Shown: positions 1-64,000, numbered from the stretch's first letter. The stretch: 64,000 nt of DNA from an uncultured archaeon (GCA_938045545.1 CALIBN010000007.1:32001-96000); one strand, 5' to 3'. Translations and numbers: made by a program. Notes: generated by a model from the sequence alone, not told the origin.

Positions 1-192
1 TTCCACGTCTATCTTCAACACCCGTTCGTTCGTAACTATTAAGAGGTATGTTGAGAAACTACCGTCTTCACCAAGGTCGCCTTTCGCAACTGATAAAACC
101 ATCTCCCCTGGCTTAAGCGATTTTTCAATCAGCATTCTTTCTTTCTCGCTCAGCTTTTCCAGCAGGATTCTATGGGCTTCGTCATCCCCCAA
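1..192 (-). CDS. Partial CDS (runs off the left edge); N-terminus resembles the PH-like leader of some large ABC-exporter fusion proteins
   Basis: Manual translation from TTG at 190-192: MGDDEAHRILLEKLSEKERMLIEKSLKPGEMVLSVAKGDLGEDGSFSTYLLIVTNERVLKIDVE..., open to position 1; TATA-like element near 224-229. Family guess from the GE.VL...DL...G.F....L.VT..R pattern only. Confidence 0.5.
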   Translation of the reverse strand, partial: MGDDEAHRILLEKLSEKERMLIEKSLKPGEMVLSVAKGDLGEDGSFSTYLLIVTNERVLKIDVE

Positions 193-280
193 CGTCAGAA
201 GCGTGCACCGGAACGATTCTCTATTTAAGGCTTTTTGATTTACTGATGTAAAAAGTTGTTTGGGGACTACATATAGAATC

Positions 281-288
281 TTTATATA
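281..288 (+). promoter_or_regulatory. Archaeal TATA box upstream of mscS (probably leaderless transcript)
   Basis: TTTATATA at 281-288, about 25 nt upstream of the ATG at 314; purine-rich BRE-like bases just upstream. Confidence 0.6.
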
Positions 289-313
289 ACGCTGATGGAT
301 AACCACTGGCTAC

Positions 314-1294
314 ATGAGAAGCTTTAAGACGATGGGACTAGTCTTAGCTATACTTGTAATTCTATTATTATTTGTGATTTACGGCAGGACGGTAATTCCT
401 TTCCTGCCTCCTATTTTCACCATAGAAGTTGAGCCTGCAGCCATTATCCAAGCCGCGCTGGTTGCAGCTGGTGTCTACATAACTTACGTTATACTATCCT
501 ACATGATTTCCTCCACCATAATACGTGCGGGAGGGAAACGCGGGGATGTGAAAATGCTGACGAATTTTCTGCGTTCAATCATATTTTTCATCGGAATCCT
601 GTTGATCGCAAGCATTTTCACCGGAGGCGGCTTGACCTTCGCCACCGCGCTCGGAGCATTCGGAGGAATGTTCCTAGGATGGTCGCTGCAGCAGCCGGTC
701 ACCGGGCTCGCAGCATGGTTTCTGATAAACATAAGGCGCCCGTTTAAAGTCGGCGACCGTATTTTCCTACCAGCATGGGGCCTTATAGGCGATGTTCTAG
801 ACGTTGGAATGATGTACACGACTCTGAACCAGGTCGGCGGCACTATAGGAAGCGAGGAGCCGTCTGGAAGGAGAATCCTAATACCTAACGCTATACTCTT
901 TTCAAACGTCATAATAAACTATACGAGCGAGATCAAGACAACTCAACCATACATACTGGATGAGGTCGTTGTGAGGATAACCTACGATTCAGACTGGGAG
1001 GAGGCGGAGAGGATAATGAAGATGGTTGCAACAGAGGTGACTCCAGACATAATAAAGGAGACTGGTGTAGAGCCCTATGTAAGATCTGATTTCTACGATT
1101 ACGGCGTATACCTTAGGCTTAGGTATATGACTCTTGCTGTTGACCGCCCGAGGATAGCGCACGAAATAAACAGGAGGATATTCGAAGAGTTCCAGAAGAA
1201 TGAGAAGGTGGACTTCGCGATCCCATTCATATACTCCTACAAGAAGGGTGAGAAGGCCTTTAGAACCCTTGGAGACTCTGAGGTCCCGTCTTAA
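314..1294 (+). CDS. mscS: Small-conductance mechanosensitive channel (MscS family)
   Basis: N-terminal TM helices, G.SLQ..V..L.A, RPFKVGDRI, G.V.DVG..YT, ILIPN..L....IINY, ITYDSD. Confidence 0.9.
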   Translation: MRSFKTMGLVLAILVILLLFVIYGRTVIPFLPPIFTIEVEPAAIIQAALVAAGVYITYVILSYMISSTIIRAGGKRGDVKMLTNFLRSIIFFIGILLIASIFTGGGLTFATALGAFGGMFLGWSLQQPVTGLAAWFLINIRRPFKVGDRIFLPAWGLIGDVLDVGMMYTTLNQVGGTIGSEEPSGRRILIPNAILFSNVIINYTSEIKTTQPYILDEVVVRITYDSDWEEAERIMKMVATEVTPDIIKETGVEPYVRSDFYDYGVYLRLRYMTLAVDRPRIAHEINRRIFEEFQKNEKVDFAIPFIYSYKKGEKAFRTLGDSEVPS

Positions 1295-1321
1295 AGCTTT
1301 TAACCCGGAAACCAGAAAAAT

Positions 1322-2050
1322 ATGCGTGAGACATTGAATTACAGGGAGTTCATCAGAAAGGGTTTGCACTTAGTTCTTTCACTGATACTGCTTTTACCGT
1401 TCGCGCTGAGCCATTTCGAAATAACTTTTAACGCTTCGGTTTTCTACGCGATCTTAAGCATAGTGGCCCTGACTCTGAATGCAATCCAGATTAAACGGCC
1501 TCTCTTAAGGAGTGAGGTTAAGAGCTTCATGAGGGAGAGGAGGGAGAAATTCTTCAACGATATCAGAAACTATATCCCTTTGAAAAGCAGGGTTACCAGT
1601 CAGGTTGTAGACAGGATTGAGGAGAAGATCCGCGGGGTAGAGGACCTTATAGACCACCAGTTGACGACTCTTGAGAGAGACTATGAGAAGAGAGGCGGAT
1701 ACATAGGTTTAACCTACGGGGTCCTCGGCGTAACCCTGTCCTACTTCCTATTTGAAAAGTACGCGTTCTACGGGGTTATTTCCCTAGCGACTACTGATGC
1801 TGTAGCGACCCTGGTGGGTGGGCTGAGGGGTGCTCACAGGCTTCCTTTAACAAGTAAGACTTTTGAGGGAAGCGTTTCAGGCTTCGCAACCTTTTTCACT
1901 GTTTTAATTTTAACGGGTGTTTCCCCACTCGCCTCGTTTATTCTCTCAACAGTGGCTGCAGTGGTTGAGGCTTACACGGTGGAGGATAATCTGCTCCTGC
2001 CGATAGCTGTGTCCTTCCTGTCAACATTCATCGTTAAAGGGTTTCCTTGA
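1322..2050 (+). CDS. Dolichol/phytol kinase-like membrane protein (CTP-transferase-1 family)
   Basis: RE..RK.LH start, D..A.LVG...G.H.LP...KTFEGS motif, VEDNLLLP C-terminal motif. Confidence 0.75.
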   Translation: MRETLNYREFIRKGLHLVLSLILLLPFALSHFEITFNASVFYAILSIVALTLNAIQIKRPLLRSEVKSFMRERREKFFNDIRNYIPLKSRVTSQVVDRIEEKIRGVEDLIDHQLTTLERDYEKRGGYIGLTYGVLGVTLSYFLFEKYAFYGVISLATTDAVATLVGGLRGAHRLPLTSKTFEGSVSGFATFFTVLILTGVSPLASFILSTVAAVVEAYTVEDNLLLPIAVSFLSTFIVKGFP

Positions 2051-2804
2051 ACCATTCTGTCGTAACCTGTATAACCCTGTCCTCCCAGTCTCTCCGGCTG
2101 AAAGTATGGTCTGCCCCCTCTATTATTACGAGCTTCTTAGGCTCCCCCGCCCTATCGTAGAGCATATGCGCGTGTGTAACTGGGACAACAGTGTCTTCTG
2201 AGCCATGTATAATAAGCAGGGGCCTTGGAGAAATCTTTGAACAACTATCCAATATGTCGTGCTTCAAAACGTCTGTGAAGAAATCTCTGCCAACCCTGTA
2301 GCCACTGGGCAGGTCAGCGTAACCCTTTTCTAAAATGCTTTTCAAATCCATTCCGAAAGCCTTCTCACCGTCCGAGAGGAGCCTGAATTCAGCGGGGGAG
2401 GACCATGTGCACACGGCCTTCACACTCTGGTTTCGTACAGCAGTTAAGATGGAGACTGCTCCGCCTAAGCTTAGCCCTAAGACGCCAATTTTATCGCGAG
2501 CAACCTCGCTCCTCTCAAGCAGGAAGCTTAAGACAGCGTTCAGATCACTGATTTCTGAGGAGACAGTCATTTTTTCAAACTCGCCCTCGCTCTCGCCGGA
2601 CCCTCTGAAGTCGAACCTAACTGCAGTGATTCCTTCTCTACTCATTTTCCTAGCGGCACGCACAAACAGCCTATGCGCCTCAATCCTGTTTCCCGTGAAA
2701 CCATGGCAGAAGACGACTGTCGGCGCGGGTGTTACTTTGGGAACATGTATGACACCATGTATTCTCTCTCCCATAACGTTTACAAATATCGGTATCTCCT
2801 CCAT
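2034..2804 (-). CDS. Alpha/beta hydrolase (esterase/peptidase S9-like)
   Basis: HGFTG oxyanion motif, FDFRGSGES, GLSLGG nucleophile elbow, HGSEDTVV and GADH (Ser-Asp-His triad). Confidence 0.9.
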   Translation of the reverse strand: MEEIPIFVNVMGERIHGVIHVPKVTPAPTVVFCHGFTGNRIEAHRLFVRAARKMSREGITAVRFDFRGSGESEGEFEKMTVSSEISDLNAVLSFLLERSEVARDKIGVLGLSLGGAVSILTAVRNQSVKAVCTWSSPAEFRLLSDGEKAFGMDLKSILEKGYADLPSGYRVGRDFFTDVLKHDILDSCSKISPRPLLIIHGSEDTVVPVTHAHMLYDRAGEPKKLVIIEGADHTFSRRDWEDRVIQVTTEWFKETL

Positions 2805-2871
2805 TTCTGTGGGATCAGGTTGTAAACACTATTTATAAGTTAATCATCTGGAAAGCCTTAGCCTTGAGGGT

Positions 2872-3834
2872 TTACTCAAACTCTATTGTTGCAGGAGGTT
2901 TGTCAGAAATATCGTAAAGCACCCTGGAGACTTCAGGGATATTCCTAATTATCATGTCCCTTACCCCATCAAGCCTGGCCCAGTCTAACCTAACGTATTT
3001 TGCAGTAATAGCGTCTTCGGACTCAACTATTCTCAGGGCAATCATGTATCCGTATTTTCTGGCCGAATCACTGTCTAACCCTGTAGCCCTACCTTCGAGA
3101 AGAACGGGGAAAGCCTGGAAACACTCTAAGTCTTCAAGCTCATCGTCAACTATGGCTGTTGCCTTCTTTATTATTGAAAGCTTCTCCTCAGTGACCTCGC
3201 CGAGTATTCTGATTGCCAGCCCCGGCCCAGGGAAGGGTCTTCGATTAACTATCTCGTCGGGAAGCCCGAGTTCTCTCGCAACCATCCTAACCTGGCTCTT
3301 GTAAAGCTCCTTCAACGGTTCAACTATTTTAAACCCGTATTTCTCAAGCGGGTTTATGCCTATCTGCTCCAGCACGTTATGCTGGGTTTTCACTCCTCCA
3401 GCGGTCTCAACTATGTCCGCTGCTATCGTTCCCTGCAGAATAATCTTTGCACCCGCCTGTCCAGCAATCCTTGAAAACGTCTTGTAGAAGGTGTCTCTGA
3501 AGGCCTTCCTCTTCTCCTCGGCATCCCTAATGCCTTTTAAAGCCGTTAAAAACTCTCTTTGAACATTATGCACATCCACGTTGATTCCAAGGTTTCTGAA
3601 AACCCTGCTAATCTTCTCAGCCTCCCCTATCCGCATGAAGCCGTCTTCGAGGAAAACTGCCCTCAGGTTTTTGCCAACCGCCTTGAACCCTAATACGGCT
3701 GTTACGGAGCTGTCGACTCCGCCAGATAGGGCGACAATAGCCATTTCTCCACCGATCTCTCTTCTTAAAAAACCTATTTTTTCATCGATGAATTCTCGCG
3801 GGTTGAACCGCATCATTTTGCCCTCCTTCCTCAT
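2872..3834 (-). CDS. guaAB: GMP synthase ATP-pyrophosphatase subunit B (split archaeal type); real start probably 3816 or 3813
   Basis: ALSGGVDSSV PP-loop, EEKRK, QGTI..D.VE, KTQHNV, PFPGPGLAIR, C-terminal KPPATIEFE; no GATase domain. Confidence 0.92.
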   Translation of the reverse strand: MRKEGKMMRFNPREFIDEKIGFLRREIGGEMAIVALSGGVDSSVTAVLGFKAVGKNLRAVFLEDGFMRIGEAEKISRVFRNLGINVDVHNVQREFLTALKGIRDAEEKRKAFRDTFYKTFSRIAGQAGAKIILQGTIAADIVETAGGVKTQHNVLEQIGINPLEKYGFKIVEPLKELYKSQVRMVARELGLPDEIVNRRPFPGPGLAIRILGEVTEEKLSIIKKATAIVDDELEDLECFQAFPVLLEGRATGLDSDSARKYGYMIALRIVESEDAITAKYVRLDWARLDGVRDMIIRNIPEVSRVLYDISDKPPATIEFE

Positions 3835-3909
3835 ACGGGCTTAATTTAAGTTTTCCGGTGTTTCTGTTTCCGAAAATGATGTGCTAAAATATTTTTTAAT
3901 CAACCGTTT

Positions 3910-4917
3910 TTAAGCTTTTAATCTCTTATTGAAAACCTTTGTGAAGCCTATCTTCATAAGAGCCGGTAGCCCTATTAGATCAGTCGCTGTGTAGAAGAAC
4001 CGGTAGAGGAGCGATACGGACACGCCCTCTGGGAGAGAAGTACCGAACAGCTGTAGCAATGCTGCTAAAACACCCTCCTGCACGCCTAGGCCAGCTAGGG
4101 TTAAAGGTAGGTAGGTGAAGCTTGAAACAAGCGAGTATATGAAGATGAATAACACAGGGTTCAACTCAACGCCGACGGAGAGGGAGAGAAAGTAGAGGGC
4201 CATCGAGTCCAAGATGGATGTTGACAGCATTGATAAGACAACCGGCCCCAGGGCCCTCTTGGCTCTAATACTCTCCCTCTGAAAGTTTTCAATTCTCTCC
4301 AAGTAAGGGTTTAGAACTCTACTTACCATTCTGAACGAGCTTAGCCTCAACGCGAGTTTCCTAGGCTTATCGGACCAGAGGAGTGCCGCGAAGAATAAGG
4401 CGCTGGCTGCCAGAATAAGGGCACTTAAAACAACAATCAACTTTACTCCTGAAATCGATTCAAGAGGACCTATTAGATATGCTACTGAAACTATAGTCAG
4501 TAAAGCCCTTATGAGGAAGTCAACCATTCCCGATAGGACTGTCGCCACCAAGCATGCTTCAAAAGGTGTTTCGCTGAGCACCTCCATTACGAATGGGGTT
4601 ATGAAGTATCCTGCACGTCCAGGTGTAAGGTCACTCGCCAACTGGCCTGCAAAATTTGCTTGGATACAGCTTGACAGCCTTGCTTTGTATTTTAATGATG
4701 AAAGGATAAAGAAGAAGGATAGCGCGATCATCGTTGAAGCCGCTATTATCAGGGAAGAGCCGATTAGGACGTATTTGGTATCGGCTTTAAGCAGGGCTTT
4801 AAAAGTCTCTTCAAAATCTGCCTGTTGAAGCAGGATAATCAGGATGAGTAGGCCTAGTGCTAACTGGCAGATTACTAAAACCCCCTTCTTGGCGCCTTCC
4901 CCGTATCTCATGCTCAT
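3910..4917 (-). CDS. Lysylphosphatidylglycerol-synthase-TM / UPF0104 flippase-like membrane protein
   Basis: Multi-TM; TPGRAG, P.T.AGLGVQEG and LLYR motifs. Confidence 0.8.
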   Translation of the reverse strand: MSMRYGEGAKKGVLVICQLALGLLILIILLQQADFEETFKALLKADTKYVLIGSSLIIAASTMIALSFFFILSSLKYKARLSSCIQANFAGQLASDLTPGRAGYFITPFVMEVLSETPFEACLVATVLSGMVDFLIRALLTIVSVAYLIGPLESISGVKLIVVLSALILAASALFFAALLWSDKPRKLALRLSSFRMVSRVLNPYLERIENFQRESIRAKRALGPVVLSMLSTSILDSMALYFLSLSVGVELNPVLFIFIYSLVSSFTYLPLTLAGLGVQEGVLAALLQLFGTSLPEGVSVSLLYRFFYTATDLIGLPALMKIGFTKVFNKRLKA

Positions 4918-5074
4918 GTCACTTGGAGGATGCGAGGATTATTAATGGTTGCTGGCTGACACTGGGCAAGATCACTGCCGCGTGTATCGAGTTAAGAGTC
5001 TTAATCACTCCAGACACCGGTTTTCCCTGTTCCGCTTAACTGCCTCCAGTAAAGGTTCCAGTCATAGTTTAGAT

Positions 5075-5866
5075 TCAACTCGGCTGAGAAAGATCTTTCT
5101 CAGCCAACCTGTTCAATATTATTTTCCTTTCAGCCTCCAGCTCATCCAGCATTTTTCTAAGCCTCGCGCTCAGCCTATCATATGCTTCTCCAGATATTAT
5201 GTTATCCTTCTTCTCATCCTCCAAAACAATTAGAAAGGCCCTAATTCTCGTCATCTCCTCTTCTACAACGTTTAGGCTGGTTGACAGGGCTGGTGCTGTT
5301 GGCTCAGATACTTGAGAAGGCTCAGCCGAAGAAATTTGAGCCTCCTCCTTTGTGCCTGATAATGGTTTAAAGAGATCTATAGGTGGGCCGGATGTTTCCA
5401 CAACCTCCTCAACAGGCGGCTGGGTTACTGCTGAAACAACCTTCCTCCTAGCGTTAGGCCTAAACTTGCCTATTATGATTGCAGCCGCTGAGGCTGCCCA
5501 GACGACGAAATAACCTACCCCGTAGCTCGGAACGTTAAAGCCCAATACAGGGTTGAAGACGGTTACTGTGGTTACGAGTACCATTCCAAGAATACCCATG
5601 ACGCCGGAGCGCAACGGATAGAGCCCTAGGGCTCCGGCAGCGGTCAGGATTATGAATGATGCTAGAATTATGATCTCGTAGATTAAAAGGTTCATGGGCT
5701 GCTGTATGCCGCTCGCGACGTTTTCAATAAATTGTACCACCATGCTGAATAAGGTTGCTTGCCCTGGCTGGCCGGAGGGAAGTAGAAAGGAGCCGAAAGG
5801 CAGTAGGAATGTTGCTAGAATCATCACCAAGCCCAGTGTTATCCCGGCAATCCTGTCCATATCCAT
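5075..5866 (-). CDS. Hypothetical membrane protein (about 4 TM, low-complexity linker, C-terminal helical/SHOCT-like domain)
   Basis: Four hydrophobic segments, P/S/E-rich linker, C-terminal NIISGEAYDRL...LDELE helix. Confidence 0.65.
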   Translation of the reverse strand: MDMDRIAGITLGLVMILATFLLPFGSFLLPSGQPGQATLFSMVVQFIENVASGIQQPMNLLIYEIIILASFIILTAAGALGLYPLRSGVMGILGMVLVTTVTVFNPVLGFNVPSYGVGYFVVWAASAAAIIIGKFRPNARRKVVSAVTQPPVEEVVETSGPPIDLFKPLSGTKEEAQISSAEPSQVSEPTAPALSTSLNVVEEEMTRIRAFLIVLEDEKKDNIISGEAYDRLSARLRKMLDELEAERKIILNRLAEKDLSQPS

Positions 5867-5977
5867 CTTTACATTATTTTTATCTTGTTGAAAACATATA
5901 TTAAGCTTCCCTTTCAGATTCCCTGGGGTTAACCCTGGAGAATGCTGATTCTCGCCTTACTTGCCTGTTTTTTCCTG

Positions 5978-8578
5978 CTACACTGAAGGAGGTGGAGGCG
6001 GCGGAGGGAATGGTTGGGCGTAGGAAGGCTTCCTTCTTCTCAGCAGGAGTATGGCAACGATGACAACAATTAGGGCTAAGACGGCTGCGTATAGCCAAAT
6101 AGGTATGCCGACAGTGTATTTTGACACGGGTGTTCTGGCCTCATTGCCCACGTTATCAACCGCCTCAACATAGTACTGAACCTCTTTGAAAAACATTTGA
6201 GAAGGTATGGAGCCCCTGTAAACCCCTTCTACAAGAACCATCGTGACCTTTGTCCAGGTGGAGCCTCCGTCTGTTGAGTAGTAAAGGCTGGCCTCCTTGA
6301 CTCCTGAAACCGCGTCTGAAACCTGGCATATTATTGTTGTTTGTTCTCCGAAGACAGGGTTTGAGGGCTCTGACAAGCCTGTGATCGTGGGCGGAGAATT
6401 GTCCACCTTAAGCATGAAAGAGCCGCTCCAAGACGCCGCATTATCCATGTTGTCAACTGCTTCAACACTCCAATTGTGGCTTCCCTCGGAAAGGGTTATT
6501 GTCTTAGAATACTCGCTGCCGCCAGCCATGGTTCCCTGCGGAATCCCGTCGACAGTGAGCCTAACCTCCTTAACTCCTGAGCCGGCATCCTCAACCCTGA
6601 CTGTGAGCTTTACGGACGTTGAGCCCATGACTATGCTTCCGGTGGGTGAAGCCCCACTTATGGCGGGAGGAGTGCTATCAAGGATTACGGATACTGTTTT
6701 CTCAGCCTCATTGTTATCGGCCCTGTCTATACTGTAGTATCCTATCGTATGGGGGCCGTCTGAAAGGGCTGAGAGAGTAAAGCCTGATGTGTAAATATTC
6801 CAAGAGCCGCCATCAATCCTATACTTAGTCTGTTTAACCCCGCTTGCATCGTCTGTCGCTGAAAGCTCGAACAACGTTGAGCCTGAAACAAAGATTGTTG
6901 CACCACTCGAATGCTTCGGATCATAGCTTATTGTTGTTACTGGGGGATTTGTATCAGGGATGACTGTGACTGTTGCTGTGCCGAGGGTTAGGCCTGTTGC
7001 TGAGGCCGTTAAGATCCATGTCCCCCCTTTCACATCGTAATAGTCAACCTTAACCATACTTGAGCCCGCTGGAATTGTTATGCTCGTTATCCTGGTTGTG
7101 GTTCCGAATTTTCTGAACTCCCCCTCAGGCGATGTTGTTGAAAGGCTTACGATTATGGGTGTGGCGCTGGTGGTTTCATATCCGTTAGCATCCCTGATAG
7201 AGATGTTGAGATGTGAGTATGTTACTCCAGCAGCCATGGTGAAGCTTGAAGGCGTTAAAGCAAGCTTCTCTGGAGGACCCGCCTTAACGTTGAAGGGGTT
7301 GCTCTCACCAGTCTTACCCGCGCCGCTAGTAGAAATCTTAACACTGTCCCCTATCCTGCTTATAGTCACCATGCCGGTCCACTTCCCGTTTACGAACGCA
7401 CCTGTTAACCTAGGCTCTATGGTTCCAGTGGTGTCTGAAAGGGTGTTTGTCCCAGTGTAGTCGGTCTTAACATTGCCATAAGCATCATAGGCAGTAATGG
7501 TTATTGAGAATGGCACTGCAACCTGCTTCGGCGAAGTTATGGTGTCGAATGCGAAACGGTCAAGCGGCCCCGGCTTAACGGTCAACTGTTTAGCATCGTC
7601 ACCGTAATTAGGCACGAAAATTATGAAGCCGCCGCTCCAAGTAAAATACATGTAATCGTCTGTCCAAACATGAATATCCCATGTCCCAGCCTTATCATCA
7701 TAATACCAGAACTCTTTAGAGTTTCCATCGGATTCAGATATTGTCAGCTCCGTTATCGCTGACCCGCCTTGGGTTAGAGAGAACTTCTTGTTGGCTGAGG
7801 TTGAGGTTGAGCTAAGCTTAACCTTTAAATCTCCACGGGTCACGGGCTCACCGTTATAGGTTTTCCGGGTGACAGTCAACTTAACCCATTTACCAGCTTC
7901 AAGCGTGGTGCTTGCAAGACTAAGCTCCAAGTGAGGAGGATAATACTTAACCTCAAGGTAGGGACGCAGGCTTGAATCATCGTGTTCCTTAGAATACATA
8001 TACCAATAAATTTGAGTAGCGGCCGATTCAGTGCTGTCCTTAAGCCTCCAACCGAAGTTTGGCATCGCGCCAGCAATATCCTTCGACGCAAACTTTTCAA
8101 CTGAACTCTTCACATCAACACTAAGCCAAACGTTTGAAGTAGTGCCGACTGTTATGGATGATACTGAAACCATGGCTGGAGGCTGATTGTTCCACGTGAT
8201 TGTTCCCTCATCCCAACCATCTGCATTAACAAGATGACACGCCAACGTTCTGCTTGAAGAAGGAGCTTTATACATGAATAGCTTGAGGCTGGCTGAAACG
8301 ATTACTGAGCCCGGAGGAATCGTGTTCAGATCAAACTTTATGAAGGAGCGCCAAACTTGAGAATCGCTGGAACCAGCACTAACCCCTATATGTGTAAGAG
8401 CACCGTAATTGTTACTGCTAAAGGATCCTCCTGCAACTAACGCGTCACCTGTAGGGGAGAAACGTCTGGCGAGCAGAGGAACCTCGTCACCTGCTACTCT
8501 CGTAACGATGCATGGTGTTTCCGAGCATACGATTATTATGATTATTAAAAGGCCTAATACTAGACTTGACTTATTCAA
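5978..8578 (-). CDS. Cell-surface protein: signal peptide, DNRLRE/CBM96-like domain, tandem Ig-like repeats, C-terminal TM anchor and poly-Pro tail
   Basis: RSFIKFDL..IP.GS.IVSASLKL and W.E.TITWNNQP (DNRLRE-type); repeated D..PP..., D..SGV, AVD..GN Ig-like motifs; TM followed by RRRK and PPPPPPP. Confidence 0.8.
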   Translation of the reverse strand: MNKSSLVLGLLIIIIIVCSETPCIVTRVAGDEVPLLARRFSPTGDALVAGGSFSSNNYGALTHIGVSAGSSDSQVWRSFIKFDLNTIPPGSVIVSASLKLFMYKAPSSSRTLACHLVNADGWDEGTITWNNQPPAMVSVSSITVGTTSNVWLSVDVKSSVEKFASKDIAGAMPNFGWRLKDSTESAATQIYWYMYSKEHDDSSLRPYLEVKYYPPHLELSLASTTLEAGKWVKLTVTRKTYNGEPVTRGDLKVKLSSTSTSANKKFSLTQGGSAITELTISESDGNSKEFWYYDDKAGTWDIHVWTDDYMYFTWSGGFIIFVPNYGDDAKQLTVKPGPLDRFAFDTITSPKQVAVPFSITITAYDAYGNVKTDYTGTNTLSDTTGTIEPRLTGAFVNGKWTGMVTISRIGDSVKISTSGAGKTGESNPFNVKAGPPEKLALTPSSFTMAAGVTYSHLNISIRDANGYETTSATPIIVSLSTTSPEGEFRKFGTTTRITSITIPAGSSMVKVDYYDVKGGTWILTASATGLTLGTATVTVIPDTNPPVTTISYDPKHSSGATIFVSGSTLFELSATDDASGVKQTKYRIDGGSWNIYTSGFTLSALSDGPHTIGYYSIDRADNNEAEKTVSVILDSTPPAISGASPTGSIVMGSTSVKLTVRVEDAGSGVKEVRLTVDGIPQGTMAGGSEYSKTITLSEGSHNWSVEAVDNMDNAASWSGSFMLKVDNSPPTITGLSEPSNPVFGEQTTIICQVSDAVSGVKEASLYYSTDGGSTWTKVTMVLVEGVYRGSIPSQMFFKEVQYYVEAVDNVGNEARTPVSKYTVGIPIWLYAAVLALIVVIVAILLLRRRKPSYAQPFPPPPPPPSV

Positions 8579-8738
8579 CTCTTTTCATCTTAAAAGCGGC
8601 TTCCTAGGATATAAACGTTTCCATGTTAAAGCGAATATCTTGGCTCATCCTTTTTCCTTCTAAACATCTTTTTCACTACTTCTTAAGAACCCGTATAATA
8701 ATTAAGCGACTGTGCTTTAAAAAGTTAAATAACTCCTT

Positions 8739-11738
8739 ATGGCTCGTCAATTTAAAATGATAGAAGAAAATAAATTTAGAAAACCTGTTTCAATATTCAA
8801 GGGCGCTCCATTCTGGTCGATAAACGACCTGTTAACTGAGGATAAAGTTAGGAGAGAGGTTCAGATCTTATGCAGTGCTGGATACGGAGGCGCGTTCTTT
8901 CACGCTAGAGAAGGCCTCGTCACACCGTTCCTAAGTGAGGAATGGTTTAATGCTTTCAGAGTTGCGGTTGAAGAAGCGGAGAAAAACCACATGTTAATCT
9001 GGATTTACGACGAGCTCTGGTGGCCCTCCGGCTTCGCAGGGGGGCTTGTCCCTTTTTTAAGCTCTAAACACAGGGCTAAGGCGCTGGTCATGATGGTTGA
9101 CACGAGAAGCTACAAGGGGGAAGACATCATAGCGAGCTTCGAATGTGTTACAGATGGAAACGGTCTTCCGACAGAATTTAAGAGGGTTTTCGAAGAGAAG
9201 GCGGATTCAGAGAAGCTCTATCTGACATTTCTGAGGTACGTGGCGCCAGTCGGGGAGGCCTGGTACAATAGCTCATGCTACGTCGACCTTCTTGATTACG
9301 GGACAGTCAAGCAATTCTTAAACCTGGCCTACAAGCCTTACGTCGACCTTTTTAAGAAGGATATTGGAAGGACTATTCCAGGGGTTTTCACGGATGAGCC
9401 CAACTTCTCGTCAAGCAGGCCGCCTCCTAGGCAAGCCATGCCCCCGAGAGGGCCGAGGATACCACCCTTCTCAGTGCCATGGACAGACGGGCTTCCAGAG
9501 AGGTTCAGGGAGGTCAACGGGTATGATTTAATAGATCATCTTCCGAAGCTTTTCTTCGACGTCGGCGACTACATGAAGGTGCGGTATGATTTCTGGAGAA
9601 CTGTTACTCTTCTTTTCTTAGAGTCTTTCTCGAAACAGATATACGAGTGGTGCGATAGGAATAATCTGAAGTTTACCGGCCACTATTTGAGCGAGGACGA
9701 CCTTCTTGGTCAAACAATCCGCATAGGTGCAGCGATGCCTCATTACGAGTATCAGCATGTTCCTGGAATAGATCACCTGGGTATGCATGTCTGGAGGAGC
9801 CTGCTAACCGCTAAACAGGTTTCCTCGGCGGCGAACCAGCTTGGAAAAGAAAGGGTTCTATGCGAAGTCTACGGCTGCACCGGGAACTACCCGACTTTCG
9901 AGGACAGGAAGTGGATTGGCGACTGGCTTATAACGATGGGCGTGAACCTGATGTGCCACCACCTAGTTCCCTACTCGATGAGGGGTAGGAGGAAAAGGGA
10001 CTACGGGTTGAACTTCCACTGGGGTCAACCATGGTGGGATTACAACGAGTACATAGAGGATCATTTCTCAAGACTGTGCTACGTGCTTTCCAGCGGGAGG
10101 AGGATCGTAAACGTGCTCGTTATCCATTCGATTGGAAGCGCCTGGGCAAGCTATTCTCCGCTGAACGATTCCACTGTAAGGGTTCTGGACAGTCAGCTTA
10201 AAGGGTTGCTAATGTCCCTTCTGAAACTACATGTTGACTTCGACCTTGGCGACGAGATGCTTATGGAGAAACACGCTAGTGTCGAAGGCTCTAGGCTTAA
10301 GGTTGGGAATGCTTTCTACGACGTCGTGGTTGTACCGCCTTGTCTAACGCTTGCTGGAAGCACGATTAGGCTCTTAAAGAAGTTTAAAGACTCAGGAGGA
10401 GAATTAGTGTTCGTTAAACCGCTTCCGAGCCTGGTTGATGGGAAGCCGAGCGTAGAACTGGCGGAGCTCATCAACAGGTGTACAGTTAAAGAGGATTATG
10501 ACACAGGATCTTTGAGCGACGTTTTGCCGGACCACTGTAAAATTTTGAAAATAGATGGCGATGAAGAGGGTAATCTCCTATACCATTTGAGGAGAGACGA
10601 TTCTGGCGACATGTTTCTGTTCGTTTTTAACTCGAGCAGGGATAAGGCTGTGAACGCTAGAATCGGGCTTCACGGTTCTTTCAGCATTAAACTGTTAGAT
10701 ACTCTAAGCGGTTTAACATCGGAGTTTGAAGGCTATGTGGAAAACGGTTGGACGTATCTGGAGCATGTTTTCCAACCTGTTTCCTCACTCCTCCTTGCTT
10801 TCTCGCCTGGAAAGCCGAAGAACATGTCCGTCAAGCCTAGGAAAACCTTAGAAATACCACTGTCTTCAGACTGGAGTGTTAAACGGATTGATCCTAACGT
10901 GCTGGTTTTAGATTACTGTAGGTACAGGACGAGTGGTGATTGGAGTGAAAAAATGCCTCTTTGCAAGGCTAGAAAACAGATAGTTGCAGAAGGTGTTGGA
11001 ACAAGGTTTACTTTAAAATTCGATTTCGAGTTGAAAACTACTCCTCTAGGTAAGAGTATTAAGCTGGCCATGGAGACACCCCACTTGTTCAAGATTAGGA
11101 TAAACGGGAAAGACGCTCTCTGGAAGGATGAAGGAAACTGGGTTGACGACTGCCTCAGGGTGATGAGTGTAACCGAATATTTGAGAGAAGGTATGAACGA
11201 GATTGAGCTTGAAGGACTTGTCGGAATCGAGCCTGAGATGGAGAACATTTTCCTCATCGGCGAGTTCGGGGTTGAGCTTCCCCCTGGAAAAAATCCAGTG
11301 ATTGTCGATGAGCTTGCTCAGGTTGAAACTAGGGATCTGGCTAAACAGGGCTACCCGTTTTACGTCGGCTCCTTCGAACTGCGCAACGAGTTTCAGTATG
11401 GTGAGGACCCTAGCAGTAAGACGGTTGTCCTGAGGCTGGATGGCTTAAAGGCTGCGCTCGCCGTAGTCTATATTAACGGTCAGGAGGCTGGCAAGGTCTT
11501 CATGCATCCTTTCACTCTTGATGTGACAAGGCTTGTTAGAAAAGGGGTGAACGAGCTTAAAGTGAAGATCGTTGGGACGCTGAGAAATGCTTTCGGACCG
11601 CTGCACTACGCGGGAGGAGACCCGCTCTACATAGGCCCGGAGACTTTCGAGGATGAAAGACACTGGACTGATGAGTACGTTTTAAAACCGTTTGGGCTGG
11701 AGAAAGCGGAAATCGTTATTTACGAGAAAAGCCTTTAG
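8739..11738 (+). CDS. Glycoside hydrolase family 106 (alpha-L-rhamnosidase-like), no signal peptide
   Basis: PFWSIND, FFHAREGL.T.FLSEEW, WIYDE..WPSG.AGG, FTDEP, PGIDHL, CEVYG; C-terminal GH2-type beta-sandwich. Confidence 0.8.
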   Translation: MARQFKMIEENKFRKPVSIFKGAPFWSINDLLTEDKVRREVQILCSAGYGGAFFHAREGLVTPFLSEEWFNAFRVAVEEAEKNHMLIWIYDELWWPSGFAGGLVPFLSSKHRAKALVMMVDTRSYKGEDIIASFECVTDGNGLPTEFKRVFEEKADSEKLYLTFLRYVAPVGEAWYNSSCYVDLLDYGTVKQFLNLAYKPYVDLFKKDIGRTIPGVFTDEPNFSSSRPPPRQAMPPRGPRIPPFSVPWTDGLPERFREVNGYDLIDHLPKLFFDVGDYMKVRYDFWRTVTLLFLESFSKQIYEWCDRNNLKFTGHYLSEDDLLGQTIRIGAAMPHYEYQHVPGIDHLGMHVWRSLLTAKQVSSAANQLGKERVLCEVYGCTGNYPTFEDRKWIGDWLITMGVNLMCHHLVPYSMRGRRKRDYGLNFHWGQPWWDYNEYIEDHFSRLCYVLSSGRRIVNVLVIHSIGSAWASYSPLNDSTVRVLDSQLKGLLMSLLKLHVDFDLGDEMLMEKHASVEGSRLKVGNAFYDVVVVPPCLTLAGSTIRLLKKFKDSGGELVFVKPLPSLVDGKPSVELAELINRCTVKEDYDTGSLSDVLPDHCKILKIDGDEEGNLLYHLRRDDSGDMFLFVFNSSRDKAVNARIGLHGSFSIKLLDTLSGLTSEFEGYVENGWTYLEHVFQPVSSLLLAFSPGKPKNMSVKPRKTLEIPLSSDWSVKRIDPNVLVLDYCRYRTSGDWSEKMPLCKARKQIVAEGVGTRFTLKFDFELKTTPLGKSIKLAMETPHLFKIRINGKDALWKDEGNWVDDCLRVMSVTEYLREGMNEIELEGLVGIEPEMENIFLIGEFGVELPPGKNPVIVDELAQVETRDLAKQGYPFYVGSFELRNEFQYGEDPSSKTVVLRLDGLKAALAVVYINGQEAGKVFMHPFTLDVTRLVRKGVNELKVKIVGTLRNAFGPLHYAGGDPLYIGPETFEDERHWTDEYVLKPFGLEKAEIVIYEKSL

Positions 11739-11840
11739 CAAAACATCTTTCACACCGTTTTTATTTCTGCTGACCTTTTTAACGCGATTCAAATGGAAGG
11801 TTTAAAAGCCTCTTTAAAAGCCTCCGTTCAGTAAAAACGG

Positions 11841-12635
11841 TTGCTGAAAATAATTGTTCTCATAAAACAGGTTCCGGATATCGAGAGGGTAAGGTTCGAC
11901 GTAGAAACAGGTAGAATAGATAGGAGTTCAGCGCCGGCAGAGATAAACCCGTTTGACCTGAACGCTCTCGAGGCGGCTGTACAGATTAAGGAGAAGGTTG
12001 GAGGTTTCATCACTGCCATAAGCATGGGTCCGATGCAGGCCCTAAGCTCTCTGAGGGACGCTATGGCTAGGGGTGCTGACGACGCGATCCTTCTTGAAGA
12101 CAGGAGGTTCGCCGGAGCCGATACTTTGGCTACTTCCAACACTCTCGCTGCTGCTATTAGAAAGATCGGGTCCTACGATATTATTCTCTGCGGGGAGAAG
12201 ACTGTCGACGGTGACACCGGGCAGGTTGGCGCAGAGGTTGCGGAGCTTCTTGAAATCCCTCATGTCTACTATGTTTCAAGGATTGTTAACGTTTCTGAAA
12301 ACTCTATTACCGTCGTCTCCGAGATGGAGGATGCTTCCTACGTTTTGGAATCTGGTTTCCCGGTTCTGGTCAGCGTCACGAGGGATGTCAACAAGCCTAG
12401 GCTGCCAACATTGAAGAGCAAGATGAAGGCTATGAAAAGCGAGGTTAAAATATGGCACGCTGAGGACTTGAGCGGTTTTCTAGACCCGGATAAGGCTGGT
12501 TACGCTGGCTCTCCCACATGGGTTCACAAGGTTGTTGTTCAAAGGGAGAAAACCAGGCAGGTTAGGATATACAGACAGGTTGAAGAGGGGATTCAAGAGT
12601 TGATGCGCCTCTTAGAGTCTAAAGGGTTGATTTAA
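11841..12635 (+). CDS. etfB: Electron transfer flavoprotein beta subunit (FixA/LctB-like)
   Basis: KQVPD, INPFD..ALE.A, MGP, D..FAGADTLATS, G....DGDTGQVG, PRLP, GSPT.V. Confidence 0.93.
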   Translation: MLKIIVLIKQVPDIERVRFDVETGRIDRSSAPAEINPFDLNALEAAVQIKEKVGGFITAISMGPMQALSSLRDAMARGADDAILLEDRRFAGADTLATSNTLAAAIRKIGSYDIILCGEKTVDGDTGQVGAEVAELLEIPHVYYVSRIVNVSENSITVVSEMEDASYVLESGFPVLVSVTRDVNKPRLPTLKSKMKAMKSEVKIWHAEDLSGFLDPDKAGYAGSPTWVHKVVVQREKTRQVRIYRQVEEGIQELMRLLESKGLI

Positions 12636-12636
12636 A

Positions 12637-13641
12637 ATGGAGGGTAGAGGCTCAGGTGGAAAAGTACTCGTGGTCGCGGAGCTTAGGGGGGAGGCAATAC
12701 ACCCTGTTACTTTCGAGCTTCTCGGAAAAGGCAGGGAGATAGTGGAGCATACTGGTGGGGAACTCTGGAGCGTGGTTTTCGGCAGCAACGTGGATAAGGC
12801 TAAGGCTTCAGAGCTAATATATTACGGTGCAGACCGGGTTTTCCTCTTCAACGACCCTGTTTTTTCCGGTTTAAACACGATGGTTTACGCACACAATCTC
12901 ACTAGGCTTTGTAGGGAGGAGAAGCCGGACGTAATCCTGATAGGGGCAACATGCTTCGGAAGGTCTCTGGGTCCAAGGGTTGCGGCAGCGCTTAAAACGG
13001 GTTTAACAGCAGACTGCATAGATTTAAGGATGGACGAGAACGGTGAGCTGATACAGATCAGGCCAGCATTCGTGGGGAACATCTTAGCGTACATTAAGAC
13101 TAAGACTAAGCCCGTGATGTCTACTGTGCGGTACAAGGTTATGAGGGCGAGGGAGAAGGATGAGAGTAGAAGCGGCCTGATTATCGAAAAAACGGCTGAG
13201 AAACCTTTCCAAGACAGGATCAGGCTTATTGGGGAGGCAATACCCAAGAAGCTTAACATAGCGGATGCTGAAATCATAGTTGCAGGCGGCAGGGGGCTGG
13301 GGTCTGCGGAAGGATTCAAGCTACTGGGGGAGCTCGCCAGCCTGCTTGGAGGAGTTGTGGGCTCAAGCAGGCCGCCTGTGGACGACGGGTGGATAAGGAA
13401 GGAGCATCAAGTCGGCTATAGCGGGAGCATAGTTAAGCCTAGGCTGTATATTGCTTGCGGAATCTCCGGCTCGCCGCAACACCTGTTCGGCATGAAGGAT
13501 GCCGAAACAATAATAGCCATTAACAGCGACCCTTCGGCACCCATATTCAGGGTTGCTGACTACGGTATTGTGGGAGACCTTTATCAGATCATACCCCTTA
13601 TGGTAAAAGAGATAAAAGCCAGGAGGGGCGGCGTAGGTTGA
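12637..13641 (+). CDS. etfA: Electron transfer flavoprotein alpha subunit (FixB/LctC-like), without an N-terminal ferredoxin domain
   Basis: TGLTADC, QIRPAF.GN, IIVAGGRG, SRP.VD.GW, QVG.SG..V.P.LYIA.GISG..QH..GM, AIN.D..APIF..ADYG.VGDL. Confidence 0.93.
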   Translation: MEGRGSGGKVLVVAELRGEAIHPVTFELLGKGREIVEHTGGELWSVVFGSNVDKAKASELIYYGADRVFLFNDPVFSGLNTMVYAHNLTRLCREEKPDVILIGATCFGRSLGPRVAAALKTGLTADCIDLRMDENGELIQIRPAFVGNILAYIKTKTKPVMSTVRYKVMRAREKDESRSGLIIEKTAEKPFQDRIRLIGEAIPKKLNIADAEIIVAGGRGLGSAEGFKLLGELASLLGGVVGSSRPPVDDGWIRKEHQVGYSGSIVKPRLYIACGISGSPQHLFGMKDAETIIAINSDPSAPIFRVADYGIVGDLYQIIPLMVKEIKARRGGVG

Positions 13642-15002
13642 TGGAGGGTTTAGCAGAGCGACTTGAGGAAATCGTAGGCAGGGAAGCGGTGGTAAGCGGT
13701 AAAGACAAGATTGAGAGCTACTTGTTCGATGAAACGTGCATTCCGGTGAGACCGTCTGCCATATCAGACTGCATAGTGGTTAAGCCTGCTAACAGCGCCG
13801 AGGTTTCGAGAATCCTTAGGCTGGCTAACGAAAAAAGAATTCCAGTATACCCTAGGGGAGGCGGGACAGGCCTTGTGGGAGGGGCTGTGCCGACTAGAAG
13901 CGGGATAATCGTTTCCCTGGAGAGGATGAATCGGATTGAAGTGGACGAGGAAAACCTGATGGCTGTCGCAGAAGCCGGGGCGACACTGGGGGAGCTCCTG
14001 AAGGCTGCTGAGGAAGCAGGCCTCTCTTTCCCGCCGCATCCCGGGGACGAGGGTGCTCAGATAGGCGGCCTCGTGGCCTGCAACGCTGGCGGGGCCAGGG
14101 CGGTTAAGCATGGTGTCATGAGGGGCTTCGTAAAGGGCTTGGAGGTTGTTCTGCCCACCGGGGAAATCGTAACGTTTGGCGGTAGGCTTCTGAAAGACAA
14201 CATGGGCTACAGCTTGATGCACTTGATCATAGGAAGCGAGGGCACGCTTGGAATTATAACTAAGGTTGTTTTAAGGCTTAACCCTAAAGCGCCATACTCC
14301 TTCACCCTGCTGCTTCCTTTCAACTCGAGGCATGACGCGCTTAATACTGTCCCAAGAATACTGCGCTCCGGGGTGACTCCCCTTGCTCTAGAGTATGTCG
14401 AGAAGGAGTTGATGGAGCTGTCTGCTGAACACTTGGGCGAGAAATGGGTTTTCGAGGGAAAAGTCTTTCTCATAGCAATACTGGCTGGGGAGGAGAACGT
14501 TGTCTACTCTGAGGCTGAAAAGCTTTCCCAGCTATGCGTTGAGAACAACGGGCTTGAGCCTTCAGTTGCAGAGAGAAGGGACGAGCAGGAATCCATTTTG
14601 AGAATAAGAAGCAATATTTACACCGCTCTTAAACGCGACTCCATGGATATTCTTGACACGACGGTTCCACCATCTGCAATTGGAAAGCTGGCGGACGCTA
14701 TCGACACTATTGCCGAGAAATATGGCGCGCACATTCCTGTTTACGGTCATGCTGCAGATGGAAATGTTCACTCCCACGTAATGAAGAGGGATGCTGAGAA
14801 ATATGAGTTGATTAAGAGAGAAATATATGAGACTACGATAGGCCTTGGAGGAACCATCAGCGGTGAACACGGTGTCGGGAAAATACGGGTGAAGGAGCTT
14901 TACCGGTTCACGCATCCGAAGAAAATCGAGCTTATGAAGGCGGTTAAAAGGCTTTTTGACCCGAATAATATTCTAAATCCTTCCACGGTGCTAGAGGTTT
15001 AG
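13638..15002 (+). CDS. FAD-linked D-2-hydroxyacid dehydrogenase (GlcD/LctD family, D-lactate dehydrogenase-like)
   Basis: RGGGTGLVGG, IGG.VA.NAGG.RAVK.G, GSEGTLGIIT, GHAADGNVH, SGEHGVG, FDP.NILNP; start overlaps etfA stop. Confidence 0.88.
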   Translation: MMEGLAERLEEIVGREAVVSGKDKIESYLFDETCIPVRPSAISDCIVVKPANSAEVSRILRLANEKRIPVYPRGGGTGLVGGAVPTRSGIIVSLERMNRIEVDEENLMAVAEAGATLGELLKAAEEAGLSFPPHPGDEGAQIGGLVACNAGGARAVKHGVMRGFVKGLEVVLPTGEIVTFGGRLLKDNMGYSLMHLIIGSEGTLGIITKVVLRLNPKAPYSFTLLLPFNSRHDALNTVPRILRSGVTPLALEYVEKELMELSAEHLGEKWVFEGKVFLIAILAGEENVVYSEAEKLSQLCVENNGLEPSVAERRDEQESILRIRSNIYTALKRDSMDILDTTVPPSAIGKLADAIDTIAEKYGAHIPVYGHAADGNVHSHVMKRDAEKYELIKREIYETTIGLGGTISGEHGVGKIRVKELYRFTHPKKIELMKAVKRLFDPNNILNPSTVLEV

Positions 15003-15080
15003 GAAATTAACAGGTGAAAATAAAGCAAACATAGAGGGTTAAACCTCCGTGAAGGATACAGGTATCCTCTTGAAACGTAA

Positions 15081-15461
15081 ATCGCATTCTATGTTTCTGA
15101 TTTAAAGAAGGCAGTAAAATTCTATGAAGAGATACTCGGTCTGGAAAAGAAATACGAGTATTCTAGCTATGCGGGTTTTGAATGCGGTGGAGTTGAGGTA
15201 GGATTAATTCCGAAACTTGAAGAGTGTAAACATGACACTTCAAAATCGCCGTCAGTGGAGTTTCTGGTTGAAAATGTAGAAAGGTTTTATGAGGAGTTAA
15301 AAGGTAAGGGTGTAAAGTTTACTAGGGAGTTGCATGAGGAGCCGTGGGGTGGGAAGCAAGCGACTTTTACAGACTCTGATGGAAACATTTTAGAGATAGT
15401 GCAGATTGATTGGGAGAAATACTTTAACGTATCTGCCCAGGGAGCGAAAAAGAGGGCATAA
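15081..15461 (+). pseudogene. VOC/glyoxalase-family protein lacking a canonical start codon (5'-damaged, or one-base error)
   Basis: The frame of ORF 15255-15461 extends upstream as IAFYVSDLKKAVKFYEEILGL...GFECGGVEVGL... to a TAA at 15078-15080; EEPWGG..A.F.DSDGN.LEI motif. Confidence 0.65.
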
Positions 15462-15551
15462 GTATTCGTGCGCACTGCTACGAAGGCATGTAAAACCTCT
15501 CAGGGTCGTTCATAATGGATCTGTAACGTTACTCGCCCTAAAACAATACTG

Positions 15552-16691
15552 TTACGACTCGAACAAGATTCCTCCTATGAAGGTCATTCGAACCCTGAAG
15601 TCTTCCCTTATTACAACCATGTCAGCATCCTTTCCTTCCTCTATGCTTCCTTTACACTCTTCAACACCGAGCAACCTAGCCGGGTTATGCGAGGCTACTT
15701 TAGCTACTGAGCTTAAAGGAACACCCGTAAACTTGACGAAGCGTCTAGCCAGCTCGTTCATGCCTGCTGATGTTCCAATCAATATGCCGTCCACGTATCT
15801 CGCCGTCCCGTTTGAAGATATGAATTCAATACCGTTGTAAACATACTTGCCGTCAGGTAAACCCGTCGACCTCACTCCATCTGTTATCAATACGATTCGG
15901 TCTTCACCCAAAATCCTTGCCGCGAATCTCACCATGGATGGGTGAATGTGAACCCCATCGGATATCATCTGTACAGTCACATCCTTAGACTCGAATATGG
16001 CTAGCACTGGACCTGGAGCCCTATGGTGAATAGGCGGCATAGTGTTGAAGAAATGAGTAACATGCTTAACACCCATTCTTATGGCCTTCAAGGTCTCCTC
16101 GTAGTCTGCTGAAGAATGCCCGAGGGACACTATCACCCTGTTTTCAAGCAGAAGGCTTATAACCTGCTCCGCGCCCTCAAGCTCAGGAGCCACAGTCATC
16201 ATCCTGAGCCAACCCTTACACTTATCCATTATCTCAGACAGAACTTTAACCGAAGGCTTACAGATCGAGGATTCTTGGATCATTCCTCTTCTCTCCATGG
16301 AGATAAACGGGCCTTCCAAATGGAATCCTAGAAACCTAGCTCCGTTTAAGCCCCTCGAGACCCCGTTCAACGCAGCCTCTAAATGCTTGTTTTCAAAACC
16401 CGGCTTATAGACGGTGGTTGCAAGGAAACCGGTGACCCCAAACTTGGCGCATGTTTCAGATATAGTGCTGACTGCTTCCTCATCCTCGTCGAGAATGTCA
16501 GCTCCTCCTGCACCCTGTATGTGAACATCGATAAAGCCTGGGAACAAAAAGTCACCTTCCAGGTCAATACTCTCCCCCTCAGTGTAGCCGTAGATTGGTT
16601 TACCGATCTTCCTTATCCTCCCGCGGTCGATTAGAACGTCTCCAAAGGTTTCCCCCCAAGGGTTAACTATCCTAGCGTTTTTAATTAGCAT
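15552..16691 (-). CDS. nagA: N-acetylglucosamine-6-phosphate deacetylase
   Basis: PGFIDVHIQG, HLEGPFI, TVAPE, GHS.A, THFFN.M, DGVH.HP, ITD, NPA.LLG, GKDAD. Confidence 0.92.
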   Translation of the reverse strand: MLIKNARIVNPWGETFGDVLIDRGRIRKIGKPIYGYTEGESIDLEGDFLFPGFIDVHIQGAGGADILDEDEEAVSTISETCAKFGVTGFLATTVYKPGFENKHLEAALNGVSRGLNGARFLGFHLEGPFISMERRGMIQESSICKPSVKVLSEIMDKCKGWLRMMTVAPELEGAEQVISLLLENRVIVSLGHSSADYEETLKAIRMGVKHVTHFFNTMPPIHHRAPGPVLAIFESKDVTVQMISDGVHIHPSMVRFAARILGEDRIVLITDGVRSTGLPDGKYVYNGIEFISSNGTARYVDGILIGTSAGMNELARRFVKFTGVPLSSVAKVASHNPARLLGVEECKGSIEEGKDADMVVIREDFRVRMTFIGGILFES

Positions 16692-16749
16692 TCAAATCTG
16701 CTTGAAACAATTGACTATTAAACCTTCCTTCTAGGGACCCAGCGGGCCT

Positions 16750-17826
16750 TTAAAACTTGAAGAAGGAGCCAGACTCTTTAAAATCGAGCACCTCTATTCC
16801 AATCTCCTGCCCCGCTTTTTTAAGGTTCAGCCAGTAATTGTAGCCTCCTTGAAGCTCCAGTTCCCTAGCTGTTTTCAACCCGGTTTCCAAAACGCCCTCC
16901 GTGAGGTTTAAGCCGGATATTTCCATCCTCACGCCTCTGATAACCATGTATTTTTCGAAAAACTTTACACTAGCACGTTTGGGAACGTACAGGCTTATTT
17001 TTACCGAGCTAAACTTGTTTTCCCGTATTAAGCTGATGCTTGAAGAGACACTCCATAGATCAACACGGTCTTTACTCACCAAATACAGCCGGTCATCCTC
17101 GATTCTCCCCAGCGTGAACTCAATCATTTTCCTAGCGTCAATAAGTATGCTTCTCGCCCTGCCGATGGAACTGATTCTAGCTACTCCTTGCTCTACCAGC
17201 TCCTTCTCTTTTTCTTCAAAGGCTCTCGGAGTACCGTAAGCGTGCAGAAAAAATCTTTTTTCAACAAAATCCCCGTCCATCTTGATCTTGCAGCACGCGG
17301 GCTCCGGCTGCAAATGGTAATAAAGCTTAGCCAGCTCCTCAACTGTGTGGAAGCACGTATTGCTTTCCAACGAGGCGCCGATAAACAGTATCTTGCCGCC
17401 TAGCTCAGCTATCTTAAAGTATGGAGTGCCTTTTCCGCATGGAGTTTCAGCCTCCTCGTGACCTTCAATTATTCTTCTAGCCATTTCGCCTATGGCGGCA
17501 ACAGAATGAGTCGGATGCCTGCTCCTATATGCTTCCCCTCTTTTCCTCAATGTTTCGGGAACCACCCCGGTCCAGCAAGGTTTATCTTTAGAATAACTTG
17601 GAGGGTTCTCCGGAGAGTCGGATATCCGGCCGGTTATTGTGGGGGCAACTATCGTACCGTCCTCCCCAACGCTTTCAAGGAGAGCGTCTACCAGTGTTTC
17701 TGCACCACCAGGCACGTATCCGATGCTGCTTAAAGAGCTGTGAACAAGAACCGTGTCCCCCTTTTCTACCCCGATTTTTATTAAGTCCCCAACGATTTCC
17801 TCCTTTGTAAACTGGAATCTTTGCAT
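16750..17826 (-). CDS. AAC(3)/YokD-family N-acetyltransferase-like protein with an extra C-terminal domain of about 100 aa
   Basis: GD.VLVHSSLSSIG.V.GG, GTIV.PT, G.VPE..R, RS.HPTHS.AA.G, NT.FH..EE. Confidence 0.85.
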   Translation of the reverse strand: MQRFQFTKEEIVGDLIKIGVEKGDTVLVHSSLSSIGYVPGGAETLVDALLESVGEDGTIVAPTITGRISDSPENPPSYSKDKPCWTGVVPETLRKRGEAYRSRHPTHSVAAIGEMARRIIEGHEEAETPCGKGTPYFKIAELGGKILFIGASLESNTCFHTVEELAKLYYHLQPEPACCKIKMDGDFVEKRFFLHAYGTPRAFEEKEKELVEQGVARISSIGRARSILIDARKMIEFTLGRIEDDRLYLVSKDRVDLWSVSSSISLIRENKFSSVKISLYVPKRASVKFFEKYMVIRGVRMEISGLNLTEGVLETGLKTARELELQGGYNYWLNLKKAGQEIGIEVLDFKESGSFFKF

Positions 17827-17898
17827 GCCGGCTGGGATTAAGGGAGTCTAAAAATATTTTATGCTTTTAGAATCAAGCATCCTGCGCTTAAACCCGCC

Positions 17899-19194
17899 TT
17901 ATGAAGCCAACTTTCTAGCTCTTTCAGCGAGTTCCCCACGCTTCCACATTATATCCTTCGGCAGGGTTAACGAGGCGGCGGTGAGAACCACAGCGCATAT
18001 CGACCAGGTTATGGTTATTATTACCACCATTCCCCATTCCAATCCCATGATGTCTGCCAAGTAGCCGGTAATAAGCGGCGCAAAAGCGGAGCCCGCGTTT
18101 TCAACGAACACCTGTACTGATTGAATGGTGCTCCTGACCTCGGGAAGAGCTATGTCTTGAAGGGAAGCTGTTACGGCAGGGCCCGCCATAGGAATGAAGA
18201 AGCCGGTAAGCGCTCCGAACACGGCGAAAAGCTCCACGCCACCCTTCGTTAAAAGCGTCAGGTCGAAAAAGACTAGGCCCACGGCCACCGATATCCCGGC
18301 GAAAATCGCCCTTCCTTTCAAGGTCTTCCTGAACGCCCAGTCGCTCGTTATTCCTGCAACCACGTTACCGGCAACCATTGCTGCAATCGCAACAAGCATG
18401 ATGAACAGCTGTGAATCCGGGTCGAACCCCCTCTCATAAGTCATGTAGGCAAAAAGCCAATAGGTTATTATCTGCCAAGGGAAAACCCCGAAGAAGCCTT
18501 GCGTAAAAAGGAAGATCATCGATTTTCTCCTCAGCACTTCGATCAACGACTCCTTCCTAAAAGTATCCTTCAGCTTATCCTTCACAGCGAGCAGTTCCGG
18601 CTCAGTGGAACCCCTCGGCTTGTCTCTTAACGTGGCCGCTATTAGGACTGCCAATAGCAAGCCGGGCACCCCAGTTATCATGAAGGCGCTGCGCCACCCT
18701 AGGGTGCTGCCCATGATGGTTCCAATAATGGTTCCCAGTAGGGCCCCGATTGCAGCGGAAGTATTCAGTATGCCGAAAGCCGTAGACCTCTTCTCAGGGG
18801 GGAAATGGTCGCCGATGAACGAGACTATCCCGCTGGTTGCCTCATTGTCAATACCGGTTAAGGCCCTGGTAAAGGCTAGCTCTACGAAATTCCTTGAGAA
18901 GGTTGAGAACACGGTTGTTCCCCCCCAGATAGCGCTGGCTAAAGCGGCTAGGTGGGGTCTAGCGTACTTGTCGAAAAGGTAGCCCCAGAGGGGCATGAAA
19001 ACCACTGCAACTACTGCGACGCCAGTCTGTATGGCGCCCAGCTGGGTATATGAGAGAGTAAACTCATCCTTTATCGAGGGAAGGAGCGGCGAGATTAGAA
19101 ACTTATCCGAATTATGGAGCACCATGAATAGGAAGAAAACGAAGACCGCATACCACGCTTCGCGCGATATACTGTAGGACGGAATCCTAGCCAT
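17899..19194 (-). CDS. MFS transporter (Spinster-like); start reassigned to the ATG at 19194
   Basis: About 12 TM; WGYLFDKYAR motif A, D.FPPEKRS; GGTGA RBS-like sequence before MARIP; the longer ORF start overlaps the upstream gene. Confidence 0.85.
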   Translation of the reverse strand: MARIPSYSISREAWYAVFVFFLFMVLHNSDKFLISPLLPSIKDEFTLSYTQLGAIQTGVAVVAVVFMPLWGYLFDKYARPHLAALASAIWGGTTVFSTFSRNFVELAFTRALTGIDNEATSGIVSFIGDHFPPEKRSTAFGILNTSAAIGALLGTIIGTIMGSTLGWRSAFMITGVPGLLLAVLIAATLRDKPRGSTEPELLAVKDKLKDTFRKESLIEVLRRKSMIFLFTQGFFGVFPWQIITYWLFAYMTYERGFDPDSQLFIMLVAIAAMVAGNVVAGITSDWAFRKTLKGRAIFAGISVAVGLVFFDLTLLTKGGVELFAVFGALTGFFIPMAGPAVTASLQDIALPEVRSTIQSVQVFVENAGSAFAPLITGYLADIMGLEWGMVVIITITWSICAVVLTAASLTLPKDIMWKRGELAERARKLAS

Positions 19195-19207
19195 CCTATG
19201 CTCACCC

Positions 19208-20083
19208 CTATCTAAGGTTCCTCCAGCCAACCAGAGTGAAACCCAGTTCCTCAACTATTTGTCGAGCCTCCTTAGAGGTGACCAGCTGGTAATCCAGATA
19301 CCTGTCTACGTTGCTCGTCACGCCATGGCTAGGTATTATTGCCTTCATCTCCTCTTCGGGAAGGCCAAGGTGTACTATTATCTGAGTCAGGGTTCCCGGC
19401 TTAATATCCTTCAAAACATGTCTAAACCATTTTATTCTTTCCTGCAGGTCGGAGCCGAATGTAATGCCGATGAAATTATCAAGCATAGGCGTACCGGATT
19501 TAAGAATCCTGCTTACAAGATCCTCGGATATCGTTATGCCCATCTGCTTAGCCACTTCGAACGCGCTTTCAGTGGGTTTAATCAACATTGGGATAAGGCC
19601 ATTATCCAGGGCAACCTTAACATAGGTCTCTAAGAGGTCCGGCCTGAAGAAAACCGTGCCCATGTGAGTGTCAAGATGAGAGGGCTGTAGACCAAGGTCG
19701 AAAGCCTTTTTCACCTGCGCCCTCAGCTCAGCCTCAACCTCCTTCCGCGAGGCTTTTGCAGCATCCTTCGCCTCCTTGTGAAGGTATCCCTGCTCATCTA
19801 AGAGGGTTGGAACCTCACTCGTTGAACTAACCGGGCCCCACCTGTAGAGCCTCCACTCGCTCGTCAGCGTCGAATGTATCCCGTAGTCGTAATCCGGGTT
19901 CTCCTTGAAGAACTCAACCGCCTCTAGTATCCATGGGCATGGTATCATAAGGCTGCAGCTTGAAACCACGCCGTTTTGAAACCCTAGGAAGGTTGCCTTA
20001 TTCTCTGCGTGACACATGCCGACATCGTCTGCATGGATAATCAGAAGCTTGTCATTCCGGTCGAAGCCGCCAGTCAACGGCAT
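19208..20083 (-). CDS. ChbG/YdjC-family carbohydrate deacetylase
   Basis: LIIHADD.GM, G.H.TLTSEW, E..AQ, SHLDTHMG, IVH.G. Confidence 0.88.
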   Translation of the reverse strand: MPLTGGFDRNDKLLIIHADDVGMCHAENKATFLGFQNGVVSSCSLMIPCPWILEAVEFFKENPDYDYGIHSTLTSEWRLYRWGPVSSTSEVPTLLDEQGYLHKEAKDAAKASRKEVEAELRAQVKKAFDLGLQPSHLDTHMGTVFFRPDLLETYVKVALDNGLIPMLIKPTESAFEVAKQMGITISEDLVSRILKSGTPMLDNFIGITFGSDLQERIKWFRHVLKDIKPGTLTQIIVHLGLPEEEMKAIIPSHGVTSNVDRYLDYQLVTSKEARQIVEELGFTLVGWRNLR

Positions 20084-20308
20084 ACTTGTGAACTAGAAAT
20101 GCTAAAATATAAATTTTTAAAAAACAAGGCAGTTTCTCGCCATGTATGCAATATATTACTGCATCCTCAATAAACTCCTCATCTTAAGATAGTTGAATAA
20201 TCCTTACGTATTATCAGTCTCCTGACTATCTTTTAGAGACAGGTTGACTTTCCGCGAAGCGTTTTAGCTTAAATGACTAAAATATTCCTTTTTCAAGACG
20301 CGCAAAAA

Positions 20309-21580
20309 TTACGACTCAGCGTATTGCTTGATTCTGATTCGATACGTCAGTAAAGCTAAAGCCAAGAGTATAGCAGTCGAGGAAAATATCTTAACAGAGT
20401 CGAGAATCAGGGTCTCGGCAAAAGTTTCGAACACGAGTATCCTGCGGCTGGTCTCAATACTCCAGGCTGGGGGAAAGATTACAGCCAGCAATCTTACGGG
20501 TTGAGGCATCCATTCCAAGGGAAACCAGATCCCGGTGGTAAAACTGAGAAGAAGGCCGAGGACGGTACCCATGCCTGAAGCACCTCTCACCGTTTTTGAT
20601 AGCAGTGAGACTAGTGCTCCGATGCTCATGCTCATCAGGGCTCCGCAGACCATGAAGGCAACAGCTAGAAGGTGTATCGGATTCAACGGGTCTAAAACGA
20701 TGCGTGCCCCCACAGCTGGAGAGACTCCTACAAGTATCAGTATCAATGCGGATATTAGTAGAGTCGTTAGTTGAGATAGGAAGCTTCCAACCAGAAACTC
20801 TCCTTCAGTAAGCGGGGTTGAGAAAAGCTTCCTAAGAGTCCCCCTCTCCTTCTCGGAGACTACGAGTATCGCGCCGCTGTTAAACCCGAAGTAGAGGAAC
20901 ATCATGCCTATTGCTTCAATCGTATACCAGCCCAGTGTTCTCACACGATCTTCAAAGAACTCTGGCGATACGTGGTCAACAGTTAAGTCTAATGGTCGCA
21001 TGATGCCTTGTACAGTAGCGTTAAACCACAGTTTCTCCTCCTCTGAGATAGGCAGCCATTTGATTATGTTCACCGCGTTTTCAACCATCTTAAACGAGAC
21101 TCCTTCAGAGAACCTTTCGAGAAAGCCTATTATTATTGAGGAAGATATTTGTGCAGACTCGGGGGTTCTTGAACCAACGTATGCGTGAAGCCTCGCTTTC
21201 TCAACCGGATTGATTACAGCGTAGCCGAATCCTTCAGGCACAACTATTACGCCGTCAAGCTCACCTCTCCTCAAAGCCCGTAACGCTTCCTCCTCAGATT
21301 GATATAATTTTACGTTAAACAGCTTTGAATCGTTATACTCTGCCTCCTCCAAGATCTTAATTAAAGACGAGCCGTTAAGCGGTGTTTGAGAGCTGTCTAA
21401 GTTTACAATCCCAAGGTTAAGCACTATTGTTCCCCCGTCACCGGTCGGCGGCACGAAAATGTATGCAGTCATGAAGATCCATATCAGCGGCCATGCTACA
21501 AGCCAGAAAACAAACGTCTTATCTCTAGTCATCAGCTTTAAATCACGAATGATGAATGAAACCATTGGTTTTATTCTCAT
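20309..21580 (-). CDS. ABC-2 type exporter permease with large extracytoplasmic domain
   Basis: RD....FW...WP, L..G..DG..V.P.GF, EKERGTL.KL..TP, G.WFP..WMP. Confidence 0.88.
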   Translation of the reverse strand: MRIKPMVSFIIRDLKLMTRDKTFVFWLVAWPLIWIFMTAYIFVPPTGDGGTIVLNLGIVNLDSSQTPLNGSSLIKILEEAEYNDSKLFNVKLYQSEEEALRALRRGELDGVIVVPEGFGYAVINPVEKARLHAYVGSRTPESAQISSSIIIGFLERFSEGVSFKMVENAVNIIKWLPISEEEKLWFNATVQGIMRPLDLTVDHVSPEFFEDRVRTLGWYTIEAIGMMFLYFGFNSGAILVVSEKERGTLRKLFSTPLTEGEFLVGSFLSQLTTLLISALILILVGVSPAVGARIVLDPLNPIHLLAVAFMVCGALMSMSIGALVSLLSKTVRGASGMGTVLGLLLSFTTGIWFPLEWMPQPVRLLAVIFPPAWSIETSRRILVFETFAETLILDSVKIFSSTAILLALALLTYRIRIKQYAES

Positions 21581-22530
21581 TCCTCCAGCCTCCTTCCGGT
21601 TAGCTTTAGAAAAACATCTTCAAGCGTAGGCTTGACTACGCTTACACTCAACATCCTTACTCTTTTCTCACCGAGGATTAGTATGGTCTTAGGCAGATCC
21701 TCGTCGGGGTCGTCAGTATGAACATGTACTTCGCCGTTACAACTATAAACGTTTCCCCAACGGCTCTTTAAAACAGCAGAAGCATTCTCGACTTGTTCAG
21801 GAACGGGCTTAATCACTAGCACAGCTGGCGGGGCATAGAGTTTTTTAAGCTCCTCAGCACTGCCCTCCGCGATTAACTTACCCTTGTCTATTATTGCAAC
21901 CCTGTTTGCAAGTCCTTCTGCCTCGTCAACAAGATGAGTCGCCATGAGGATGGTAACTCTGTTTGAAACTTTTTTGCGTAGCAATTCTAGGACGCTTCTG
22001 CGCATAGCCGGGTCTAAAGCTGTAGTCGGCTCATCAAGTATCAGCAGCTCAGCCTCAATGGCTAGGGATAGTATGATTGAAGCGAGTTTCATCTGCCCCG
22101 TTGACAGTTTGGAAGAGAGCCTGGTTGCTAACTCCTGAACACCCAATTTTTCAAAAAGCCACTTAGCCTCCTGCCGGACAGTATTCCTGTTGAAACCGTA
22201 TAACGATGCGTAGAAATCAACATTCTCCATTACTGTTAGCCAAGGGTATAATGGTGGAGTCGCTGGAAGATAGGAGATTTTTAAACGCGTTGACGGATCG
22301 AAAGGACTACCCCCAAGAACCCTAATGCTTCCAGACGTCGGCTTCATAACGCCAGCTATAATGTTGAACAACGTTGACTTGCCTGCACCATTCGGCCCTA
22401 TGAAAACGTATACCTCGCTAGGCCTAACCGTGAAGCTGACCGCGTCCAGCGCGACGACACTGTTATATGATTTAGAAATCCCTTGAGCAGCAACCACTTC
22501 CTGCCCCATGATTCTATCACATTTTTTCAA
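21577..22530 (-). CDS. ABC-2 exporter ATP-binding protein (start possibly 22509)
   Basis: GPNGAGKST, LSTGQ, LILDEPT, H-loop, C-terminal PTLEDVFL.LTG. Confidence 0.92.
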   Translation of the reverse strand: MKKCDRIMGQEVVAAQGISKSYNSVVALDAVSFTVRPSEVYVFIGPNGAGKSTLFNIIAGVMKPTSGSIRVLGGSPFDPSTRLKISYLPATPPLYPWLTVMENVDFYASLYGFNRNTVRQEAKWLFEKLGVQELATRLSSKLSTGQMKLASIILSLAIEAELLILDEPTTALDPAMRRSVLELLRKKVSNRVTILMATHLVDEAEGLANRVAIIDKGKLIAEGSAEELKKLYAPPAVLVIKPVPEQVENASAVLKSRWGNVYSCNGEVHVHTDDPDEDLPKTILILGEKRVRMLSVSVVKPTLEDVFLKLTGRRLEE

Positions 22531-22639
22531 TCACTATCTTTAAGTCTTATTCTTAATCTATTATCCTAAAAGATTAGGCTCATATTTCCTAATGTGCAAG
22601 CCATATGGAAATCTATATCAGGTTGTTTAATCTGGAACC

Positions 22640-22986
22640 CATGTATATGCCTAAACGTACGTTCAGACTACTTGAGCCAAAAATTTATGGGACTACGATT
22701 TGCGAGTTAGGGATTATTTCACCCTCAGGTGGATAAGGATTTGCTTAATGCTCAAGGTTAGAACGACCTAGGTTTTGATTTGTGCAGGGTTCGGCCCCTG
22801 CTATAACTCGGAAGAAAACTGGATTGAAGAGGCTAAACGACTTATAAAGTGGCTTCCCAAATGGAGGTCATTTCATCGGTTTCTCTAACGAGATGCGCCC
22901 GCTCCACTCCTTGAAAGCATCTAGCATTCCATAAGACTGTCAACGAGTATGGCAGACATCCTGCAGGAAGGAAAACATGTTTCTAA
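22640..22986 (+). pseudogene. Heavily decayed remnant of a URO-D/MtaA-family gene
   Basis: Frame-shifted pieces EEAKRLIKWL / NGGHFIGFSNEMRP / LAFHKTVNEYGRHP resemble the URO-D family C-terminus (compare the end of 45707-46804); NDLGFDL fragment upstream. Boundaries approximate. Confidence 0.45.
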
Positions 22987-23016
22987 ACTGCCGAGCAATC
23001 GGTATCCTGTTATCAA

Positions 23017-23520
23017 CTATCTTCTCGCTTCTCTGACCATGTGGCCGATTTCAGGAAGTATCAGCCTCCTAATCGCTAATTCCACAGCATTCTTCGAACC
23101 CGGTAGACATATAAGTATCTTTCCCTTTACAACTCCTGCGAACGCTCTTGTAAGCATCGCAGCCGTACCTATTTCACTGTAGCTGAGGAACCTGAAAAGC
23201 TCGCCGAACCCCTCAATCCTCTTCTCAACTGTTTTAGAGACTGTTTCAACCGTAACGTCCCTCCTGCTCAACCCGGTTCCTCCCATAGTCAGTATAACGT
23301 CGATTCCCCCGTTGCTAAGCAGCTCTTCAATGATCCTCCTTATCTCCCCCTCGTCGTTCCGCACGATAATCCTCTTGCACACCTCGTGCCCACTGCTCTT
23401 CAAAATATCCTCCGCTATCCTACCGGATTCGTCTGTTTCAACCGTTCTGGAGTCGCTTACAGTAACCAGTGCGAAAACGAGGCTTCTGGGAGAAGCCTTC
23501 CTATGTTCTAAATAGTCCAA
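23017..23520 (-). CDS. moaB: Molybdopterin adenylyltransferase MoaB/MogA family
   Basis: TVSD, D.SG, GGTG...RDVT.E, GFGE.FR, LPGS. Confidence 0.92.
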   Translation of the reverse strand: MDYLEHRKASPRSLVFALVTVSDSRTVETDESGRIAEDILKSSGHEVCKRIIVRNDEGEIRRIIEELLSNGGIDVILTMGGTGLSRRDVTVETVSKTVEKRIEGFGELFRFLSYSEIGTAAMLTRAFAGVVKGKILICLPGSKNAVELAIRRLILPEIGHMVREARR

Positions 23521-23969
23521 TCCTTAACCTTCTCCTCGATAACTATGCTTTCTATCGCTGTGAACGGATACTGCCCTTTCTCATCCTTCTCAATCTCCTT
23601 AACCATGTCCCAGACCGTTAGTAAAGCTGCAGCCACCCCGGTTAAAGCCTCCATCTCCACACCGGTCTTAGACTCTGAGACAACCCGACATACTACTGAA
23701 ACCCTGTCTTCCCCCGTTTGAAACTCGACAGCTATATGTGTTAGAGGAATAGGGTGGCAGCCGGGTATCAGCTCAGGAGTCTTCTTAACAGCTAGGATTG
23801 CTGAAACCTTTGCAACAGTAAGAACATCGCCTTTCGCAATCCTACCGGTTTTCAACGCATCCACTGTTTCGCGCCTAAGCCTTATCCATCCCTTTGCAAC
23901 AGCCATCCTGCGTGAAGGCTCCTTGCCGCTTATGTCGACCATCTCCAGCCCCTTTTCGTTCCAGTTCAA
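23508..23969 (-). CDS. moaC: Cyclic pyranopterin monophosphate synthase MoaC
   Basis: MVDIS.K....R.A.A, KGDV, K.T..LIP.CHP, TGVEMEAL, WDMVK. Confidence 0.95.
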   Translation of the reverse strand: MNWNEKGLEMVDISGKEPSRRMAVAKGWIRLRRETVDALKTGRIAKGDVLTVAKVSAILAVKKTPELIPGCHPIPLTHIAVEFQTGEDRVSVVCRVVSESKTGVEMEALTGVAAALLTVWDMVKEIEKDEKGQYPFTAIESIVIEEKVKDWTI

Positions 23970-23972
23970 GGT

Positions 23973-24383
23973 TTAAACAGCCTCCTTAACCCATCTTTCC
24001 CCTCTGGGTGTAACCTCTTTTTTCCATATTGGTGCACGTGCCTTAACCTCGTCTATAATCCAGCTGCAGGCTTTGAAAGCCTCCCTCCGACTTTCGGCTG
24101 AGGCGGCCACCAGAACTATGTTTTCTGCCTGCTTCAGTCTTCCAACCCTATGAATAATGGCTGCATCAATTATTCTGAATTTTTCTAAAGCGTTTCTCCT
24201 TATTTTTTCAAGCTCCGCCTCCGCAACCTCCCTGTATGCTTCGACAATCATCTCGCTAACAGTCTCCCCTTCCCTAAACCCCTTCACAACACCTAGGAAA
24301 AACACTATTGCGCCGGTTTCCATTCCCTTCAGTGTTGAAGCAACCTCGTCTATTGAGAAATCATCCTCGGTAACGCGGATCAT
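23973..24383 (-). CDS. moaE: Molybdopterin synthase catalytic subunit MoaE
   Basis: GAIV.F.G.V, EAY, HRVG.L, R.EAF, D.VK..APIWKKE. Confidence 0.93.
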   Translation of the reverse strand: MIRVTEDDFSIDEVASTLKGMETGAIVFFLGVVKGFREGETVSEMIVEAYREVAEAELEKIRRNALEKFRIIDAAIIHRVGRLKQAENIVLVAASAESRREAFKACSWIIDEVKARAPIWKKEVTPRGERWVKEAV

Positions 24384-24384
24384 T

Positions 24385-24624
24385 CTAACCGCCTCCGGCT
24401 GGAGGGAACACGGCTACTACATCTCCCTCGTTTAAACAGGTGTTCAAATCCACTGTTCTCCCGTTAACAGCTATAAGGAAGTTCTCCCCAGCCAGGTCAG
24501 CATGCCTCCCCCTGAGTTTTTCAACGATTTTCCCAACGGTTGTCCCCTCGTCAACCTCCAGTGTCTCCTTCTCGCCGACTTTCTCCCTAATCCAAGCGTA
24601 ATATTTTACTTCGATCCTCATCAT
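24385..24624 (-). CDS. moaD: MoaD/SAMP ubiquitin-like sulfur carrier
   Basis: V.YYA..RE..G, AVNG, GDVVA.FPP.GGG C-terminus. Confidence 0.92.
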   Translation of the reverse strand: MMRIEVKYYAWIREKVGEKETLEVDEGTTVGKIVEKLRGRHADLAGENFLIAVNGRTVDLNTCLNEGDVVAVFPPAGGG

Positions 24625-24697
24625 TATTCCTCCGGCTAACGTAATGATTTAAAGCTGGCTATAAAAGGTTTCTAACAGAAAAGCGTTTAAGCATGCT

Positions 24698-27169
24698 CTA
24701 GTAGTGCGATACTGTTATTCTCTTCCTGAGCTCTGGTTTTGAGAGCGGCCTATACAGCTTTACCAGAATCCTTTTCTCAATACGCGGGGGAAGGTCGAAG
24801 AAGTTATCGCTGAACTCTGCTTTCACCCCTCTAATCCTTACTTCGCATGATTTTACAACATTGTTCGAAACCAGGGTTAGCTCATAGGTTGCACTGTCCT
24901 TTCTGCTAAGCTTCATTCTAATTCTAGGCTTGGGAAGCGTAATATGCTTCACTTTTTCAAGGAATACCACGTCATACCTTGGCTCAGAGTCTTCAGGCTC
25001 GAAAACGCATACTAGAAAATTGCTGAACCTGTCTTTCACGCTTAACTCGCTTAGGCTTAGCTCCATACAGGGCTTTGAAGAATTCGCCTCTACAACAACC
25101 TCCATCTCTACTCCCGCCTTCCTGTTCCCCTTCAGGTCGAAAGACATGATCCTAAGCCTGCCCTTCACCGGTTTAAGAAGATCATTGCAAACCCAGGCCT
25201 CCACCTTATCCTGTTTAACAAGCAGGCTAACGTTAACGGGGTCGAATGCCCTCTTCACGTAGTAGTATGAAGCCTTAAGGTTACCGTAATAGTCGATCAG
25301 GCTCCAGCTGAACACTGGCCAACAGTCGTTGAGCTGCCATATCAAAGCTCCCCCCGTCTTAAACTTTCTCCTCCTCCAGTGTTCTACACCCGTCTTCATA
25401 GCTTCCCCTTGGTTTATTTGAGTCAAGAAGACAAACCTGCTCATTTTTACAGCCAGCTTGAAATGCAACAGAATGAAAAACCAGAGTCTCTCCTGCCCAA
25501 AATGCTGCTTATTATGGAATTCGATGACTCTGCTCTGCGGATCCCTGTCCCCGGGAAGAGTAAACCTTCTAATCGTTTCCATCGAGGGTGCCGACTGGAA
25601 GCCGAATTCGCTTATGAACCTGCCCTTATCATTAAGATACTCCGTGTAATCTCTTAGCATAGACCAAACCTCCCAGTTATGCCTGTCTCCCTCGCTCTGC
25701 GAATTAGGATCGTCACCCCCATATGGGCTACTCGGCCAGTAGAAGGTTGTAGGGTCAAGTTTAGAGCAAACCTCGGGAAGTATTTTGTGGTAGATCGTCT
25801 CGCCATAGAACCTATCCTTGATGCCGTACCAATGCGCTTTGAACCCCCAGTGATTCTCGTTGTTACCACACCATATTGCTAGGCAAGCGTGATTCCTGAG
25901 CCTCTTCACCACTTTCTCAGCCTCCTTTCTAACTAATTCGAAGAACCATTCTTCCTCAGGGTACTCTGCGCATGCGAACATGAAGTCCTGCCAGACAAGT
26001 ATCCCCTTCTCGTCGCAAAGCTCATAGAAAGCCTCATCCTCATACACACCGCCGCCCCAGACTCTTACCATGTTCATATGCGCCTCCTTCGCCCTGCTTA
26101 GAAGATAATCGTAAACCTGCCTGCTGACCCTAGGTAGGAAGGAGTCTGCAGGAACCCAGTTTACCCCTTTGCAGAAAACTGGAACATTGTTAACTCTGAA
26201 GAAGAACGTTTTACCCTCTTCATCCCTCTCCTGAACTACTTCGATCCTTCTTATTCCAACTTTCTTTTTAACCATATCTAAAACACCCTTCGAGCCCTCA
26301 ACAACAATCTCCAAGTCGTAAAGGTTCTGCTCACCATAACCGTTTGGCCACCATAGTTTCGGATTCTGAATGTTAAACTCGATTTTAACATCGTTTAATC
26401 CGGGTGAAACATCCATATGTTCCTCCCTAACCTGATCTTCGCCGAAACCCTTCACCCGAGTCCTCAGCTTTACACCTCCCGTTTCGAAGGCCTCTATAGA
26501 GACGCTTACACTTATCTTCGAGCTTTTAAGGTCACTGCTAAGTTCGCTGGAAAAATGGAAGCTTTCAATCTTACACACATCGTAAGCTTTAAGCTCCACG
26601 CTTCGCCAAATCCCTGAGGTTCCCAGTCTCGGGCCCCAATCCCAGCCGAAGGAGTATTGCGCCTTCCTACCGTAAACAACCGGGGGATAGAACGCTCCGC
26701 CCAGCTTAACGCTGCTCTTGTCATACATTTCCTCAAGAACCCTTTTAGGCGAATCAAGCCTAACTACTAGTATGTTTTTCCCTTCTTTTAAAAGATCTTT
26801 AACATTAAACTCATGCTCGTGAAACATGTTAGCTGTCCTGCCGACCTCTTTCCCATTGAGCCAGATTGTTGCAAAAGTATCCAAGCCGTGAAACTTGAGC
26901 TCAACATGGTCATGGTTGAGAAACTCTTTGCCTACGTGAAACTCTTTCATATACCACCAATCCTTATCCTCCACCCAAGCTACCTCAAGCTCGTTCATTC
27001 TGAAGAACGGGTCGGGGATCTTTCTATTCCTAAAAAGGTCAAGATGGACAACGCCCGGCACGGTTGCCTTAAACCATGGGCCTGAGCTCGGCGGCGTCTT
27101 CTCATCTCTCCCGCATTCTTTGAAAAACCATTCCCCGTTAAGACTTATGGTTTCCATGAGTTTCCACAA
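24698..27169 (-). CDS. Glycoside hydrolase family 2, beta-mannosidase-like, no signal peptide
   Basis: ATVPG.VH.DL, GLDT.A, RKAQY.FGWDWGP, G.NWVPAD, RVWGGG.YE, WQDFMFAC, WCGNNE, ISEFG.Q, WQLNDCWP. Confidence 0.92.
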   Translation of the reverse strand: MWKLMETISLNGEWFFKECGRDEKTPPSSGPWFKATVPGVVHLDLFRNRKIPDPFFRMNELEVAWVEDKDWWYMKEFHVGKEFLNHDHVELKFHGLDTFATIWLNGKEVGRTANMFHEHEFNVKDLLKEGKNILVVRLDSPKRVLEEMYDKSSVKLGGAFYPPVVYGRKAQYSFGWDWGPRLGTSGIWRSVELKAYDVCKIESFHFSSELSSDLKSSKISVSVSIEAFETGGVKLRTRVKGFGEDQVREEHMDVSPGLNDVKIEFNIQNPKLWWPNGYGEQNLYDLEIVVEGSKGVLDMVKKKVGIRRIEVVQERDEEGKTFFFRVNNVPVFCKGVNWVPADSFLPRVSRQVYDYLLSRAKEAHMNMVRVWGGGVYEDEAFYELCDEKGILVWQDFMFACAEYPEEEWFFELVRKEAEKVVKRLRNHACLAIWCGNNENHWGFKAHWYGIKDRFYGETIYHKILPEVCSKLDPTTFYWPSSPYGGDDPNSQSEGDRHNWEVWSMLRDYTEYLNDKGRFISEFGFQSAPSMETIRRFTLPGDRDPQSRVIEFHNKQHFGQERLWFFILLHFKLAVKMSRFVFLTQINQGEAMKTGVEHWRRRKFKTGGALIWQLNDCWPVFSWSLIDYYGNLKASYYYVKRAFDPVNVSLLVKQDKVEAWVCNDLLKPVKGRLRIMSFDLKGNRKAGVEMEVVVEANSSKPCMELSLSELSVKDRFSNFLVCVFEPEDSEPRYDVVFLEKVKHITLPKPRIRMKLSRKDSATYELTLVSNNVVKSCEVRIRGVKAEFSDNFFDLPPRIEKRILVKLYRPLSKPELRKRITVSHY

Positions 27170-27305
27170 TATCGTCGCAAATATAAAACTTTATGCCTTT
27201 CAGTTTAAGACTTAGATAAATAGGTTTGCAAGCCCTTATCGAACCATTTTAACTTGAGTCGAAATCGGCGGTTGAGAAAACCATATATACTGCAAACAAC
27301 GAGGG

Positions 27306-28883
27306 TTGGGAAACCAACTGAAAGGGAAATTGCTCAGAGAAGCCTCTTCAAAAAGGCAGGATGGCGGAAAGAAAATAGTGTTAACCGCGTCTGCAGTGGA
27401 AATGAGCGATTTCAACCTAAACCCGTTCATAGCCTTTTCAGCAGGGTTCCCCCTGCCATTTTCTAAGAGGCTCCTCAGGGAAAGGCTTTATCCTCCGCCA
27501 CCGTTAAACGATGATGGAACCATTAAGCATGCCCCATACGGCTTGAGAAAAATAGAGTCTCTCCTTGTAGACGAGTTTGGCGAGGAGAACGTTGCAACCG
27601 TTTACCCGACCATGCTTGAAATGTTCGTAGGAAAGGAAACAAGGGTTGTAGGGATTTCTTCAATGGATCCGTTGGGGATAGGGTTTGTAAGCAGGACCTA
27701 CACGAGCCTTATCGGTATAGATGGTAAGCCCGTCACAAGAGTGGAGTTTGAAACACTTCTTTCCAACCCTGTTTTCAAGAAGTACAGGCCTAAAGTAGTG
27801 TTGGGTGGAAGCGGTGCTTGGCAAGTTGTCAAGACAGGGGTTCAGCAGAAGCTAGGGATAGACAGTGTGGTGATGGGCGAGGCTGAGGAGGATGTTGTAA
27901 ACCTCTTCAGAAAAGCCTTGAACGGTGAAGAGCTTCCGAAGCAGCTGGTGTGTAGTAGGCCCGTGCTTGAAAAAGTTCCGTGCATTAAGAAAGCATCCCT
28001 GTTCGGTGTTGTTGAAGTCACGCGGGGATGCGGAAGAGGATGTCAATTCTGCTCTCCCACGCTTAGACAGAGATACTCATTTCCTCTGGAACACGTATTG
28101 AAAGAGGTTGACATAAACGCTAGAAGCGGAACCAGGATGATAACTCTTCAGACTGACGATATATTTCTGTATAAGGCGGATTCTAGTTTCACGCCGAACG
28201 GGGATGCGGTGTTTGAACTGGTTGACTCAGTAGCTAAAGTTAAAGGAGTAAAGTATATTCAGGTGGCGCACGCGGCTCTTACGCCTGTAGTCTATGACCG
28301 TGGGCTTGTTGAAAAAATAGCGCCCACGCTCGTTGAGAAGTCCAGATGGACTTACTTGAACAATCAGAGGTATGCGACTTTCGAAATAGGTATTGAAACC
28401 GGGAGTGTCAGACTGATGGAGAAATACATGAGGGGGAAGGCGCTGCCATACACGCCTGAAAAGTGGCCTGATATTGTGGTTCAAGCTCTTGGGATACTTA
28501 ACGACAACCAGATATATCCTTTAGCGACACTCGTAATGGGTCTTCCCACTGAAAACGAGGAGGACGTTACTGCAACCCTTGAGCTGCTCGACAGGTTGAA
28601 GAATAATAGGGTCTTCTTTGTCCCCCTGCTATTCACATCTGAGGAGGATTGCGTTTTAAACAGGGAGAACCATGCCGACTTGCATAGTTTATCAGAGCTT
28701 CACTGGGATGTTTTCTCAACGTGTTGGAGGCACAACGTGAAAACGTGGAGGGGAAACGGCTTTCAACATTTTATCAGAATCGGGGGATTATTCGCCTACT
28801 TGGTTTACTACAGGCGGCTGCACGGCCCCTGGGTCCTAAAACATATTCTAAAGGTTTCAGGTTGGGGTGAAGAACTGCAATAG
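27306..28883 (+). CDS. Radical SAM protein, B12-binding-domain type
   Basis: APYGLRK.E, GISSMDPLG, GG.GAWQ, GEAE, EVTRGCGRGCQFC (CxxxCxxC), GIETGS. Confidence 0.85.
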   Translation: MGNQLKGKLLREASSKRQDGGKKIVLTASAVEMSDFNLNPFIAFSAGFPLPFSKRLLRERLYPPPPLNDDGTIKHAPYGLRKIESLLVDEFGEENVATVYPTMLEMFVGKETRVVGISSMDPLGIGFVSRTYTSLIGIDGKPVTRVEFETLLSNPVFKKYRPKVVLGGSGAWQVVKTGVQQKLGIDSVVMGEAEEDVVNLFRKALNGEELPKQLVCSRPVLEKVPCIKKASLFGVVEVTRGCGRGCQFCSPTLRQRYSFPLEHVLKEVDINARSGTRMITLQTDDIFLYKADSSFTPNGDAVFELVDSVAKVKGVKYIQVAHAALTPVVYDRGLVEKIAPTLVEKSRWTYLNNQRYATFEIGIETGSVRLMEKYMRGKALPYTPEKWPDIVVQALGILNDNQIYPLATLVMGLPTENEEDVTATLELLDRLKNNRVFFVPLLFTSEEDCVLNRENHADLHSLSELHWDVFSTCWRHNVKTWRGNGFQHFIRIGGLFAYLVYYRRLHGPWVLKHILKVSGWGEELQ

Positions 28884-28888
28884 AGGTT

Positions 28889-29182
28889 CTAAGGGTCTGC
28901 AATCATATCTCTAAGCGCTTTATCAACTATTCTCGCTATCTCGACTAGCCCAACCAGTATGCAGGGCACTCCCCTAAGCCTAGCCAAGTCAGCCGTCATC
29001 TGGTCCTGCGTGATGATTACGAGGCTGTTTCTAGCCGCGTGTTCAACTATTATCTCGTCCTCCGCCCCCTTTAAACCCACGTCGTCAACCGTCTGAGCAT
29101 CCCACCCAAGTGTTTTAAGAAACGGCTTTAAACCGGAGTACATTTCGTCCAATAGTATCTTGACGTTTTTCACGAATAGCAT
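28889..29182 (-). CDS. Small PIN-like protein (Mut7-C / DUF5615 type); start uncertain (29182 or 29173)
   Basis: KILLDEM, L..LG.D, G..D..I...A.......IT.D pattern. Confidence 0.7.
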   Translation of the reverse strand: MLFVKNVKILLDEMYSGLKPFLKTLGWDAQTVDDVGLKGAEDEIIVEHAARNSLVIITQDQMTADLARLRGVPCILVGLVEIARIVDKALRDMIADP

Positions 29183-29268
29183 CCTGTTCAGGCTTTTCTT
29201 TAATCTTTTCTCTACTAAAGTTGAAGACAATCTTAAACGCAAAAGTCTTATAAAAGAGAGGCTGCTTT

Positions 29269-30399
29269 ATGATTCGTCGGATGTGGGTTCTCAGAAGCGA
29301 TGCGGTAACCGTGTGGAACAATAAGGATGTTCAGAAAAGGCTCTCATGGTATAGGGCTGTTATGAAAAACCTTAAACCAGCCAAATTCCTAATAGCTAAA
29401 AGCATCCCGGCACAGGTCGGGGTTAAGGATTTAGAGAACATGAAGGAGGAGGAGCTCTGGAGGCTTCATGAAAAGCTTAGCTTAGAGTTCAGGAGAATCC
29501 ATGAGTCTGTGAAGACAGGTAAGGCTGGTGAGACCACTCCTGCAGAAGTAAGCTTCCTAGATGTAAAGATAATGCTCTCTGAAAGACTTGTTGAACACTG
29601 CGAGTTTTGCGAGAGAAGGTGCAGAGTGAACCGGAGGAGGGGGGAGCAAGGGTTCTGCAGAGTAGGGTTTGTAAGCAGGGTTTCAACATGGTTCCACCAC
29701 TTCGGGGAGGAGGGACCGTTAATAGGCGAGGGAGGCTCTGGAACAATATTCTTCGCAGGCTGCAACCTCGGGCCTTGCGTCTACTGTCAGAACTGGGATA
29801 TCTCTTCAGATCCTGGGAACGGGGGCGAGGTTAATCCGAGAACACTGGCGCTAATCAGCAGGAGGCTTAGTGCCGAGAATGCTGCAAACATAAACTACGT
29901 GGGGGGAGACCCGACGCCGAATCTCCATACAATACTCTCATCCCTTAAACATTTGGATGTAAACATTCCGCAGCTCTGGAACAGCAACATGTATTGCAGC
30001 ACTGAGGCTATGAGGCTTCTCGCTGAAGTCATAGACATATGGCTACCGGACTTCAAGTATGGCAGCGACGAATGCGCCAGAAGGCTTTCAAAGGTGGAAA
30101 AATATTTCGAAGTGGTGGCGAGAAACCACAGGATTGCCTACGAGAACGGCGATATGATAATAAGACACCTGGTTCTTCCTAACCATCTAGAGTGTTGCAC
30201 CAAGCCTGTTTTAAAATGGATATCTGAAAACACTCCTAACGTTCTCGTGAACATAATGGGCCAGTATCATCCGGATTACTTGGTGGCGAGAAACCCTGGA
30301 GCGTATCCAGATATCGCTAGAAGGCCTAGTGCGAGAGAGATGCAGGAAGCCTATGATTACGCGAGAAGGCTTAACATAGTTTTCGAACCGGTGTCCTAG
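29269..30399 (+). CDS. PflX-like radical SAM protein
   Basis: C.FC.R.C.VNR..G..G.C, H.GEE, SGTIFF.GC, CQNWDIS, N.VGG.PTP, WNSNMY, LPDFKYG, RHLVLP.H..CC, NIM.QY.P. Confidence 0.88.
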   Translation: MIRRMWVLRSDAVTVWNNKDVQKRLSWYRAVMKNLKPAKFLIAKSIPAQVGVKDLENMKEEELWRLHEKLSLEFRRIHESVKTGKAGETTPAEVSFLDVKIMLSERLVEHCEFCERRCRVNRRRGEQGFCRVGFVSRVSTWFHHFGEEGPLIGEGGSGTIFFAGCNLGPCVYCQNWDISSDPGNGGEVNPRTLALISRRLSAENAANINYVGGDPTPNLHTILSSLKHLDVNIPQLWNSNMYCSTEAMRLLAEVIDIWLPDFKYGSDECARRLSKVEKYFEVVARNHRIAYENGDMIIRHLVLPNHLECCTKPVLKWISENTPNVLVNIMGQYHPDYLVARNPGAYPDIARRPSAREMQEAYDYARRLNIVFEPVS

Positions 30400-31322
30400 C
30401 TAACCCGGTTATCCCAATATGGTTTTTTCAACATAATTGCCTCAATAAACCTCCTTTTTAAATCATCATCGCCGCCGCCTGAACGCATTAACCCCACTAT
30501 GTCCACCAAATTATCGTTTCTCAACAAGCAGGGCTTCAGCCTCCCGTCGCAAGTAACCCTGAGCTTAGAGCAGTGGGAGCAGAAGTCAGGGTTCCCAGTG
30601 GGCGAGACTATTTCGACTAGAACCGTCCTTCCGTTTCTGGGGAGCATGTAGATGGGGCGTTGTCCAGTGTAGTTGACAGTTTTCCCGGCTGATTTTGAGG
30701 AGATGGTTTTTTCAACATACTTAAGGCTGACGTGAAACTCTTGGAAAACCTTCTCACCACCCGGAATCGGCTGGAGCTCTATGAGCTGGAGAACAGCCCC
30801 AATGGAGCCAGCGTAATCCAGCATCTTTTCAACATCCTCTTCGTTAACCCCTTTCAGAACAACCATATTTATCTTAACAGGGTTTAGGCCACTCTCTAAT
30901 GCAGCATTTATCCCTTTGAAAACCCTTGAAACATCCCCGCCACCAGTTATCAGGCTGTACTTTGAAGAATCGAGACTAGGAAGGTTAACGTTAACTCTTG
31001 CTAGTCCCGCGTCCTTAAGATCCCCAGCGTATTTTTCAAGGAGGACACCGTTTGTAACGAGCGAAACCTCCCTGACGAGCGGGGAGATCGCTTTCACCAT
31101 GTCGACAACGTCTTCTCTAACCAGTGGTTCTCCACCGGTTATCTTAACAGTTTCAACGCCTATGCTGCTAGCGACCTCGACGATTTTTCTAACCTCGTTT
31201 AAAGCCATGCTTCTCCTAGGAGGAGGGTTCCATTCCCTGTGGCAGAAGAAGCAATTAAGGTTGCAGTTCTCCGTAACGGATATCCTGAGGTTTTTCAATG
31301 GCCCTTCGGCCTGTTGAAACAT
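30396..31322 (-). CDS. moaA: GTP 3',8-cyclase MoaA
   Basis: LRISVT..CNL.C.FCH.E, ITGGEPL.R, TNG, KIN.V, IEL, FC..C..LRVT.DG.LKPCL. Confidence 0.95.
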   Translation of the reverse strand: MFQQAEGPLKNLRISVTENCNLNCFFCHREWNPPPRRSMALNEVRKIVEVASSIGVETVKITGGEPLVREDVVDMVKAISPLVREVSLVTNGVLLEKYAGDLKDAGLARVNVNLPSLDSSKYSLITGGGDVSRVFKGINAALESGLNPVKINMVVLKGVNEEDVEKMLDYAGSIGAVLQLIELQPIPGGEKVFQEFHVSLKYVEKTISSKSAGKTVNYTGQRPIYMLPRNGRTVLVEIVSPTGNPDFCSHCSKLRVTCDGRLKPCLLRNDNLVDIVGLMRSGGGDDDLKRRFIEAIMLKKPYWDNRVS

Positions 31323-31503
31323 TGCGAAAATACTAAAACTCGGTTATAAAAAATTTTACTGGTTACTATGAATGGTCGATGTTTAAACGTTTACAAAACG
31401 CCTCCTGAAAACGTCTTTCAGTTTAAAAAAAGCATGATCTAATGATTTTTATACCCCAAAACTTTATAAGTTCAAAAAAAGTATTTTACATGGTGAAAAG
31501 AGT

Positions 31504-33486
31504 TTGAGTGAGACGAAAACAGTCTCCGTCATAGAAGAGTTAAAAGCAGGTTTCACCGTTAAAGCAATAATCCTCGCAATAGTCTTCGGAATAATAGGGC
31601 TCTTCGCAAACATAGCTACTTGGTGGGGCCTAGGGATAAGCTTAGAACCTGTTTTTGCAGGCAGAGTAGGGGCACCAATATACCCACCATACGGGCTCGT
31701 TTTCATACTTATTCTTGTAAGTCTGTTCATAAAGGCTTTGACGATCCAGGAGATCGCGGTGATCACTACAATAGCGTTCATAACTGCAGACAGCCCGTTC
31801 GTCATCGGCGCTTTCCTACAATTCATATTTGCAGGAACCTACTTGGTTAAGACCAACCCCAACGTAGAGGCCCTGCTAAAGTATTACCCGCCGCTGTGGA
31901 CCCCGGGCGACTATGACCTGATCGCCCCCGCTTGGGCGGGAAGGGCAGCTGTACCATTGGGCAGGTTGCTCCCATACCTAGCGTTCTGGATGATAATTAT
32001 AATCATTTGGTGTCTAATGATGGTTTTCCAGGCCGCGTTAATCAGGCTGCAGCTGATTAAAAAAGAGAGGCTCCCATTCCCAATGATGATTCCGATTAAC
32101 GAGATGCTTTCACAGCATCAGAAGGGAACCTTTACGCAATACATGAAGAAGCTTCCATTCATAGCAGGGGTAATACTGGGATGCATAATAGGTATACTAG
32201 GGGCTTTAAACTATATTATTAAATTCACGACGGTGTTCTTCGCCTTCGGACAGTTCTACCAGCAATGGTTCGCCGACCTTATGAGCTCGATCTCTCAAAA
32301 CACGATACAATCCTGGTGGATGTTCATACCCGCGGATGCTGCAATCATGTACCTTGCCCCCTTGGACATTCTTTCCTCAATAGTCATCTGGCTGTTCATC
32401 TTCCAAATCCTGTTCCCACTGGTCCTCGTCAACACTGGGGTGATAACGCCCAACACTAACCCGGCTGGTACAGGCCCGTTCCCATGGCTAAACTTCAGCT
32501 ACTACTGGGCCCCGTTGGCGATAGGCATCTGGACAATAGTCTTCGGCTACAAGACTTATGCTGAGAGCTTGAAGAAGAAGGAGTTTGCCCCGGGCGAACT
32601 CCCAAATTCACTCGTATGGTACGGCTTCGCAGCCACATGGCTTCTCTGGCTCATCCTATGGGTCATATTCGGAGCCAACGTTCTCCCGTTGCTAGTGGGC
32701 TTCATCGTGTGGTTCCTGTATACGACGGGTATGGTTGCTGTCTGCGGGGCAACAGGTACCTGGGTAGCTGGAGGAGACGCTGTTCCGGCGAGATTCTTAG
32801 CGTGGGGAGTAGGCACTGGAATAGGCCTGTTCCCAGCAAGCGGTGCGGCTGCTAAAACTCAATCCGCGTGGGCAACGATGGCCGGCGTCAGCATAACTGC
32901 CAGCATGGGTGGAGTGATTCATCAGAACACGCATTCCGCTTGGGCCTACACGTCAACCTACACGATGGTTGAACCCGCTAAGGTGAAGGAAACAGACATT
33001 CTAAAGTCGCACATCCTAGGAATACTTATAACGGTGCTTATCGGTGTTCCAGTTGCCGTCTACATAATCTACGGGACTGGAATAGGCCAGCTGAAGGCCT
33101 GGGGCCTCGGCAGCGGTGCAAACATCACCGGCTTCCAAGTGCCATGGGTAGTGGCTGATGCAGCGCCTCCTGCAGGCTTCCACTGGTGGATGTTCCCACT
33201 GGCTATAGTCGTGGTCGGCATCTTGTTCTTCCTGAGGGCTAGGTTCGCATGGTTCTTCTTCAGCCCGTATGCGTTATTCTTCTACTCTGGAATGTGGCTG
33301 ATAAACGCCGGGGTAGCGTGGATACTTAAACTCATAACGCTTAAAGTATTCGGAGCGAAGGCCTACGAAGAGGTTGGAGTACCCGTAGCAATAGGCTTCA
33401 TGGTTGGTGTCACTCTCATGGCTACGATAATCATGGGAGTGAACTCTGCTACCGGAGGAATATCAGTAGGACCGACAGGCTATTAG
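31504..33486 (+). CDS. Polytopic membrane protein, distant OPT/YSL-superfamily (DUF6785/6784-like) permease
   Basis: 660 aa, roughly 15 or more hydrophobic segments, ERLPFP motif shared with 38154-40073; TTTATAAG and GGTGA upstream. Confidence 0.7.
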   Translation: MSETKTVSVIEELKAGFTVKAIILAIVFGIIGLFANIATWWGLGISLEPVFAGRVGAPIYPPYGLVFILILVSLFIKALTIQEIAVITTIAFITADSPFVIGAFLQFIFAGTYLVKTNPNVEALLKYYPPLWTPGDYDLIAPAWAGRAAVPLGRLLPYLAFWMIIIIIWCLMMVFQAALIRLQLIKKERLPFPMMIPINEMLSQHQKGTFTQYMKKLPFIAGVILGCIIGILGALNYIIKFTTVFFAFGQFYQQWFADLMSSISQNTIQSWWMFIPADAAIMYLAPLDILSSIVIWLFIFQILFPLVLVNTGVITPNTNPAGTGPFPWLNFSYYWAPLAIGIWTIVFGYKTYAESLKKKEFAPGELPNSLVWYGFAATWLLWLILWVIFGANVLPLLVGFIVWFLYTTGMVAVCGATGTWVAGGDAVPARFLAWGVGTGIGLFPASGAAAKTQSAWATMAGVSITASMGGVIHQNTHSAWAYTSTYTMVEPAKVKETDILKSHILGILITVLIGVPVAVYIIYGTGIGQLKAWGLGSGANITGFQVPWVVADAAPPAGFHWWMFPLAIVVVGILFFLRARFAWFFFSPYALFFYSGMWLINAGVAWILKLITLKVFGAKAYEEVGVPVAIGFMVGVTLMATIIMGVNSATGGISVGPTGY

Positions 33487-33493
33487 ATCCAAA

Positions 33494-33506
33494 CCCTCTT
33501 TTTTTT
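33494..33506 (+). terminator. Archaeal oligo-T terminator candidate after the first OPT-like gene
   Basis: CCCTCTTTTTTTT a few bases after the TAG stop at 33486. Confidence 0.55.
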
Positions 33507-33636
33507 GAGCCACGGCTTAGTTGCTTCCATGTCAGCTTAAGCCTCCTTATCGTTACCCTTGAGGACATGAGCTTCCTTTTAAAGAGGGGTTTTAACGACG
33601 TAAAGTTTAAATCAATCTCGGTGGAGTTCCACGTTA

Positions 33637-36600
33637 ATGATAATAGTCCAAAGAAAATATTTGCTTGTTGCTGTGTTTTTAACGATGCTTGTTGTCCCTC
33701 TCTTAGCAATACGGGGGAGTCGGGAGGCTGTTGAAGAAAAAACCTGGTTAAACCAGGAAGCCCCGTTGGTTTCAGCTGACAGGATAAGAGACTATGTGGC
33801 GTTGTTTTCATCAATACAGTCAAGGTTCACAGGCTACCCGGGCTCTCTCCAAGCAGCCAGAATCATAATGGACAAGTTTAACGAATCTGACCTGAATGTT
33901 AGCCTTTTCAACTACACGGTGCTGGTCCCGTATGACTCCGGCTCATACATGAAGGTGGGTGGAAGAGTGATTAAGGCTTATGCTCTCTACCCTAATGTTG
34001 TAGCCACGGGTTTGAAAAAGGCTTCCGGAAAGCTTGTCTACGCGGGCCACGGTACTCCGGAGGAGCTTAGGGGACTTGACGTGAATGGTAACATAGTCCT
34101 CCTTGAGTTTAACTCCGGGTCTGCATGGGTAGACATGGTTAAGCTGGGCGCCTCCGGCATCGTTTTCCTAGAGGACGGTGACACGAATCGCTTCGAAGCA
34201 TTGAGAAAAATCTCCTCTGTCCCACTGAATACTCCAAGAATATACGTAGCAGGCCAGGAAGCGTCTCAGCTCAGAGAAATCGCTAAAAACAATCCGGTTG
34301 CAGAGCTCGTTAACGGTATGGAGTGGAGAGAAGTTGAGGCTGTTAACGTGATTGGGGAAATGAAGGGTGTTGAAGACCCGTCTAAAGTAATTATTATAAC
34401 GGCGAACTATGACTCCGGGTCGATTGTACCAGGGGTCGCTCCGGGGGCTGATGAAGCCATAGGTATTTCTGTCATGCTTGAATTCATCAGATCTTTGAAG
34501 CATCAGGGCCTCTCGCCGAGATACACAGTTCTTTTTATAGCGATGTCTGGACATTGGCAGGCCCTAGCCGGTGCTAGAAGCTTCGTGGAACAATTCTACT
34601 TTAACAATTCCGCGATAGGCAGGGAAGTCTTCCCGTATCTCGTCATAGACATTAAGATCAGCTCAGGAAGCCCGCACTTAAACCTTGTTTACAGCGGCAT
34701 GATGTACTCCATCAATACTCAGTATATTGCAAGCAGGTTCAGAGACCTCCGAATATTTTTTGCAAATTCAATTAAATCTTTCATTCAATCTTTCCCAAGC
34801 TATAGCGAAAAGGTTTTAACGAGCAACCTGTATCCTGGTCTATACGGCATTGCATACGACTCGGCTAGTCCCGGTTTTCAGAAGGGCCTTGCCTTCAAGC
34901 ATATTCTCGAAATGGAGCCTTTTGAGCTGGCTAACAGCATTGGGCTCGGAATAATTACTTTCGACGACTTCAGGTATCGCGTTTTCACCCCGTCTGACAG
35001 GCTGGAGTTCATCGATTTCCAGAACGTCATACCTCAAGCACAGCTAACATTCCAGATCCTGTTCGACCTGTTGAAGGCTCCGGTTGAAGAATGGTATCCA
35101 GGCAGTTGGGAGGGTTTAAGACCGTTAAGAATGGGTGAAACCTACACTGGAGTTGGTTTCACTGTATTAAAGGTTGAAGTGGTTGAATACGACCCGACTA
35201 CGCCAGGCCTATACAGCCCGGTTCCAAAAGCTTTCGTCACAGTGGGGAGCACGTTGGACCCATTCACGCTGATGTTTTCTAAATCAGATTCTTCAGGCTT
35301 CGCGGTGTTCAGGGGTTTAAGGCCATATCCTGAGGCGACGACCGCGTTGCAAACCCCTATTCAGAGCTACGTGATCGACGAGGAGGGGAGAATAATCTAC
35401 GCCCCAGACAGGGGGCAGCATGGTGCCGGAACATATCCTTCAAGCGTAACGATAGTCTCACCTGAACAATTCACGAGGAACGTTGTGTTTAAATGCGGGA
35501 GCGCCGTCATGTTCGATTTAACCGACCCGGACACTCTGCAGGCTGCAGTCTCTCCAAGCTCGATGTTTGGAACCACGAATGCTTATTCGGCACAGCTCAG
35601 GAATTACGGTGGCTACGAGACCCCGCTAACGATAAGCGTGATGATGATGCAGATACCTGGATACTCTATTCTAGACTCGTTCGGCTACGAGTTCGACCCC
35701 ATTCTGTCGGTTGCACAGGTTTACGCCCCGCCCCGCATCAGGTTCGGCTTCGTTGTTAAAAGCACGTCTATGGCTAAAACGGTTGCAGTCTATACGAATG
35801 TGACTCTGCAGAACCAGGATGGGTACGGGTATTATTTGGGTAAAGAGGGGGACAGGCTGCTCGTAAAGGGTGGAATACCCGGCATGTTCATGGAGATGTT
35901 GACATTAGCATATGGCAGGTATTTGGCTCAAGCAGATATTCAAGTTCTGGACCCAAAGACGATGGAGAATTTGAATTATGCGATAATGTTTAACCAGACG
36001 CTTCTTCAGACGGCTTCGAAAAAGGATTACAGCGGGTTCTTGACGAGCGCTTTAATGGCTTGGGGGTTCTCCAGCAAGGCTTACCAAAGCTCTTTGAGCG
36101 TTGTACGCGACGCGGTTACGAGCATAATTCTCGTATTCGCTTTAGCAATACCCTTCATCCTTCTGTTTTCCTCCCTGGTTTACAATTTGAGCAGCGGCTT
36201 TAGAAGCGTCGCCCTTACTCTTGCTGTGGCGCTGTCCGTGGCGTTGCTTTTAACAGTATTCCACCCGGGTTTCGGGCTAGCGGTAAACGTGCCTGCAATA
36301 TTCATAGGGACGCTGATAGTTGCCCTGGTTATTCCAGTGATGTTCTTCCTGTTCTCCAACTTCTCTACAGGGCTTTCCAGGCTGAGGAGAGAAGTTCTTG
36401 GTGCGCACTTCCTTGAGAGAAGCGGATTCGACGTTTCGTTTTCAGCCGTATCCATAGGAATAGGCAACTTGAAGAAGCGTAAGTTTAGAACAGTATTAAC
36501 GATGCTGTGCATAGTAATCATAAGCTTCTCGCTTTCGTCTCTGACTTCCGTGACGGAGATAAGGGCTTTAAGAGTTACCCCAACGCCCACCGAGGTAACT

Positions 36601-38154
36601 TACAACGGGGTGCTGCTGAGAACAGCCAACTTCGTCCCTTTAAACAGGAAGTTGATCGACCTAGTGTCAACCTACATATCTGGCAAGACACTTTATGCTC
36701 CGAGGTACTGGGTTTATCTTCCTTCCACTCCTGGAGAGGGGACTGCTGGCACAATAGTAATATCCTCTGAGAAAAGCAAGGCTTTGATCTACGCGGCTGT
36801 CGGAATAAGCCCTGTAGAGTTGAAAGCATCGTTCAAGCAGGTTGAAAAAATACTTTTAGAAGGATCCATGTTTAAAGAGGAAGAGGTTTTCTCAGCATTA
36901 TTGCCGAACAGCCTTGCGGAAAGCCTTAAGGTGAAGACAGGCGAATACGTCTGGGTTAACGGCTTCCGCTTAAGAGTAGCAGGCATACTCAACACGACCG
37001 CAATTCTAGCATATGTGAAAGATTCAGATGGTTTCGTGGACGTCCTGCCCATGGACACGTATATTCTTTCGAACGAGAGAACTCCTCCCCGTGCTGAGGC
37101 AGCGTTGAGCCCAGGATCCGTAATATTCGTGCCCGCCGGCCTGGTTGAATTGATTCCGGAGGCATGCTTGACAAGCGTTTTCATACCGGCAGACGGGATG
37201 GTGTTCGAGGAACTTTACGAGAAGTGCGGCGAGGTTTTCTCCGCTTTCGAAGGTTTAAACATTTATCTGACGTATAACGGCACTGTCTACCGGTTCTCCA
37301 AGGAGAACGTTATCTCGCTATTCGGCTTCCAGTTCATTCTAATACCCATGATCATCGCGGGGCTGATAACTATGTCGACGATCCTAGGCGGAGTCATGGA
37401 GAGAATACGTGAGGGCTACATATATAGCAGTCTAGGCCTAGCACCGGTTCAAGTAGGCTTAATGTTCTTCGGGGAGAACATCATATACGCTATCGTAGGC
37501 TCGATGACAGGCTATCTCGGCGGCATCTCAGCCTCATACTTGACGAGGAAAATAGGCTTGATAAACCTCCCTGTGAACTACACGTCGTCATTCGTCATGA
37601 TAGCTGTCGGTCTGGTGATAGTGCTGGTTCTGGCAGCGTCGCTCTACCCGTTCTACAGAGTCTCCGTCACAGTAACCCCGTCGCTAGAGAGGAAGTGGCG
37701 TCTCCAGACTAAGCCGAAGGGAGACTCGTGGGACATACCGATACCTTTCCGTATAAAGGAGGATGATAGGGCCGCAGGAATGGCTGTTTTCCTCCATGAG
37801 TATCTCTGGAATAAGAGGATAGAGAGGGCAGGAGTCTTCTCCATTGAAAACGTTGAGGTCAGCAAGATAGAGTCTGGGATTGGTATTAAGTCAAGAGTCT
37901 GGCTGGCACCATTCGAGCAGAACATAAAGCAGGATATGAACATAGTGATATTGAAGAGCAAGACAGAGCAGAATTTCCTTATTTTAATGAATCTAACCAG
38001 GGTGTCCGGACCCTACGACTCATGGGTCAGGTTCAACTATCCCTTTATTGATGAGATAAGGAAGCAAATGCTGATATGGAACGTTCTCAATCCAGAGGAG
38101 CGGGAGAAATACATACGTATGGCTAGGGAGCGTAGCCTAGTAGGTGAGAAATAA
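33637..38154 (+). CDS. 1505-aa fusion: N-terminal anchor, PA domain, M28-fold (nicastrin/nicalin-like) domain, TM block, FtsX/MacB-type permease
   Basis: SRFTGYPG, G.LVYAG.G......DV.G.IVL (PA); ANYDS...PGAD (M28-like); KRKFRTVLT (MacB TM1); ER.RE..IYSSLGL.P..V..MF..E (FtsX motif); PSLERKW C-terminal domain. Confidence 0.8.
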   Translation: MIIVQRKYLLVAVFLTMLVVPLLAIRGSREAVEEKTWLNQEAPLVSADRIRDYVALFSSIQSRFTGYPGSLQAARIIMDKFNESDLNVSLFNYTVLVPYDSGSYMKVGGRVIKAYALYPNVVATGLKKASGKLVYAGHGTPEELRGLDVNGNIVLLEFNSGSAWVDMVKLGASGIVFLEDGDTNRFEALRKISSVPLNTPRIYVAGQEASQLREIAKNNPVAELVNGMEWREVEAVNVIGEMKGVEDPSKVIIITANYDSGSIVPGVAPGADEAIGISVMLEFIRSLKHQGLSPRYTVLFIAMSGHWQALAGARSFVEQFYFNNSAIGREVFPYLVIDIKISSGSPHLNLVYSGMMYSINTQYIASRFRDLRIFFANSIKSFIQSFPSYSEKVLTSNLYPGLYGIAYDSASPGFQKGLAFKHILEMEPFELANSIGLGIITFDDFRYRVFTPSDRLEFIDFQNVIPQAQLTFQILFDLLKAPVEEWYPGSWEGLRPLRMGETYTGVGFTVLKVEVVEYDPTTPGLYSPVPKAFVTVGSTLDPFTLMFSKSDSSGFAVFRGLRPYPEATTALQTPIQSYVIDEEGRIIYAPDRGQHGAGTYPSSVTIVSPEQFTRNVVFKCGSAVMFDLTDPDTLQAAVSPSSMFGTTNAYSAQLRNYGGYETPLTISVMMMQIPGYSILDSFGYEFDPILSVAQVYAPPRIRFGFVVKSTSMAKTVAVYTNVTLQNQDGYGYYLGKEGDRLLVKGGIPGMFMEMLTLAYGRYLAQADIQVLDPKTMENLNYAIMFNQTLLQTASKKDYSGFLTSALMAWGFSSKAYQSSLSVVRDAVTSIILVFALAIPFILLFSSLVYNLSSGFRSVALTLAVALSVALLLTVFHPGFGLAVNVPAIFIGTLIVALVIPVMFFLFSNFSTGLSRLRREVLGAHFLERSGFDVSFSAVSIGIGNLKKRKFRTVLTMLCIVIISFSLSSLTSVTEIRALRVTPTPTEVTYNGVLLRTANFVPLNRKLIDLVSTYISGKTLYAPRYWVYLPSTPGEGTAGTIVISSEKSKALIYAAVGISPVELKASFKQVEKILLEGSMFKEEEVFSALLPNSLAESLKVKTGEYVWVNGFRLRVAGILNTTAILAYVKDSDGFVDVLPMDTYILSNERTPPRAEAALSPGSVIFVPAGLVELIPEACLTSVFIPADGMVFEELYEKCGEVFSAFEGLNIYLTYNGTVYRFSKENVISLFGFQFILIPMIIAGLITMSTILGGVMERIREGYIYSSLGLAPVQVGLMFFGENIIYAIVGSMTGYLGGISASYLTRKIGLINLPVNYTSSFVMIAVGLVIVLVLAASLYPFYRVSVTVTPSLERKWRLQTKPKGDSWDIPIPFRIKEDDRAAGMAVFLHEYLWNKRIERAGVFSIENVEVSKIESGIGIKSRVWLAPFEQNIKQDMNIVILKSKTEQNFLILMNLTRVSGPYDSWVRFNYPFIDEIRKQMLIWNVLNPEEREKYIRMARERSLVGEK

Positions 38155-40073
38155 TGGAAGAGGCTGCACGTGAAAAAGAAGCTTTCATCCCTGGGCTGAC
38201 AATCGTATCGGTCTCCGCAGTATTGTTCGGGCTTGTGGTAATCGTGCCCGCAATAATCTATTTAGGCTGGGCCGTCGGCTCTTTAGGTGGGACCGAGAGG
38301 TTCATCCCGGTTTTCGTCACAATCCTCCTATTCACCGAGGCGGGGAGGCTCGTTAAGAGGTATATAACATCGCAGGAGGCTTACATAATATACTTCATGC
38401 TTCAAGCCATAGCCCTATGGTTCGTCGGCGGAGGAATGTTCGGCGATTTCCTTATAAGGTATTACTACAGGTCCGCCCCTTACACTATCCTATACGGTAT
38501 CGCTGAAAAGCTTCCCACATGGTATGTCCCTGAGCTCGGGAGCTACGGCCCACTCCACAGGACTTTCCTCTCCCCAGACTGGGTGATTCCGATATCGATT
38601 TCTCTAGCTGTTAACGTTTGCGTGCTGATGATAGATTACGGTGTTTCTTTCATAACAAACATGCTCTACATAGAGATAGAGAAGCTCCCATTCCCCGTCG
38701 CACCCATAGACTACCAGGCGATTTCAACCCTTACTGAGAGAACACCTGAGAAAATAATGTACTTCTCTTTCGCCGCTGTGATAAGCTTCATCTACGAGTT
38801 CGCCATCTATGGGATTCCAAACATAACCTCGATTTTCCTAGGCAGGGCTATAACCGTCATACCGTATCCCTGGGTGGACTTAACCACGGGGATTGAAAGA
38901 ATCCTGCCAGGAGCCGTTTTTGCAGTCGGAACTGATATTGCTCAATACATGGTGGGCTGGCTTATCCCGTTTAACGCCGCGGTATGGATGTTCATCGGGT
39001 CGGTGGCAGTCTGGGTTTTCGGAAACTCTATAGCGCTCAGGATTGACCATCCCTACTTCAGCATGTGGCAGAGAGAATGGACTTACGGCGCGTCAATCCA
39101 ATGGTGGTGGCAGAGAGCAATCTACGACCTGTGGGCAAGTCCACAAGTAGGTTTAACACTCGGGATCGCGCTTGGAATACTTGCTGTAGGAGCCAAAAAC
39201 ATTGCGCGAGCAATCCTCTCCCTCAGACATCTTTCGGCAGAGCAGCTTAAAACATCATACTTGCCTTTCAGCTGGATAGTTGCTTTAATCGCCGCCGGGT
39301 CTATAGGCGGGTTGCTTGTTTCAGTCTCCCTTGCCCCAGAACTATGGTTCGTCTGGGTGGTGACCTGGACGATAGTTCCGTTTATTCAAGGTATTCTGAC
39401 AGCCAGGGCCACTGCTGAAACCGGGTTATCTGTCACCATACCCTACATTAGGGAGGCGTTCTTCGTTTCTTTCACAAGGCCTGGAGACGTGGTCCCGTGG
39501 GTGGTTCCGACTCATGTGACAAGTAGCGCCGGGATAATTACGCACAGGGTCTACGTGGCTAAGCTCCTGAAAGTCAGGCCCCTGGACTACTACAAGGCCT
39601 ACCTCATATTCTTCATAGTAGCTATTCTCCTATCCCTGCTGTACGTTTCAATATTCTGGGCGATGACACCCATACCTTCTGCCTTCTACCCCTACGCCAG
39701 CTACTCCTGGCCTATTTCAGCCCTCTACTTCTCCCTATGGGTCTCCAGGTCGATCGAGATTTTCAAGGTGGACGTGATAGCTATCTCAAGCGTCTTATCC
39801 TTCATAATGGTCGTCGTCTCCTCCCGTTTCCCAACGCAATACTTCTCCCCAATAGGCTTCCTATACGGTTTTCAAAACATTCCCGCTTACACGCTTCCAC
39901 CGTTGATCGGAGCCCTGATCGGAAAATGGCTTGAGAGGAGAATGGGTAAGGATAAATGGGTGGTGCGGAGAGGAGTGATAATCGCCGGAACATTCTGCGG
40001 GATCGCGCTTGCAGTAGCAGCCGCTGTCGCCGTCACTATAATGGGGAGAGCGATAACAGCTAAACCTTTCTAG
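38154..40073 (+). CDS. OPT-superfamily-like permease, translationally coupled to the upstream fusion
   Basis: 639 aa polytopic; EKLPFP, PYPW.D.T and P.P...YP motifs; TAATG stop/start overlap at 38152-38156. Confidence 0.75.
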   Translation: MEEAAREKEAFIPGLTIVSVSAVLFGLVVIVPAIIYLGWAVGSLGGTERFIPVFVTILLFTEAGRLVKRYITSQEAYIIYFMLQAIALWFVGGGMFGDFLIRYYYRSAPYTILYGIAEKLPTWYVPELGSYGPLHRTFLSPDWVIPISISLAVNVCVLMIDYGVSFITNMLYIEIEKLPFPVAPIDYQAISTLTERTPEKIMYFSFAAVISFIYEFAIYGIPNITSIFLGRAITVIPYPWVDLTTGIERILPGAVFAVGTDIAQYMVGWLIPFNAAVWMFIGSVAVWVFGNSIALRIDHPYFSMWQREWTYGASIQWWWQRAIYDLWASPQVGLTLGIALGILAVGAKNIARAILSLRHLSAEQLKTSYLPFSWIVALIAAGSIGGLLVSVSLAPELWFVWVVTWTIVPFIQGILTARATAETGLSVTIPYIREAFFVSFTRPGDVVPWVVPTHVTSSAGIITHRVYVAKLLKVRPLDYYKAYLIFFIVAILLSLLYVSIFWAMTPIPSAFYPYASYSWPISALYFSLWVSRSIEIFKVDVIAISSVLSFIMVVVSSRFPTQYFSPIGFLYGFQNIPAYTLPPLIGALIGKWLERRMGKDKWVVRRGVIIAGTFCGIALAVAAAVAVTIMGRAITAKPF

Positions 40074-40075
40074 AG

Positions 40076-41125
40076 TTAGCGGCTGTGCTTATTTCCTTTT
40101 AGCGCGCCTATCTCGGAAGTATAGAGAATTAGTCGGTCTACCTCCGTGCTCCATCCAAGCTCCCTGGTGTGATTCGGATCCACCGCCTCAACCCATATTA
40201 GCCACCTGTCGCCCCTTATCTTGTCGAATAAGGCTTGAGCATAGGTGTGAATCGGGTACTCGGCGTGTTCGAAACGTGAAAGCGGCGTCCAAACTTTTTC
40301 GAAAATAGTTTCTAGATTAAGCCTTCCTAAATCAATACTGTAGGCGACAAAATGTTTGGTAAGCGCGTTTCCCCTTATCACGTCCAGCGTTTTCGTGCCG
40401 ATGAAAATCAGACCCGTTGAGCCTGGGATTATTGAGCCGCTGAGCAGGAAGAAGTCTGGTTGACTCTTGCCGTCAACAGTAGGTACTCCAAGCTTAACCC
40501 AGTTCTTCCCATCGCTACCGACAGCCAACGCCGTCTTCACGATGCTTGTGCCCGCCCTCCTAGCCTTGTAGAGGCAGAAGTATCTGCCATCAACTATGTC
40601 TATAGTGGCGTCTCTCGATTCTCCACTGTCGTATTCCTCGCTTCCTCTGATTACGAAGCCTTCAGGCTCCCATGGGCCGGAAGGGTCTTCCGAAGTAAGT
40701 AGGAAGGTTTCCCACCTGCTCTCTGTGAAAGCCTTCCCCTCGACAACCAAGTTCTCCCTTGAAACATTCAGCGAAAGATAAAGATGGTATCTCCCAGTCA
40801 AAGGGTCTTTTAAAAGCTGCTGGTTCTCTATGCTTAGAATCTGGTTTTCCGTCATCTTGCTCAACTCTTCCTTAGTAATCCATGTTACCAGACCATAATT
40901 CTCACCGTCCTTCGACCTGTATATTTCCACAGCGTACCCTCTCTTCATTTCCCTCATCTCCCTGGGCCTACTCGTCAACCAGTATTCCCTATTCTCCTCA
41001 TCGATCCACATTTTTCCAGCGCCGCACCAAGAGCCAGGGTTGAAATTGGGAGGGTCGAGGAGCACCTTGTTAAACCTTCTTTTGGAGAAGATGGCTTGAG
41101 GCGGGTATAGGCCATACCAGCTCAT
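40076..41125 (-). CDS. Hypothetical protein, probable beta-propeller glycosidase-like fold (GH32/43/117/130-like)
   Basis: Repeated aromatic beta strands, S.DG..Y/W, DPSGPW, RD..I..VDGRY...YK; no signal peptide. Confidence 0.5.
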   Translation of the reverse strand: MSWYGLYPPQAIFSKRRFNKVLLDPPNFNPGSWCGAGKMWIDEENREYWLTSRPREMREMKRGYAVEIYRSKDGENYGLVTWITKEELSKMTENQILSIENQQLLKDPLTGRYHLYLSLNVSRENLVVEGKAFTESRWETFLLTSEDPSGPWEPEGFVIRGSEEYDSGESRDATIDIVDGRYFCLYKARRAGTSIVKTALAVGSDGKNWVKLGVPTVDGKSQPDFFLLSGSIIPGSTGLIFIGTKTLDVIRGNALTKHFVAYSIDLGRLNLETIFEKVWTPLSRFEHAEYPIHTYAQALFDKIRGDRWLIWVEAVDPNHTRELGWSTEVDRLILYTSEIGALKGNKHSR

Positions 41126-41179
41126 AACAACACTGAGAAAAGAAGTGTTATTTAAGGCTTCGCCATTGTTTTCACTTTT

Positions 41180-42156
41180 CTATATTGCGGCTCGTAGTCT
41201 TTTCCACTCGTCTATGAAAGCCTGAACATTCTCCCATGGCCACTGCTCGCGGATAGAGGGTACTGCGTGAAGAATAAAGCCTCTTCGGCCGAAAACTTGG
41301 AAAGCATTCTGAACTGCTTTACGCACAGTCTCCAGCTTCCCCTGGCCTATTTGGATGGGTGCGCTAACACCCCCCAGATACACTTTCTACCGCCAAGCTT
41401 CTAAGCCACGATCCTCATGTCTTGGTTTCCAAGAGCCGGCTCGATGCCGTCATAAGCGTCGAAAGGGAGTTCAGCCAAATAGTCTAATATGGGCATCACG
41501 CCTGTGCAAACCGTGTAGCTGCAAACCCTGCCGGCGGAATGTGCCAGCTCAGCCTCCTCTCGCAACCTTTCCCCCAAAAAGGTTTGTAGCTGCCTAGGGC
41601 TCCAGAAATCCGTGGTCTCGTAGAAGCCGTTGCGGCGCACAATGTCCACACCATTTTCGACCAAGGCTCTAGCCTTCACCATTCTTTTCTGAAAGGCTTC
41701 AACCTCCCGCCTTCCTGGAGGCATGTGCACATAAGCCCAGCGCTTAACATCCTCCATGTTTTCAAGCCAAGGCTTAACGAAGCGGGAAACGTAAGTCTGA
41801 GAGTAGCGGTATTTCCATGCCATGTGGCCAATCAGGGGTTCTCCTTACAGCGGCGGTAAGAGGCACGGCGGGCGTCGTGATCCCTCGTGAAGAATGGGAT
41901 AGGGCTCACCCGGTGTCTCCCAAACCCTAAAAGATACTTCAGGATGCTGGCCCGCTGGAACATCCAAGGGTATAACAGGGTCGATGCCTAGCTCCTCTGC
42001 TTGTAACCGGAGTGCTTGCTCACCATAGGGATCTTGCTGTTGCCAGTCCCTATACTTACCAGGCTCAACCTGGGGCTCGCTGAAAAAAGTTGAGAGCGAC
42101 ACATAGTCCACATCCCCTCGGCGCATAGCTACTATCACGCGTTCACGAGAGTTCAT
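41180..42156 (-). pseudogene. URO-D/MtaA-family pseudogene
   Basis: Fragments MNSRERV..., TAAVRRTPDWPHG, VSRFVKPWL, GFYE..DFWSP, KLGGRKCIWG(G)V, GFIL; frameshifts near 41884, 41794 and in a G6 run at 41370-41375; in-frame TAG at 41401-41403. Confidence 0.8.
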
Positions 42157-42267
42157 CCATTTCTACCTAATTTACATCCAGCGACTTGCTTACACATATG
42201 TTTTTGAATCGTGTTCCTGATCAACTTTTAACGGGTATTCAAAAGGAGCACCGTATTAAACTCAGAT

Positions 42268-43398
42268 TTAGAATATGTCTTCCGCGTAGGCTACACCTGC
42301 CGCATGTATGCCCCATTCTCGATATTTTAAGCATGTGGCTGAGTAATAAGCCGTATAGATGGTTCCGTCATCAAGCTGGACACTACTTGGGTATCCGCAG
42401 TCAGCGTCTGTCGCATAAGAGACTAAGGCGGCTCTCCTGTTAAACATCCATGATCGGCCGCCGTCGAGGCTTATCACCGCATGAACCCCGTAAGGTACCT
42501 TCCGGTGTCCAAAGGTTAGCAAAACCTTCCCGCTCTTAAGGTAACAAAGGTCCCCGGGGTGTTCACCGCCACCAGTCACCTGTTTAGGCTCAGACCATGT
42601 GTAACCCATGTCTCGAGAGCGACTGATGGCAACGCATTCGCCGCCACCCTGAGCATGGGGTCCGCGGAGGGCTGCCAACAAGTCTCCATCGGGTAATTGT
42701 AGAAGAGCGGTTTCATTATATCCTTTAGCGACGATGGTTAAATCCTTCCATGTGAAACCATTGTCCTCGGAGCGTAGAATATAGCTGGTCTCTATCGAGC
42801 CTTCTAAAGTATATTCTTGAGAGTAAACAGACATAAGAATAGTTCCATCATCCGTCTGAAGCATTCTCCCATAGGGTGAAACCGCCCCTTTAAACGGAAA
42901 CTCCAGCGGCTCTGGCTTACTCCACTCCCTACCACCGTTGGTCGACCTCGTTACGAACATTTGCCACCTCATCCCATTCCTCTTCCACAACCCATTCTCA
43001 TAACCCCAGACTCTTGCAAAGGCAACCAGCAGAGTACCGTCCTTCAATTGACATAGCGCCGGATTCCTATCGTCAGTCTGAGAAACAGTTACGATTCTTG
43101 GCATTGTCCATGTCTTACCCCCGTCTTTAGATAACGAGAGTTCCAAGCGGCCTCGTTGACCAACATGGTAATCCCCCATGCGGAAGACAACCGCTAGGTT
43201 TCCGTCACGGAGTTTAGTCAAAACCGGGAAATATCCACCCATAGGAGTTATAAGATATCTTCTAACCCGCTTAAGGGAACCAACCATCGCCTCATCGCAA
43301 AACTGCATTCCATACTCGAACTCCTCATCGGCTTTCATGTTTTTCCACGGCCCACCGTTTTTCCATATGCGGGCATTCTTATTAATTTTGATGTTCAT
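42268..43398 (-). CDS. BNR/Asp-box sialidase-like beta-propeller glycosidase
   Basis: Five Asp-boxes (SKDGGKTW, STNGGREW, SEDNGFTW, SRDMGYTW, SLDGGRSW), DDRNP, NET, GYPSSV. Confidence 0.82.
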   Translation of the reverse strand: MNIKINKNARIWKNGGPWKNMKADEEFEYGMQFCDEAMVGSLKRVRRYLITPMGGYFPVLTKLRDGNLAVVFRMGDYHVGQRGRLELSLSKDGGKTWTMPRIVTVSQTDDRNPALCQLKDGTLLVAFARVWGYENGLWKRNGMRWQMFVTRSTNGGREWSKPEPLEFPFKGAVSPYGRMLQTDDGTILMSVYSQEYTLEGSIETSYILRSEDNGFTWKDLTIVAKGYNETALLQLPDGDLLAALRGPHAQGGGECVAISRSRDMGYTWSEPKQVTGGGEHPGDLCYLKSGKVLLTFGHRKVPYGVHAVISLDGGRSWMFNRRAALVSYATDADCGYPSSVQLDDGTIYTAYYSATCLKYREWGIHAAGVAYAEDIF

Positions 43399-43535
43399 GC
43401 TTGCGGGATAAGTATCACCATTGCCATTCGTATCCGCGTGCTAGCTGTGTAGGTGAGCTTTTCCTCACTATAGTCGCAGAATGTTAACGCAAGAAACTAG
43501 GAATTTAAGGTTGTTTTTCACACGCATCAAACGTT

Positions 43536-44384
43536 TTATTCTGCCCTAACCAATAACACTATGGTTTGAGGCCCGATTTGGAGTGCTAATGCCTTTAGTT
43601 TTTCTCTACAGTAAAACGGAGAATAAATTATCGTCATGTTTCCCTGCTTTAAAACATACTGTGCGAATTCTCCACCATCCCGGGTCCAAGGCAGAATAGG
43701 GATTATCTCAAACGATCCATCCTCATACTCCACTTTAACCCCGGCGGAGAACATCTCAACCTCAGATACGGGTGTATTACCGTAAAAACATTCATGGAGG
43801 CGGAGTATTGTTGGCGCAAGGTAGGTGAAGACTACTCCTCTGAAGACTATTTTCGTACCGTTCTCCAGCTCGCTCGCCGTTACCAGCAGGTATCTGAACC
43901 TTAAGCCTCCCACTGTAACAAAATCTTCTGAAAGATCCAGGTTTTCGTAAAGCGGTATTTGCCTTGACGCAACCCGATGAATCTCAGGGATCGTCACCGC
44001 TGATAGCAGGACAACGATTACAGCTAAACTTAGAATATTAAGCATCCTACTCTTTCTTACACTCATCTGTTCAACGAGCTGTGTAAACCGTAAAGCCTCC
44101 CTCCCATCGTCACTTATCACATACTTTCCATAGGCGTCCTGTTTCACAAGGTCTCTCAGCCTCTCTAAGTGGTACTGAAGATGGCCACTGCTCTCCATCC
44201 CCAGAGCCTTTTTAAGCTCCGAAAAGCCCATGGGTTCCTGCCGAAGAACCTTCAATATCCTTATCCTCACGGGATGCGCGAGAACGTCGAAGAGCTCAGC
44301 CCTTCTTATAGAATCATCCCTCTCCATTGATTCCGAATGTTTCACACATGATTTAAGGCTTTTCAAGTCTAAAATTCTGGACAA
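43536..44384 (-). CDS. Membrane-anchored ArsR-type winged-HTH regulator with C-terminal extracytoplasmic domain
   Basis: F..LAHP.R..IL..L....M.FSELK..LG..S.G.L.YHL..L, one TM (LSLAVIVVLLSAVTI), about 140-aa C-terminal domain. Confidence 0.8.
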   Translation of the reverse strand: MSRILDLKSLKSCVKHSESMERDDSIRRAELFDVLAHPVRIRILKVLRQEPMGFSELKKALGMESSGHLQYHLERLRDLVKQDAYGKYVISDDGREALRFTQLVEQMSVRKSRMLNILSLAVIVVLLSAVTIPEIHRVASRQIPLYENLDLSEDFVTVGGLRFRYLLVTASELENGTKIVFRGVVFTYLAPTILRLHECFYGNTPVSEVEMFSAGVKVEYEDGSFEIIPILPWTRDGGEFAQYVLKQGNMTIIYSPFYCREKLKALALQIGPQTIVLLVRAE

Positions 44385-44452
44385 GCAGGAATATAGATAC
44401 CTGATTAGGTCTAGAAGAGAGGCATTATATATGCACTTCTAAATACTCCTTA

Positions 44453-45181
44453 ATGGAAGGAGGTGAGAAGATGAGAACAGTAAAAGTGCTGTCTAGGAGA
44501 AGTTCTACTATCTTAAGTTTTGCTCTAATTTCCTTTCTCGCGGCAATAGTGCTGTTACAGGGTAAGGTGAGGAGTCAAGCGGCCGGTCCAGAAAAATTAA
44601 TCCCGATCAATATTCAAGCAATAAAGCTCGAGAATCCTACAAACGATCCGTACAAATGGCCCCCTCCGTTCGTAAGGGAAATCATGTTGGATGACGGAAG
44701 AGTATTGAAAGTTAACCTCTGGGGCTTCATCCTCAGGGCTACAGGGCAACTTATTAAAGAGGAGGGGTATTTCTGGATCGCATCTTGGAAGTTCATGTAT
44801 ATTGCCGGATCCCCTAAAGGTTCAAGCTCCGCGAAAGCCACCCTTCATTTCACATTCTTGACCTTTGAGAGGCCGGAGCCATCTTCAATAGGCGAACCAA
44901 TCGGAGGAGTGCTTTCTCCTCGAGAGGCCCGCCTACATGGCGGTTTCTATGAACCGGCGGGTGCACCGATATGGGTAACAATCACGTGGGAACCGGCGGA
45001 CAGGCCAATAATAGTATCTACCTACTGCGCCGAAACCAGAAGAGGGCAAGGCTATCAAATCACTGGAGGTAGCTGGACCGGAAACCTGACGGTACTCGAC
45101 TCGGGAATCAACTATGTTGTAGTGGGGAACCCAAATGACGATGTCACTATAACGTATTCAGGCGAGTTAATCTGGCCATAA
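44453..45181 (+). CDS. Hypothetical exported or membrane-anchored beta-rich protein (start possibly 44471)
   Basis: Basic N-terminus plus hydrophobic helix; GGAGGTGA before the ATG at 44471; TTATATAT at 44425-44432; pyrimidine-rich tract after the stop. Confidence 0.65.
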   Translation: MEGGEKMRTVKVLSRRSSTILSFALISFLAAIVLLQGKVRSQAAGPEKLIPINIQAIKLENPTNDPYKWPPPFVREIMLDDGRVLKVNLWGFILRATGQLIKEEGYFWIASWKFMYIAGSPKGSSSAKATLHFTFLTFERPEPSSIGEPIGGVLSPREARLHGGFYEPAGAPIWVTITWEPADRPIIVSTYCAETRRGQGYQITGGSWTGNLTVLDSGINYVVVGNPNDDVTITYSGELIWP

Positions 45182-45706
45182 TCCAACTCTATACTCAATC
45201 TCCTCTCTCTTATTTTTCCGCTTCGCTGTTTTAAACACGACATTCTCTTAATAAATTTGAGACCATGTTTATGGAATAAGTATCAGCGTCATCCCTTATA
45301 TTCTGTCAGGCGATATGCGCTAAATAGTGATGCAGCGCACCTATACGATTGCTGCCCCTTCTTGAGAGAAATGTTCATGATGTTTCCTATGACCTTTGGC
45401 ATCGATCTGCATAGACAGTTATTGCCGCGAAGAGTCAGGGGCCTCTTACTGAAGCCAAAAATATGAATAGGGCAGAAATATTTCACTTCTTTCCAATTTC
45501 AGAGGAAACTGAATGCAATTTTGAAATCAAGAATGAGTTAAACGCTTCCCTACTGGATTTTAGATTTAGCTGATGAAGTTACAGGCCTCATAAAACTTCG
45601 AGAGAGGCTTAAATACATGAGGCTTGAATGATGCTGGACAAACAAATTCAAATATTGGAAAATGACAGATGAAATAAAAATGAAGGCATGAGGTTTAGGA
45701 AGGTCT

Positions 45707-46804
45707 TTACGTATATTCTCCGTATTTTCTGATCAGCTTTATGTATTCTTGAAATGCGCTGAAAGAAACATCAGGCGGCACACTGTGGTCTGAACATGCT
45801 ATGTATCCCCCGCCTTTTTTTGCGACGGGTATCTTGCGGGATATTTCAACCTCAATCTCCTTGGGGTTGCCAATCTTCCTTGCATCGAGGTTTCCAATGA
45901 AGGAAAGGGTCTTCCCATATTTCTCTTTCAGCTCGACAACATCCATTCCCGCCTTAACTTCCATCGGCTGTAAGGCCGTGAAACCAGCTTCGATCAATTT
46001 CGGGATCAACAGGTTCACGTTGCCGTCAGTATGCAATATGGTCGGCATATTCCTCACCCTATAGGCAGAGGTCATTTGAGCATGCGCCGGCTTCACGAAC
46101 TCGTCGTAAACCTTCGGGGAGAAGAACGGCCCCTTGTTGTAACCTATATCGTCCCAAACCCACAGTCCGTCAACTCCTAGCTTAAGATAGGTTTCCACGA
46201 TCCTTGAGAAATACTGGCCCAAATGTCTGAAAATATACTTAACGAGGTCCGGATCCCTGTGGATCGCGACTAACACCTTGTCCACGCTTTCCCCAAGTAT
46301 ATGTCTAGTTGCTTCAAAAGGGCCTATTATCGAGCAGAATACGGCGTAATGCTCCTTCAACCTCCTTATGCCTTCCTCAAGCTCCCTCTTAAACGGGTAT
46401 CTGCTGCTTGAAACCCTGATTGGCAGCTCAGGGTCTAACAGGGGCTCAAGCTTCTCTTTAAAATCCTCAATCGTCGAGACCGATGGTGGTCCAGCGGGAT
46501 GAGGCGTACCGCTCCTACCGATCCAAGCCTTCACCCTCACGCCCCAGGAATCTATGTATGTTCGAAACTTATCATTCTCTTCGAGTATGATGGTGTCATA
46601 CTTAGGACTTACATCCGGACCTATTAGGTAGATATCGTAGCCAAAATAATCATGTAAGGAAACTCCTCTAGGCAGGCCCTCGCTATACCATCTCTCCAGG
46701 GTTTCGCCCCATGGGAAATCTATGAAGGGAACCCTGTCTGCCTCCTCGTGGTTTAACACTCTTAACACCCGTTCCCTCGAATCCATGTTTTTCAAAAATC
46801 CCAC
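45707..46804 (-). CDS. URO-D / MtaA-CmuA methyltransferase-family protein
   Basis: MDSRERV...NHEEADRVP, D.WG, GPFE, WDD.GY..GPF.SP, HTDGN, LQP.E..AGMD, GN.D, GGGYI..SDHSVP. Confidence 0.88.
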   Translation of the reverse strand: MGFLKNMDSRERVLRVLNHEEADRVPFIDFPWGETLERWYSEGLPRGVSLHDYFGYDIYLIGPDVSPKYDTIILEENDKFRTYIDSWGVRVKAWIGRSGTPHPAGPPSVSTIEDFKEKLEPLLDPELPIRVSSSRYPFKRELEEGIRRLKEHYAVFCSIIGPFEATRHILGESVDKVLVAIHRDPDLVKYIFRHLGQYFSRIVETYLKLGVDGLWVWDDIGYNKGPFFSPKVYDEFVKPAHAQMTSAYRVRNMPTILHTDGNVNLLIPKLIEAGFTALQPMEVKAGMDVVELKEKYGKTLSFIGNLDARKIGNPKEIEVEISRKIPVAKKGGGYIACSDHSVPPDVSFSAFQEYIKLIRKYGEYT

Positions 46805-46854
46805 TTATTACTTAAATCTATCCCCTAAGACAAAAAGGGATGAGCCACATGTTC

Positions 46855-48042
46855 TCAAGCGGCTTTTCTAACTAGTAAAAACAATAGGGTTGAGAGCAGT
46901 GTTAAAAAGCTGGCTGCGTAAAATATGGATGCCGGCCCAAGGCTTTCCCAGAGAAGGCCTCCCAGTATTCCTCCAAAAACCCCACCCAAACCATTGCTTA
47001 ACTCTATGAATCCCATTGCTTCCCCAAGGTTTTCACCGTGGCAAATCTCTGCTGTGAGAGTCCTCCTGGCGGGGAGGTCCATAGCCCCTACGAGACCGAA
47101 AACAAAAACGTAAAGCCCCATGGATGTAAAACTATCTGATAAAGCGAGAATAATCCAGGTTGGCGAGGATGCTGCCAGATGCGTCAACATCATTCTCCAG
47201 CTTCCCTTTCTTGTTGTGACCCATGCCCAGGGAAGGAAGCCGGCCGCCAGCCCAATGTTCCAAATCGAGATGACCATTCCGACTCCCGCCATGTCTAACC
47301 CAACGATTCTCTGGGCGAAAAGACTGATGTATGGGGAGATCATGAAGAAACCCAGTTCGTGAAAGAAGATTGAGCAACCGTAGAAGATTAGCCGTGGATT
47401 CTGCCTAAGCATGTGTAACGTTGTTCTAATGTCGACTGAGCTCGCTAAAACTTTCAGCCTGTTTCCAGGGGATCTGCCTGTTCCTCCAGCAATATAGAGA
47501 GAATAAATCGGGATGGATAAGAGAAAAAATATTGAGGCGGTAAAAAACGGGAGTTCTACTGTAAAGATTTTTGAAAGCCAGCCTGCTAAAAATGAGCTTA
47601 GCGACGACCCGGCTAGGGTTGCAAGATAGAAAACTGCGAAGAAGAGTGGAGCCTTAGAGGATTCCGTGCTTTCAAATATTAGGGCACTATTGTTAGGCGT
47701 GAATAAGGCTGTCGAAAAACCGATTAGAATATAGAGTGATAAGGCTGTGAAAATGTTTGCTGCGAAATACACCAGTATGCATGCTACGGCGCCCAGAATA
47801 CTGGAAACTATGAGTGGGGTACGTCTACCGGTGAAGTCGGAGAGTCTGCCGAACGGCATGGAGGTGAAACTGATGATGCCCCAGCTGACTGAGTTTAATG
47901 CACCTATTTGACTCGGAGAGACCCCCTTGCTGTTGAAAAATGGGGAGGCTATAGCCCCCTGCATTGAGGAGGCTGCCTGATGGAGCAGGCCGCCTGCAAG
48001 AACACCTTTGAAATCCCTGTTTCTCCCTTCTTTCAAACCCAT
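46855..48042 (-). CDS. MFS transporter
   Basis: About 12 TM; GRLSDFTGRR motif A. Confidence 0.88.
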   Translation of the reverse strand: MGLKEGRNRDFKGVLAGGLLHQAASSMQGAIASPFFNSKGVSPSQIGALNSVSWGIISFTSMPFGRLSDFTGRRTPLIVSSILGAVACILVYFAANIFTALSLYILIGFSTALFTPNNSALIFESTESSKAPLFFAVFYLATLAGSSLSSFLAGWLSKIFTVELPFFTASIFFLLSIPIYSLYIAGGTGRSPGNRLKVLASSVDIRTTLHMLRQNPRLIFYGCSIFFHELGFFMISPYISLFAQRIVGLDMAGVGMVISIWNIGLAAGFLPWAWVTTRKGSWRMMLTHLAASSPTWIILALSDSFTSMGLYVFVFGLVGAMDLPARRTLTAEICHGENLGEAMGFIELSNGLGGVFGGILGGLLWESLGPASIFYAASFLTLLSTLLFLLVRKAA

Positions 48043-48083
48043 TGAGGAGATCCCGTCTAATCCTTTTTTAAATTTTAAAACTT

Positions 48084-48293
48084 CTATCTAACCCTTAAAC
48101 TTGGAAACCTGTCTCTCACGAAGTTTTCAGAAGACCTGTCGTATGTTTTCTCAGCCCCCTTGGAGAAGAAGCATGCTGGAAGCTCTCCGCGTGCCCTATG
48201 GTAACTTATGCATTCGCAGCATATCCCCTTCTTGGGGCAATCGGGCCATGTGCAAGGACAGTTCTTCAAGTTTTTTTCTCTTTTGCAATCCAT
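48084..48293 (-). CDS. Small Cys-rich protein (DUF6485-like)
   Basis: MDC....N...CPCT...C..KG.CCECI.YH....ELPACFF...AE.TYDRS; ATG at 48293. Confidence 0.8.
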
Positions 48294-48398
48294 GGTGGAA
48301 AAGCTGAGCCTCAAGTATTTTAATTTTTAGTTTAGTTTTTGAACTTGGCTGACAAATAAGTTTATAATAATCGAAACCTCATCTGAAAACGAGTAATC

Positions 48399-49763
48399 AT
48401 GGTTAAGATAACTGTTATTGGAGCAGGAAGCCTAGCTTGGTCGGCGACGCTGGTTCGCGACTTATGTTTGACTCCGAGCCTGAGAGGTTCAACAGTAGTG
48501 TTCATGGATATAAACAAGGAAAGGCTGAGCCTGATTGACGCTTTCGCTAAGAGGTATGCTTCTGAGGTTGAAGCCAACCTGGTTTTTGAGAAAACAACCG
48601 ACAGGAGGGCTGCGTTAAAGGATTCAGACGTGGTGATAAACACAGCCATGGCTGGGGGCCACTCTTACTATGAAAACATGAGAAGGATCTCAGAGAAGCA
48701 TGGCTACTATAGGGGAATAAACAGTGTTGAGTGGAACATGGTTTCAGACTACCATACCATATGGGGCTACTACCAGTTTAAACTTGCCTTGGATATCGCG
48801 AGGGATATTGAGGAATTAAGCCCAGAAGCATGGCTTCTCCAGCTCGCCAACCCTGTTTTCGAGCTAACCACTCTAATAAGCAGGGAGACTAAGACAAGAG
48901 TCATAGGACTTTGCCACGGCCACCTGGGTTATCTAGAGATATCCAGTATCCTAGGGCTTAACCCTAGGAATATTGATTTCGAGGCCATAGGCTTTAACCA
49001 CGTTATCTGGCTAACCAGGTTTAAACATAATGGGGAGGATGCTTACCGTTTCATAGACGACTGGATTAGAAACAAGGCTGAAGAATACTGGAAGATATGG
49101 CGCGAGGATCAAGTAAACCCGTTCGACATACAGATGTCTCCAGCAGCCGTCGACATGTACAGGACCTACGGGCTTTTCCCGGTAGGGGACACTGTTAGGA
49201 GTGGAACGTGGAAGTATCATTGGAACCTTGAGACTAAGAGAAAATGGTACGGCTCTCTAGCGGGCCCGGATTCTGAAACCGGTTGGAAAGTATACTTAGA
49301 TATGCTTCAGTACAACTTTGACACGATAGCTGAGGCGATAAAGGATCCGGCGCCTTTGACAAGAATGCTCCCCCCAAATCTTAGCCGGGAATCAGTTGTC
49401 CCAATAATAGACTCGTTGATGAACGATAAGGTGGGAGTCTACCAGGTTAACGTTTTAAACATGGGTGTGATTGCTGATTTGCCTGATGACGTTGCTGTCG
49501 AGATTCCGGCTAAGGTTGACGGGAAAGGCGTGCACAGGATGAGGGTTGAAAAACTGCCTAGGCGAATAGTAAACTATGTTCTCCGGCCAAGAATGATGAG
49601 GATGGAGTGGGCTCTTGAAGCGTTCTTAGATGGTGGTCGTGACACTCTTTTCGAATGGCTGGTGACAGACACTAGGACAAAGTCTACAGAGCAGGTTAAC
49701 CGGGTCATAGACGACGTTCTTTCAATGCCGGAGAACCTGGAGATGGCGAAACATTTCAAGTGA
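48399..49763 (+). CDS. Glycoside hydrolase family 4 (NAD+/Mn2+-dependent alpha-glucosidase/galactosidase/glucuronidase type)
   Basis: KI..IGAGS, D.VINTA, Q.ANP, GLCHG, G.NH.IW, P.GDT.R, VE.P. Confidence 0.9.
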   Translation: MVKITVIGAGSLAWSATLVRDLCLTPSLRGSTVVFMDINKERLSLIDAFAKRYASEVEANLVFEKTTDRRAALKDSDVVINTAMAGGHSYYENMRRISEKHGYYRGINSVEWNMVSDYHTIWGYYQFKLALDIARDIEELSPEAWLLQLANPVFELTTLISRETKTRVIGLCHGHLGYLEISSILGLNPRNIDFEAIGFNHVIWLTRFKHNGEDAYRFIDDWIRNKAEEYWKIWREDQVNPFDIQMSPAAVDMYRTYGLFPVGDTVRSGTWKYHWNLETKRKWYGSLAGPDSETGWKVYLDMLQYNFDTIAEAIKDPAPLTRMLPPNLSRESVVPIIDSLMNDKVGVYQVNVLNMGVIADLPDDVAVEIPAKVDGKGVHRMRVEKLPRRIVNYVLRPRMMRMEWALEAFLDGGRDTLFEWLVTDTRTKSTEQVNRVIDDVLSMPENLEMAKHFK

Positions 49764-49882
49764 ATCCTTGCTTGCTAAAGTGTTTTCTGCCGCGTGGTCC
49801 AAGCGTTTTTTGACTGAAAGAAGGTTCGGCGGGAGAGTTAACATTGAAAAAGATGGGAAGCGTTACAGGATGAGTGAGTAAA

Positions 49883-50689
49883 CTACGCTAGGGCAAGACC
49901 CTCCTTCTTAGCCTTTCTCTCCAAATGGAATATTGCAGCTTTCGCTAGAAGGCCGAAACCTAGTGTGAAGGCGAGTAGCATTCCGATCTCAACTTCCACA
50001 GGCCACACGGTGCTGGCTCCCATTATGAAGTGGCGTGAAAGATCAATCCCGTGGGTTAGAGGTATGAAGAATGCGATGATTTTCAACGGGTCAGGCATAA
50101 ACTGGAGGGGTACGAACATTCCCGTGGCTATTTGAAAGAGGAAATTAAGGATGGACATTACTGCTGAAACATCTTTGAAAAGCAGTATGGCGCTGGACAT
50201 TATAACACCTATCTGGCATAGGGCTAGGAAGGTTAGGAGTAGCGTGATGCAGGTCATTAAGAAAGCAGGTAGAGGTGGAAAACTGCCTAGGAGGATGAAT
50301 GCTGTCGCAAACATAGGTATTATGCCGAACAATGTTCCAACAACAGCTTGGGAGACGGATGAGGAAAGCATGTAGACATATCTGGAGACTGGCGAGGCAA
50401 ACGTGTACTCGATCTGACCCCTAGTTAACTCGTCCCTTATCTCCCAGGCTCCCCAGGTTGCAGCGCCCTGATAGTTTTGGAAAGCAACCCCGATTAATAG
50501 AAATACGGCGTAATTCGTGCTTCCAATCGAGCCGAGTTTAGCAGGGTCTATTACGAACCCGAAGATCATGAGGCCAAGACCCCATATGAAGCTCATTATC
50601 AACTCGACTGTGAAATTCAGCTTGTAACGCGTTATCTCCCTTATTCTCCTCCAGACTGTCATCCTGATCATTGTCAGAATATTGCTCAT
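49883..50689 (-). CDS. ABC-2 type exporter permease
   Basis: E...G.IE..F.SP, G.F.P....P, P.T..ID..R. Confidence 0.87.
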   Translation of the reverse strand: MSNILTMIRMTVWRRIREITRYKLNFTVELIMSFIWGLGLMIFGFVIDPAKLGSIGSTNYAVFLLIGVAFQNYQGAATWGAWEIRDELTRGQIEYTFASPVSRYVYMLSSSVSQAVVGTLFGIIPMFATAFILLGSFPPLPAFLMTCITLLLTFLALCQIGVIMSSAILLFKDVSAVMSILNFLFQIATGMFVPLQFMPDPLKIIAFFIPLTHGIDLSRHFIMGASTVWPVEVEIGMLLAFTLGFGLLAKAAIFHLERKAKKEGLALA

Positions 50690-51696
50690 CCTTCCCCACC
50701 CTCAACCATTATTTTAAACGCTTCTTCAAGCGTTAGATTCTCTATCCTTATTCCAGGCCTCTGCCCTTTGTCTTTCAAAAGCTTGATCACAACCGGCAGG
50801 GTTTCATAAGCATCCTTACAGTAAATCCTAAGATCAGAGTTCTCCCGTTGAACACTGATAACTCCCTCGACATGGGTCAGCTTCTTCACGAGCTCTTCGT
50901 GAATATTGTTCCCGTTTATCTGAATGACCTCAGTTCTAGTGACTGATTCCCTCATTTTCTCCGGCGCCCCGTCGAACATAATCTTGCCCTTGTTCATCAT
51001 GATAACCCTATCACCTAGCTCTTCAGCCTCCTTCATGTTGTGGGTTGTGACGATTATGGCTGCCCCTCTATTCTGAGCGTAATCCTTCAAATATTTTCTA
51101 ACTTTAGAGGCAGTAAGAGGATCAAGAGATTTAGAAGGCTCATCCATGAACACGATCCTCGGCCGGGTTATTAGAGACCTCATTATTACGAAAGTCTGCT
51201 TCTGTCCTCCTGAAAGAGCAATGAAATACTGGTCTAGACAATCTTTAAAATCGAACTCCCTAGCCATCTCCTCAATCCTCTCGTTAGCCTCAGACCTGTG
51301 TAACCCGTGGAAAGCAGTAGCGAAGAAAATCAGGTTCTCCCTAGCGGTCAACCTGAAGAAAGCGGATCTCTCACTATCTTGGCCAGCGTAACCAATTATT
51401 CTCCTAACACTGTCGGCCTGAGAAACCACGTCGTAGCCGCCGACCCATGCTTGCCCCTCGTCTGGAAACAGGAGGGTGCTCAATATCTTTACTAAAGTAG
51501 TCTTACCGGCTCCATTAGGCCCGAGAAGACAGACTATTTCCCCCTGTCTGACACTGAAGCTGACGCCTTGAAGCGCAACCGTCTGCTTTCCACCGGACCT
51601 ATATGTCTTGCGAAGACCCGTAGCCTGAACTAGGGTTCTCAAAACCGGTTTTTCCATGGTAGTTGTCTCTGCCGCGGCTCTTGCCTTAACACCCAT
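50686..51696 (-). CDS. ABC exporter ATP-binding protein
   Basis: GPNGAGKTT, LSGGQ, FMDEP, TTH, TLEE.F. Confidence 0.92.
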   Translation of the reverse strand: MGVKARAAAETTTMEKPVLRTLVQATGLRKTYRSGGKQTVALQGVSFSVRQGEIVCLLGPNGAGKTTLVKILSTLLFPDEGQAWVGGYDVVSQADSVRRIIGYAGQDSERSAFFRLTARENLIFFATAFHGLHRSEANERIEEMAREFDFKDCLDQYFIALSGGQKQTFVIMRSLITRPRIVFMDEPSKSLDPLTASKVRKYLKDYAQNRGAAIIVTTHNMKEAEELGDRVIMMNKGKIMFDGAPEKMRESVTRTEVIQINGNNIHEELVKKLTHVEGVISVQRENSDLRIYCKDAYETLPVVIKLLKDKGQRPGIRIENLTLEEAFKIMVEGGEG

Positions 51697-51931
51697 GTTT
51701 TCATCACCAGACCGATAAAACTATTTTTAAAAATGACTCGCGAAATGTGAATTCTAAATGTAATTGTCTGAAGAGAGTCGCCCAATGCCTTCTAGGGTTG
51801 TTTCCCGCCATTTCAGAAATGCTTCTCTATGAATGCTTTTAAGAATTTTGCAACTTTTTACCCAAGTATTTGCCCACCCCACCCGGCGCGTGCTGCATTA
51901 TGAATGACGATTATCTACCTCGATCTAACTT

Positions 51932-53338
51932 TTACCTTTCTTCCACGAGTGTTAACTCTCCGTCCTTTTTAATCACCACGAATAGTGCTGCCAGAGCTGT
52001 GGATGCCGATAGCGCTCCCATGTATCGCGTAAGGCCAGTTAAATCAACCGTCTGAGACACTACTTTGAACACGTAGTTGATCGGCTCGCTCTCCACAATC
52101 CGGTATAGCTGTCCATATAGGACGATGCTTACTGCCCGCGTTGTCAGGTTTCCCTCGCCACTGCTCAGGAACCCGTCGGAATCATAGGCTCCAGTAAAAT
52201 AATGTATAGTCGTATTCACGTTGACAACGCTGACTGTCGAACCCGCTTTCACCATTACTGGGAGTCTAATGCTCTTACTGCTTAAAATTATCTGTCTGTT
52301 AGAATTGGCTGCATTGTAAAGCAATCCAGCCGCGTTCAACCTGTTTAGCAATATTCTCGTAGTGTCCAAAGATACCCTTGCAATCTGAGACTCCAGGTCT
52401 GGCAGCTGTATGCCCACGTAGTCAACGTAGGGGGTTCCTTCACACGTATATTGAATTGTTGTTGACTTTACAGTGTCTTGAACAGCCAACCCTGAGGAGG
52501 CGTAGGCTGCTCCAGCTAAAAGCAAAACCATGAAAACTGTGGTAATGGTTTTTGAGAAAAAGCCTAGTCCCCTCGTCTTCAGGTTGATAGGCATCAAGTA
52601 GGGGAAGAGGCTGTATAGCCGCAGCATTCTAAACATGGCAATCCTCCTTTTATCGACAATGAGCGGAAGCAACGCTATTCCCATTACGAACCCTCCTGCG
52701 TGAGCAAAAACCGCTGTGCTTCCCGCGGTCCTGGTGAAGCCGTAAATCACCTGTGTTGCAAACCAGAATATTATGTAGTAGGCGGCCTTGATCCTGAAAA
52801 ACATTGGGAAGAGTATGAAGCTCCAGCCCACTACGAGATATGTACCCGGGTAAAGTATGAGGTACGCCCCCAGGATTCCGCTGATCGCTCCAGACGCGCC
52901 GATTGCAGGAACCGTGTATGCTGAAAAACCGCCTAGAAAGCTAAACGCGGTGTGGAATATGGATGCTGCAACTCCTGCAGTCAAGTATAAAAGTAGGAAT
53001 CTTAACTTGCCTAGGATGCTTTCAACAGCCCTGCCGAAAACATATAGGAAATACATGTTGAAGAGTATGTGGAAGAAATCGGCGTGGAGAAACATTGATG
53101 TAAAAACCCTATACCACTGGAAGGGGGTTTCTATAAGCGAAGGGATGAAACCACCAATGCTCACCCAGTATTCACTGGTCTCTATGAAGAAACTCTCGTA
53201 GGAGGTTAAGACGTATATTAAAACATTAACCATTATTATGATTATTGTAACCGTCGGCTTGGTTTTGAAACCAGCTGGACTACCAATCGGTATGCCGAAG
53301 CTCGTTCTAAATCCGCCGGAAGCCATTTCCCTACTCAT
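51932..53338 (-). CDS. Rhomboid intramembrane serine protease with large C-terminal extension
   Basis: TSMFLH....H...NM..L..FG...E, GASGAISG (catalytic Ser), AHAGG (catalytic His); about 240 extra aa including two more TMs. Confidence 0.88.
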   Translation of the reverse strand: MSREMASGGFRTSFGIPIGSPAGFKTKPTVTIIIIMVNVLIYVLTSYESFFIETSEYWVSIGGFIPSLIETPFQWYRVFTSMFLHADFFHILFNMYFLYVFGRAVESILGKLRFLLLYLTAGVAASIFHTAFSFLGGFSAYTVPAIGASGAISGILGAYLILYPGTYLVVGWSFILFPMFFRIKAAYYIIFWFATQVIYGFTRTAGSTAVFAHAGGFVMGIALLPLIVDKRRIAMFRMLRLYSLFPYLMPINLKTRGLGFFSKTITTVFMVLLLAGAAYASSGLAVQDTVKSTTIQYTCEGTPYVDYVGIQLPDLESQIARVSLDTTRILLNRLNAAGLLYNAANSNRQIILSSKSIRLPVMVKAGSTVSVVNVNTTIHYFTGAYDSDGFLSSGEGNLTTRAVSIVLYGQLYRIVESEPINYVFKVVSQTVDLTGLTRYMGALSASTALAALFVVIKKDGELTLVEER

Positions 53339-54608
53339 ACCTCAGTGCATCGACAGGTTTAAGTTTTGAGGCTTTCCAAGCAGGGTAGAGGGCGAACACC
53401 ATGGTGACAGTCAAACCGAAGACGAGGGCTCCAAGTATAACTGTTGGAGTTAAGACCGGTGTTATCGTGATGCCGTTTGATACTGCAGCCCGGTTTCCCT
53501 GCCGTATGATGCCCACTCTATCCGAGGAGCCGAATATCCTTAAAACAATTTGCGCTAAGCTCCATCCTGCGCCGATCCCGATTAAAGTCCCTAGCAAACC
53601 TATTATGGCTGCCTCGCACAAGAATATCAGTAGCACTTGATGATTCTTCATACCTAAAGCCTTCAGTATGCCTATTTCCCTGGTTCGCTCCATTACAGAT
53701 ACGATCATAATGTTCATTATGCCTATTCCTGCTACAAGAAGCGAGATTGCCGCGATCCCCGCTAGGAAGAGCTCAACCGTTGAGAATACGCTTGAAATAA
53801 TGTTTAAGATGGCTGTTGAAGAAGTGACTGATACACGGCCTCCTAAGGCTTCCCTTATGGCCTTCGTCGCACTGTCGATTGTAGCCCTATCGTCATTCCT
53901 CAACTTAACGATTATCATCTCGCAGGTTTCAGTTCCGAAGAAGCTTTGAGCCTTCGAAATCGGAATATATATCCTGTTGTCTGAGGGGCCACCGATGGTG
54001 AATCCCCCGATCTCACGGAGAACAGCCGCAACTCTGCCTACATACGTTTCGTTTCTAAGTGGTCTTGCGGTCGTGTTGGTCCAAAGTATCTCTAACGTGT
54101 CGCCAGTCCTGCAGAGAATTGTTCCATTACCCCAAGGGTCGCTCACCTGCTTTCCTATTACGATAGCGTTGTCTTCAGGGTTTAACGGGATTTCCCCCTC
54201 CTCGGCTGCGAACGCGCTGCTGTAAATCTCCCTGTAGGCGGCAAAATCGACGCCAGTTACCGTAACTCGACGCGTCTGCCCGTTTGGCATTCTTATATAG
54301 CATATTCTTTGAATCACTGCTATTGAGGCAGTAACGTTATCCATCTCTTTTATTGTTTGAGCATCCTTAACCAACAAGTTGAACTCGTTTACGCCACCCA
54401 AACCCCCGCCTGCGGCGACGATTAGAGTGTCTGTTGCGAAACCTCTCTGAAGCTGTGCGGATATTGCTACTTGAAGCCCCTGAGTTATTGAAAGCAGTGC
54501 CACTATTGCGGCTATTCCAATGACTACGCCTAGCGTCGTTAAACCTGCTCTGAGTTTACGCAGCTTTATCGCGCTGAAAGCATATGAAAACAAGTCTATT
54601 ATCCTCAT
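53331..54608 (-). CDS. MacB/FtsX-family ABC permease
   Basis: RKLR..LT.LG..IG, ISL.V.GIGIMN.M..SV.ERTREIGI.KALG, YPA.KAS.L.PV.ALRYE. Confidence 0.93.
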   Translation of the reverse strand: MRIIDLFSYAFSAIKLRKLRAGLTTLGVVIGIAAIVALLSITQGLQVAISAQLQRGFATDTLIVAAGGGLGGVNEFNLLVKDAQTIKEMDNVTASIAVIQRICYIRMPNGQTRRVTVTGVDFAAYREIYSSAFAAEEGEIPLNPEDNAIVIGKQVSDPWGNGTILCRTGDTLEILWTNTTARPLRNETYVGRVAAVLREIGGFTIGGPSDNRIYIPISKAQSFFGTETCEMIIVKLRNDDRATIDSATKAIREALGGRVSVTSSTAILNIISSVFSTVELFLAGIAAISLLVAGIGIMNIMIVSVMERTREIGILKALGMKNHQVLLIFLCEAAIIGLLGTLIGIGAGWSLAQIVLRIFGSSDRVGIIRQGNRAAVSNGITITPVLTPTVILGALVFGLTVTMVFALYPAWKASKLKPVDALRYE

Positions 54609-54609
54609 T

Positions 54610-55296
54610 TCAACTCACCGTCTCCCTGACAATCATGCCGTCAAGCATGTACACTATTCTCTTAGCTTCCGCAGCCAGCTGCTGATCATGGGTAACCATT
54701 ATTATTGTTACACCCTTATCCTCATTAAGCCTTTTTACGAGCCTTATTATTTCGTAAGCGTTTTTAGAATCTATGTTTCCAGTGGGTTCATCCATAAGCA
54801 AGAATCTCGGGTTGTTGGCTAGGGCTCTGGCAATCGCGACGCGTTGCTGCTCGCCCCCACTGAGCTCCGTCGGCTTGTGATTCATCCTGCTTGCTAAACC
54901 AACCATTTGCAAGAGTTCCTCAGCACGTTTTCTCCTCTCGCCCTTGCTTAAGCCGGCAATCGACATGGGTAGTTCAACGTTCTCCCTTGCTGTGAACCTC
55001 GGAATAAGGTTGAAGAATTGGAAGACAAACCCTATTTTAATCCTTAAATCCGCAAGCTGGTTATCATTCAGGGCTGACACATCAATGTTTTCGATGAAAA
55101 GCTTTCCCCCCGTAGGCTTGTCTAAAGCTCCTATCAGGTTTAGGAGAGTCGACTTTCCGCTTCCCGAGGGCCCTAGTACTGAGAGAAACTCGCCCTCCCT
55201 CACTTCAAGGTTTACTTCACGAAGAGCCTCAACCGGAATCCTGCCCTGCATGTAGGTTTTCCTGAGATCAACAGTTTTAATGATGGTCTTAGCCAT
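54610..55296 (-). CDS. MacB/LolD-type ABC ATP-binding protein
   Basis: [42 protein letters not shown]. Confidence 0.93.
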
Positions 55297-55311
55297 TTCT
55301 CCAACACCATC

Positions 55312-56271
55312 CTACTTAGACAGGTATCTCCAGGAAAGCACTATTCCTATTGAAGAAAGCACGGTGGCGAAGAAACCTAGGTACATAAAGTCAGTGGTAA
55401 GCTTAGAAACGTCTAAAGTCAGGATTGTCAACTGCCTTAAAGCGTCTGTCAGATAGCTAAGCGGGTTTACATAAGCCACTGCCTGCAACCAGTCCGGCAT
55501 TAAAGTGATTGGGAATAAAGTGTTGCTCGCAAACATCAGCGGCATAGTGATTAAGCTTATGAATTGCATGGGCCTCTCCAACTTAGTTGATCTTAGGGAG
55601 AATGCTAGGAAAACCGATGAAAGCCCTACGCTGAGAAGGAATATTGCAGCGTAAACCCCAAACATGTTAATCAGGGTGAAGCTTGGGCTCAACTGCAACC
55701 CGAATATTGTTGCAAGGGTCAGGATTATCGTGGCCTGAAGCATCGCTCTTAAAGTCGCGTTAAGAACCTTCGAAAAGATTATGGCACCGCGGGGCACAGG
55801 CGTGCTCAAAACTTTATCTAGGAACCCTAGACGCCTATCCCAAACTATAGACATTCCGCTGAACATAGTCGTGGTCATAACTATCATTGAAATCATGCCG
55901 ATGGACATGTAGCTGAAGTAATCCGTTACCCCGAAAACGTTCCTCATAACGTTAGCACCAATATCTGAAACCGTCTGCTGGATTATCTGGGAAACCATTG
56001 TACCGCTAACATATATTACTCCGTTAGCCGGAGGAATCACGTAGTTTCCCGGTATCGGAATTTTCTCCGGAACCTCTATGTTGCCCAGGTTGCCTGCTGA
56101 GAACATTGCAGCCAGGTTCATCGACTTCCCTAGAAGCCCCATCCAGATTAAAGGCTGGATCACGAGCATTAGAAGCATTATGGGGTCGTTTAACCATTTT
56201 TTAAGCTCCCTGACCGTTAAAGCCCACAGGCCGCGGAGAAGGCTCGGATGATACTCTTTCACTCTGCTCAT
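55312..56271 (-). CDS. ABC-2 (DrrB-like) exporter permease
   Basis: RE......P......QPL.W, G.S.VWDR..G.....L..P, F.S...FP...MP.WL......NP.SY..DA.R. Confidence 0.9.
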   Translation of the reverse strand: MSRVKEYHPSLLRGLWALTVRELKKWLNDPIMLLMLVIQPLIWMGLLGKSMNLAAMFSAGNLGNIEVPEKIPIPGNYVIPPANGVIYVSGTMVSQIIQQTVSDIGANVMRNVFGVTDYFSYMSIGMISMIVMTTTMFSGMSIVWDRRLGFLDKVLSTPVPRGAIIFSKVLNATLRAMLQATIILTLATIFGLQLSPSFTLINMFGVYAAIFLLSVGLSSVFLAFSLRSTKLERPMQFISLITMPLMFASNTLFPITLMPDWLQAVAYVNPLSYLTDALRQLTILTLDVSKLTTDFMYLGFFATVLSSIGIVLSWRYLSK

Positions 56272-57272
56272 CTTGCCCTCGCCCTCCTAATGGTCATCCT
56301 CTGGCTTCGGAAAGCCTCTTTAGACTCCTCCGTGTCTCGCATAGACCTGCCCGTGTATTCCAGGTAAACCTCGTTTAAAGTTGGTTCTGTAAGCGAAAGC
56401 CTGGTCACAGTATAGCCGTTCCTTCTGAGAGCCTCGATTATCAGAGGAGCGGTTTCCTCCCCCGACTCCACCTTGATCCTGTAGGAACCATTCTCGTTTC
56501 TAACCTCCTTAACGTTTTCAACGCTGCGAATTATGCTACTGATGTCAACATCCTCCTTTATGCTTATCGTAATGATGTCGCCGCCTAAACTATGCTTCAA
56601 TTCTTCGGGGTCTCCGGTTATGATGATTTTCCCATAGTCGATTATTGCTATACGGTCGCAAAGGGTGTCAGCCTCCTCCAAGTAGTGCGTCGTCATGAAA
56701 ATAGTCATGTCATATTCCTCTTTCAAACGCTTAATGTAGTTCCATGTTGCAGCCCTGGTTTGGACATCTAGACCTAGCGTCGGCTCGTCTAGGAAAAGAA
56801 CCCTCGGCCGGTTTATCAGGCCACTTGCGAGCTCGAGTCTTCGCCTCATCCCCCCGGAATAGGTTTCAACCTTCTTATCTTTGAAGCTGGTGAGTTCAAC
56901 GAGCTCCAGCAGCTCAACAGCCCTCTTCTTCGAGACTTCGCGTGGAATGCCGTAGAGGTCTGCACATAGAATGATGTTCTCGTAGCCTGTTAAATCCTCG
57001 TCTGCCGTGTACTCTTGTGGAACAACGCCTATAACCTTCCTAACCTCGTTAGCCTGCTTCACAACGTCGTATCCTAGAATGGAGGCTGTACCTTCTGTCG
57101 GCCTTAAAACAGTTATCAGCATATTTATGGTGGTTGTCTTACCGGCGCCATTGGGACCGAGGAAACCGAAGATTTCACCGTGTTTAACGCTGAAGCTCAC
57201 ATGGTCGACTGCAACCAGATTCTTGTTGAAAACCTTAGTAAGGCCTGTAGCAACTATGACTTCCTTAGACAC
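56268..57272 (-). CDS. ABC-2 (DrrA-like) ATP-binding protein
   Basis: GPNGAGKTT, YSGGMRRRLE, LFLDEPT.GLD, TTHY.EEA, PTL..V.L.YTG. Confidence 0.93.
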   Translation of the reverse strand: MSKEVIVATGLTKVFNKNLVAVDHVSFSVKHGEIFGFLGPNGAGKTTTINMLITVLRPTEGTASILGYDVVKQANEVRKVIGVVPQEYTADEDLTGYENIILCADLYGIPREVSKKRAVELLELVELTSFKDKKVETYSGGMRRRLELASGLINRPRVLFLDEPTLGLDVQTRAATWNYIKRLKEEYDMTIFMTTHYLEEADTLCDRIAIIDYGKIIITGDPEELKHSLGGDIITISIKEDVDISSIIRSVENVKEVRNENGSYRIKVESGEETAPLIIEALRRNGYTVTRLSLTEPTLNEVYLEYTGRSMRDTEESKEAFRSQRMTIRRARAR

Positions 57273-57279
57273 TCTGAAT

Positions 57280-57816
57280 CTACCCCCTAATCCTCTTGTT
57301 TAACTCTTCTATTTTTCCTGCAGCTTCCTCAAGCACCCTGACTACTTCTGCAAGATCCTCCTTAGTCGCCCTGCCTCTTGAAAGAATCATGAATTCCCTG
57401 AAGGCGGAGAAAAGACGTTTAATAGGATCGTGAAGCCCCCCAAGTCTATCCTCTGGAAACCTGCCGACGAAAGGAGGCGGTGGAAGTAGGAGAGGGAAGG
57501 AAACCATTCTTTCGACGAGCCTTTCCCTTATCTTACCCTTCTCCTCAAGGAGTTTTCTACCCTTGTCAGTCAACTCGTAGCGTTTAACCCCTGTCTCATC
57601 CCTTGGAAGAGCCTTTATGAACCCTTTTTCATGCAGCCATGTGAGCAGGGGGTAGATTGAGCCTGGGCTCGGTCTCCAAGCCCCGTGGCTTTCCTCCTCA
57701 ATCCTATCCATTATTTCAGAGCCGGACATGGGCTTCTCACTCAGCTTTTCTAGAACCAAGTATCTTAGAAGACCCTTTGGCGCGTAAGCCATATGCCTCA
57801 TCCAGTGCCTAAACAT
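57280..57816 (-). CDS. PadR-family transcriptional regulator, first gene of a six-gene operon
   Basis: G.LR..VL..L...PM.G.EIM..I......W.PSPGSIYP.L..L...G.I, Y.LT..G. Confidence 0.92.
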   Translation of the reverse strand: MFRHWMRHMAYAPKGLLRYLVLEKLSEKPMSGSEIMDRIEEESHGAWRPSPGSIYPLLTWLHEKGFIKALPRDETGVKRYELTDKGRKLLEEKGKIRERLVERMVSFPLLLPPPPFVGRFPEDRLGGLHDPIKRLFSAFREFMILSRGRATKEDLAEVVRVLEEAAGKIEELNKRIRG

Positions 57817-57823
57817 GTCGCTG

Positions 57824-57848
57824 TCGATATCGATAACGATATATAAAC
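57824..57848 (-). promoter_or_regulatory. padR promoter: TATA box with overlapping inverted-repeat operator candidate
   Basis: Perfect palindrome TCGATATCGA (57824-57833), ATATCG-N4-CGATAT (57827-57842), minus-strand TTTATATA about 25 nt upstream of the padR ATG. Confidence 0.65.
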
Positions 57849-57923
57849 TTTACTGTTCTCCAAATTTATTTCTTACGAGTAGGCTCACGCTAAAGATATA
57901 AACCCTTAAAACAAATAGTCGCC

Positions 57924-59186
57924 ATGCTAGTTAAGATACCTTTCGGAAAGGGCTTTGAAGAGTGTGAGATTGAGGATTCCAGGATCCATGCTCATCTCGA
58001 GCCATCTTGGCCCACGCCTGGTAACCCTGATTTTTTCATTGAAAACGCTTTATCGAATCCGATAGGGTCTAAAAGCCTTGATGAGCTTGCCGAGAGTGCG
58101 GGCAGGATACTAATTATTACTAGTGATAACACTAGGCCCGTCCCGAGTAAAACTACTCTTCCAAGGCTTATCTCAAAAATGAAGAAGGCGTCGCCACAGG
58201 CTTCTATACGGCTGCTAGTGGCTACCGGGCTACACGAATGGTCTCCCAGTGGAAGCGAGTTGAAAGAGAAGTTCGGTCAGGCGCTGGACTATTTAGATGA
58301 GTTTGTTATTCACTCGGCTAAAAACGTTGGTTCGCTGGTTAACCTCGGCTCGTTGTCAACCGGCAACAGGCTTTACGTAAACACTCTTTTAAAAGAGGCC
58401 GACCTAGTGGTTTCTGAGGGATATATTGAGGGCCACTTCTTCGCAGGCTTCACCGGGGGGCCGAAGAGTGTTCTCCCCGGCGTTTCAGGGGTTGAGACCA
58501 TAATGAACAATCACTCTCCGAGAAACATTGATCATCCGAACGCCAGGTGCGGTGTTGCTGAGGGAAACCCTATATACGAGGAGATGCTGGAGGCAGCAAA
58601 CATGGCAAGACTCCGCTTCATTCTGAACGTCGTGTTAGACGGTAGGAAGCGGATGCTTTCAGCCTTCGCAGGAGACCCGATTGAAGCGCATAGAAGTGGC
58701 CGTGTCTTCACTTTAAAATACTGCGGTGTGAAGCCAGTCCCAGGGGATATAGTAATAACTTCAAACGGCGGTTATCCTCTAGACCGAAACCTCTACCAGC
58801 TTGTTAAAGGTATTTCAAACGGTGCCCTGACGGCTAGGGAGGACGGTGTAATCGTGGCGTGCGGCGAATGCGTAGACGGGGTTGGGCACCAAGGGTTCTA
58901 CGAGATGCTTGCCTCCTCAAGCAGCCCAGGCGAGTTTCTAAGGAGACTTAGGTCTGGAGAAATATGGAGGGAGGCGCAATGGGAGGCCCAGGTTTTGGCG
59001 AGAGTCTTAGAGAAGTTTCGCGTGATAGTTGTCTCAAGAGGCGTGGATTCGAAAACAGTTGAATCCATGCATATGATGCATGCGAAAAGCCTGAAGGAGG
59101 GTTTGGAAATCGCTCTTAGCCTCAAGCCTCTGGGGAGGATAACTCTTCTCCCCGACGGCCCTTCCACAATACCTCTTCCACAATAA
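57924..59186 (+). CDS. larA: Nickel-pincer-dependent lactate racemase family protein
   Basis: D.TRP.P, ATGLH, HFFAGF.GG.KS..PG, NHS, GGYP.D.N.YQ.VKG, C.DG.G, QW.AQ. Confidence 0.9.
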   Translation: MLVKIPFGKGFEECEIEDSRIHAHLEPSWPTPGNPDFFIENALSNPIGSKSLDELAESAGRILIITSDNTRPVPSKTTLPRLISKMKKASPQASIRLLVATGLHEWSPSGSELKEKFGQALDYLDEFVIHSAKNVGSLVNLGSLSTGNRLYVNTLLKEADLVVSEGYIEGHFFAGFTGGPKSVLPGVSGVETIMNNHSPRNIDHPNARCGVAEGNPIYEEMLEAANMARLRFILNVVLDGRKRMLSAFAGDPIEAHRSGRVFTLKYCGVKPVPGDIVITSNGGYPLDRNLYQLVKGISNGALTAREDGVIVACGECVDGVGHQGFYEMLASSSSPGEFLRRLRSGEIWREAQWEAQVLARVLEKFRVIVVSRGVDSKTVESMHMMHAKSLKEGLEIALSLKPLGRITLLPDGPSTIPLPQ

Positions 59187-59227
59187 GCGGTTAGCAGCAT
59201 ACTGTCTATGCGGATTATCTGCCTACA

Positions 59228-59851
59228 TTACCATCTGGTGAATTCAACCGTCTTATCTCTCTTAGGCGGGATGCCGGATGTGTGCACAAGATACCGGATC
59301 TGTGAGGAAGCCTCGATCATACAGGTGACGTGGTAAGCCTCTTCCAGGAGCTTAGCCGCGGCGAATGTTCCGTGACCCCTCACCACAACCCCCTTATAGT
59401 GTTTAAGCGCCTCCGAAACCTTTTCCTCAAGCTCCTTGGAGCCGCTCACTTCTTTAACAACAAGCACAGGTACTTTTCTAAGCACGTAGTCTCCCTCGGC
59501 ATCCATCGGAATTATCTCGTCGAAAATCAGTGAGCAGACTATCGAGTAGGGTGGGTGAGCATGTACAACGGCCAGTGCTGAAGTATTAAGATATATGGCC
59601 CTGTGAACCATGGTTTCAGAAGAGCTTAATAGTATGGAACTATCCTCCTCGAAAAGGTCTACTTCAACAATGTCCTCAGGCCCTATCTCGTCGGCAGCCG
59701 CACCCCTCCTTTTAATATACATCTTATCGCCAACCCTAACGCTTATGTTTCCGCTATGGCTAACCATGTAGCCTTTGTCGAAAAGCTTCTTGCCATACTT
59801 GCTTATCTCCTTCCAAACCTCGCTTACACCACTAATGTTCAATTCTCTCAA
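59228..59851 (-). CDS. Class II aldolase (fuculose/rhamnulose-1-phosphate aldolase family)
   Basis: GNIS.R, SSE...H..IY, VHAHP, .GHG. Confidence 0.88.
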   Translation of the reverse strand: MRELNISGVSEVWKEISKYGKKLFDKGYMVSHSGNISVRVGDKMYIKRRGAAADEIGPEDIVEVDLFEEDSSILLSSSETMVHRAIYLNTSALAVVHAHPPYSIVCSLIFDEIIPMDAEGDYVLRKVPVLVVKEVSGSKELEEKVSEALKHYKGVVVRGHGTFAAAKLLEEAYHVTCMIEASSQIRYLVHTSGIPPKRDKTVEFTRW

Positions 59852-59948
59852 TTTTCCTTCTCATTAAAAGTAATATTTAAAGACTCTGGGCGTTATTACG
59901 CAACTCTTTCCCCATCTTGTTTGCAATAATCTGCCTGAGCTAGTCTTA

Positions 59949-60195
59949 CTCCTCCTCGATAAAGATGAGGAGTTCGCTATGCTGGGAGACTAGGGTTATC
60001 TGAAATCTTAAAGAGGCTTGATAGGCTTGAAAAACTAGGTTAGGCCGTGGGAGGATCAGAATAAGCTTTGGGAAGAGGTTAGGAGCATAAGGAGCGAGAT
60101 CCGATACATGAGAGCCGAGTTAAGAGCTTCGGAAGAGCTGTTGGAAGGACTTTACAACGGCATTCGTGGAAATCATCCTGGAAGAGAGGGTTACG
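59949..60195 (+). pseudogene. Decayed remnant of an archaeal coiled-coil / PD-(D/E)XK (DUF3782-like) gene
   Basis: Frame-shifted pieces LLDKDEEF / YAGRLGLSEILKRLDRLE / WEDQNKLWEEVRSIRSEIRYMRAE / KSFGRAVGRTL / AFVEIILEERG. Confidence 0.6.
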
Positions 60196-60418
60196 CTAGG
60201 GCGCGCTCCAATAATCTTCAAACAGCACCAACTAAAGGTTTACACTCCCCAACTCCCATGGATTTAAGCATAGCTATTTTTTAATTTTTTAATTCACATA
60301 AAGAATCGTATACGTTGCATTGGAAGCTCATTCATTTTTTTAAAAGAAGCTATCACCTCAGCTTCTGGAAGCAAGCTTGTTGCCCCTGTAAGCATGATTT
60401 CCAGTTTAACCCTTCTGT

Positions 60419-62197
60419 CTAACCATCCAAGTCCAATTTCTCAATTGTTCTCCTAGTTGGGCGCCCCTCATTATCCCATCCTCTTGCCCTATAATACTCG
60501 TTAAGCATTAGGTCGAGCTCAACAACCTGCCCCTTTGTTGGTCCATCAGCCAATGGCTCGCTTAGAAGCCTCTTAGGAAGAGTATCATCCCTCCTGCTAA
60601 ACCCCTCTCTTATGTTGAAAAGCCTCTCGAGGTTCCATATTCTCTCGCCTACGAGCATGAGGTCTTCAGCCGTATACTTTACGCCGGTTGCAGCTGAAAG
60701 CATCCTTGAGTAGTATTCTTCGTCAAGCCCGTATCCTGTGAACCTGCATGCTACGAGCGTATCCATGGCTGCGTAAAGGTTCTGCTGGTATATCACTAGG
60801 CCGGCCTTGTTGACCGTCGAAAACCTGTCTATCCTCTTCGGAACCCCAAGTATTTCCAAGCCTATCATATACGACCTTAGGTGGCAGCCTCCCCTGTTGC
60901 TTGTGGCGTATGCTAGCCCCTGCCCCTTCGCTCCCCGGGGGTCGTAGGCGGGCAGCTCCAAGCCTTTAACATGCATGGCTGCATCTGGATCCCCGTATTT
61001 CTCAGCGAGCCTACGCGAGCCCTCTGCAAGATCGTTTCCGAAGCCCTTCCTGTAAGCGGTTTCCTCAATCAGCTCCATGATTTTATCCCCGTCGCCCCAC
61101 TTTACTTCCTCAGGCGTCAAACCCTTCTCGCTAAGCTCCATCGCGCAGGCTATCGTAACGCCTGTTGAAATAGTGTCCAGCCCAAGGTCGTTGCACAAAT
61201 TGTTTGCCCTCCAAATCGTCTCAAGGTCCCAAAGCAGGCAGCAGGAGCCAAGTGAGAAGACTGTCTCATACTCCGGCCCCTCGCCCTCAGCACTGTCTAG
61301 ACGAGTCCTCCTGCCGCACGAGATCCCGCATCCGAAGCATGCCTTAGGTTTAACAAGCAGCCTCCTGGTTATCTCCTCTCCAGCAATATTCCTTGCCTCA
61401 GGCACGAAAGTTGCCTGGAAGTTTTTAGCCGGCAGCACGCCAAGCTCGTTCATAAGATTTACTAAAACAGCCGTCCCAAACCTGGGTAGGGCTTTACTCG
61501 TAATAGGGTTCTGGCCGAAAACCCTGTTGCATTCTCTGACTACGAAGAGAAAATTCTCCTTGTCGGCGATTTCAACTGTCTTGCTTCCTTTTGCGACGAT
61601 TGCTTTCAGCTTCTTCGAACCCATTACTGCGCCGACCCCGCCTCTCGCAGCAGCCCTGTAGTAGTCGTTCATTATTCCCGCTATTCTCACAAGGTTTTCC
61701 CCCGCAGGGCCTATGCACGCTACCCTGGCTTCCTTCCCGAACTTTTCAGTCAACATGCTCGTGGCTTCAAACACTCTCATACCCCAGTATTTTTCACCGT
61801 CTAGAACCTGAATATCCTTATCATCCATGTATATTATCACCGGGTTTTGAGCTGCTCCCCGGATTACGAGCACATCGATGCCGCATGCTTTGAACCTGGT
61901 TGCGAAAAATCCTCCCGAGTTTGCGTCGAATATCGTGCCTGTCAACGGGGATTTGGTTGACACGGAGAACCTGCCTGAAGTCGGCGCAGCCGTTGCCGTA
62001 AGCGGGCCGACTGCGAAAACCAGCACGTTATTCTTGCTTAAAGGGTCAACTTCAGGGCCAACGTTGTCGTAGACGATTTTAGCTCCTATTCCTCTTCCAC
62101 CGATAAACCTGAGCTTCTCATCCTCATTCCACGTGCGAAAAGTTATCTTTGAACTAGACAGGTCTACCTCGGCGATTGATCCCATCCAGCCTGCCAT
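60419..62197 (-). CDS. aor: Tungsten-type aldehyde:ferredoxin oxidoreductase
   Basis: GGRG.G, KSPLTG, IGPAGE, A.RGG.GAVMGSK.LKA, C..C...C, EYET, G.DTIS.G, KG.E.PAYDPR, RGGCH, YY..RGW...G.P. Confidence 0.93.
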   Translation of the reverse strand: MAGWMGSIAEVDLSSSKITFRTWNEDEKLRFIGGRGIGAKIVYDNVGPEVDPLSKNNVLVFAVGPLTATAAPTSGRFSVSTKSPLTGTIFDANSGGFFATRFKACGIDVLVIRGAAQNPVIIYMDDKDIQVLDGEKYWGMRVFEATSMLTEKFGKEARVACIGPAGENLVRIAGIMNDYYRAAARGGVGAVMGSKKLKAIVAKGSKTVEIADKENFLFVVRECNRVFGQNPITSKALPRFGTAVLVNLMNELGVLPAKNFQATFVPEARNIAGEEITRRLLVKPKACFGCGISCGRRTRLDSAEGEGPEYETVFSLGSCCLLWDLETIWRANNLCNDLGLDTISTGVTIACAMELSEKGLTPEEVKWGDGDKIMELIEETAYRKGFGNDLAEGSRRLAEKYGDPDAAMHVKGLELPAYDPRGAKGQGLAYATSNRGGCHLRSYMIGLEILGVPKRIDRFSTVNKAGLVIYQQNLYAAMDTLVACRFTGYGLDEEYYSRMLSAATGVKYTAEDLMLVGERIWNLERLFNIREGFSRRDDTLPKRLLSEPLADGPTKGQVVELDLMLNEYYRARGWDNEGRPTRRTIEKLDLDG

Positions 62198-62294
62198 GTT
62201 AAGTGTCGGGAAAGATGTCTTGTAAGTATTTATAAGTGTATTGTAGGAATACTCGGTAAAAACATATAAGCATGAGGAGGCTGGAAGAAACGGA

Positions 62295-62537
62295 ATGAAG
62301 ATTCTGGTTAAGTATTTCGCCTCCTACAGGGAGGCTGTGGGAAAATACGAGGAGGAACTGGAGCTTACACCCGGCTCAACCGTTAAGGAGGTTCTCGAAG
62401 AGATAGTTTCGAAGCATCCTGGAGTTGAGGTTGATAAGGAGGCAATAATTGTCTTAAACCAGAAGATAGTTAGGGATAATCCGGAAGTTAAAGATGGCGA
62501 TGTTCTGGCAATTTTCCCGCAGCTGGGTGGCGGGTGA
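62295..62537 (+). CDS. moaD: Second MoaD/ThiS-family ubiquitin-like protein, divergent from aor
   Basis: VKYFA..RE..G, DGD.LAIFP..GGG. Confidence 0.85.
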   Translation: MKILVKYFASYREAVGKYEEELELTPGSTVKEVLEEIVSKHPGVEVDKEAIIVLNQKIVRDNPEVKDGDVLAIFPQLGGG

Positions 62538-62630
62538 CAGTTAAGCCTGTTGACGGATGTTAGCCGGAATAAGCCTCGTGTTTCTATGGAAAGTAAAGTT
62601 AAAAAGTGACTGAAAAGAGTTAAGTGGGAA

Positions 62631-63416
62631 ATGAAGTTCTCAGTCCAAGAGAATCTTGTTCCCGGTGCTAATTTAGAGGAGAAGCTTAGGAAGCTTGAAA
62701 ACTATGGTTATGACGGTATTGAGCTTTGGGGGAGACAGGAGCTCGGCGGGGTTCTAAAGAATGTTTTGGATGCGTTATCCACCACTAGCGTTAAGGTGAG
62801 CACTATTTGTTCAGGATACTCGGGAAGCCTGCTTTCTCCAAGAAGAGAAGACAGGGAGGCGGCATTAAAAGGGATAAAGGAGAGGCTCGAGTGGGCTAAT
62901 AGGCTTGGTGCGGTAGGGGTTATAACGGTACCGGTCTTTGGGGAGGCAACTGTTCCAGACCTTTCTCCTCTTTTCAAAGACAAGTTTGAACTGGAGTGGA
63001 AGCTGGCTGTAGAAGAATACAGGATTCTTGGGAGGCATGCGAGGGATGTTGGAAGCATAGTGATTGTGGAGCCGCTTAACAGGTATGAGACTCACTTCCT
63101 CAAGACGCTTTCTCAAGCCGCCTCGCTCTGTGAAGAAGTCGGCTTAGACGAGGTGAGAATAATGGCTGACTATTTCCACATGAGTATTGAGGAGGTTGAC
63201 ATCGGGTCAAGCCTGAGGAAACATCTTGAAAAGATTGTTCACGTGCACCTTGCTGACAGCAACAGGTTGACGCCAGGAAGAGGACATACTGATTTCAGTT
63301 CTTTGAGGATTCTGAGAGAAGGAGGCTATAAGCATTATCTTACCTTGGAGTGCGGCGTACCCGGCGAGCCTGATGAGGAGTTGAGAAGAACGCTAAGCTT
63401 CCTTAAATCATTCTGA
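62631..63416 (+). CDS. Sugar phosphate isomerase/epimerase (xylose-isomerase-like TIM barrel)
   Basis: GYDGIEL, EPLNRYET, D.FHM.IEE, HVHLADSNR..PG.GH.DF, LEC. Confidence 0.9.
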   Translation: MKFSVQENLVPGANLEEKLRKLENYGYDGIELWGRQELGGVLKNVLDALSTTSVKVSTICSGYSGSLLSPRREDREAALKGIKERLEWANRLGAVGVITVPVFGEATVPDLSPLFKDKFELEWKLAVEEYRILGRHARDVGSIVIVEPLNRYETHFLKTLSQAASLCEEVGLDEVRIMADYFHMSIEEVDIGSSLRKHLEKIVHVHLADSNRLTPGRGHTDFSSLRILREGGYKHYLTLECGVPGEPDEELRRTLSFLKSF

Positions 63417-63449
63417 TAAAGTAATCCGGGTTAAGAGGTAAGACAAGAG

Positions 63450-64000
63450 TTGAAGCCTGTTGATCGCGTGCTCACTACGCTTAATCATGAGGAGCCCGAC
63501 ATGGTTCCCTGCCTCTGGGCTGTTGCAGACGGCCTCAAACAGCTTCAAGAAGCTTTCAGGGCCAGAGAAATGCCCCAGGATCTTGTGGGCGTAGGAAGCA
63601 TTCCGGAGACAAGGGTTTTAGAGCAGGGTTCTGAACACAGGCTTTTAGAATCCGTTTTCGGAGACGTGCATCGCGTCTCTTACAAAGTGTATTATGGTTA
63701 CAGGGAGTTAGTTAAGCCAGCCGTCTCAAAGCCGGAGGATCTTAATAGGCTTGAAGAACTACGGTTCGAATTATCTAGAGAAAATGTTAAGAGGATCAGG
63801 GTGAATGTTGAGAAAAACAGTGATCGCTTCACCTTCATAAGTCACGAGAGCCCTTTCGGCTTAGCAGCATACTCCTTAAGGGGTTTCAAACAGTTTCTAA
63901 CAGACATAGTTGTTAACCCGGGTTTCGCCAAAAAGATTCTCAGTTTCGGAGTTAAGGTGCTTATGGAAATGTCAAGGCAAATAATAGAGGAAACAGGTGT
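63450..64000 (+). CDS. Partial URO-D/MtaA-family protein (runs off the right edge)
   Basis: Manual translation from TTG at 63450: MKPVDRVLTTLNHEEPDMVP...SPFGLAAYSLRGFKQFLTDIVVNP..., open to the window end. Confidence 0.75.
   Translation, partial: MKPVDRVLTTLNHEEPDMVPCLWAVADGLKQLQEAFRAREMPQDLVGVGSIPETRVLEQGSEHRLLESVFGDVHRVSYKVYYGYRELVKPAVSKPEDLNRLEELRFELSRENVKRIRVNVEKNSDRFTFISHESPFGLAAYSLRGFKQFLTDIVVNPGFAKKILSFGVKVLMEMSRQIIEETG

Follow-up and report, generated by a model that had tools for sequence, protein, structure and literature searches.

The 64,000-nucleotide stretch of DNA analysed here (the window; uncultured archaeon, GCA_938045545.1 CALIBN010000007.1:32001-96000) contains three co-oriented ORFs, A, B and C, at precisely the coordinates given in an earlier note made from the sequence alone (Table 1). 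The TAATG coupling of B and C described in that note can be read directly in the sequence. The T run after A, together with the TATA-like boxes, suggests that A and B-C may form separate transcripts. As the earlier note also stated, no ATPase or solute-binding protein gene adjoins the trio in the window. The window encodes four ABC ATPases (21580-22530, 50689-51696, 54613-55296 and 56271-57272) and each adjoins its own permease, as had been said of the MacB ATPase at 54610.

Table 1. Features of the A-B-C locus, the putative motor genes of the same genome and the fusion proteins of relatives.
Feature	Position	Strand	Description	Basis
TATA-like box	31463-31469		TTTATAA, upstream of A	sequence (by eye)
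Gene A	31504..33486	+	polytopic membrane protein, 660 aa, TTG start	ORF; DUF6785 family
T run	33499..33506	+	T8, 13 bases past A stop; possible archaeal terminator	sequence (by eye)
TATA-like box	33606..33611	+	TTTAAA, 26 bases before B ATG	sequence (by eye)
Gene B	33637..38154	+	giant FtsX protein, 1505 aa	ORF, Pfam, hydropathy, AlphaFold model
B residues 57-364	33805..34728	+	PA + M28-like head, catalytically degenerate	phmmer
B residues 830-906	36124..36354	+	three TM helices, returning the chain to the cytoplasm	hydropathy; model helices 2-24, 30-50, 60-96
B residues 952-1345	36490..37671	+	MacB/LolC-type module	Pfam FtsX, Foldseek, VIA
B residues 1355-1485	37699..38091	+	cytoplasmic alpha+beta domain, tentatively KA1/helix-grip-like	VIA-align 2
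TAATG	38152..38156	+	overlap of B stop and C start, shared A	sequence
Gene C	38154..40073	+	polytopic membrane protein, OPT/YSL fold, 639 aa	ORF; AlphaFold model
Gene S	G000 contig C11:21808-22440		minimal 4-TM FtsX protein, 211 aa	
Gene N	C11:22459-23181		MacB-clade ABC ATPase adjoining S	
Gene N'	C18:13157-13879		second ATPase copy, solitary among housekeeping genes	
B-A fusion P0051			2088 aa	
B-A fusion ORF in L048			2122 aa	
B-A fusion P0225			2133 aa	

B consists of an N-terminal signal-anchor TM helix, an ectodomain of ~800 residues, a block of three TM helices, a MacB-type FtsX module and, after the FtsX helices, a cytoplasmic tail of ~160 residues. Pfam and the AlphaFold model bear out the domain plan proposed earlier (M28-like region, TM block, MacB-like/FtsX part and cytoplasmic C-terminal domain). 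A simple hydropathy scan places TM segments over threshold at residues 9-27, 830-848, 857-875, 888-906, 952-970, 1226-1244 and 1318-1336; it misses TM3 of the FtsX domain and flags 1155-1173, although these lie within an ectodomain. The MacB/LolC-type module comprises TM1, a periplasmic-core-like ectodomain and the FtsX domain (TM2-TM4), and Pfam FtsX (PF02687) matches residues 1233-1343 (E = 4.6e-11, 43.3 bits, cut-off 25.5). The model of residues 826-1505 (pLDDT 81.9) is matched by Foldseek with a probability of 1.0 to MacB (5gko), LolCDE (9rld) and 5xu1, and by VIA with Z-scores of 16.3-16.1 to 5xu1, YtrEF and MacB; the fold matches of this C-terminal half include LolC/E, FtsX and FtsEX. 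Its ectodomain (model residues 158-401) superimposes on the periplasmic domain of MacB (3ftj, Z-score: 13.2, r.m.s.d.: 4.5, 182 residues), and Pfam MacB_PCD is matched in paralogue 3 and many relatives, not in window B. The TM2-TM3 loop retains the FtsX ER.RE motif, with E1255, R1256, R1258 and E1259 invariant among the three paralogues described below. In type VII permeases an ER.REIG-type motif of this cytoplasmic loop contacts the ATPase. In a wide VIA-align 2 search, where best Z-scores of 7-8 are frequent by chance, the cytoplasmic tail (modelled as part of residues 826-1505) aligns over ~100 residues (r.m.s.d.: 2.6-3.0) with the METTL16 VCR (Z-score: 9.5, r.m.s.d.: 2.6, 103 residues) and with the KA1 domains of SAD-B, MARK3 and Kcc4p (Z-scores: 8.8-9.2). 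Since these scores are middling, we describe the predicted fold only tentatively as KA1/helix-grip-like. The tail domain contains no P-loop and has no usable match in the ESM Atlas.

The head of B aligns with the PA-containing aminopeptidase 2ek8 over residues 57-317 (phmmer, E = 4e-7) and with the Aeromonas aminopeptidase over residues 235-364 (phmmer). Pfam M28 matches residues 237-319, covering profile positions 1-79 of 193 only; Pfam PA is matched in the relatives P0034 and P0045 and not in window B. In M28 enzymes a Glu-Glu pair supplies the general base and one zinc ligand, and in the Aeromonas enzyme His97, Asp117, Glu151, Glu152 and Asp179 are the co-catalytic zinc ligands and the general-base Glu. 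H306 and W307 of B align to the Glu-Glu pair and N257 aligns to the His of the 2ek8 HHDS motif. None of 27 B family members has Glu at either column of the pair, and the column of D272 is Asp in only seven of the 27. A role of the head as an M28 peptidase is implausible, His-Trp standing in place of the pair and Asn in place of the first His ligand. These replacements distinguish it from active M28 aminopeptidases (2ek8, Aeromonas) and make it resemble the binding-only M28 members. The head also gives weak sequence matches to the non-catalytic M28/PA ectodomains of the transferrin receptor and nicastrin, from which it differs in being fused to an ABC permease.

The earlier note described the flanking proteins as OPT-like, and this holds for both. 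The AlphaFold model of C (pLDDT 89.0, pTM 0.89) has only two significant Foldseek matches in the PDB, both of barley YS1 [7wst/7wsr, E = 4.5e-10, probability 1.00, TM 0.65/0.69, ~670 aligned columns]; the next match has a TM of 0.10. Sequence similarity to OPT/YSL transporters is at the limit of detection. Neither A nor C of the window attains the score required by Pfam OPT (PF03169), C having no match to it. The best paralogue (2) falls just short by hmmscan (25.6 bits, cut-off 25.8) but passes with 26.7 bits when the genome is searched, and six of 12 C-family members match at E ≤ 0.1. A matches DUF6785 (PF20581; E = 5.6e-13, 48.7 bits, cut-off 25) and its paralogue 2, unlike window A, also matches DUF6784 (PF20580); bacterial-type counterparts of A match the two families at E ~1e-160 and ~1e-35, respectively. 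BLASTP detects no significant similarity between A and C (E = 0.4). Comparison of the family profiles identifies A as a homologue of C (hhalign, 99.0%, E = 6.2e-18, 583 columns) and so relates A to OPT/YSL as well. The E(R/K)LPFP motif noted in both proteins is present and invariant within both families (E188, L190, F192 and P193 in A; E176, L178, F180 and P181 in C).

The A-B-C trio occurs in three paralogous copies (23-31% identity) in its own Brockarchaeota-like genome, which encodes four further giant FtsX proteins. All three genes are present in 13 of 15 related genome-contig loci, the other two being cut by contig ends. A second set, of 20 Thermoproteota loci, has the complete trio in 17. 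Among 19 tabulated loci there are eight gene orders, and in some relatives B and A are fused in one chain (M28, MacB_PCD, FtsX, DUF6785 and DUF6784; Table 1). The paralogous trios, linkage that persists through eight gene orders and the fusions argue that A, B and C are one functional unit, as had been proposed. The similar clusters that the earlier note suggested for Thermofilum-like archaea and Planctomycetes have counterparts in a Thermofilaceae MAG (L018) and in Phycisphaerae.

A survey of neighbourhoods upholds the co-occurrence of the three genes but not the absence of an ATPase. Metagenomic loci that extend 900 bp or more upstream of B number 57; in 41 of them the gene immediately before B, on the same strand, encodes an ABC ATPase and usually follows a small FtsX gene. 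A full-length homologue of this small protein, S, is found in 42 of 80 loci and, where mapped, its gene lies just upstream of the B-adjacent ATPase. Homologues of B thus occur routinely with a dedicated ABC ATPase. Most archaeal loci have no ABC ATPase adjoining the trio; the genome of the window encodes S and two orthologous ATPases, N and N', unlinked to it, both with intact Walker A/B, signature and H-loop motifs. The motor genes being elsewhere in the genome, the trio is not motor-less. All 45 B-adjacent ATPases have their best match in this genome on C11 (40, mean identity 64%) or C18 (five). In a tree of ABC ATPases (n = 49) the 18 sampled B-adjacent or B-near ATPases form a single clade (support 99/98) with the C11 and C18 proteins and no other ATPase of this genome; the clade is sister to the genome's canonical MacB ATPases. 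B is present in 58 of 201 Thermoproteota genomes. The ATPase clade occurs in 57 of the 58 B-positive and in one of the 143 B-negative genomes (E ≤ 1e-92), and S in 52 and one (E ≤ 1e-28), counts that overstate independence because the genomes are related, at cut-offs picked after a gap in the values was seen. In one closed genome (G046) S, N, N' and C-A-B all lie inside 14 kb.

We consider it highly probable that the complete system has five parts, A, B, C, S and N, and is driven by ATP. On balance we favour a type VII (MacB/FtsX) ABC machine of this composition, in which A, B and C make up the exchangeable, substrate-specific module; that S and N assemble with B we infer from gene order and co-occurrence. 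The five-part set is not universal, since in 12 of the 57 metagenomic loci B is accompanied by C but has neither an ATPase nor A in its vicinity, and at three archaeal loci B stands alone. B shares with type VII systems (MacB, LolCDE, FtsEX, HrtBA, YtrEF, YbbAP, BceAB) the 4-TM FtsX domain, the extracytoplasmic domain between TM1 and TM2 and the loop motif. It differs from them in its size, its signal anchor and PA/M28-like ectodomain, three extra TM helices, the putative KA1-like tail and the company of a separate minimal FtsX protein and two OPT-fold proteins. The archaeal motor genes differ in being unlinked and apparently common to several permeases. A single S/N set probably works for all three trios as well as for the genome's four other giant FtsX proteins, which would be similar to the sharing of an ATPase by several sugar ABC importers elsewhere. 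The MsiK/MsmK-type importers likewise combine one remote ATPase locus with several substrate-specific permease sets beside carbohydrate-active enzyme genes; they belong to type I and use soluble binding proteins, whereas here the head is tethered to a type VII FtsX permease that has OPT-fold partners. We know of no type VII ABC member that works with an OPT-fold partner, and our literature searches found none. They likewise gave nothing on the machine itself, which is widespread and unstudied.

In the proposed mechanism, N would bind and hydrolyse ATP and thereby work on the FtsX helices of B, perhaps in a pair with S, so that the extracytoplasmic domains move as in MacB, LolCDE and FtsEX. The large non-catalytic head of B would hold the ligand, and A and C would form the membrane path. 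The YS1 report (PMC9691689) describes a dimeric, self-sufficient proton symporter and its proton-site aspartates. Here two paralogues occur per cluster and may form a heterodimer, and both always accompany a giant FtsX protein, joined in relatives by an ABC ATPase; the obligate genomic pairing with B disfavours self-sufficiency of A and C.

The carbohydrate context of the window recurs at archaeal loci, whose neighbours include GH57 with a maltose-forming-amylase-like protein, oligogalacturonate lyase, GH51 with BNR_2, Leloir-pathway genes, FGGY kinase, TrmB regulators, and CBM4_9 and GH42-like proteins, a mixture of secreted and cytoplasmic enzymes as judged by N-terminal hydrophobicity. These neighbours resemble polysaccharide-utilisation loci and suggest that the archaeal machine probably captures and imports oligosaccharides, substrate and direction both being inferred. 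The most likely cargo here would be oligosaccharides freed by secreted enzymes, with degradation completed by cytoplasmic glycosidases. Uptake of glycans as such we put forward as possible and somewhat short of probable. Against it, no characterised MacB-type system is, to our knowledge, an importer; such systems expel, extract or activate on the outside. More doubtful still is the full scheme, a type VII mechanotransmitter importer in which the shared ATPase moves the tethered head to deliver oligosaccharides to an elevator-type OPT/YSL heterodimer. If it were correct, a type VII ABC mechanotransmitter would for the first time be seen to underlie an importer, one machine would couple ATP hydrolysis to an elevator carrier, and interchangeable A-B-C cassettes would serve archaea as polysaccharide-utilisation loci.

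It is unlikely, in our estimate, that ATP-driven B instead removes or expels a substrate from the outer face (for example a glycolipid, lipid-linked glycan, surface glycoconjugate or modified peptide) that A and C bring across or hold. The C-terminal half of B does have the fold of MacB, LolCDE, HrtBA and FtsEX, none of which is known as an importer, and the neighbours in bacterial-type operons look biosynthetic, not catabolic. A GT28-type glycosyltransferase gene lies directly upstream in four of 12 full operons examined (GT28_C in L068, L080, L086 and L101; GT1 also flanks L068); other flanks encode histidine phosphatases (L080, L101), DUF2334 or polysaccharide-deacetylase-like proteins (L101, L108) and PqqD-like proteins (L072, L073), and an ABC exporter gene is near many of these loci. 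However, B can be present in as many as six divergent copies or more in one archaeal genome, and the catabolic carbohydrate genes and cytoplasmic glycosidases next to it differ from copy to copy, so nutrient-specific uptake fits better than a single envelope pathway. YS1, the only solved OPT/YSL-fold protein, is also an importer (PMC9691689).

Improbable, too, is a regulator or sensor akin to FtsEX, in which B would use ATP-driven motion to activate or position extracellular enzymes, or to signal substrate, and A and C would be co-regulated but otherwise ordinary proton-coupled OPT carriers. FtsEX activates extracellular hydrolases via mechanotransmission, several trios adjoin secreted enzymes (GH57, CBM4_9, GH42-like, GHL10) and YS1 is a proton symporter, but the B-A fusions, the linkage kept through eight gene orders and the two OPT-like genes per B point to one physical unit rather than co-regulation. 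Least probable is the central proposal of the earlier note, an FtsX module driven by ion-coupled OPT subunits without an ATPase: the lack of an adjoining ABC ATPase in the window and at most archaeal loci, the 12 loci with B and C and no ATPase on the stretch covered, and an extra cytoplasmic domain that could dock other partners would fit it, but the ATPases upstream of B, the orthologues co-occurring with B and the invariant loop motif stand against it, and the extra domain resembles KA1, which is no known kind of coupling or energy module.

In the window itself, one of the two glycosidase-like genes described downstream of C is recognisable (BNR_2, 42271-43398); the other, a 349-aa ORF (40079-41125), has no family match. 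The glycosidases of the window had been said to lack signal peptides; the GH2, GH106-like, GH4 and BNR_2 proteins have no hydrophobic N-terminus, but the CBM96 protein (5981-8578) has one.

The three genes, encoding an OPT-superfamily relative (A), a giant FtsX protein (B) and a protein of OPT/YSL fold (C), coincide exactly with open reading frames at the positions given in the earlier note, and the stop codon of B and the start codon of C have one base in common in the sequence TAATG. Pfam assigns DUF6785 to A (E 5.6e-13) and M28 (residues 237-319) and FtsX (residues 1233-1343) to B; it gives no match for C of the window, and a search of NCBIfam with all three proteins returned nothing over noise. 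As the earlier note had observed, no ABC ATPase or binding protein adjoins the trio, the four ABC ATPases of the window each having their own permease. G+C content is about 47-50% throughout the window, in which no tRNA genes were found. Three radical-SAM genes (window 27306-31322) lie between the GH2 gene and A; two are of unknown type, and the third, MoaA-like, is divergent from A.

Positions of the trio and of associated genes in the window, in contigs (C) of the same genome (G000) and in loci (L) carrying relatives
Feature	Location	Strand	Remarks
A	window 31504-33486	+	ORF, 660 aa, TTG start
B	window 33637-38154	+	ORF, 1505 aa
C	window 38154-40073	+	ORF, 639 aa
Four other giant FtsX proteins	C7:4401-7493, C38:38216-43177, C29:41495-44707, C42:26070-29039		loci L006, L007, L025, L026
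ATPase + 12TM_1 pair	L004:5668-7952 (G000 C7:103583-105952)		upstream of trio 2
~230/305-aa and PqqD-like genes	L072:18753-20742, L080:20261-22316, L121:18949-20492, L073:7283-8432		beside S-N-B-A-C
GH57	L027
GH57, maltose-forming-amylase-like protein	L032
Oligogalacturonate lyase	L035
GH51, BNR_2	L037
Galactokinase-type, GalT, epimerase genes	L034
FGGY kinase	L012
TrmB regulators	L030, L007
CBM4_9 and GH42-like proteins	L005
GHL10, fucosidase, polysaccharide deacetylase	L006
GH2 mannosidase-like gene, BNR_2	window

A direct BLASTP comparison of A with C is not significant (E 0.4), the alignment comprising the ERLPFP/EKLPFP motif only. Comparison of an A profile (10 proteins) with a C profile (12 proteins) by hhalign aligns the two families end to end over 583 columns (probability 99.0%, E 6.2e-18). 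Six of the 12 C-family proteins match Pfam OPT at E <= 0.1, and C of paralogue 2, the second trio of this genome, matches over the whole model with 25.6 bits (cut-off 25.8; 26.7 bits in the genome search). The AlphaFold model of C (22 sequences; pLDDT 89.0, pTM 0.89) retrieves only two significant solved structures with Foldseek, 7wst and 7wsr, both of barley Yellow Stripe 1 (YS1) [E 4.5e-10, TM 0.65/0.69]; the TM values of all remaining matches are near 0.1. Searches with the A-family and C-family sequence profiles found no solved structures. The predicted model of C and the profile alignment of A indicate that the two are mutually related OPT-fold proteins. YS1 is described in PMC9691689 as a homodimeric, proton-coupled importer of the elevator type.

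The C-terminal half of B belongs with the type VII ABC systems. A simple hydropathy scan passes threshold at an anchor (residues 9-27), at three helices within 830-906 and at the FtsX helices TM1 (952-970), TM2 (1226-1244) and TM4 (1318-1336); the same scan misses TM3 and flags 1155-1173 within the ectodomain. We read the predicted topology as 1 + 3 + 4 TM helices, with ~800 residues extracellular and ~160 C-terminal residues cytoplasmic. An AlphaFold model of residues 826-1505 (26 sequences; pLDDT 81.9, pTM 0.60) matches MacB, LolC/LolE, the pneumococcal transporter 5xu1, HrtBA, YbbAP and YtrEF in Foldseek, all with probability 1.0, and VIA-align against type VII systems gives Z-scores of 16.3-13.4; the ectodomain alone aligns to the MacB periplasmic domain 3ftj with Z 13.2. 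The TM2-TM3 loop is the ATPase contact in known FtsX proteins, and in B its residues E1255, R1256, R1258 and E1259 are invariant across the three paralogues of this genome. The cytoplasmic tail (~1355-1485) resembles KA1/helix-grip-like alpha+beta domains (Z 9.5-8.8, rmsd 2.6-3.0), and we tentatively assign it a KA1-like fold from the model; a search of the ESM Atlas with the tail domain gave no usable match. The idea that the tail is a nucleotide-binding module was dropped, as no P-loop is seen in its sequence and its fold looks KA1-like.

The PA/M28 head described in the earlier note is matched in sequence (the Pfam M28 match; the PA-bearing aminopeptidase 2ek8 aligns to residues 57-317), but it appears to lack a peptidase-competent site. 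N257 stands opposite the His of the HHDS motif of 2ek8, which we take to be the first His zinc ligand. Alignments to 2ek8 and to the Aeromonas aminopeptidase place H306 and W307 at the site of the Glu-Glu pair, in M28 peptidases presumably the general base and a zinc ligand. None of 27 full-length B-family members has Glu at either pair position and only 7 of the 27 retain the bridging Asp. Because the Glu pair is absent from every member and the bridging Asp mostly lost, the head appears M28-like in fold and not plausible as a peptidase, and is similar to those M28/PA ectodomains that serve for binding only.

The three genes travel together. By tblastn the genome holds three paralogous trios, 23-31% identical: that of the window, another 42 kb further downstream on this contig, and a third, differently arranged, on contig C29. 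A, B and C are all present in 13 of 15 species-representative loci from Brockarchaeota, Thermofilaceae and other Thermoproteota MAGs, the other two being cut by contig ends, and in 17 of 20 further loci from diverse Thermoproteota genomes (B stands alone in L029, L040 and L042). Nineteen tabulated loci show eight arrangements, some with a second, head-less B. B and A can also form a single chain, in that order: P0051 (2088 aa) contains M28, MacB_PCD, FtsX, DUF6785 and DUF6784, and further examples are a 2122-aa ORF in L048 and P0225 (2133 aa). This linkage, the B-A fusions and the YS1 fold of C support the proposal of the earlier note that the genes encode one hetero-oligomeric machine with OPT-like subunits. 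Two conserved ORFs of ~296 and 339 aa without a Pfam family adjoin B in two loci (L029:6981-8880 and L040:11297-13196); they are possible replacement partners for B where A and C are absent.

The earlier note went on to propose that the FtsX module has no ATPase and is driven by the ion-coupled OPT subunits; this was not borne out. A metagenome scan with a three-sequence alignment of bacterial-type B gave at least 433 relatives, from which 80 loci were kept, 76 with B of at least 1000 aa and 57 of these with at least 900 bp upstream. Of the 57, 41 carry a gene for an ABC ATPase of ~245 aa immediately before B and on the same strand. Two more, L073 and L110 (B being split in L110), have the ATPase at another place in the cluster, and 12 are B-C pairs for which the sequence examined shows no ATPase. 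A full-length homologue of S, a small FtsX protein encoded on contig C11 of our genome, occurs in 42 of the 80 loci (30-44% identity) and, where mapped, sits just upstream of the ATPase. Of 10 ORFs that occupy the interval from B to C, eight are DUF6785 plus DUF6784 (E about 1e-160). With S and the ATPase (N) upstream of B and DUF6785 plus DUF6784 between B and C, the usual operon is thus S, N, B, A, C. Since homologues routinely occur with a dedicated ABC ATPase, an observation that the earlier note had itself set against its model, we regard the motor-less model as refuted. In B-C-only metagenomic loci (L047:7155-9851, L064:9436-12426, L049-L053) the C-type protein reaches 800-1000 aa, with a weak Reg_prop match in one case, which suggests a variant that lacks A and whose C has an additional domain.

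Orthologues of this ATPase exist in the genome studied here. All 45 B-adjacent ATPases have their best match in it on C11 (40) or C18 (5). A tree of 49 sequences (31 single-domain ATPases of 200-400 aa from this genome, 15 of the 45 B-adjacent ones and three archaeal ones near trios) groups the 18 B-linked sequences with those of C11 and C18 and with no further ATPase of this genome (support 99/98); the sister group (100/100) consists of canonical MacB ATPases, including that of the window (54613-55296). S, next to N on C11, is an FtsX protein of 211 aa; it has four TM helices but lacks an ectodomain. The second ATPase, N' on C18 (241 aa, 62% identical to N), stands apart from any membrane-protein gene. 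It is flanked by the ABCE1 gene and by an ORF of 180 aa that matches no family; further along are a phosphoribosyltransferase and a thermosome gene. The catalytic motifs of N and N' are intact. An ABC ATPase and 12TM_1 pair upstream of paralogue 2 was rejected as the motor, being outside the B-associated clade; it is confined to one lineage (four of the 15 species-representative loci, with orthologues named in L015, L019 and L020, plus L004 of this genome), and in L004 the ATPase frame is interrupted by one TGA.

The C-terminal half of B is present in 58 of 201 Thermoproteota genomes. With cut-offs set after gaps in the scores were seen, and among genomes that are mutually related, 57 of the 58 B-positive genomes have a member of the ATPase clade (best E <= 1e-92, at least about 60% identity), the lone miss being 70% complete, versus 1 of the 143 B-negative ones; for S (E <= 1e-28) the corresponding figures are 52 of the 58, with two weaker small-ORF matches besides, versus 1 of the 143. 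Families f7, f19 and f31 each include both genera that have every part and genera that have no part, and the closed archaeal genome G046 has S, two ATPases and C-A-B within 14 kb. In archaea the motor genes (S/N) are apparently shared and are unlinked from the trios. Our genome has 11 FtsX matches, seven of them giant (990-1654 aa): the B proteins of the three trios and four others (990-1654 aa) that lack an M28 head and have neither A nor C close by. No MacB-type ABC ATPase was found beside any of the seven, and the non-trio proteins may share the same S/N motor. The ectodomain of one non-trio protein has a GH2-like Ig domain, and two of the non-trio genes have glycosidase, sugar-kinase or TrmB genes as neighbours.

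Taken from sequence, S, N, B, A and C probably constitute a five-part type VII ABC machine. Its pairing of a mechanotransmitter with two OPT-fold proteins would be unprecedented, joining two transport principles not known together, the ABC mechanotransmitter and the elevator-type OPT carrier, and it gives DUF6785 and DUF6784 a context. The B module alone forms 1,622 clusters at 50% identity (E <= 1e-30), with carriers among many Thermoproteota and bacteria such as Phycisphaerae and Desulfosoma. Literature searches for DUF6785 or DUF6784, and for Brockarchaeota together with FtsX, came back empty, and the papers listed for FtsX, peptidase M28 and OPT dealt with FtsEX in cell division or were unrelated; as far as these searches reach, the machine is uncharacterised.

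Carbohydrate genes repeatedly adjoin the trios and other giant FtsX genes in archaeal loci (table). Judged by N-terminal hydrophobicity, both GH57 proteins, the CBM4_9, GH42-like and GHL10 proteins and the CBM96 protein of the window are secreted or anchored, and the GH2, BNR_2, GH106-like, GH4, lyase, GH51 and fucosidase proteins cytoplasmic. Such a predicted mix is what one would expect to surround an importer of oligosaccharides, and the many divergent copies per genome would fit substrate-specific cassettes. We know of no MacB-type system that imports. If the archaeal copies do import glycans, Brockarchaeota and other saccharolytic hot-spring archaea have been annotated without their main carbon uptake systems. 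The words 'transporter' and 'permease' are absent from the main text of the Brockarchaeota paper (PMC8065059), and some of its 'extracellular peptidases' may be non-catalytic B heads.

The bacterial-type operons differ: of the 12 full operons examined, four have a GT28-type glycosyltransferase gene immediately upstream. Genes for a histidine phosphatase and for deacetylase-like and PqqD-like proteins are found as well, and conserved unknown genes of ~230 and 305 aa lie downstream. A gene for an ABC exporter of ~840 aa is often found 3-4 kb downstream of these operons. Aldehyde:ferredoxin oxidoreductase genes lie ~2-20 kb from trios in four loci (window 60422-62197, L004:1241-3058, L005:17117-18865 and L041:14089-15933), and genes of the URO-D family recur near trios (window 45710-46804 and 63450-63998, L004:3723-4745 and L033:3830-4921).

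Follow-up and report, generated by a model that had tools for sequence, protein, structure and literature searches.

The most solid element of the locus described here is a two-gene unit, an aor gene followed by a class II aldolase gene of the PRK08660 type, accompanied by an extra, divergently transcribed moaD gene. The aldolase would cleave a ketose-1-phosphate, releasing DHAP together with a small aldehyde, which the aldehyde:ferredoxin oxidoreductase (AOR) would oxidise to the acid while reducing ferredoxin; this direction of flux is the one that we infer. The 5.5-kb stretch in which these genes lie is best explained as the junction of three units rather than as a single pathway cluster, namely the aor–aldolase core, a LarA gene without larBCE and a string of genes that begins with a TIM barrel, and we lend this explanation about even confidence.

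All the genes named in a sequence-only reading of this DNA, those for molybdopterin cofactor synthesis among them, are present in the window (the whole stretch of 64,000 nucleotides that was analysed), with open reading frames where that reading had placed them and family matches that agree with it (Table 1). The source is a hot-spring archaeon of the Brockarchaeales, and its genome is 92% complete.

Table 1. Genes and intervals of the window considered in this work, with the matches that identify them.
Feature	Position	Strand	Basis
GH106-like glycoside hydrolase	8739-11738	+	weak match, PF17132 42 bits
etfB-etfA-lctD-like operon, Etf-dependent D-2-hydroxyacid/lactate dehydrogenase type	11841-15002	+	ETF, ETF_alpha, FAD_binding_4, FAD-oxidase_C
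mog-like, moaC, moaE, canonical moaD (pterin cofactor synthesis)	23017-24624	-	MoCF_biosynth, MoaC, MoaE
moaA	30396-31322		–
LarA-type lactate racemase homologue	57924-59186	+	Lar_N 175 bits, LarA_C 142 bits
Class II aldolase, PRK08660 type	59228-59851	-	PF00596 122 bits; NF006413 230.9
aor-aldolase spacer, 567 nt	59852-60418		lineage-specific insertion remnant
AOR, tungsten-type aldehyde:ferredoxin oxidoreductase	60419-62197	-	AFOR_N 253 bits, AFOR_C 501 bits
Extra MoaD/ThiS-like sulfur carrier	62295-62537	+	ThiS 65.7 bits; TIGR01687 64.4
Xylose-isomerase-like TIM barrel, sugar or keto-acid isomerase/epimerase family	62631-63416	+	AP_endonuc_2 123 bits
URO-D-like gene, cut by window end	63450-64000	+	weak URO-D match, 22.6 bits

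The adjacency of aor and aldolase is beyond chance. An aldolase alignment retrieved 80 loci, of which 50 hold an AOR and 10 could not be judged, so that the aldolase stands without AOR in 20 of the 70 judgeable loci. Of these 50, 47 have AOR upstream of the aldolase and in the same orientation, whereas the other 3 have it convergent; the same-strand gaps measure at most 150 nt at 27 loci, several with overlapping genes, 151–2000 nt at 18 and more at 2. Tight pairs occur on the archaeal side in Brockarchaeota, Helarchaeota, Methanomicrobia, Methanofastidiosia and Halobacteria, and also in Bacillota, Actinomycetota, Deltaproteobacteria-type and other MAGs; in Thermoplasmata, a deacetylase-family gene on the opposite strand stands between the two. 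Moreover, 28 aldolase-linked AORs form one clade (SH-aLRT 100) that leaves out the four other AORs of this genome and one unlinked AOR, which were included in the same tree. Because the pair recurs across phyla and the linked AORs are monophyletic, the step at the centre of the sequence-only reading, in which the aldolase would make an aldehyde and AOR would oxidise that same aldehyde, is well supported.

This bears on the view that no specific coupling exists, AOR being a general aldehyde scavenger and the aldolase, LarA and the barrel its unrelated neighbours. AOR enzymes are broad in substrate, and the gene orientations at this locus are mixed. Scavenging of formaldehyde by AOR has indeed been proposed for Brockarchaeota, in a description that, in its main text, names AFOR for formaldehyde oxidation only and from which the terms lactate, aldolase, rhamn- and fucose are absent (PMC8065059). 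Such a view would nevertheless have to accommodate a gene order kept in many phyla, where the two genes overlap or stand very close together, a clade of AORs dedicated to the pair, and four further paralogues in the genome that would be available for general duty; we consider it very improbable.

The AOR gene product has as its closest solved relative, over its full length, the AOR of P. furiosus (1AOR, 610 bits), as compared with 379 bits for FOR, 199 for WOR5 and 178 for BamB. Together with the AFOR_N and AFOR_C matches, this points to an AOR sensu stricto, for which tungsten content and ferredoxin-linked oxidation of aldehydes are predicted. The Fe-S cysteines and catalytic positions, which we take to correspond to the respective P. 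furiosus residue numbers, are invariant in a 28-sequence alignment, and dN/dS is 0.06. The physiological substrates of the P. furiosus enzyme are thought to be aldehydes derived from amino acids, whereas the AOR described here is encoded with a dedicated aldolase partner. The neighbouring MoaD-like protein exceeds the cut-off of the archaeal MoaD model (TIGR01687 moaD_arch, 64.4 versus 49.5), and its gene is divergent from aor in eight Brockarchaeota loci (L023–L026 and L028–L031). It is 39% identical to the canonical MoaD, a 79-residue product encoded next to moaE (24385-24624), and most likely feeds the synthesis of the pterin cofactor for AOR.

The aldolase is a single-domain class II protein without a fused ferredoxin (PF00596, 121.7 bits versus a cut-off of 22.2, residues 15–186). 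It also passes the cut-off of NF006413/PRK08660 (230.9 versus 203), a family whose function is not named and on which two class II aldolase paralogues of the same genome score 85 and 68. The histidine triad H97/H99/H160, N35 and S77 are invariant in the alignment of 28 sequences, and at least 90% of them share E79, a position that is E or D in a set of seven. In solved FucA proteins these positions correspond to the HxH, GHG and SSE motifs; they presumably represent three metal-binding histidines, an acidic ligand and the Asn and Ser of the phosphate site. The closest solved relative is 2FK5 (99.5 bits), and dN/dS is 0.04–0.05. The class II assignment made in the sequence-only reading is thus sound, but no score assigns the protein to FucA (TIGR01086, 44.8 versus 400; NF040649, 73.8 versus 250) or to RhaD (NF002963, 29.8 versus 170), and the splitting of Fuc1P or Rha1P, with release of DHAP and L-lactaldehyde, is a putative activity. 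The scores likewise fall far short of the cut-offs for an MtnB dehydratase (TIGR03328, 55.7 versus 137) and an AraD epimerase (TIGR00760, 27.5 versus 389).

The sequence-only reading had placed the pair in a deoxyhexose fermentation, in which L-lactaldehyde released from fuculose- or rhamnulose-1-phosphate would be oxidised by AOR to L-lactate, converted to D-lactate by LarA and further oxidised to pyruvate by an Etf/LctD complex re-using the ferredoxin reduced by AOR. The scheme is chemically coherent, and it recalls the L-fucose and L-rhamnose catabolism of E. coli, where a class II metal-dependent aldolase yields DHAP and a 2-hydroxyaldehyde that is then oxidised to the acid. Here, however, the aldehyde would be oxidised by a ferredoxin-linked AOR of the tungsten type instead of with NAD, the short PRK08660-type aldolase fails the FucA and RhaD models, and the cluster contains no kinase or isomerase; the E. 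coli-type route runs through FucI/RhaA, FucK/RhaB and FucA/RhaD to AldA or FucO, as outlined in a summary in PMC6079011. As a whole, the deoxyhexose scheme appears to us rather unlikely.

LarA offers arguments on both sides. The protein falls 4 bits under the cut-off of the lactate racemase model NF033504 (455.8 versus 460), with both Lar_N and LarA_C matched, and malate racemase models score far lower. Aligned to 6C1W, it keeps the counterparts of L. plantarum H108, H174, K184, H200, D72, R75, Y294, Q295 and K298, among them those that bind lactate; apart from H108 and H174, we assume these residues to act as the cofactor-tethering Lys, as Ni-ligand His and in lactate binding. For H108 and H174, a catalytic role is given in PMC11770544. 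With a dN/dS of 0.09–0.11, the gene is intact and under purifying selection. Against the scheme, larB, larC and larE were found neither in the genome studied here, an outcome set beforehand as refuting the proposal, nor in any of the order's 12 genomes with LarA; in the genome studied here, no LarC was found, the only AIRC match is a 144-residue open frame, and the best LarE score is 57 versus a cut-off of 150. Within the order, LarB, LarC and LarE are confined to genus g3, which itself lacks LarA.

Co-occurrence speaks for lactaldehyde. Among 26 genomes of the order, all 11 that bear the aldolase also bear LarA, and 8 of these have the LctD-like gene as well; the latter is found in 12 of the 26, 9 of which have LarA. 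In a sample of 61 genomes of the phylum, a LarA-family gene accompanies the aldolase in 7 of 7 cases and occurs in 13 of the 54 remaining genomes. The genomes counted are related to one another, and part of the signal stems from one shared region of ~45 kb. The block moaD, aor–aldolase and LarA is retained in three genera despite differing flanking genes, and in one relative only (G015) genes for FGGY kinase, TIM barrel and D-2-hydroxyacid dehydrogenase stand next to it, although this kinase resembles xylulokinase-like paralogues rather than the rhamnulokinase-like one. LarA travels with the aor–aldolase unit only in Brockarchaeales, adjoining the aldolase in just 7 of the 80 loci, all of that order. 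Of 10 pair-bearing genomes from outside, just 4 give a strong LarA match, and in the outside loci examined the pair lies among housekeeping genes, with no sugar or lactate genes nearby (17 cluster representatives, 29 + 45 proteins). At the present locus, the aldolase and LarA genes are convergent and therefore do not form one operon.

The last step of the deoxyhexose scheme would fall to the etfB-etfA-lctD-like operon, 43 kb away. Its dehydrogenase is one of the D-specific FAD oxidases, and A. woodii LctD is its closest solved relative (7QH2_C, 285 bits, versus 213 for glycolate oxidase), and the closest solved relatives of its EtfA are bifurcating-type proteins. The A. woodii lct operon combines LctBCD with a LarA-type racemase, and the genome described here likewise encodes an EtfB-EtfA-LctD-like trio and a LarA homologue. 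The two are, however, 43 kb apart here, larBCE is absent, and EtfA (334 residues) aligns only from residue 78 of the 418-residue LctC, without the N-terminal ferredoxin domain of the latter. The GH106 protein that the sequence-only reading had noted next to the operon is a weak match (PF17132, 42 bits versus 29; NF049897, 60.7 versus 1300).

Upstream enzymes of the deoxyhexose scheme are scattered. No cognate kinase or isomerase of FucA/RhaD lies in the window; elsewhere the genome has a rhamnulokinase-like gene on contig C15 (487 bits, the cut-off being 528) as well as two genes of the fucose-isomerase family, all unlinked to the pair, and RhaA was not found in it. Besides the aldolase of the pair, the genome encodes two class II aldolases next to FGGY kinases; one of them belongs to an operon on contig C8 that also comprises genes for an NAD-type aldehyde dehydrogenase and a 2-hydroxyacid dehydrogenase. 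Because of the C8 operon, the genome has an NAD-dependent option that would compete with AOR, contrary to the suggestion that lactaldehyde would be oxidised by AOR in place of an NAD-dependent dehydrogenase. Taken together, the aldolase-to-AOR step and the co-occurrence within the order survive from the sequence-only proposal, while the missing larBCE, the FucA/RhaD scores and the unlinked kinase and isomerase genes leave a fucose- or rhamnose-to-pyruvate route around AOR only partly backed.

Alternatively, the pair may salvage by-products of S-adenosylmethionine (SAM) in a ferredoxin-linked DHAP shunt: MTAP and MtnA would produce 5-methylthio- or 5-deoxy-ribulose-1-phosphate, the aldolase would release DHAP, and AOR would oxidise methylthioacetaldehyde or acetaldehyde. 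To our knowledge, the aldehyde is reduced or released in the DHAP shunts described so far, and no AOR takes part in any of them. The likeness to the DHAP shunt and 5-deoxyribose salvage (MtnP or MtnK, MtnA/DrdI, Ald2/DrdA) lies in a stand-alone class II aldolase that would act after MTAP and MtnA. Four of the 80 loci, all from Peptococcaceae/Bacillota (L056, L070, L084 and L092), have the PRK08660-type aldolase gene beside MTAP, MtnA, AhcY and a 5'-deoxyadenosine/MTA-deaminase-like gene, and the housekeeping context of the pair in many strict anaerobes would fit a constitutive role. A precedent is offered by the DrdA aldolase of 5-deoxyribose salvage as presented in PMC6079011, although the solved DrdA from B. 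thuringiensis (6BTD) matches the present aldolase at only 42 bits. Furthermore, the four loci come from related bacteria, and three Hadarchaeota/Thermococci-type loci (L033–L035) have an FGGY kinase after the aldolase instead. The genome studied here does encode two MTAP-like and two MtnA-like proteins as well as AhcY, but the aldolase does not cluster with mtnP/mtnK and mtnA, the MtnA genes being on contigs C10 and C8; since MtnA is present in 60 of the 61 phylum genomes, its co-occurrence is uninformative. Salvage would also leave the co-occurrence of LarA unexplained, because acetate is not a 2-hydroxy acid. We regard this alternative as unlikely, with somewhat less confidence in it than in the deoxyhexose scheme.

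Returning to the three-unit explanation, the TIM barrel, which the sequence-only reading had counted as a sugar isomerase/epimerase of the cluster, is present but belongs to a different gene string. Its best NCBIfam match, IolO, reaches 139 bits versus a cut-off of 300, and it occurs only in same-genus loci. Apart from aor–aldolase, it opens the enzyme genes of a second string that share one direction; next on the strand come genes of the URO-D-like, PK_C-like and DeoC-like types, then a fusion of DeoC with ferredoxin and AOR2 (in L110); the URO-D-like match remains just below the cut-off (22.6 versus 23.9 bits), and its frame runs on into positions 1–481 of L110. The string ends, just past the window, in a second aldolase–AOR unit, formed by the class I aldolase::ferredoxin fusion and the second AOR.

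The spacer between aor and aldolase had been read as a pseudogene relic. An insertion is evident: the spacer matches both ends of the 1319-nt gap found in the close relative L023, with identities of 87% and 80%, while the same gap measures 78–139 nt in L024/L025 and 11–14 nt in L028–L031. A relic gene is not: the spacer holds no open reading frame of at least 60 residues, and its longest frame matches no Pfam family.

As to the aldehyde passed from aldolase to AOR in this lineage, L-lactaldehyde from a 6-deoxyketose-1-phosphate is a tentative candidate; acetaldehyde or methylthioacetaldehyde from SAM by-product pentuloses appears less probable, and the remaining weight falls on glycolaldehyde, glyceraldehyde or another compound. 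Whichever it may be, the pairing of aor with an aldolase gene, common to many anaerobes, hints at the substrate that AOR would use in the cell.

The MAG that contains the window measures 2.03 Mb in 51 contigs and is estimated to be 92% complete; among the best 80 of 553 relatives, the closest public loci (94–97% aldolase identity) carry the label Candidatus Brockarchaeota or uncultured Thermoproteota/Nitrososphaerota. The open reading frames that the sequence-only reading had named in the cluster were all borne out, at the positions collected in the table. The AOR is a canonical one, scoring 610 bits against the solved structure 1AOR, 379 against FOR and 199 against WOR5. The sole model that the class II aldolase passed is the unnamed NF006413/PRK08660 (230.9 versus a cut-off of 203), and the protein fell far under every cut-off of the FucA, RhaD, AraD and MtnB models. 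Its best solved relative is 2FK5, an uncharacterised Thermus protein (99.5 bits), and the three histidines, the acidic ligand and the phosphate-site residues are all kept. The window also holds a weak match to GH106, pterin cofactor genes and an etfB–etfA–lctD-like operon; of the solved proteins, A. woodii LctD (7QH2_C, 285 bits) is nearest to its dehydrogenase. Since the canonical moaD adjoins moaE, the moaD on the side of aor (39% identical) is regarded as an extra, AOR-associated copy.

Genes of the cluster and the canonical moaD, in window positions
Feature	Position	Strand	Remark
Canonical moaD	24385-24624	-	79 aa; directly upstream of moaE
LarA	57924-59186	+	
Class II aldolase	59228-59851	-	
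AOR	60419-62197	-	
MoaD-like	62295-62537	+	
Xylose-isomerase-like TIM barrel	62631-63416	+	
URO-D-like gene		+	extends past the window end

The aor–aldolase pair extends far beyond this genome. A scan of the collection, queried with seven aligned aldolases, retrieved 553 relatives, and among the best 80 loci, which were analysed, AOR lies upstream on the same strand in 47 (within 150 nt in 27, several of them overlapping, at 151–2000 nt in 18 and farther away in 2). It is convergent with the aldolase in three loci and absent from 20, while 10 loci have less than 2.5 kb of upstream sequence, such that its presence could not be judged. Tight pairs occur in anaerobic archaea and bacteria of many phyla. 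In G015, a genome of the same order but of another family, the whole arrangement moaD, aor–aldolase, LarA recurs, with 11 nt between aor and aldolase; in two distant phylum members (G002 and G005, 42–46% aldolase identity) aor–aldolase is kept and LarA is not part of the arrangement. In a quick maximum-likelihood tree of 28 aligned linked AORs, four AOR paralogues from the same genome and one unlinked AOR from a Helarchaeota locus, the 28 linked AORs form one clade (SH-aLRT 100) that excludes the paralogues and the unlinked enzyme. A complex prediction for AOR and aldolase, run with no controls, gave a median score of 0.26 against a mark of 0.32, which speaks neither for nor against binding. 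Searches of the literature, with subscription journals and supplements outside their reach, turned up no paper linking AOR to lactaldehyde, fuculose or class II aldolases in the sense meant here, and nothing relevant in work on Haloferax tungsten enzymes. From this comparison of genomes, the coupling of aldolase to AOR appears robust, and more general than its extension to LarA and LctBCD.

The spacer between aor and aldolase reaches 1.3 kb among relatives, 11 nt being the shortest; the longest one (L023 2973-4290, in a related locus) holds a 134-aa hydrophobic ORF without family match, and the longest frame of the window's own spacer matched no Pfam family. Of that insertion the window (59852-60418) retains just the two ends, and its 567-nt spacer is the remnant of a lineage-specific insertion rather than an ancestral feature. 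The TIM barrel, which had been counted as a member of the cluster, is indeed present, but co-directional with a second, different string, and by gene order it belongs there rather than to the aor–aldolase unit. On the + strand of the window, moaD, the TIM barrel and the URO-D-like gene follow one another, and the string continues past the window end into L110 (contig CALIBN010000007.1, hereafter C7, 96001-106000). There, at 583-5061 (C7:96583-101061), also on the + strand, lie a PK_C-like gene, a DeoC-family aldolase paralogue, a 414-aa fusion of a DeoC-family aldolase with a C-terminal 4Fe-4S ferredoxin domain, and a second AOR of 606 aa, 44% identical to the aldolase-linked one. The genes of the second string overlap or are short-spaced, and it is kept in three same-genus loci (L024–L026). 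Two further AOR paralogues of the genome, at C17:64703-66959 and C29:67195-69235, each stand beside a small ferredoxin-domain gene, recognised by its resemblance to the ferredoxin portion of the fusion protein above.

As to what the pair acts on, the sequence-only reading had a deoxyhexose 1-phosphate cleaved to L-lactaldehyde, AOR oxidising the latter to L-lactate, LarA converting this to D-lactate, and Etf/LctD yielding pyruvate with re-use of the ferredoxin. A 2-hydroxyacid racemase is meaningful only if the product of AOR is a chiral 2-hydroxy acid; this is counted in favour of lactaldehyde. The co-occurrence expected across related MAGs was found: among 26 sampled genomes of the order Brockarchaeales, the aldolase is present in 11 and LarA, over its cut-off, in 12, including all 11 aldolase genomes (adjacent in 8, on separate contigs in 3). 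An LctD-like gene is found in 12 of the 26, 9 of them with LarA, and all three genes come together in 8. In the phylum sample of 61 genomes, a LarA-family gene accompanies the aldolase in 7/7 cases versus 13/54 genomes without it, or 6/6 versus 6/17 when collapsed to families (Fisher p = 1.8e-4 and 0.014, respectively, relatedness not being corrected for). Just upstream of the unit in G015 lie genes for an FGGY kinase, a TIM barrel and a D-2-hydroxyacid dehydrogenase; the kinase most resembles xylulokinase-like paralogues, and its matches do not include the rhamnulokinase-like gene.

Against lactaldehyde, much of the order-level co-occurrence may come down to whether a genome has one ~45-kb region; in at least 5 genomes of the order, LctD and LarA lie on the same contig. 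Outside the phylum, 10 genomes with the pair gave a strong LarA match in 4, a borderline one in 3 and none in 3. Elsewhere the pair stands among housekeeping genes, for example genes for RNA-binding proteins, TFIIS, L7Ae, tRNA synthetases, H+-PPase and transaldolase as well as riboflavin, folate and anthranilate genes. Neither among 17 neighbour cluster representatives nor among 45 neighbours was there a kinase, isomerase, glycosidase, LarA or lactate dehydrogenase, the exceptions being aldolase–FGGY pairs in three Hadarchaeota/Thermococci-type loci. The main alternative is salvage of SAM by-products, in which the aldolase would cleave the product of MTAP and MtnA, and AOR would oxidise methylthioacetaldehyde or acetaldehyde. 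Indeed, in four related Peptococcaceae/Bacillota MAG loci (L056, L070, L084 and L092) the aldolase adjoins MTAP, MtnA, AhcY (adenosylhomocysteinase) and a 5'-deoxyadenosine/MTA-deaminase-like amidohydrolase; of these loci, only L056 has an AOR. MTAP-like, MtnA-like and AhcY genes are present in the genome studied here; co-occurrence with MtnA is uninformative because 60/61 phylum genomes possess it. Six genus-mates without the AOR-linked aldolase (G047, G074, G023, G076, G075 and, as a partial copy, G069) have a different, FucA-like aldolase, located ~1 kb from MtnA in G047 (L113 4627-7371) and G023 (L114 4190-6961). This evidence is weak, since no salvage genes were found among the neighbours of the FucA-like aldolase. 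Among 17 genomes of the genus, six have only the AOR-linked aldolase, six only the FucA-like one and five neither, and none has both, which may reflect functional replacement or just two subclades.

The lactaldehyde route must also be set against other sugar routes of the same genome. A - strand operon on contig C8 (~93.3-98.4 kb; L021 5286-10368) encodes an FGGY kinase, a FucA-like class II aldolase, an NAD-type aldehyde dehydrogenase (370 bits with the lactaldehyde-dehydrogenase model, under its cut-off) and a D-2-hydroxyacid dehydrogenase, and is a conventional ketose-1-phosphate route. With this operon the genome does possess the NAD-dependent option that AOR had been proposed to replace. 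Another aldolase, on C17, is accompanied by a xylulokinase-like kinase and a xylose-isomerase-like barrel. The expected kinase and isomerase were found in part: a rhamnulokinase-like FGGY kinase on C15 (L109 9181-10668; 487 bits versus a cut-off of 528) has GH116, acetate kinase and PTA genes as neighbours, with no aldolase or isomerase alongside, two fucose/arabinose-isomerase-family genes (C7:14454-14858 and C28:26415-26795) are likewise unlinked, and no RhaA-type isomerase was found in the genome. Of the earlier interpretation, the aldolase-to-AOR step is well supported, whereas its continuation through deoxyhexoses, LarA and LctBCD makes a reasonable, if rather doubtful, lineage-specific hypothesis. 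A reading related to 3-dehydroquinate synthase II (DHQS-II) was rejected: the gene is present in this genome, yet in only 3/7 aldolase-bearing phylum genomes, and many DHQS-II genomes are without the aldolase. At C10:13554-15304, the archaeal-type DHQS-II adjoins a DeoC-family (ADH-synthase-like) aldolase, a pair suggesting that the organism uses an alternative route to aromatic amino acids.

LarA itself is intact, every catalytic, cofactor-tethering and lactate-binding position compared being kept, and its dN/dS of 0.09–0.11 versus two close relatives is similar to that of the aldolase and AOR. The larBCE genes expected elsewhere in the genome did not turn up: within its 92% completeness LarC was not found, no LarE candidate reaches the cut-off, and the single AIRC match that might be LarB is an open frame of 144 aa. 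LarB proteins are longer than this. LarB, LarC and LarE are present in 0/12 LarA-bearing genomes of the order, where larBCE is confined to one genus (g3; LarC and LarE in 3/3 genomes, LarB over the cut-off in 2/3), from which LarA is absent. The phylum sample has LarA in 20 genomes, LarC in 26 and both in 6; LarC is absent from 14/20 LarA-bearing genomes, including some rated 98–100% complete. Formally, this absence is one of the outcomes that the sequence-only reading had named as refuting it, yet LarA genomes without these genes are too frequent across the phylum for the absence to prove LarA inactive. The converse case, larBCE without LarA, is described in a published study (PMC13524815); in the LarA literature consulted, no statement on LarA without larBCE was found.

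Ever since the tungsten enzymes of the AOR family were discovered, it has been uncertain which substrates they use in the cell. The retention of a dedicated aldolase partner, in Asgard and methanogen-related archaea as well as in Bacillota and Deltaproteobacteria-type bacteria, provides an assayable hypothesis on the substrate of AOR, which would oxidise the aldehyde half of a ketose 1-phosphate and pass the electrons to ferredoxin rather than to NAD. The joint reading would state first that a widespread two-gene module of aldolase and tungsten AOR reveals the in vivo substrate class of the canonical AOR; in Brockarchaeota the module would feed a ferredoxin-balanced conversion of lactaldehyde to lactate and pyruvate, with LarA active without LarB, LarC and LarE. 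Taken as a whole, this reading is unlikely to hold. An intact LarA under purifying selection without cofactor genes is relevant to the supply of the nickel-pincer cofactor and, if the reading is true, would imply either an unknown source of this cofactor or a LarA working in another way. Capture of the aldehyde's electrons on ferredoxin by AOR, for its part, would change the energy and redox balance assumed for the metabolism of sugars or SAM by-products in many anaerobes.
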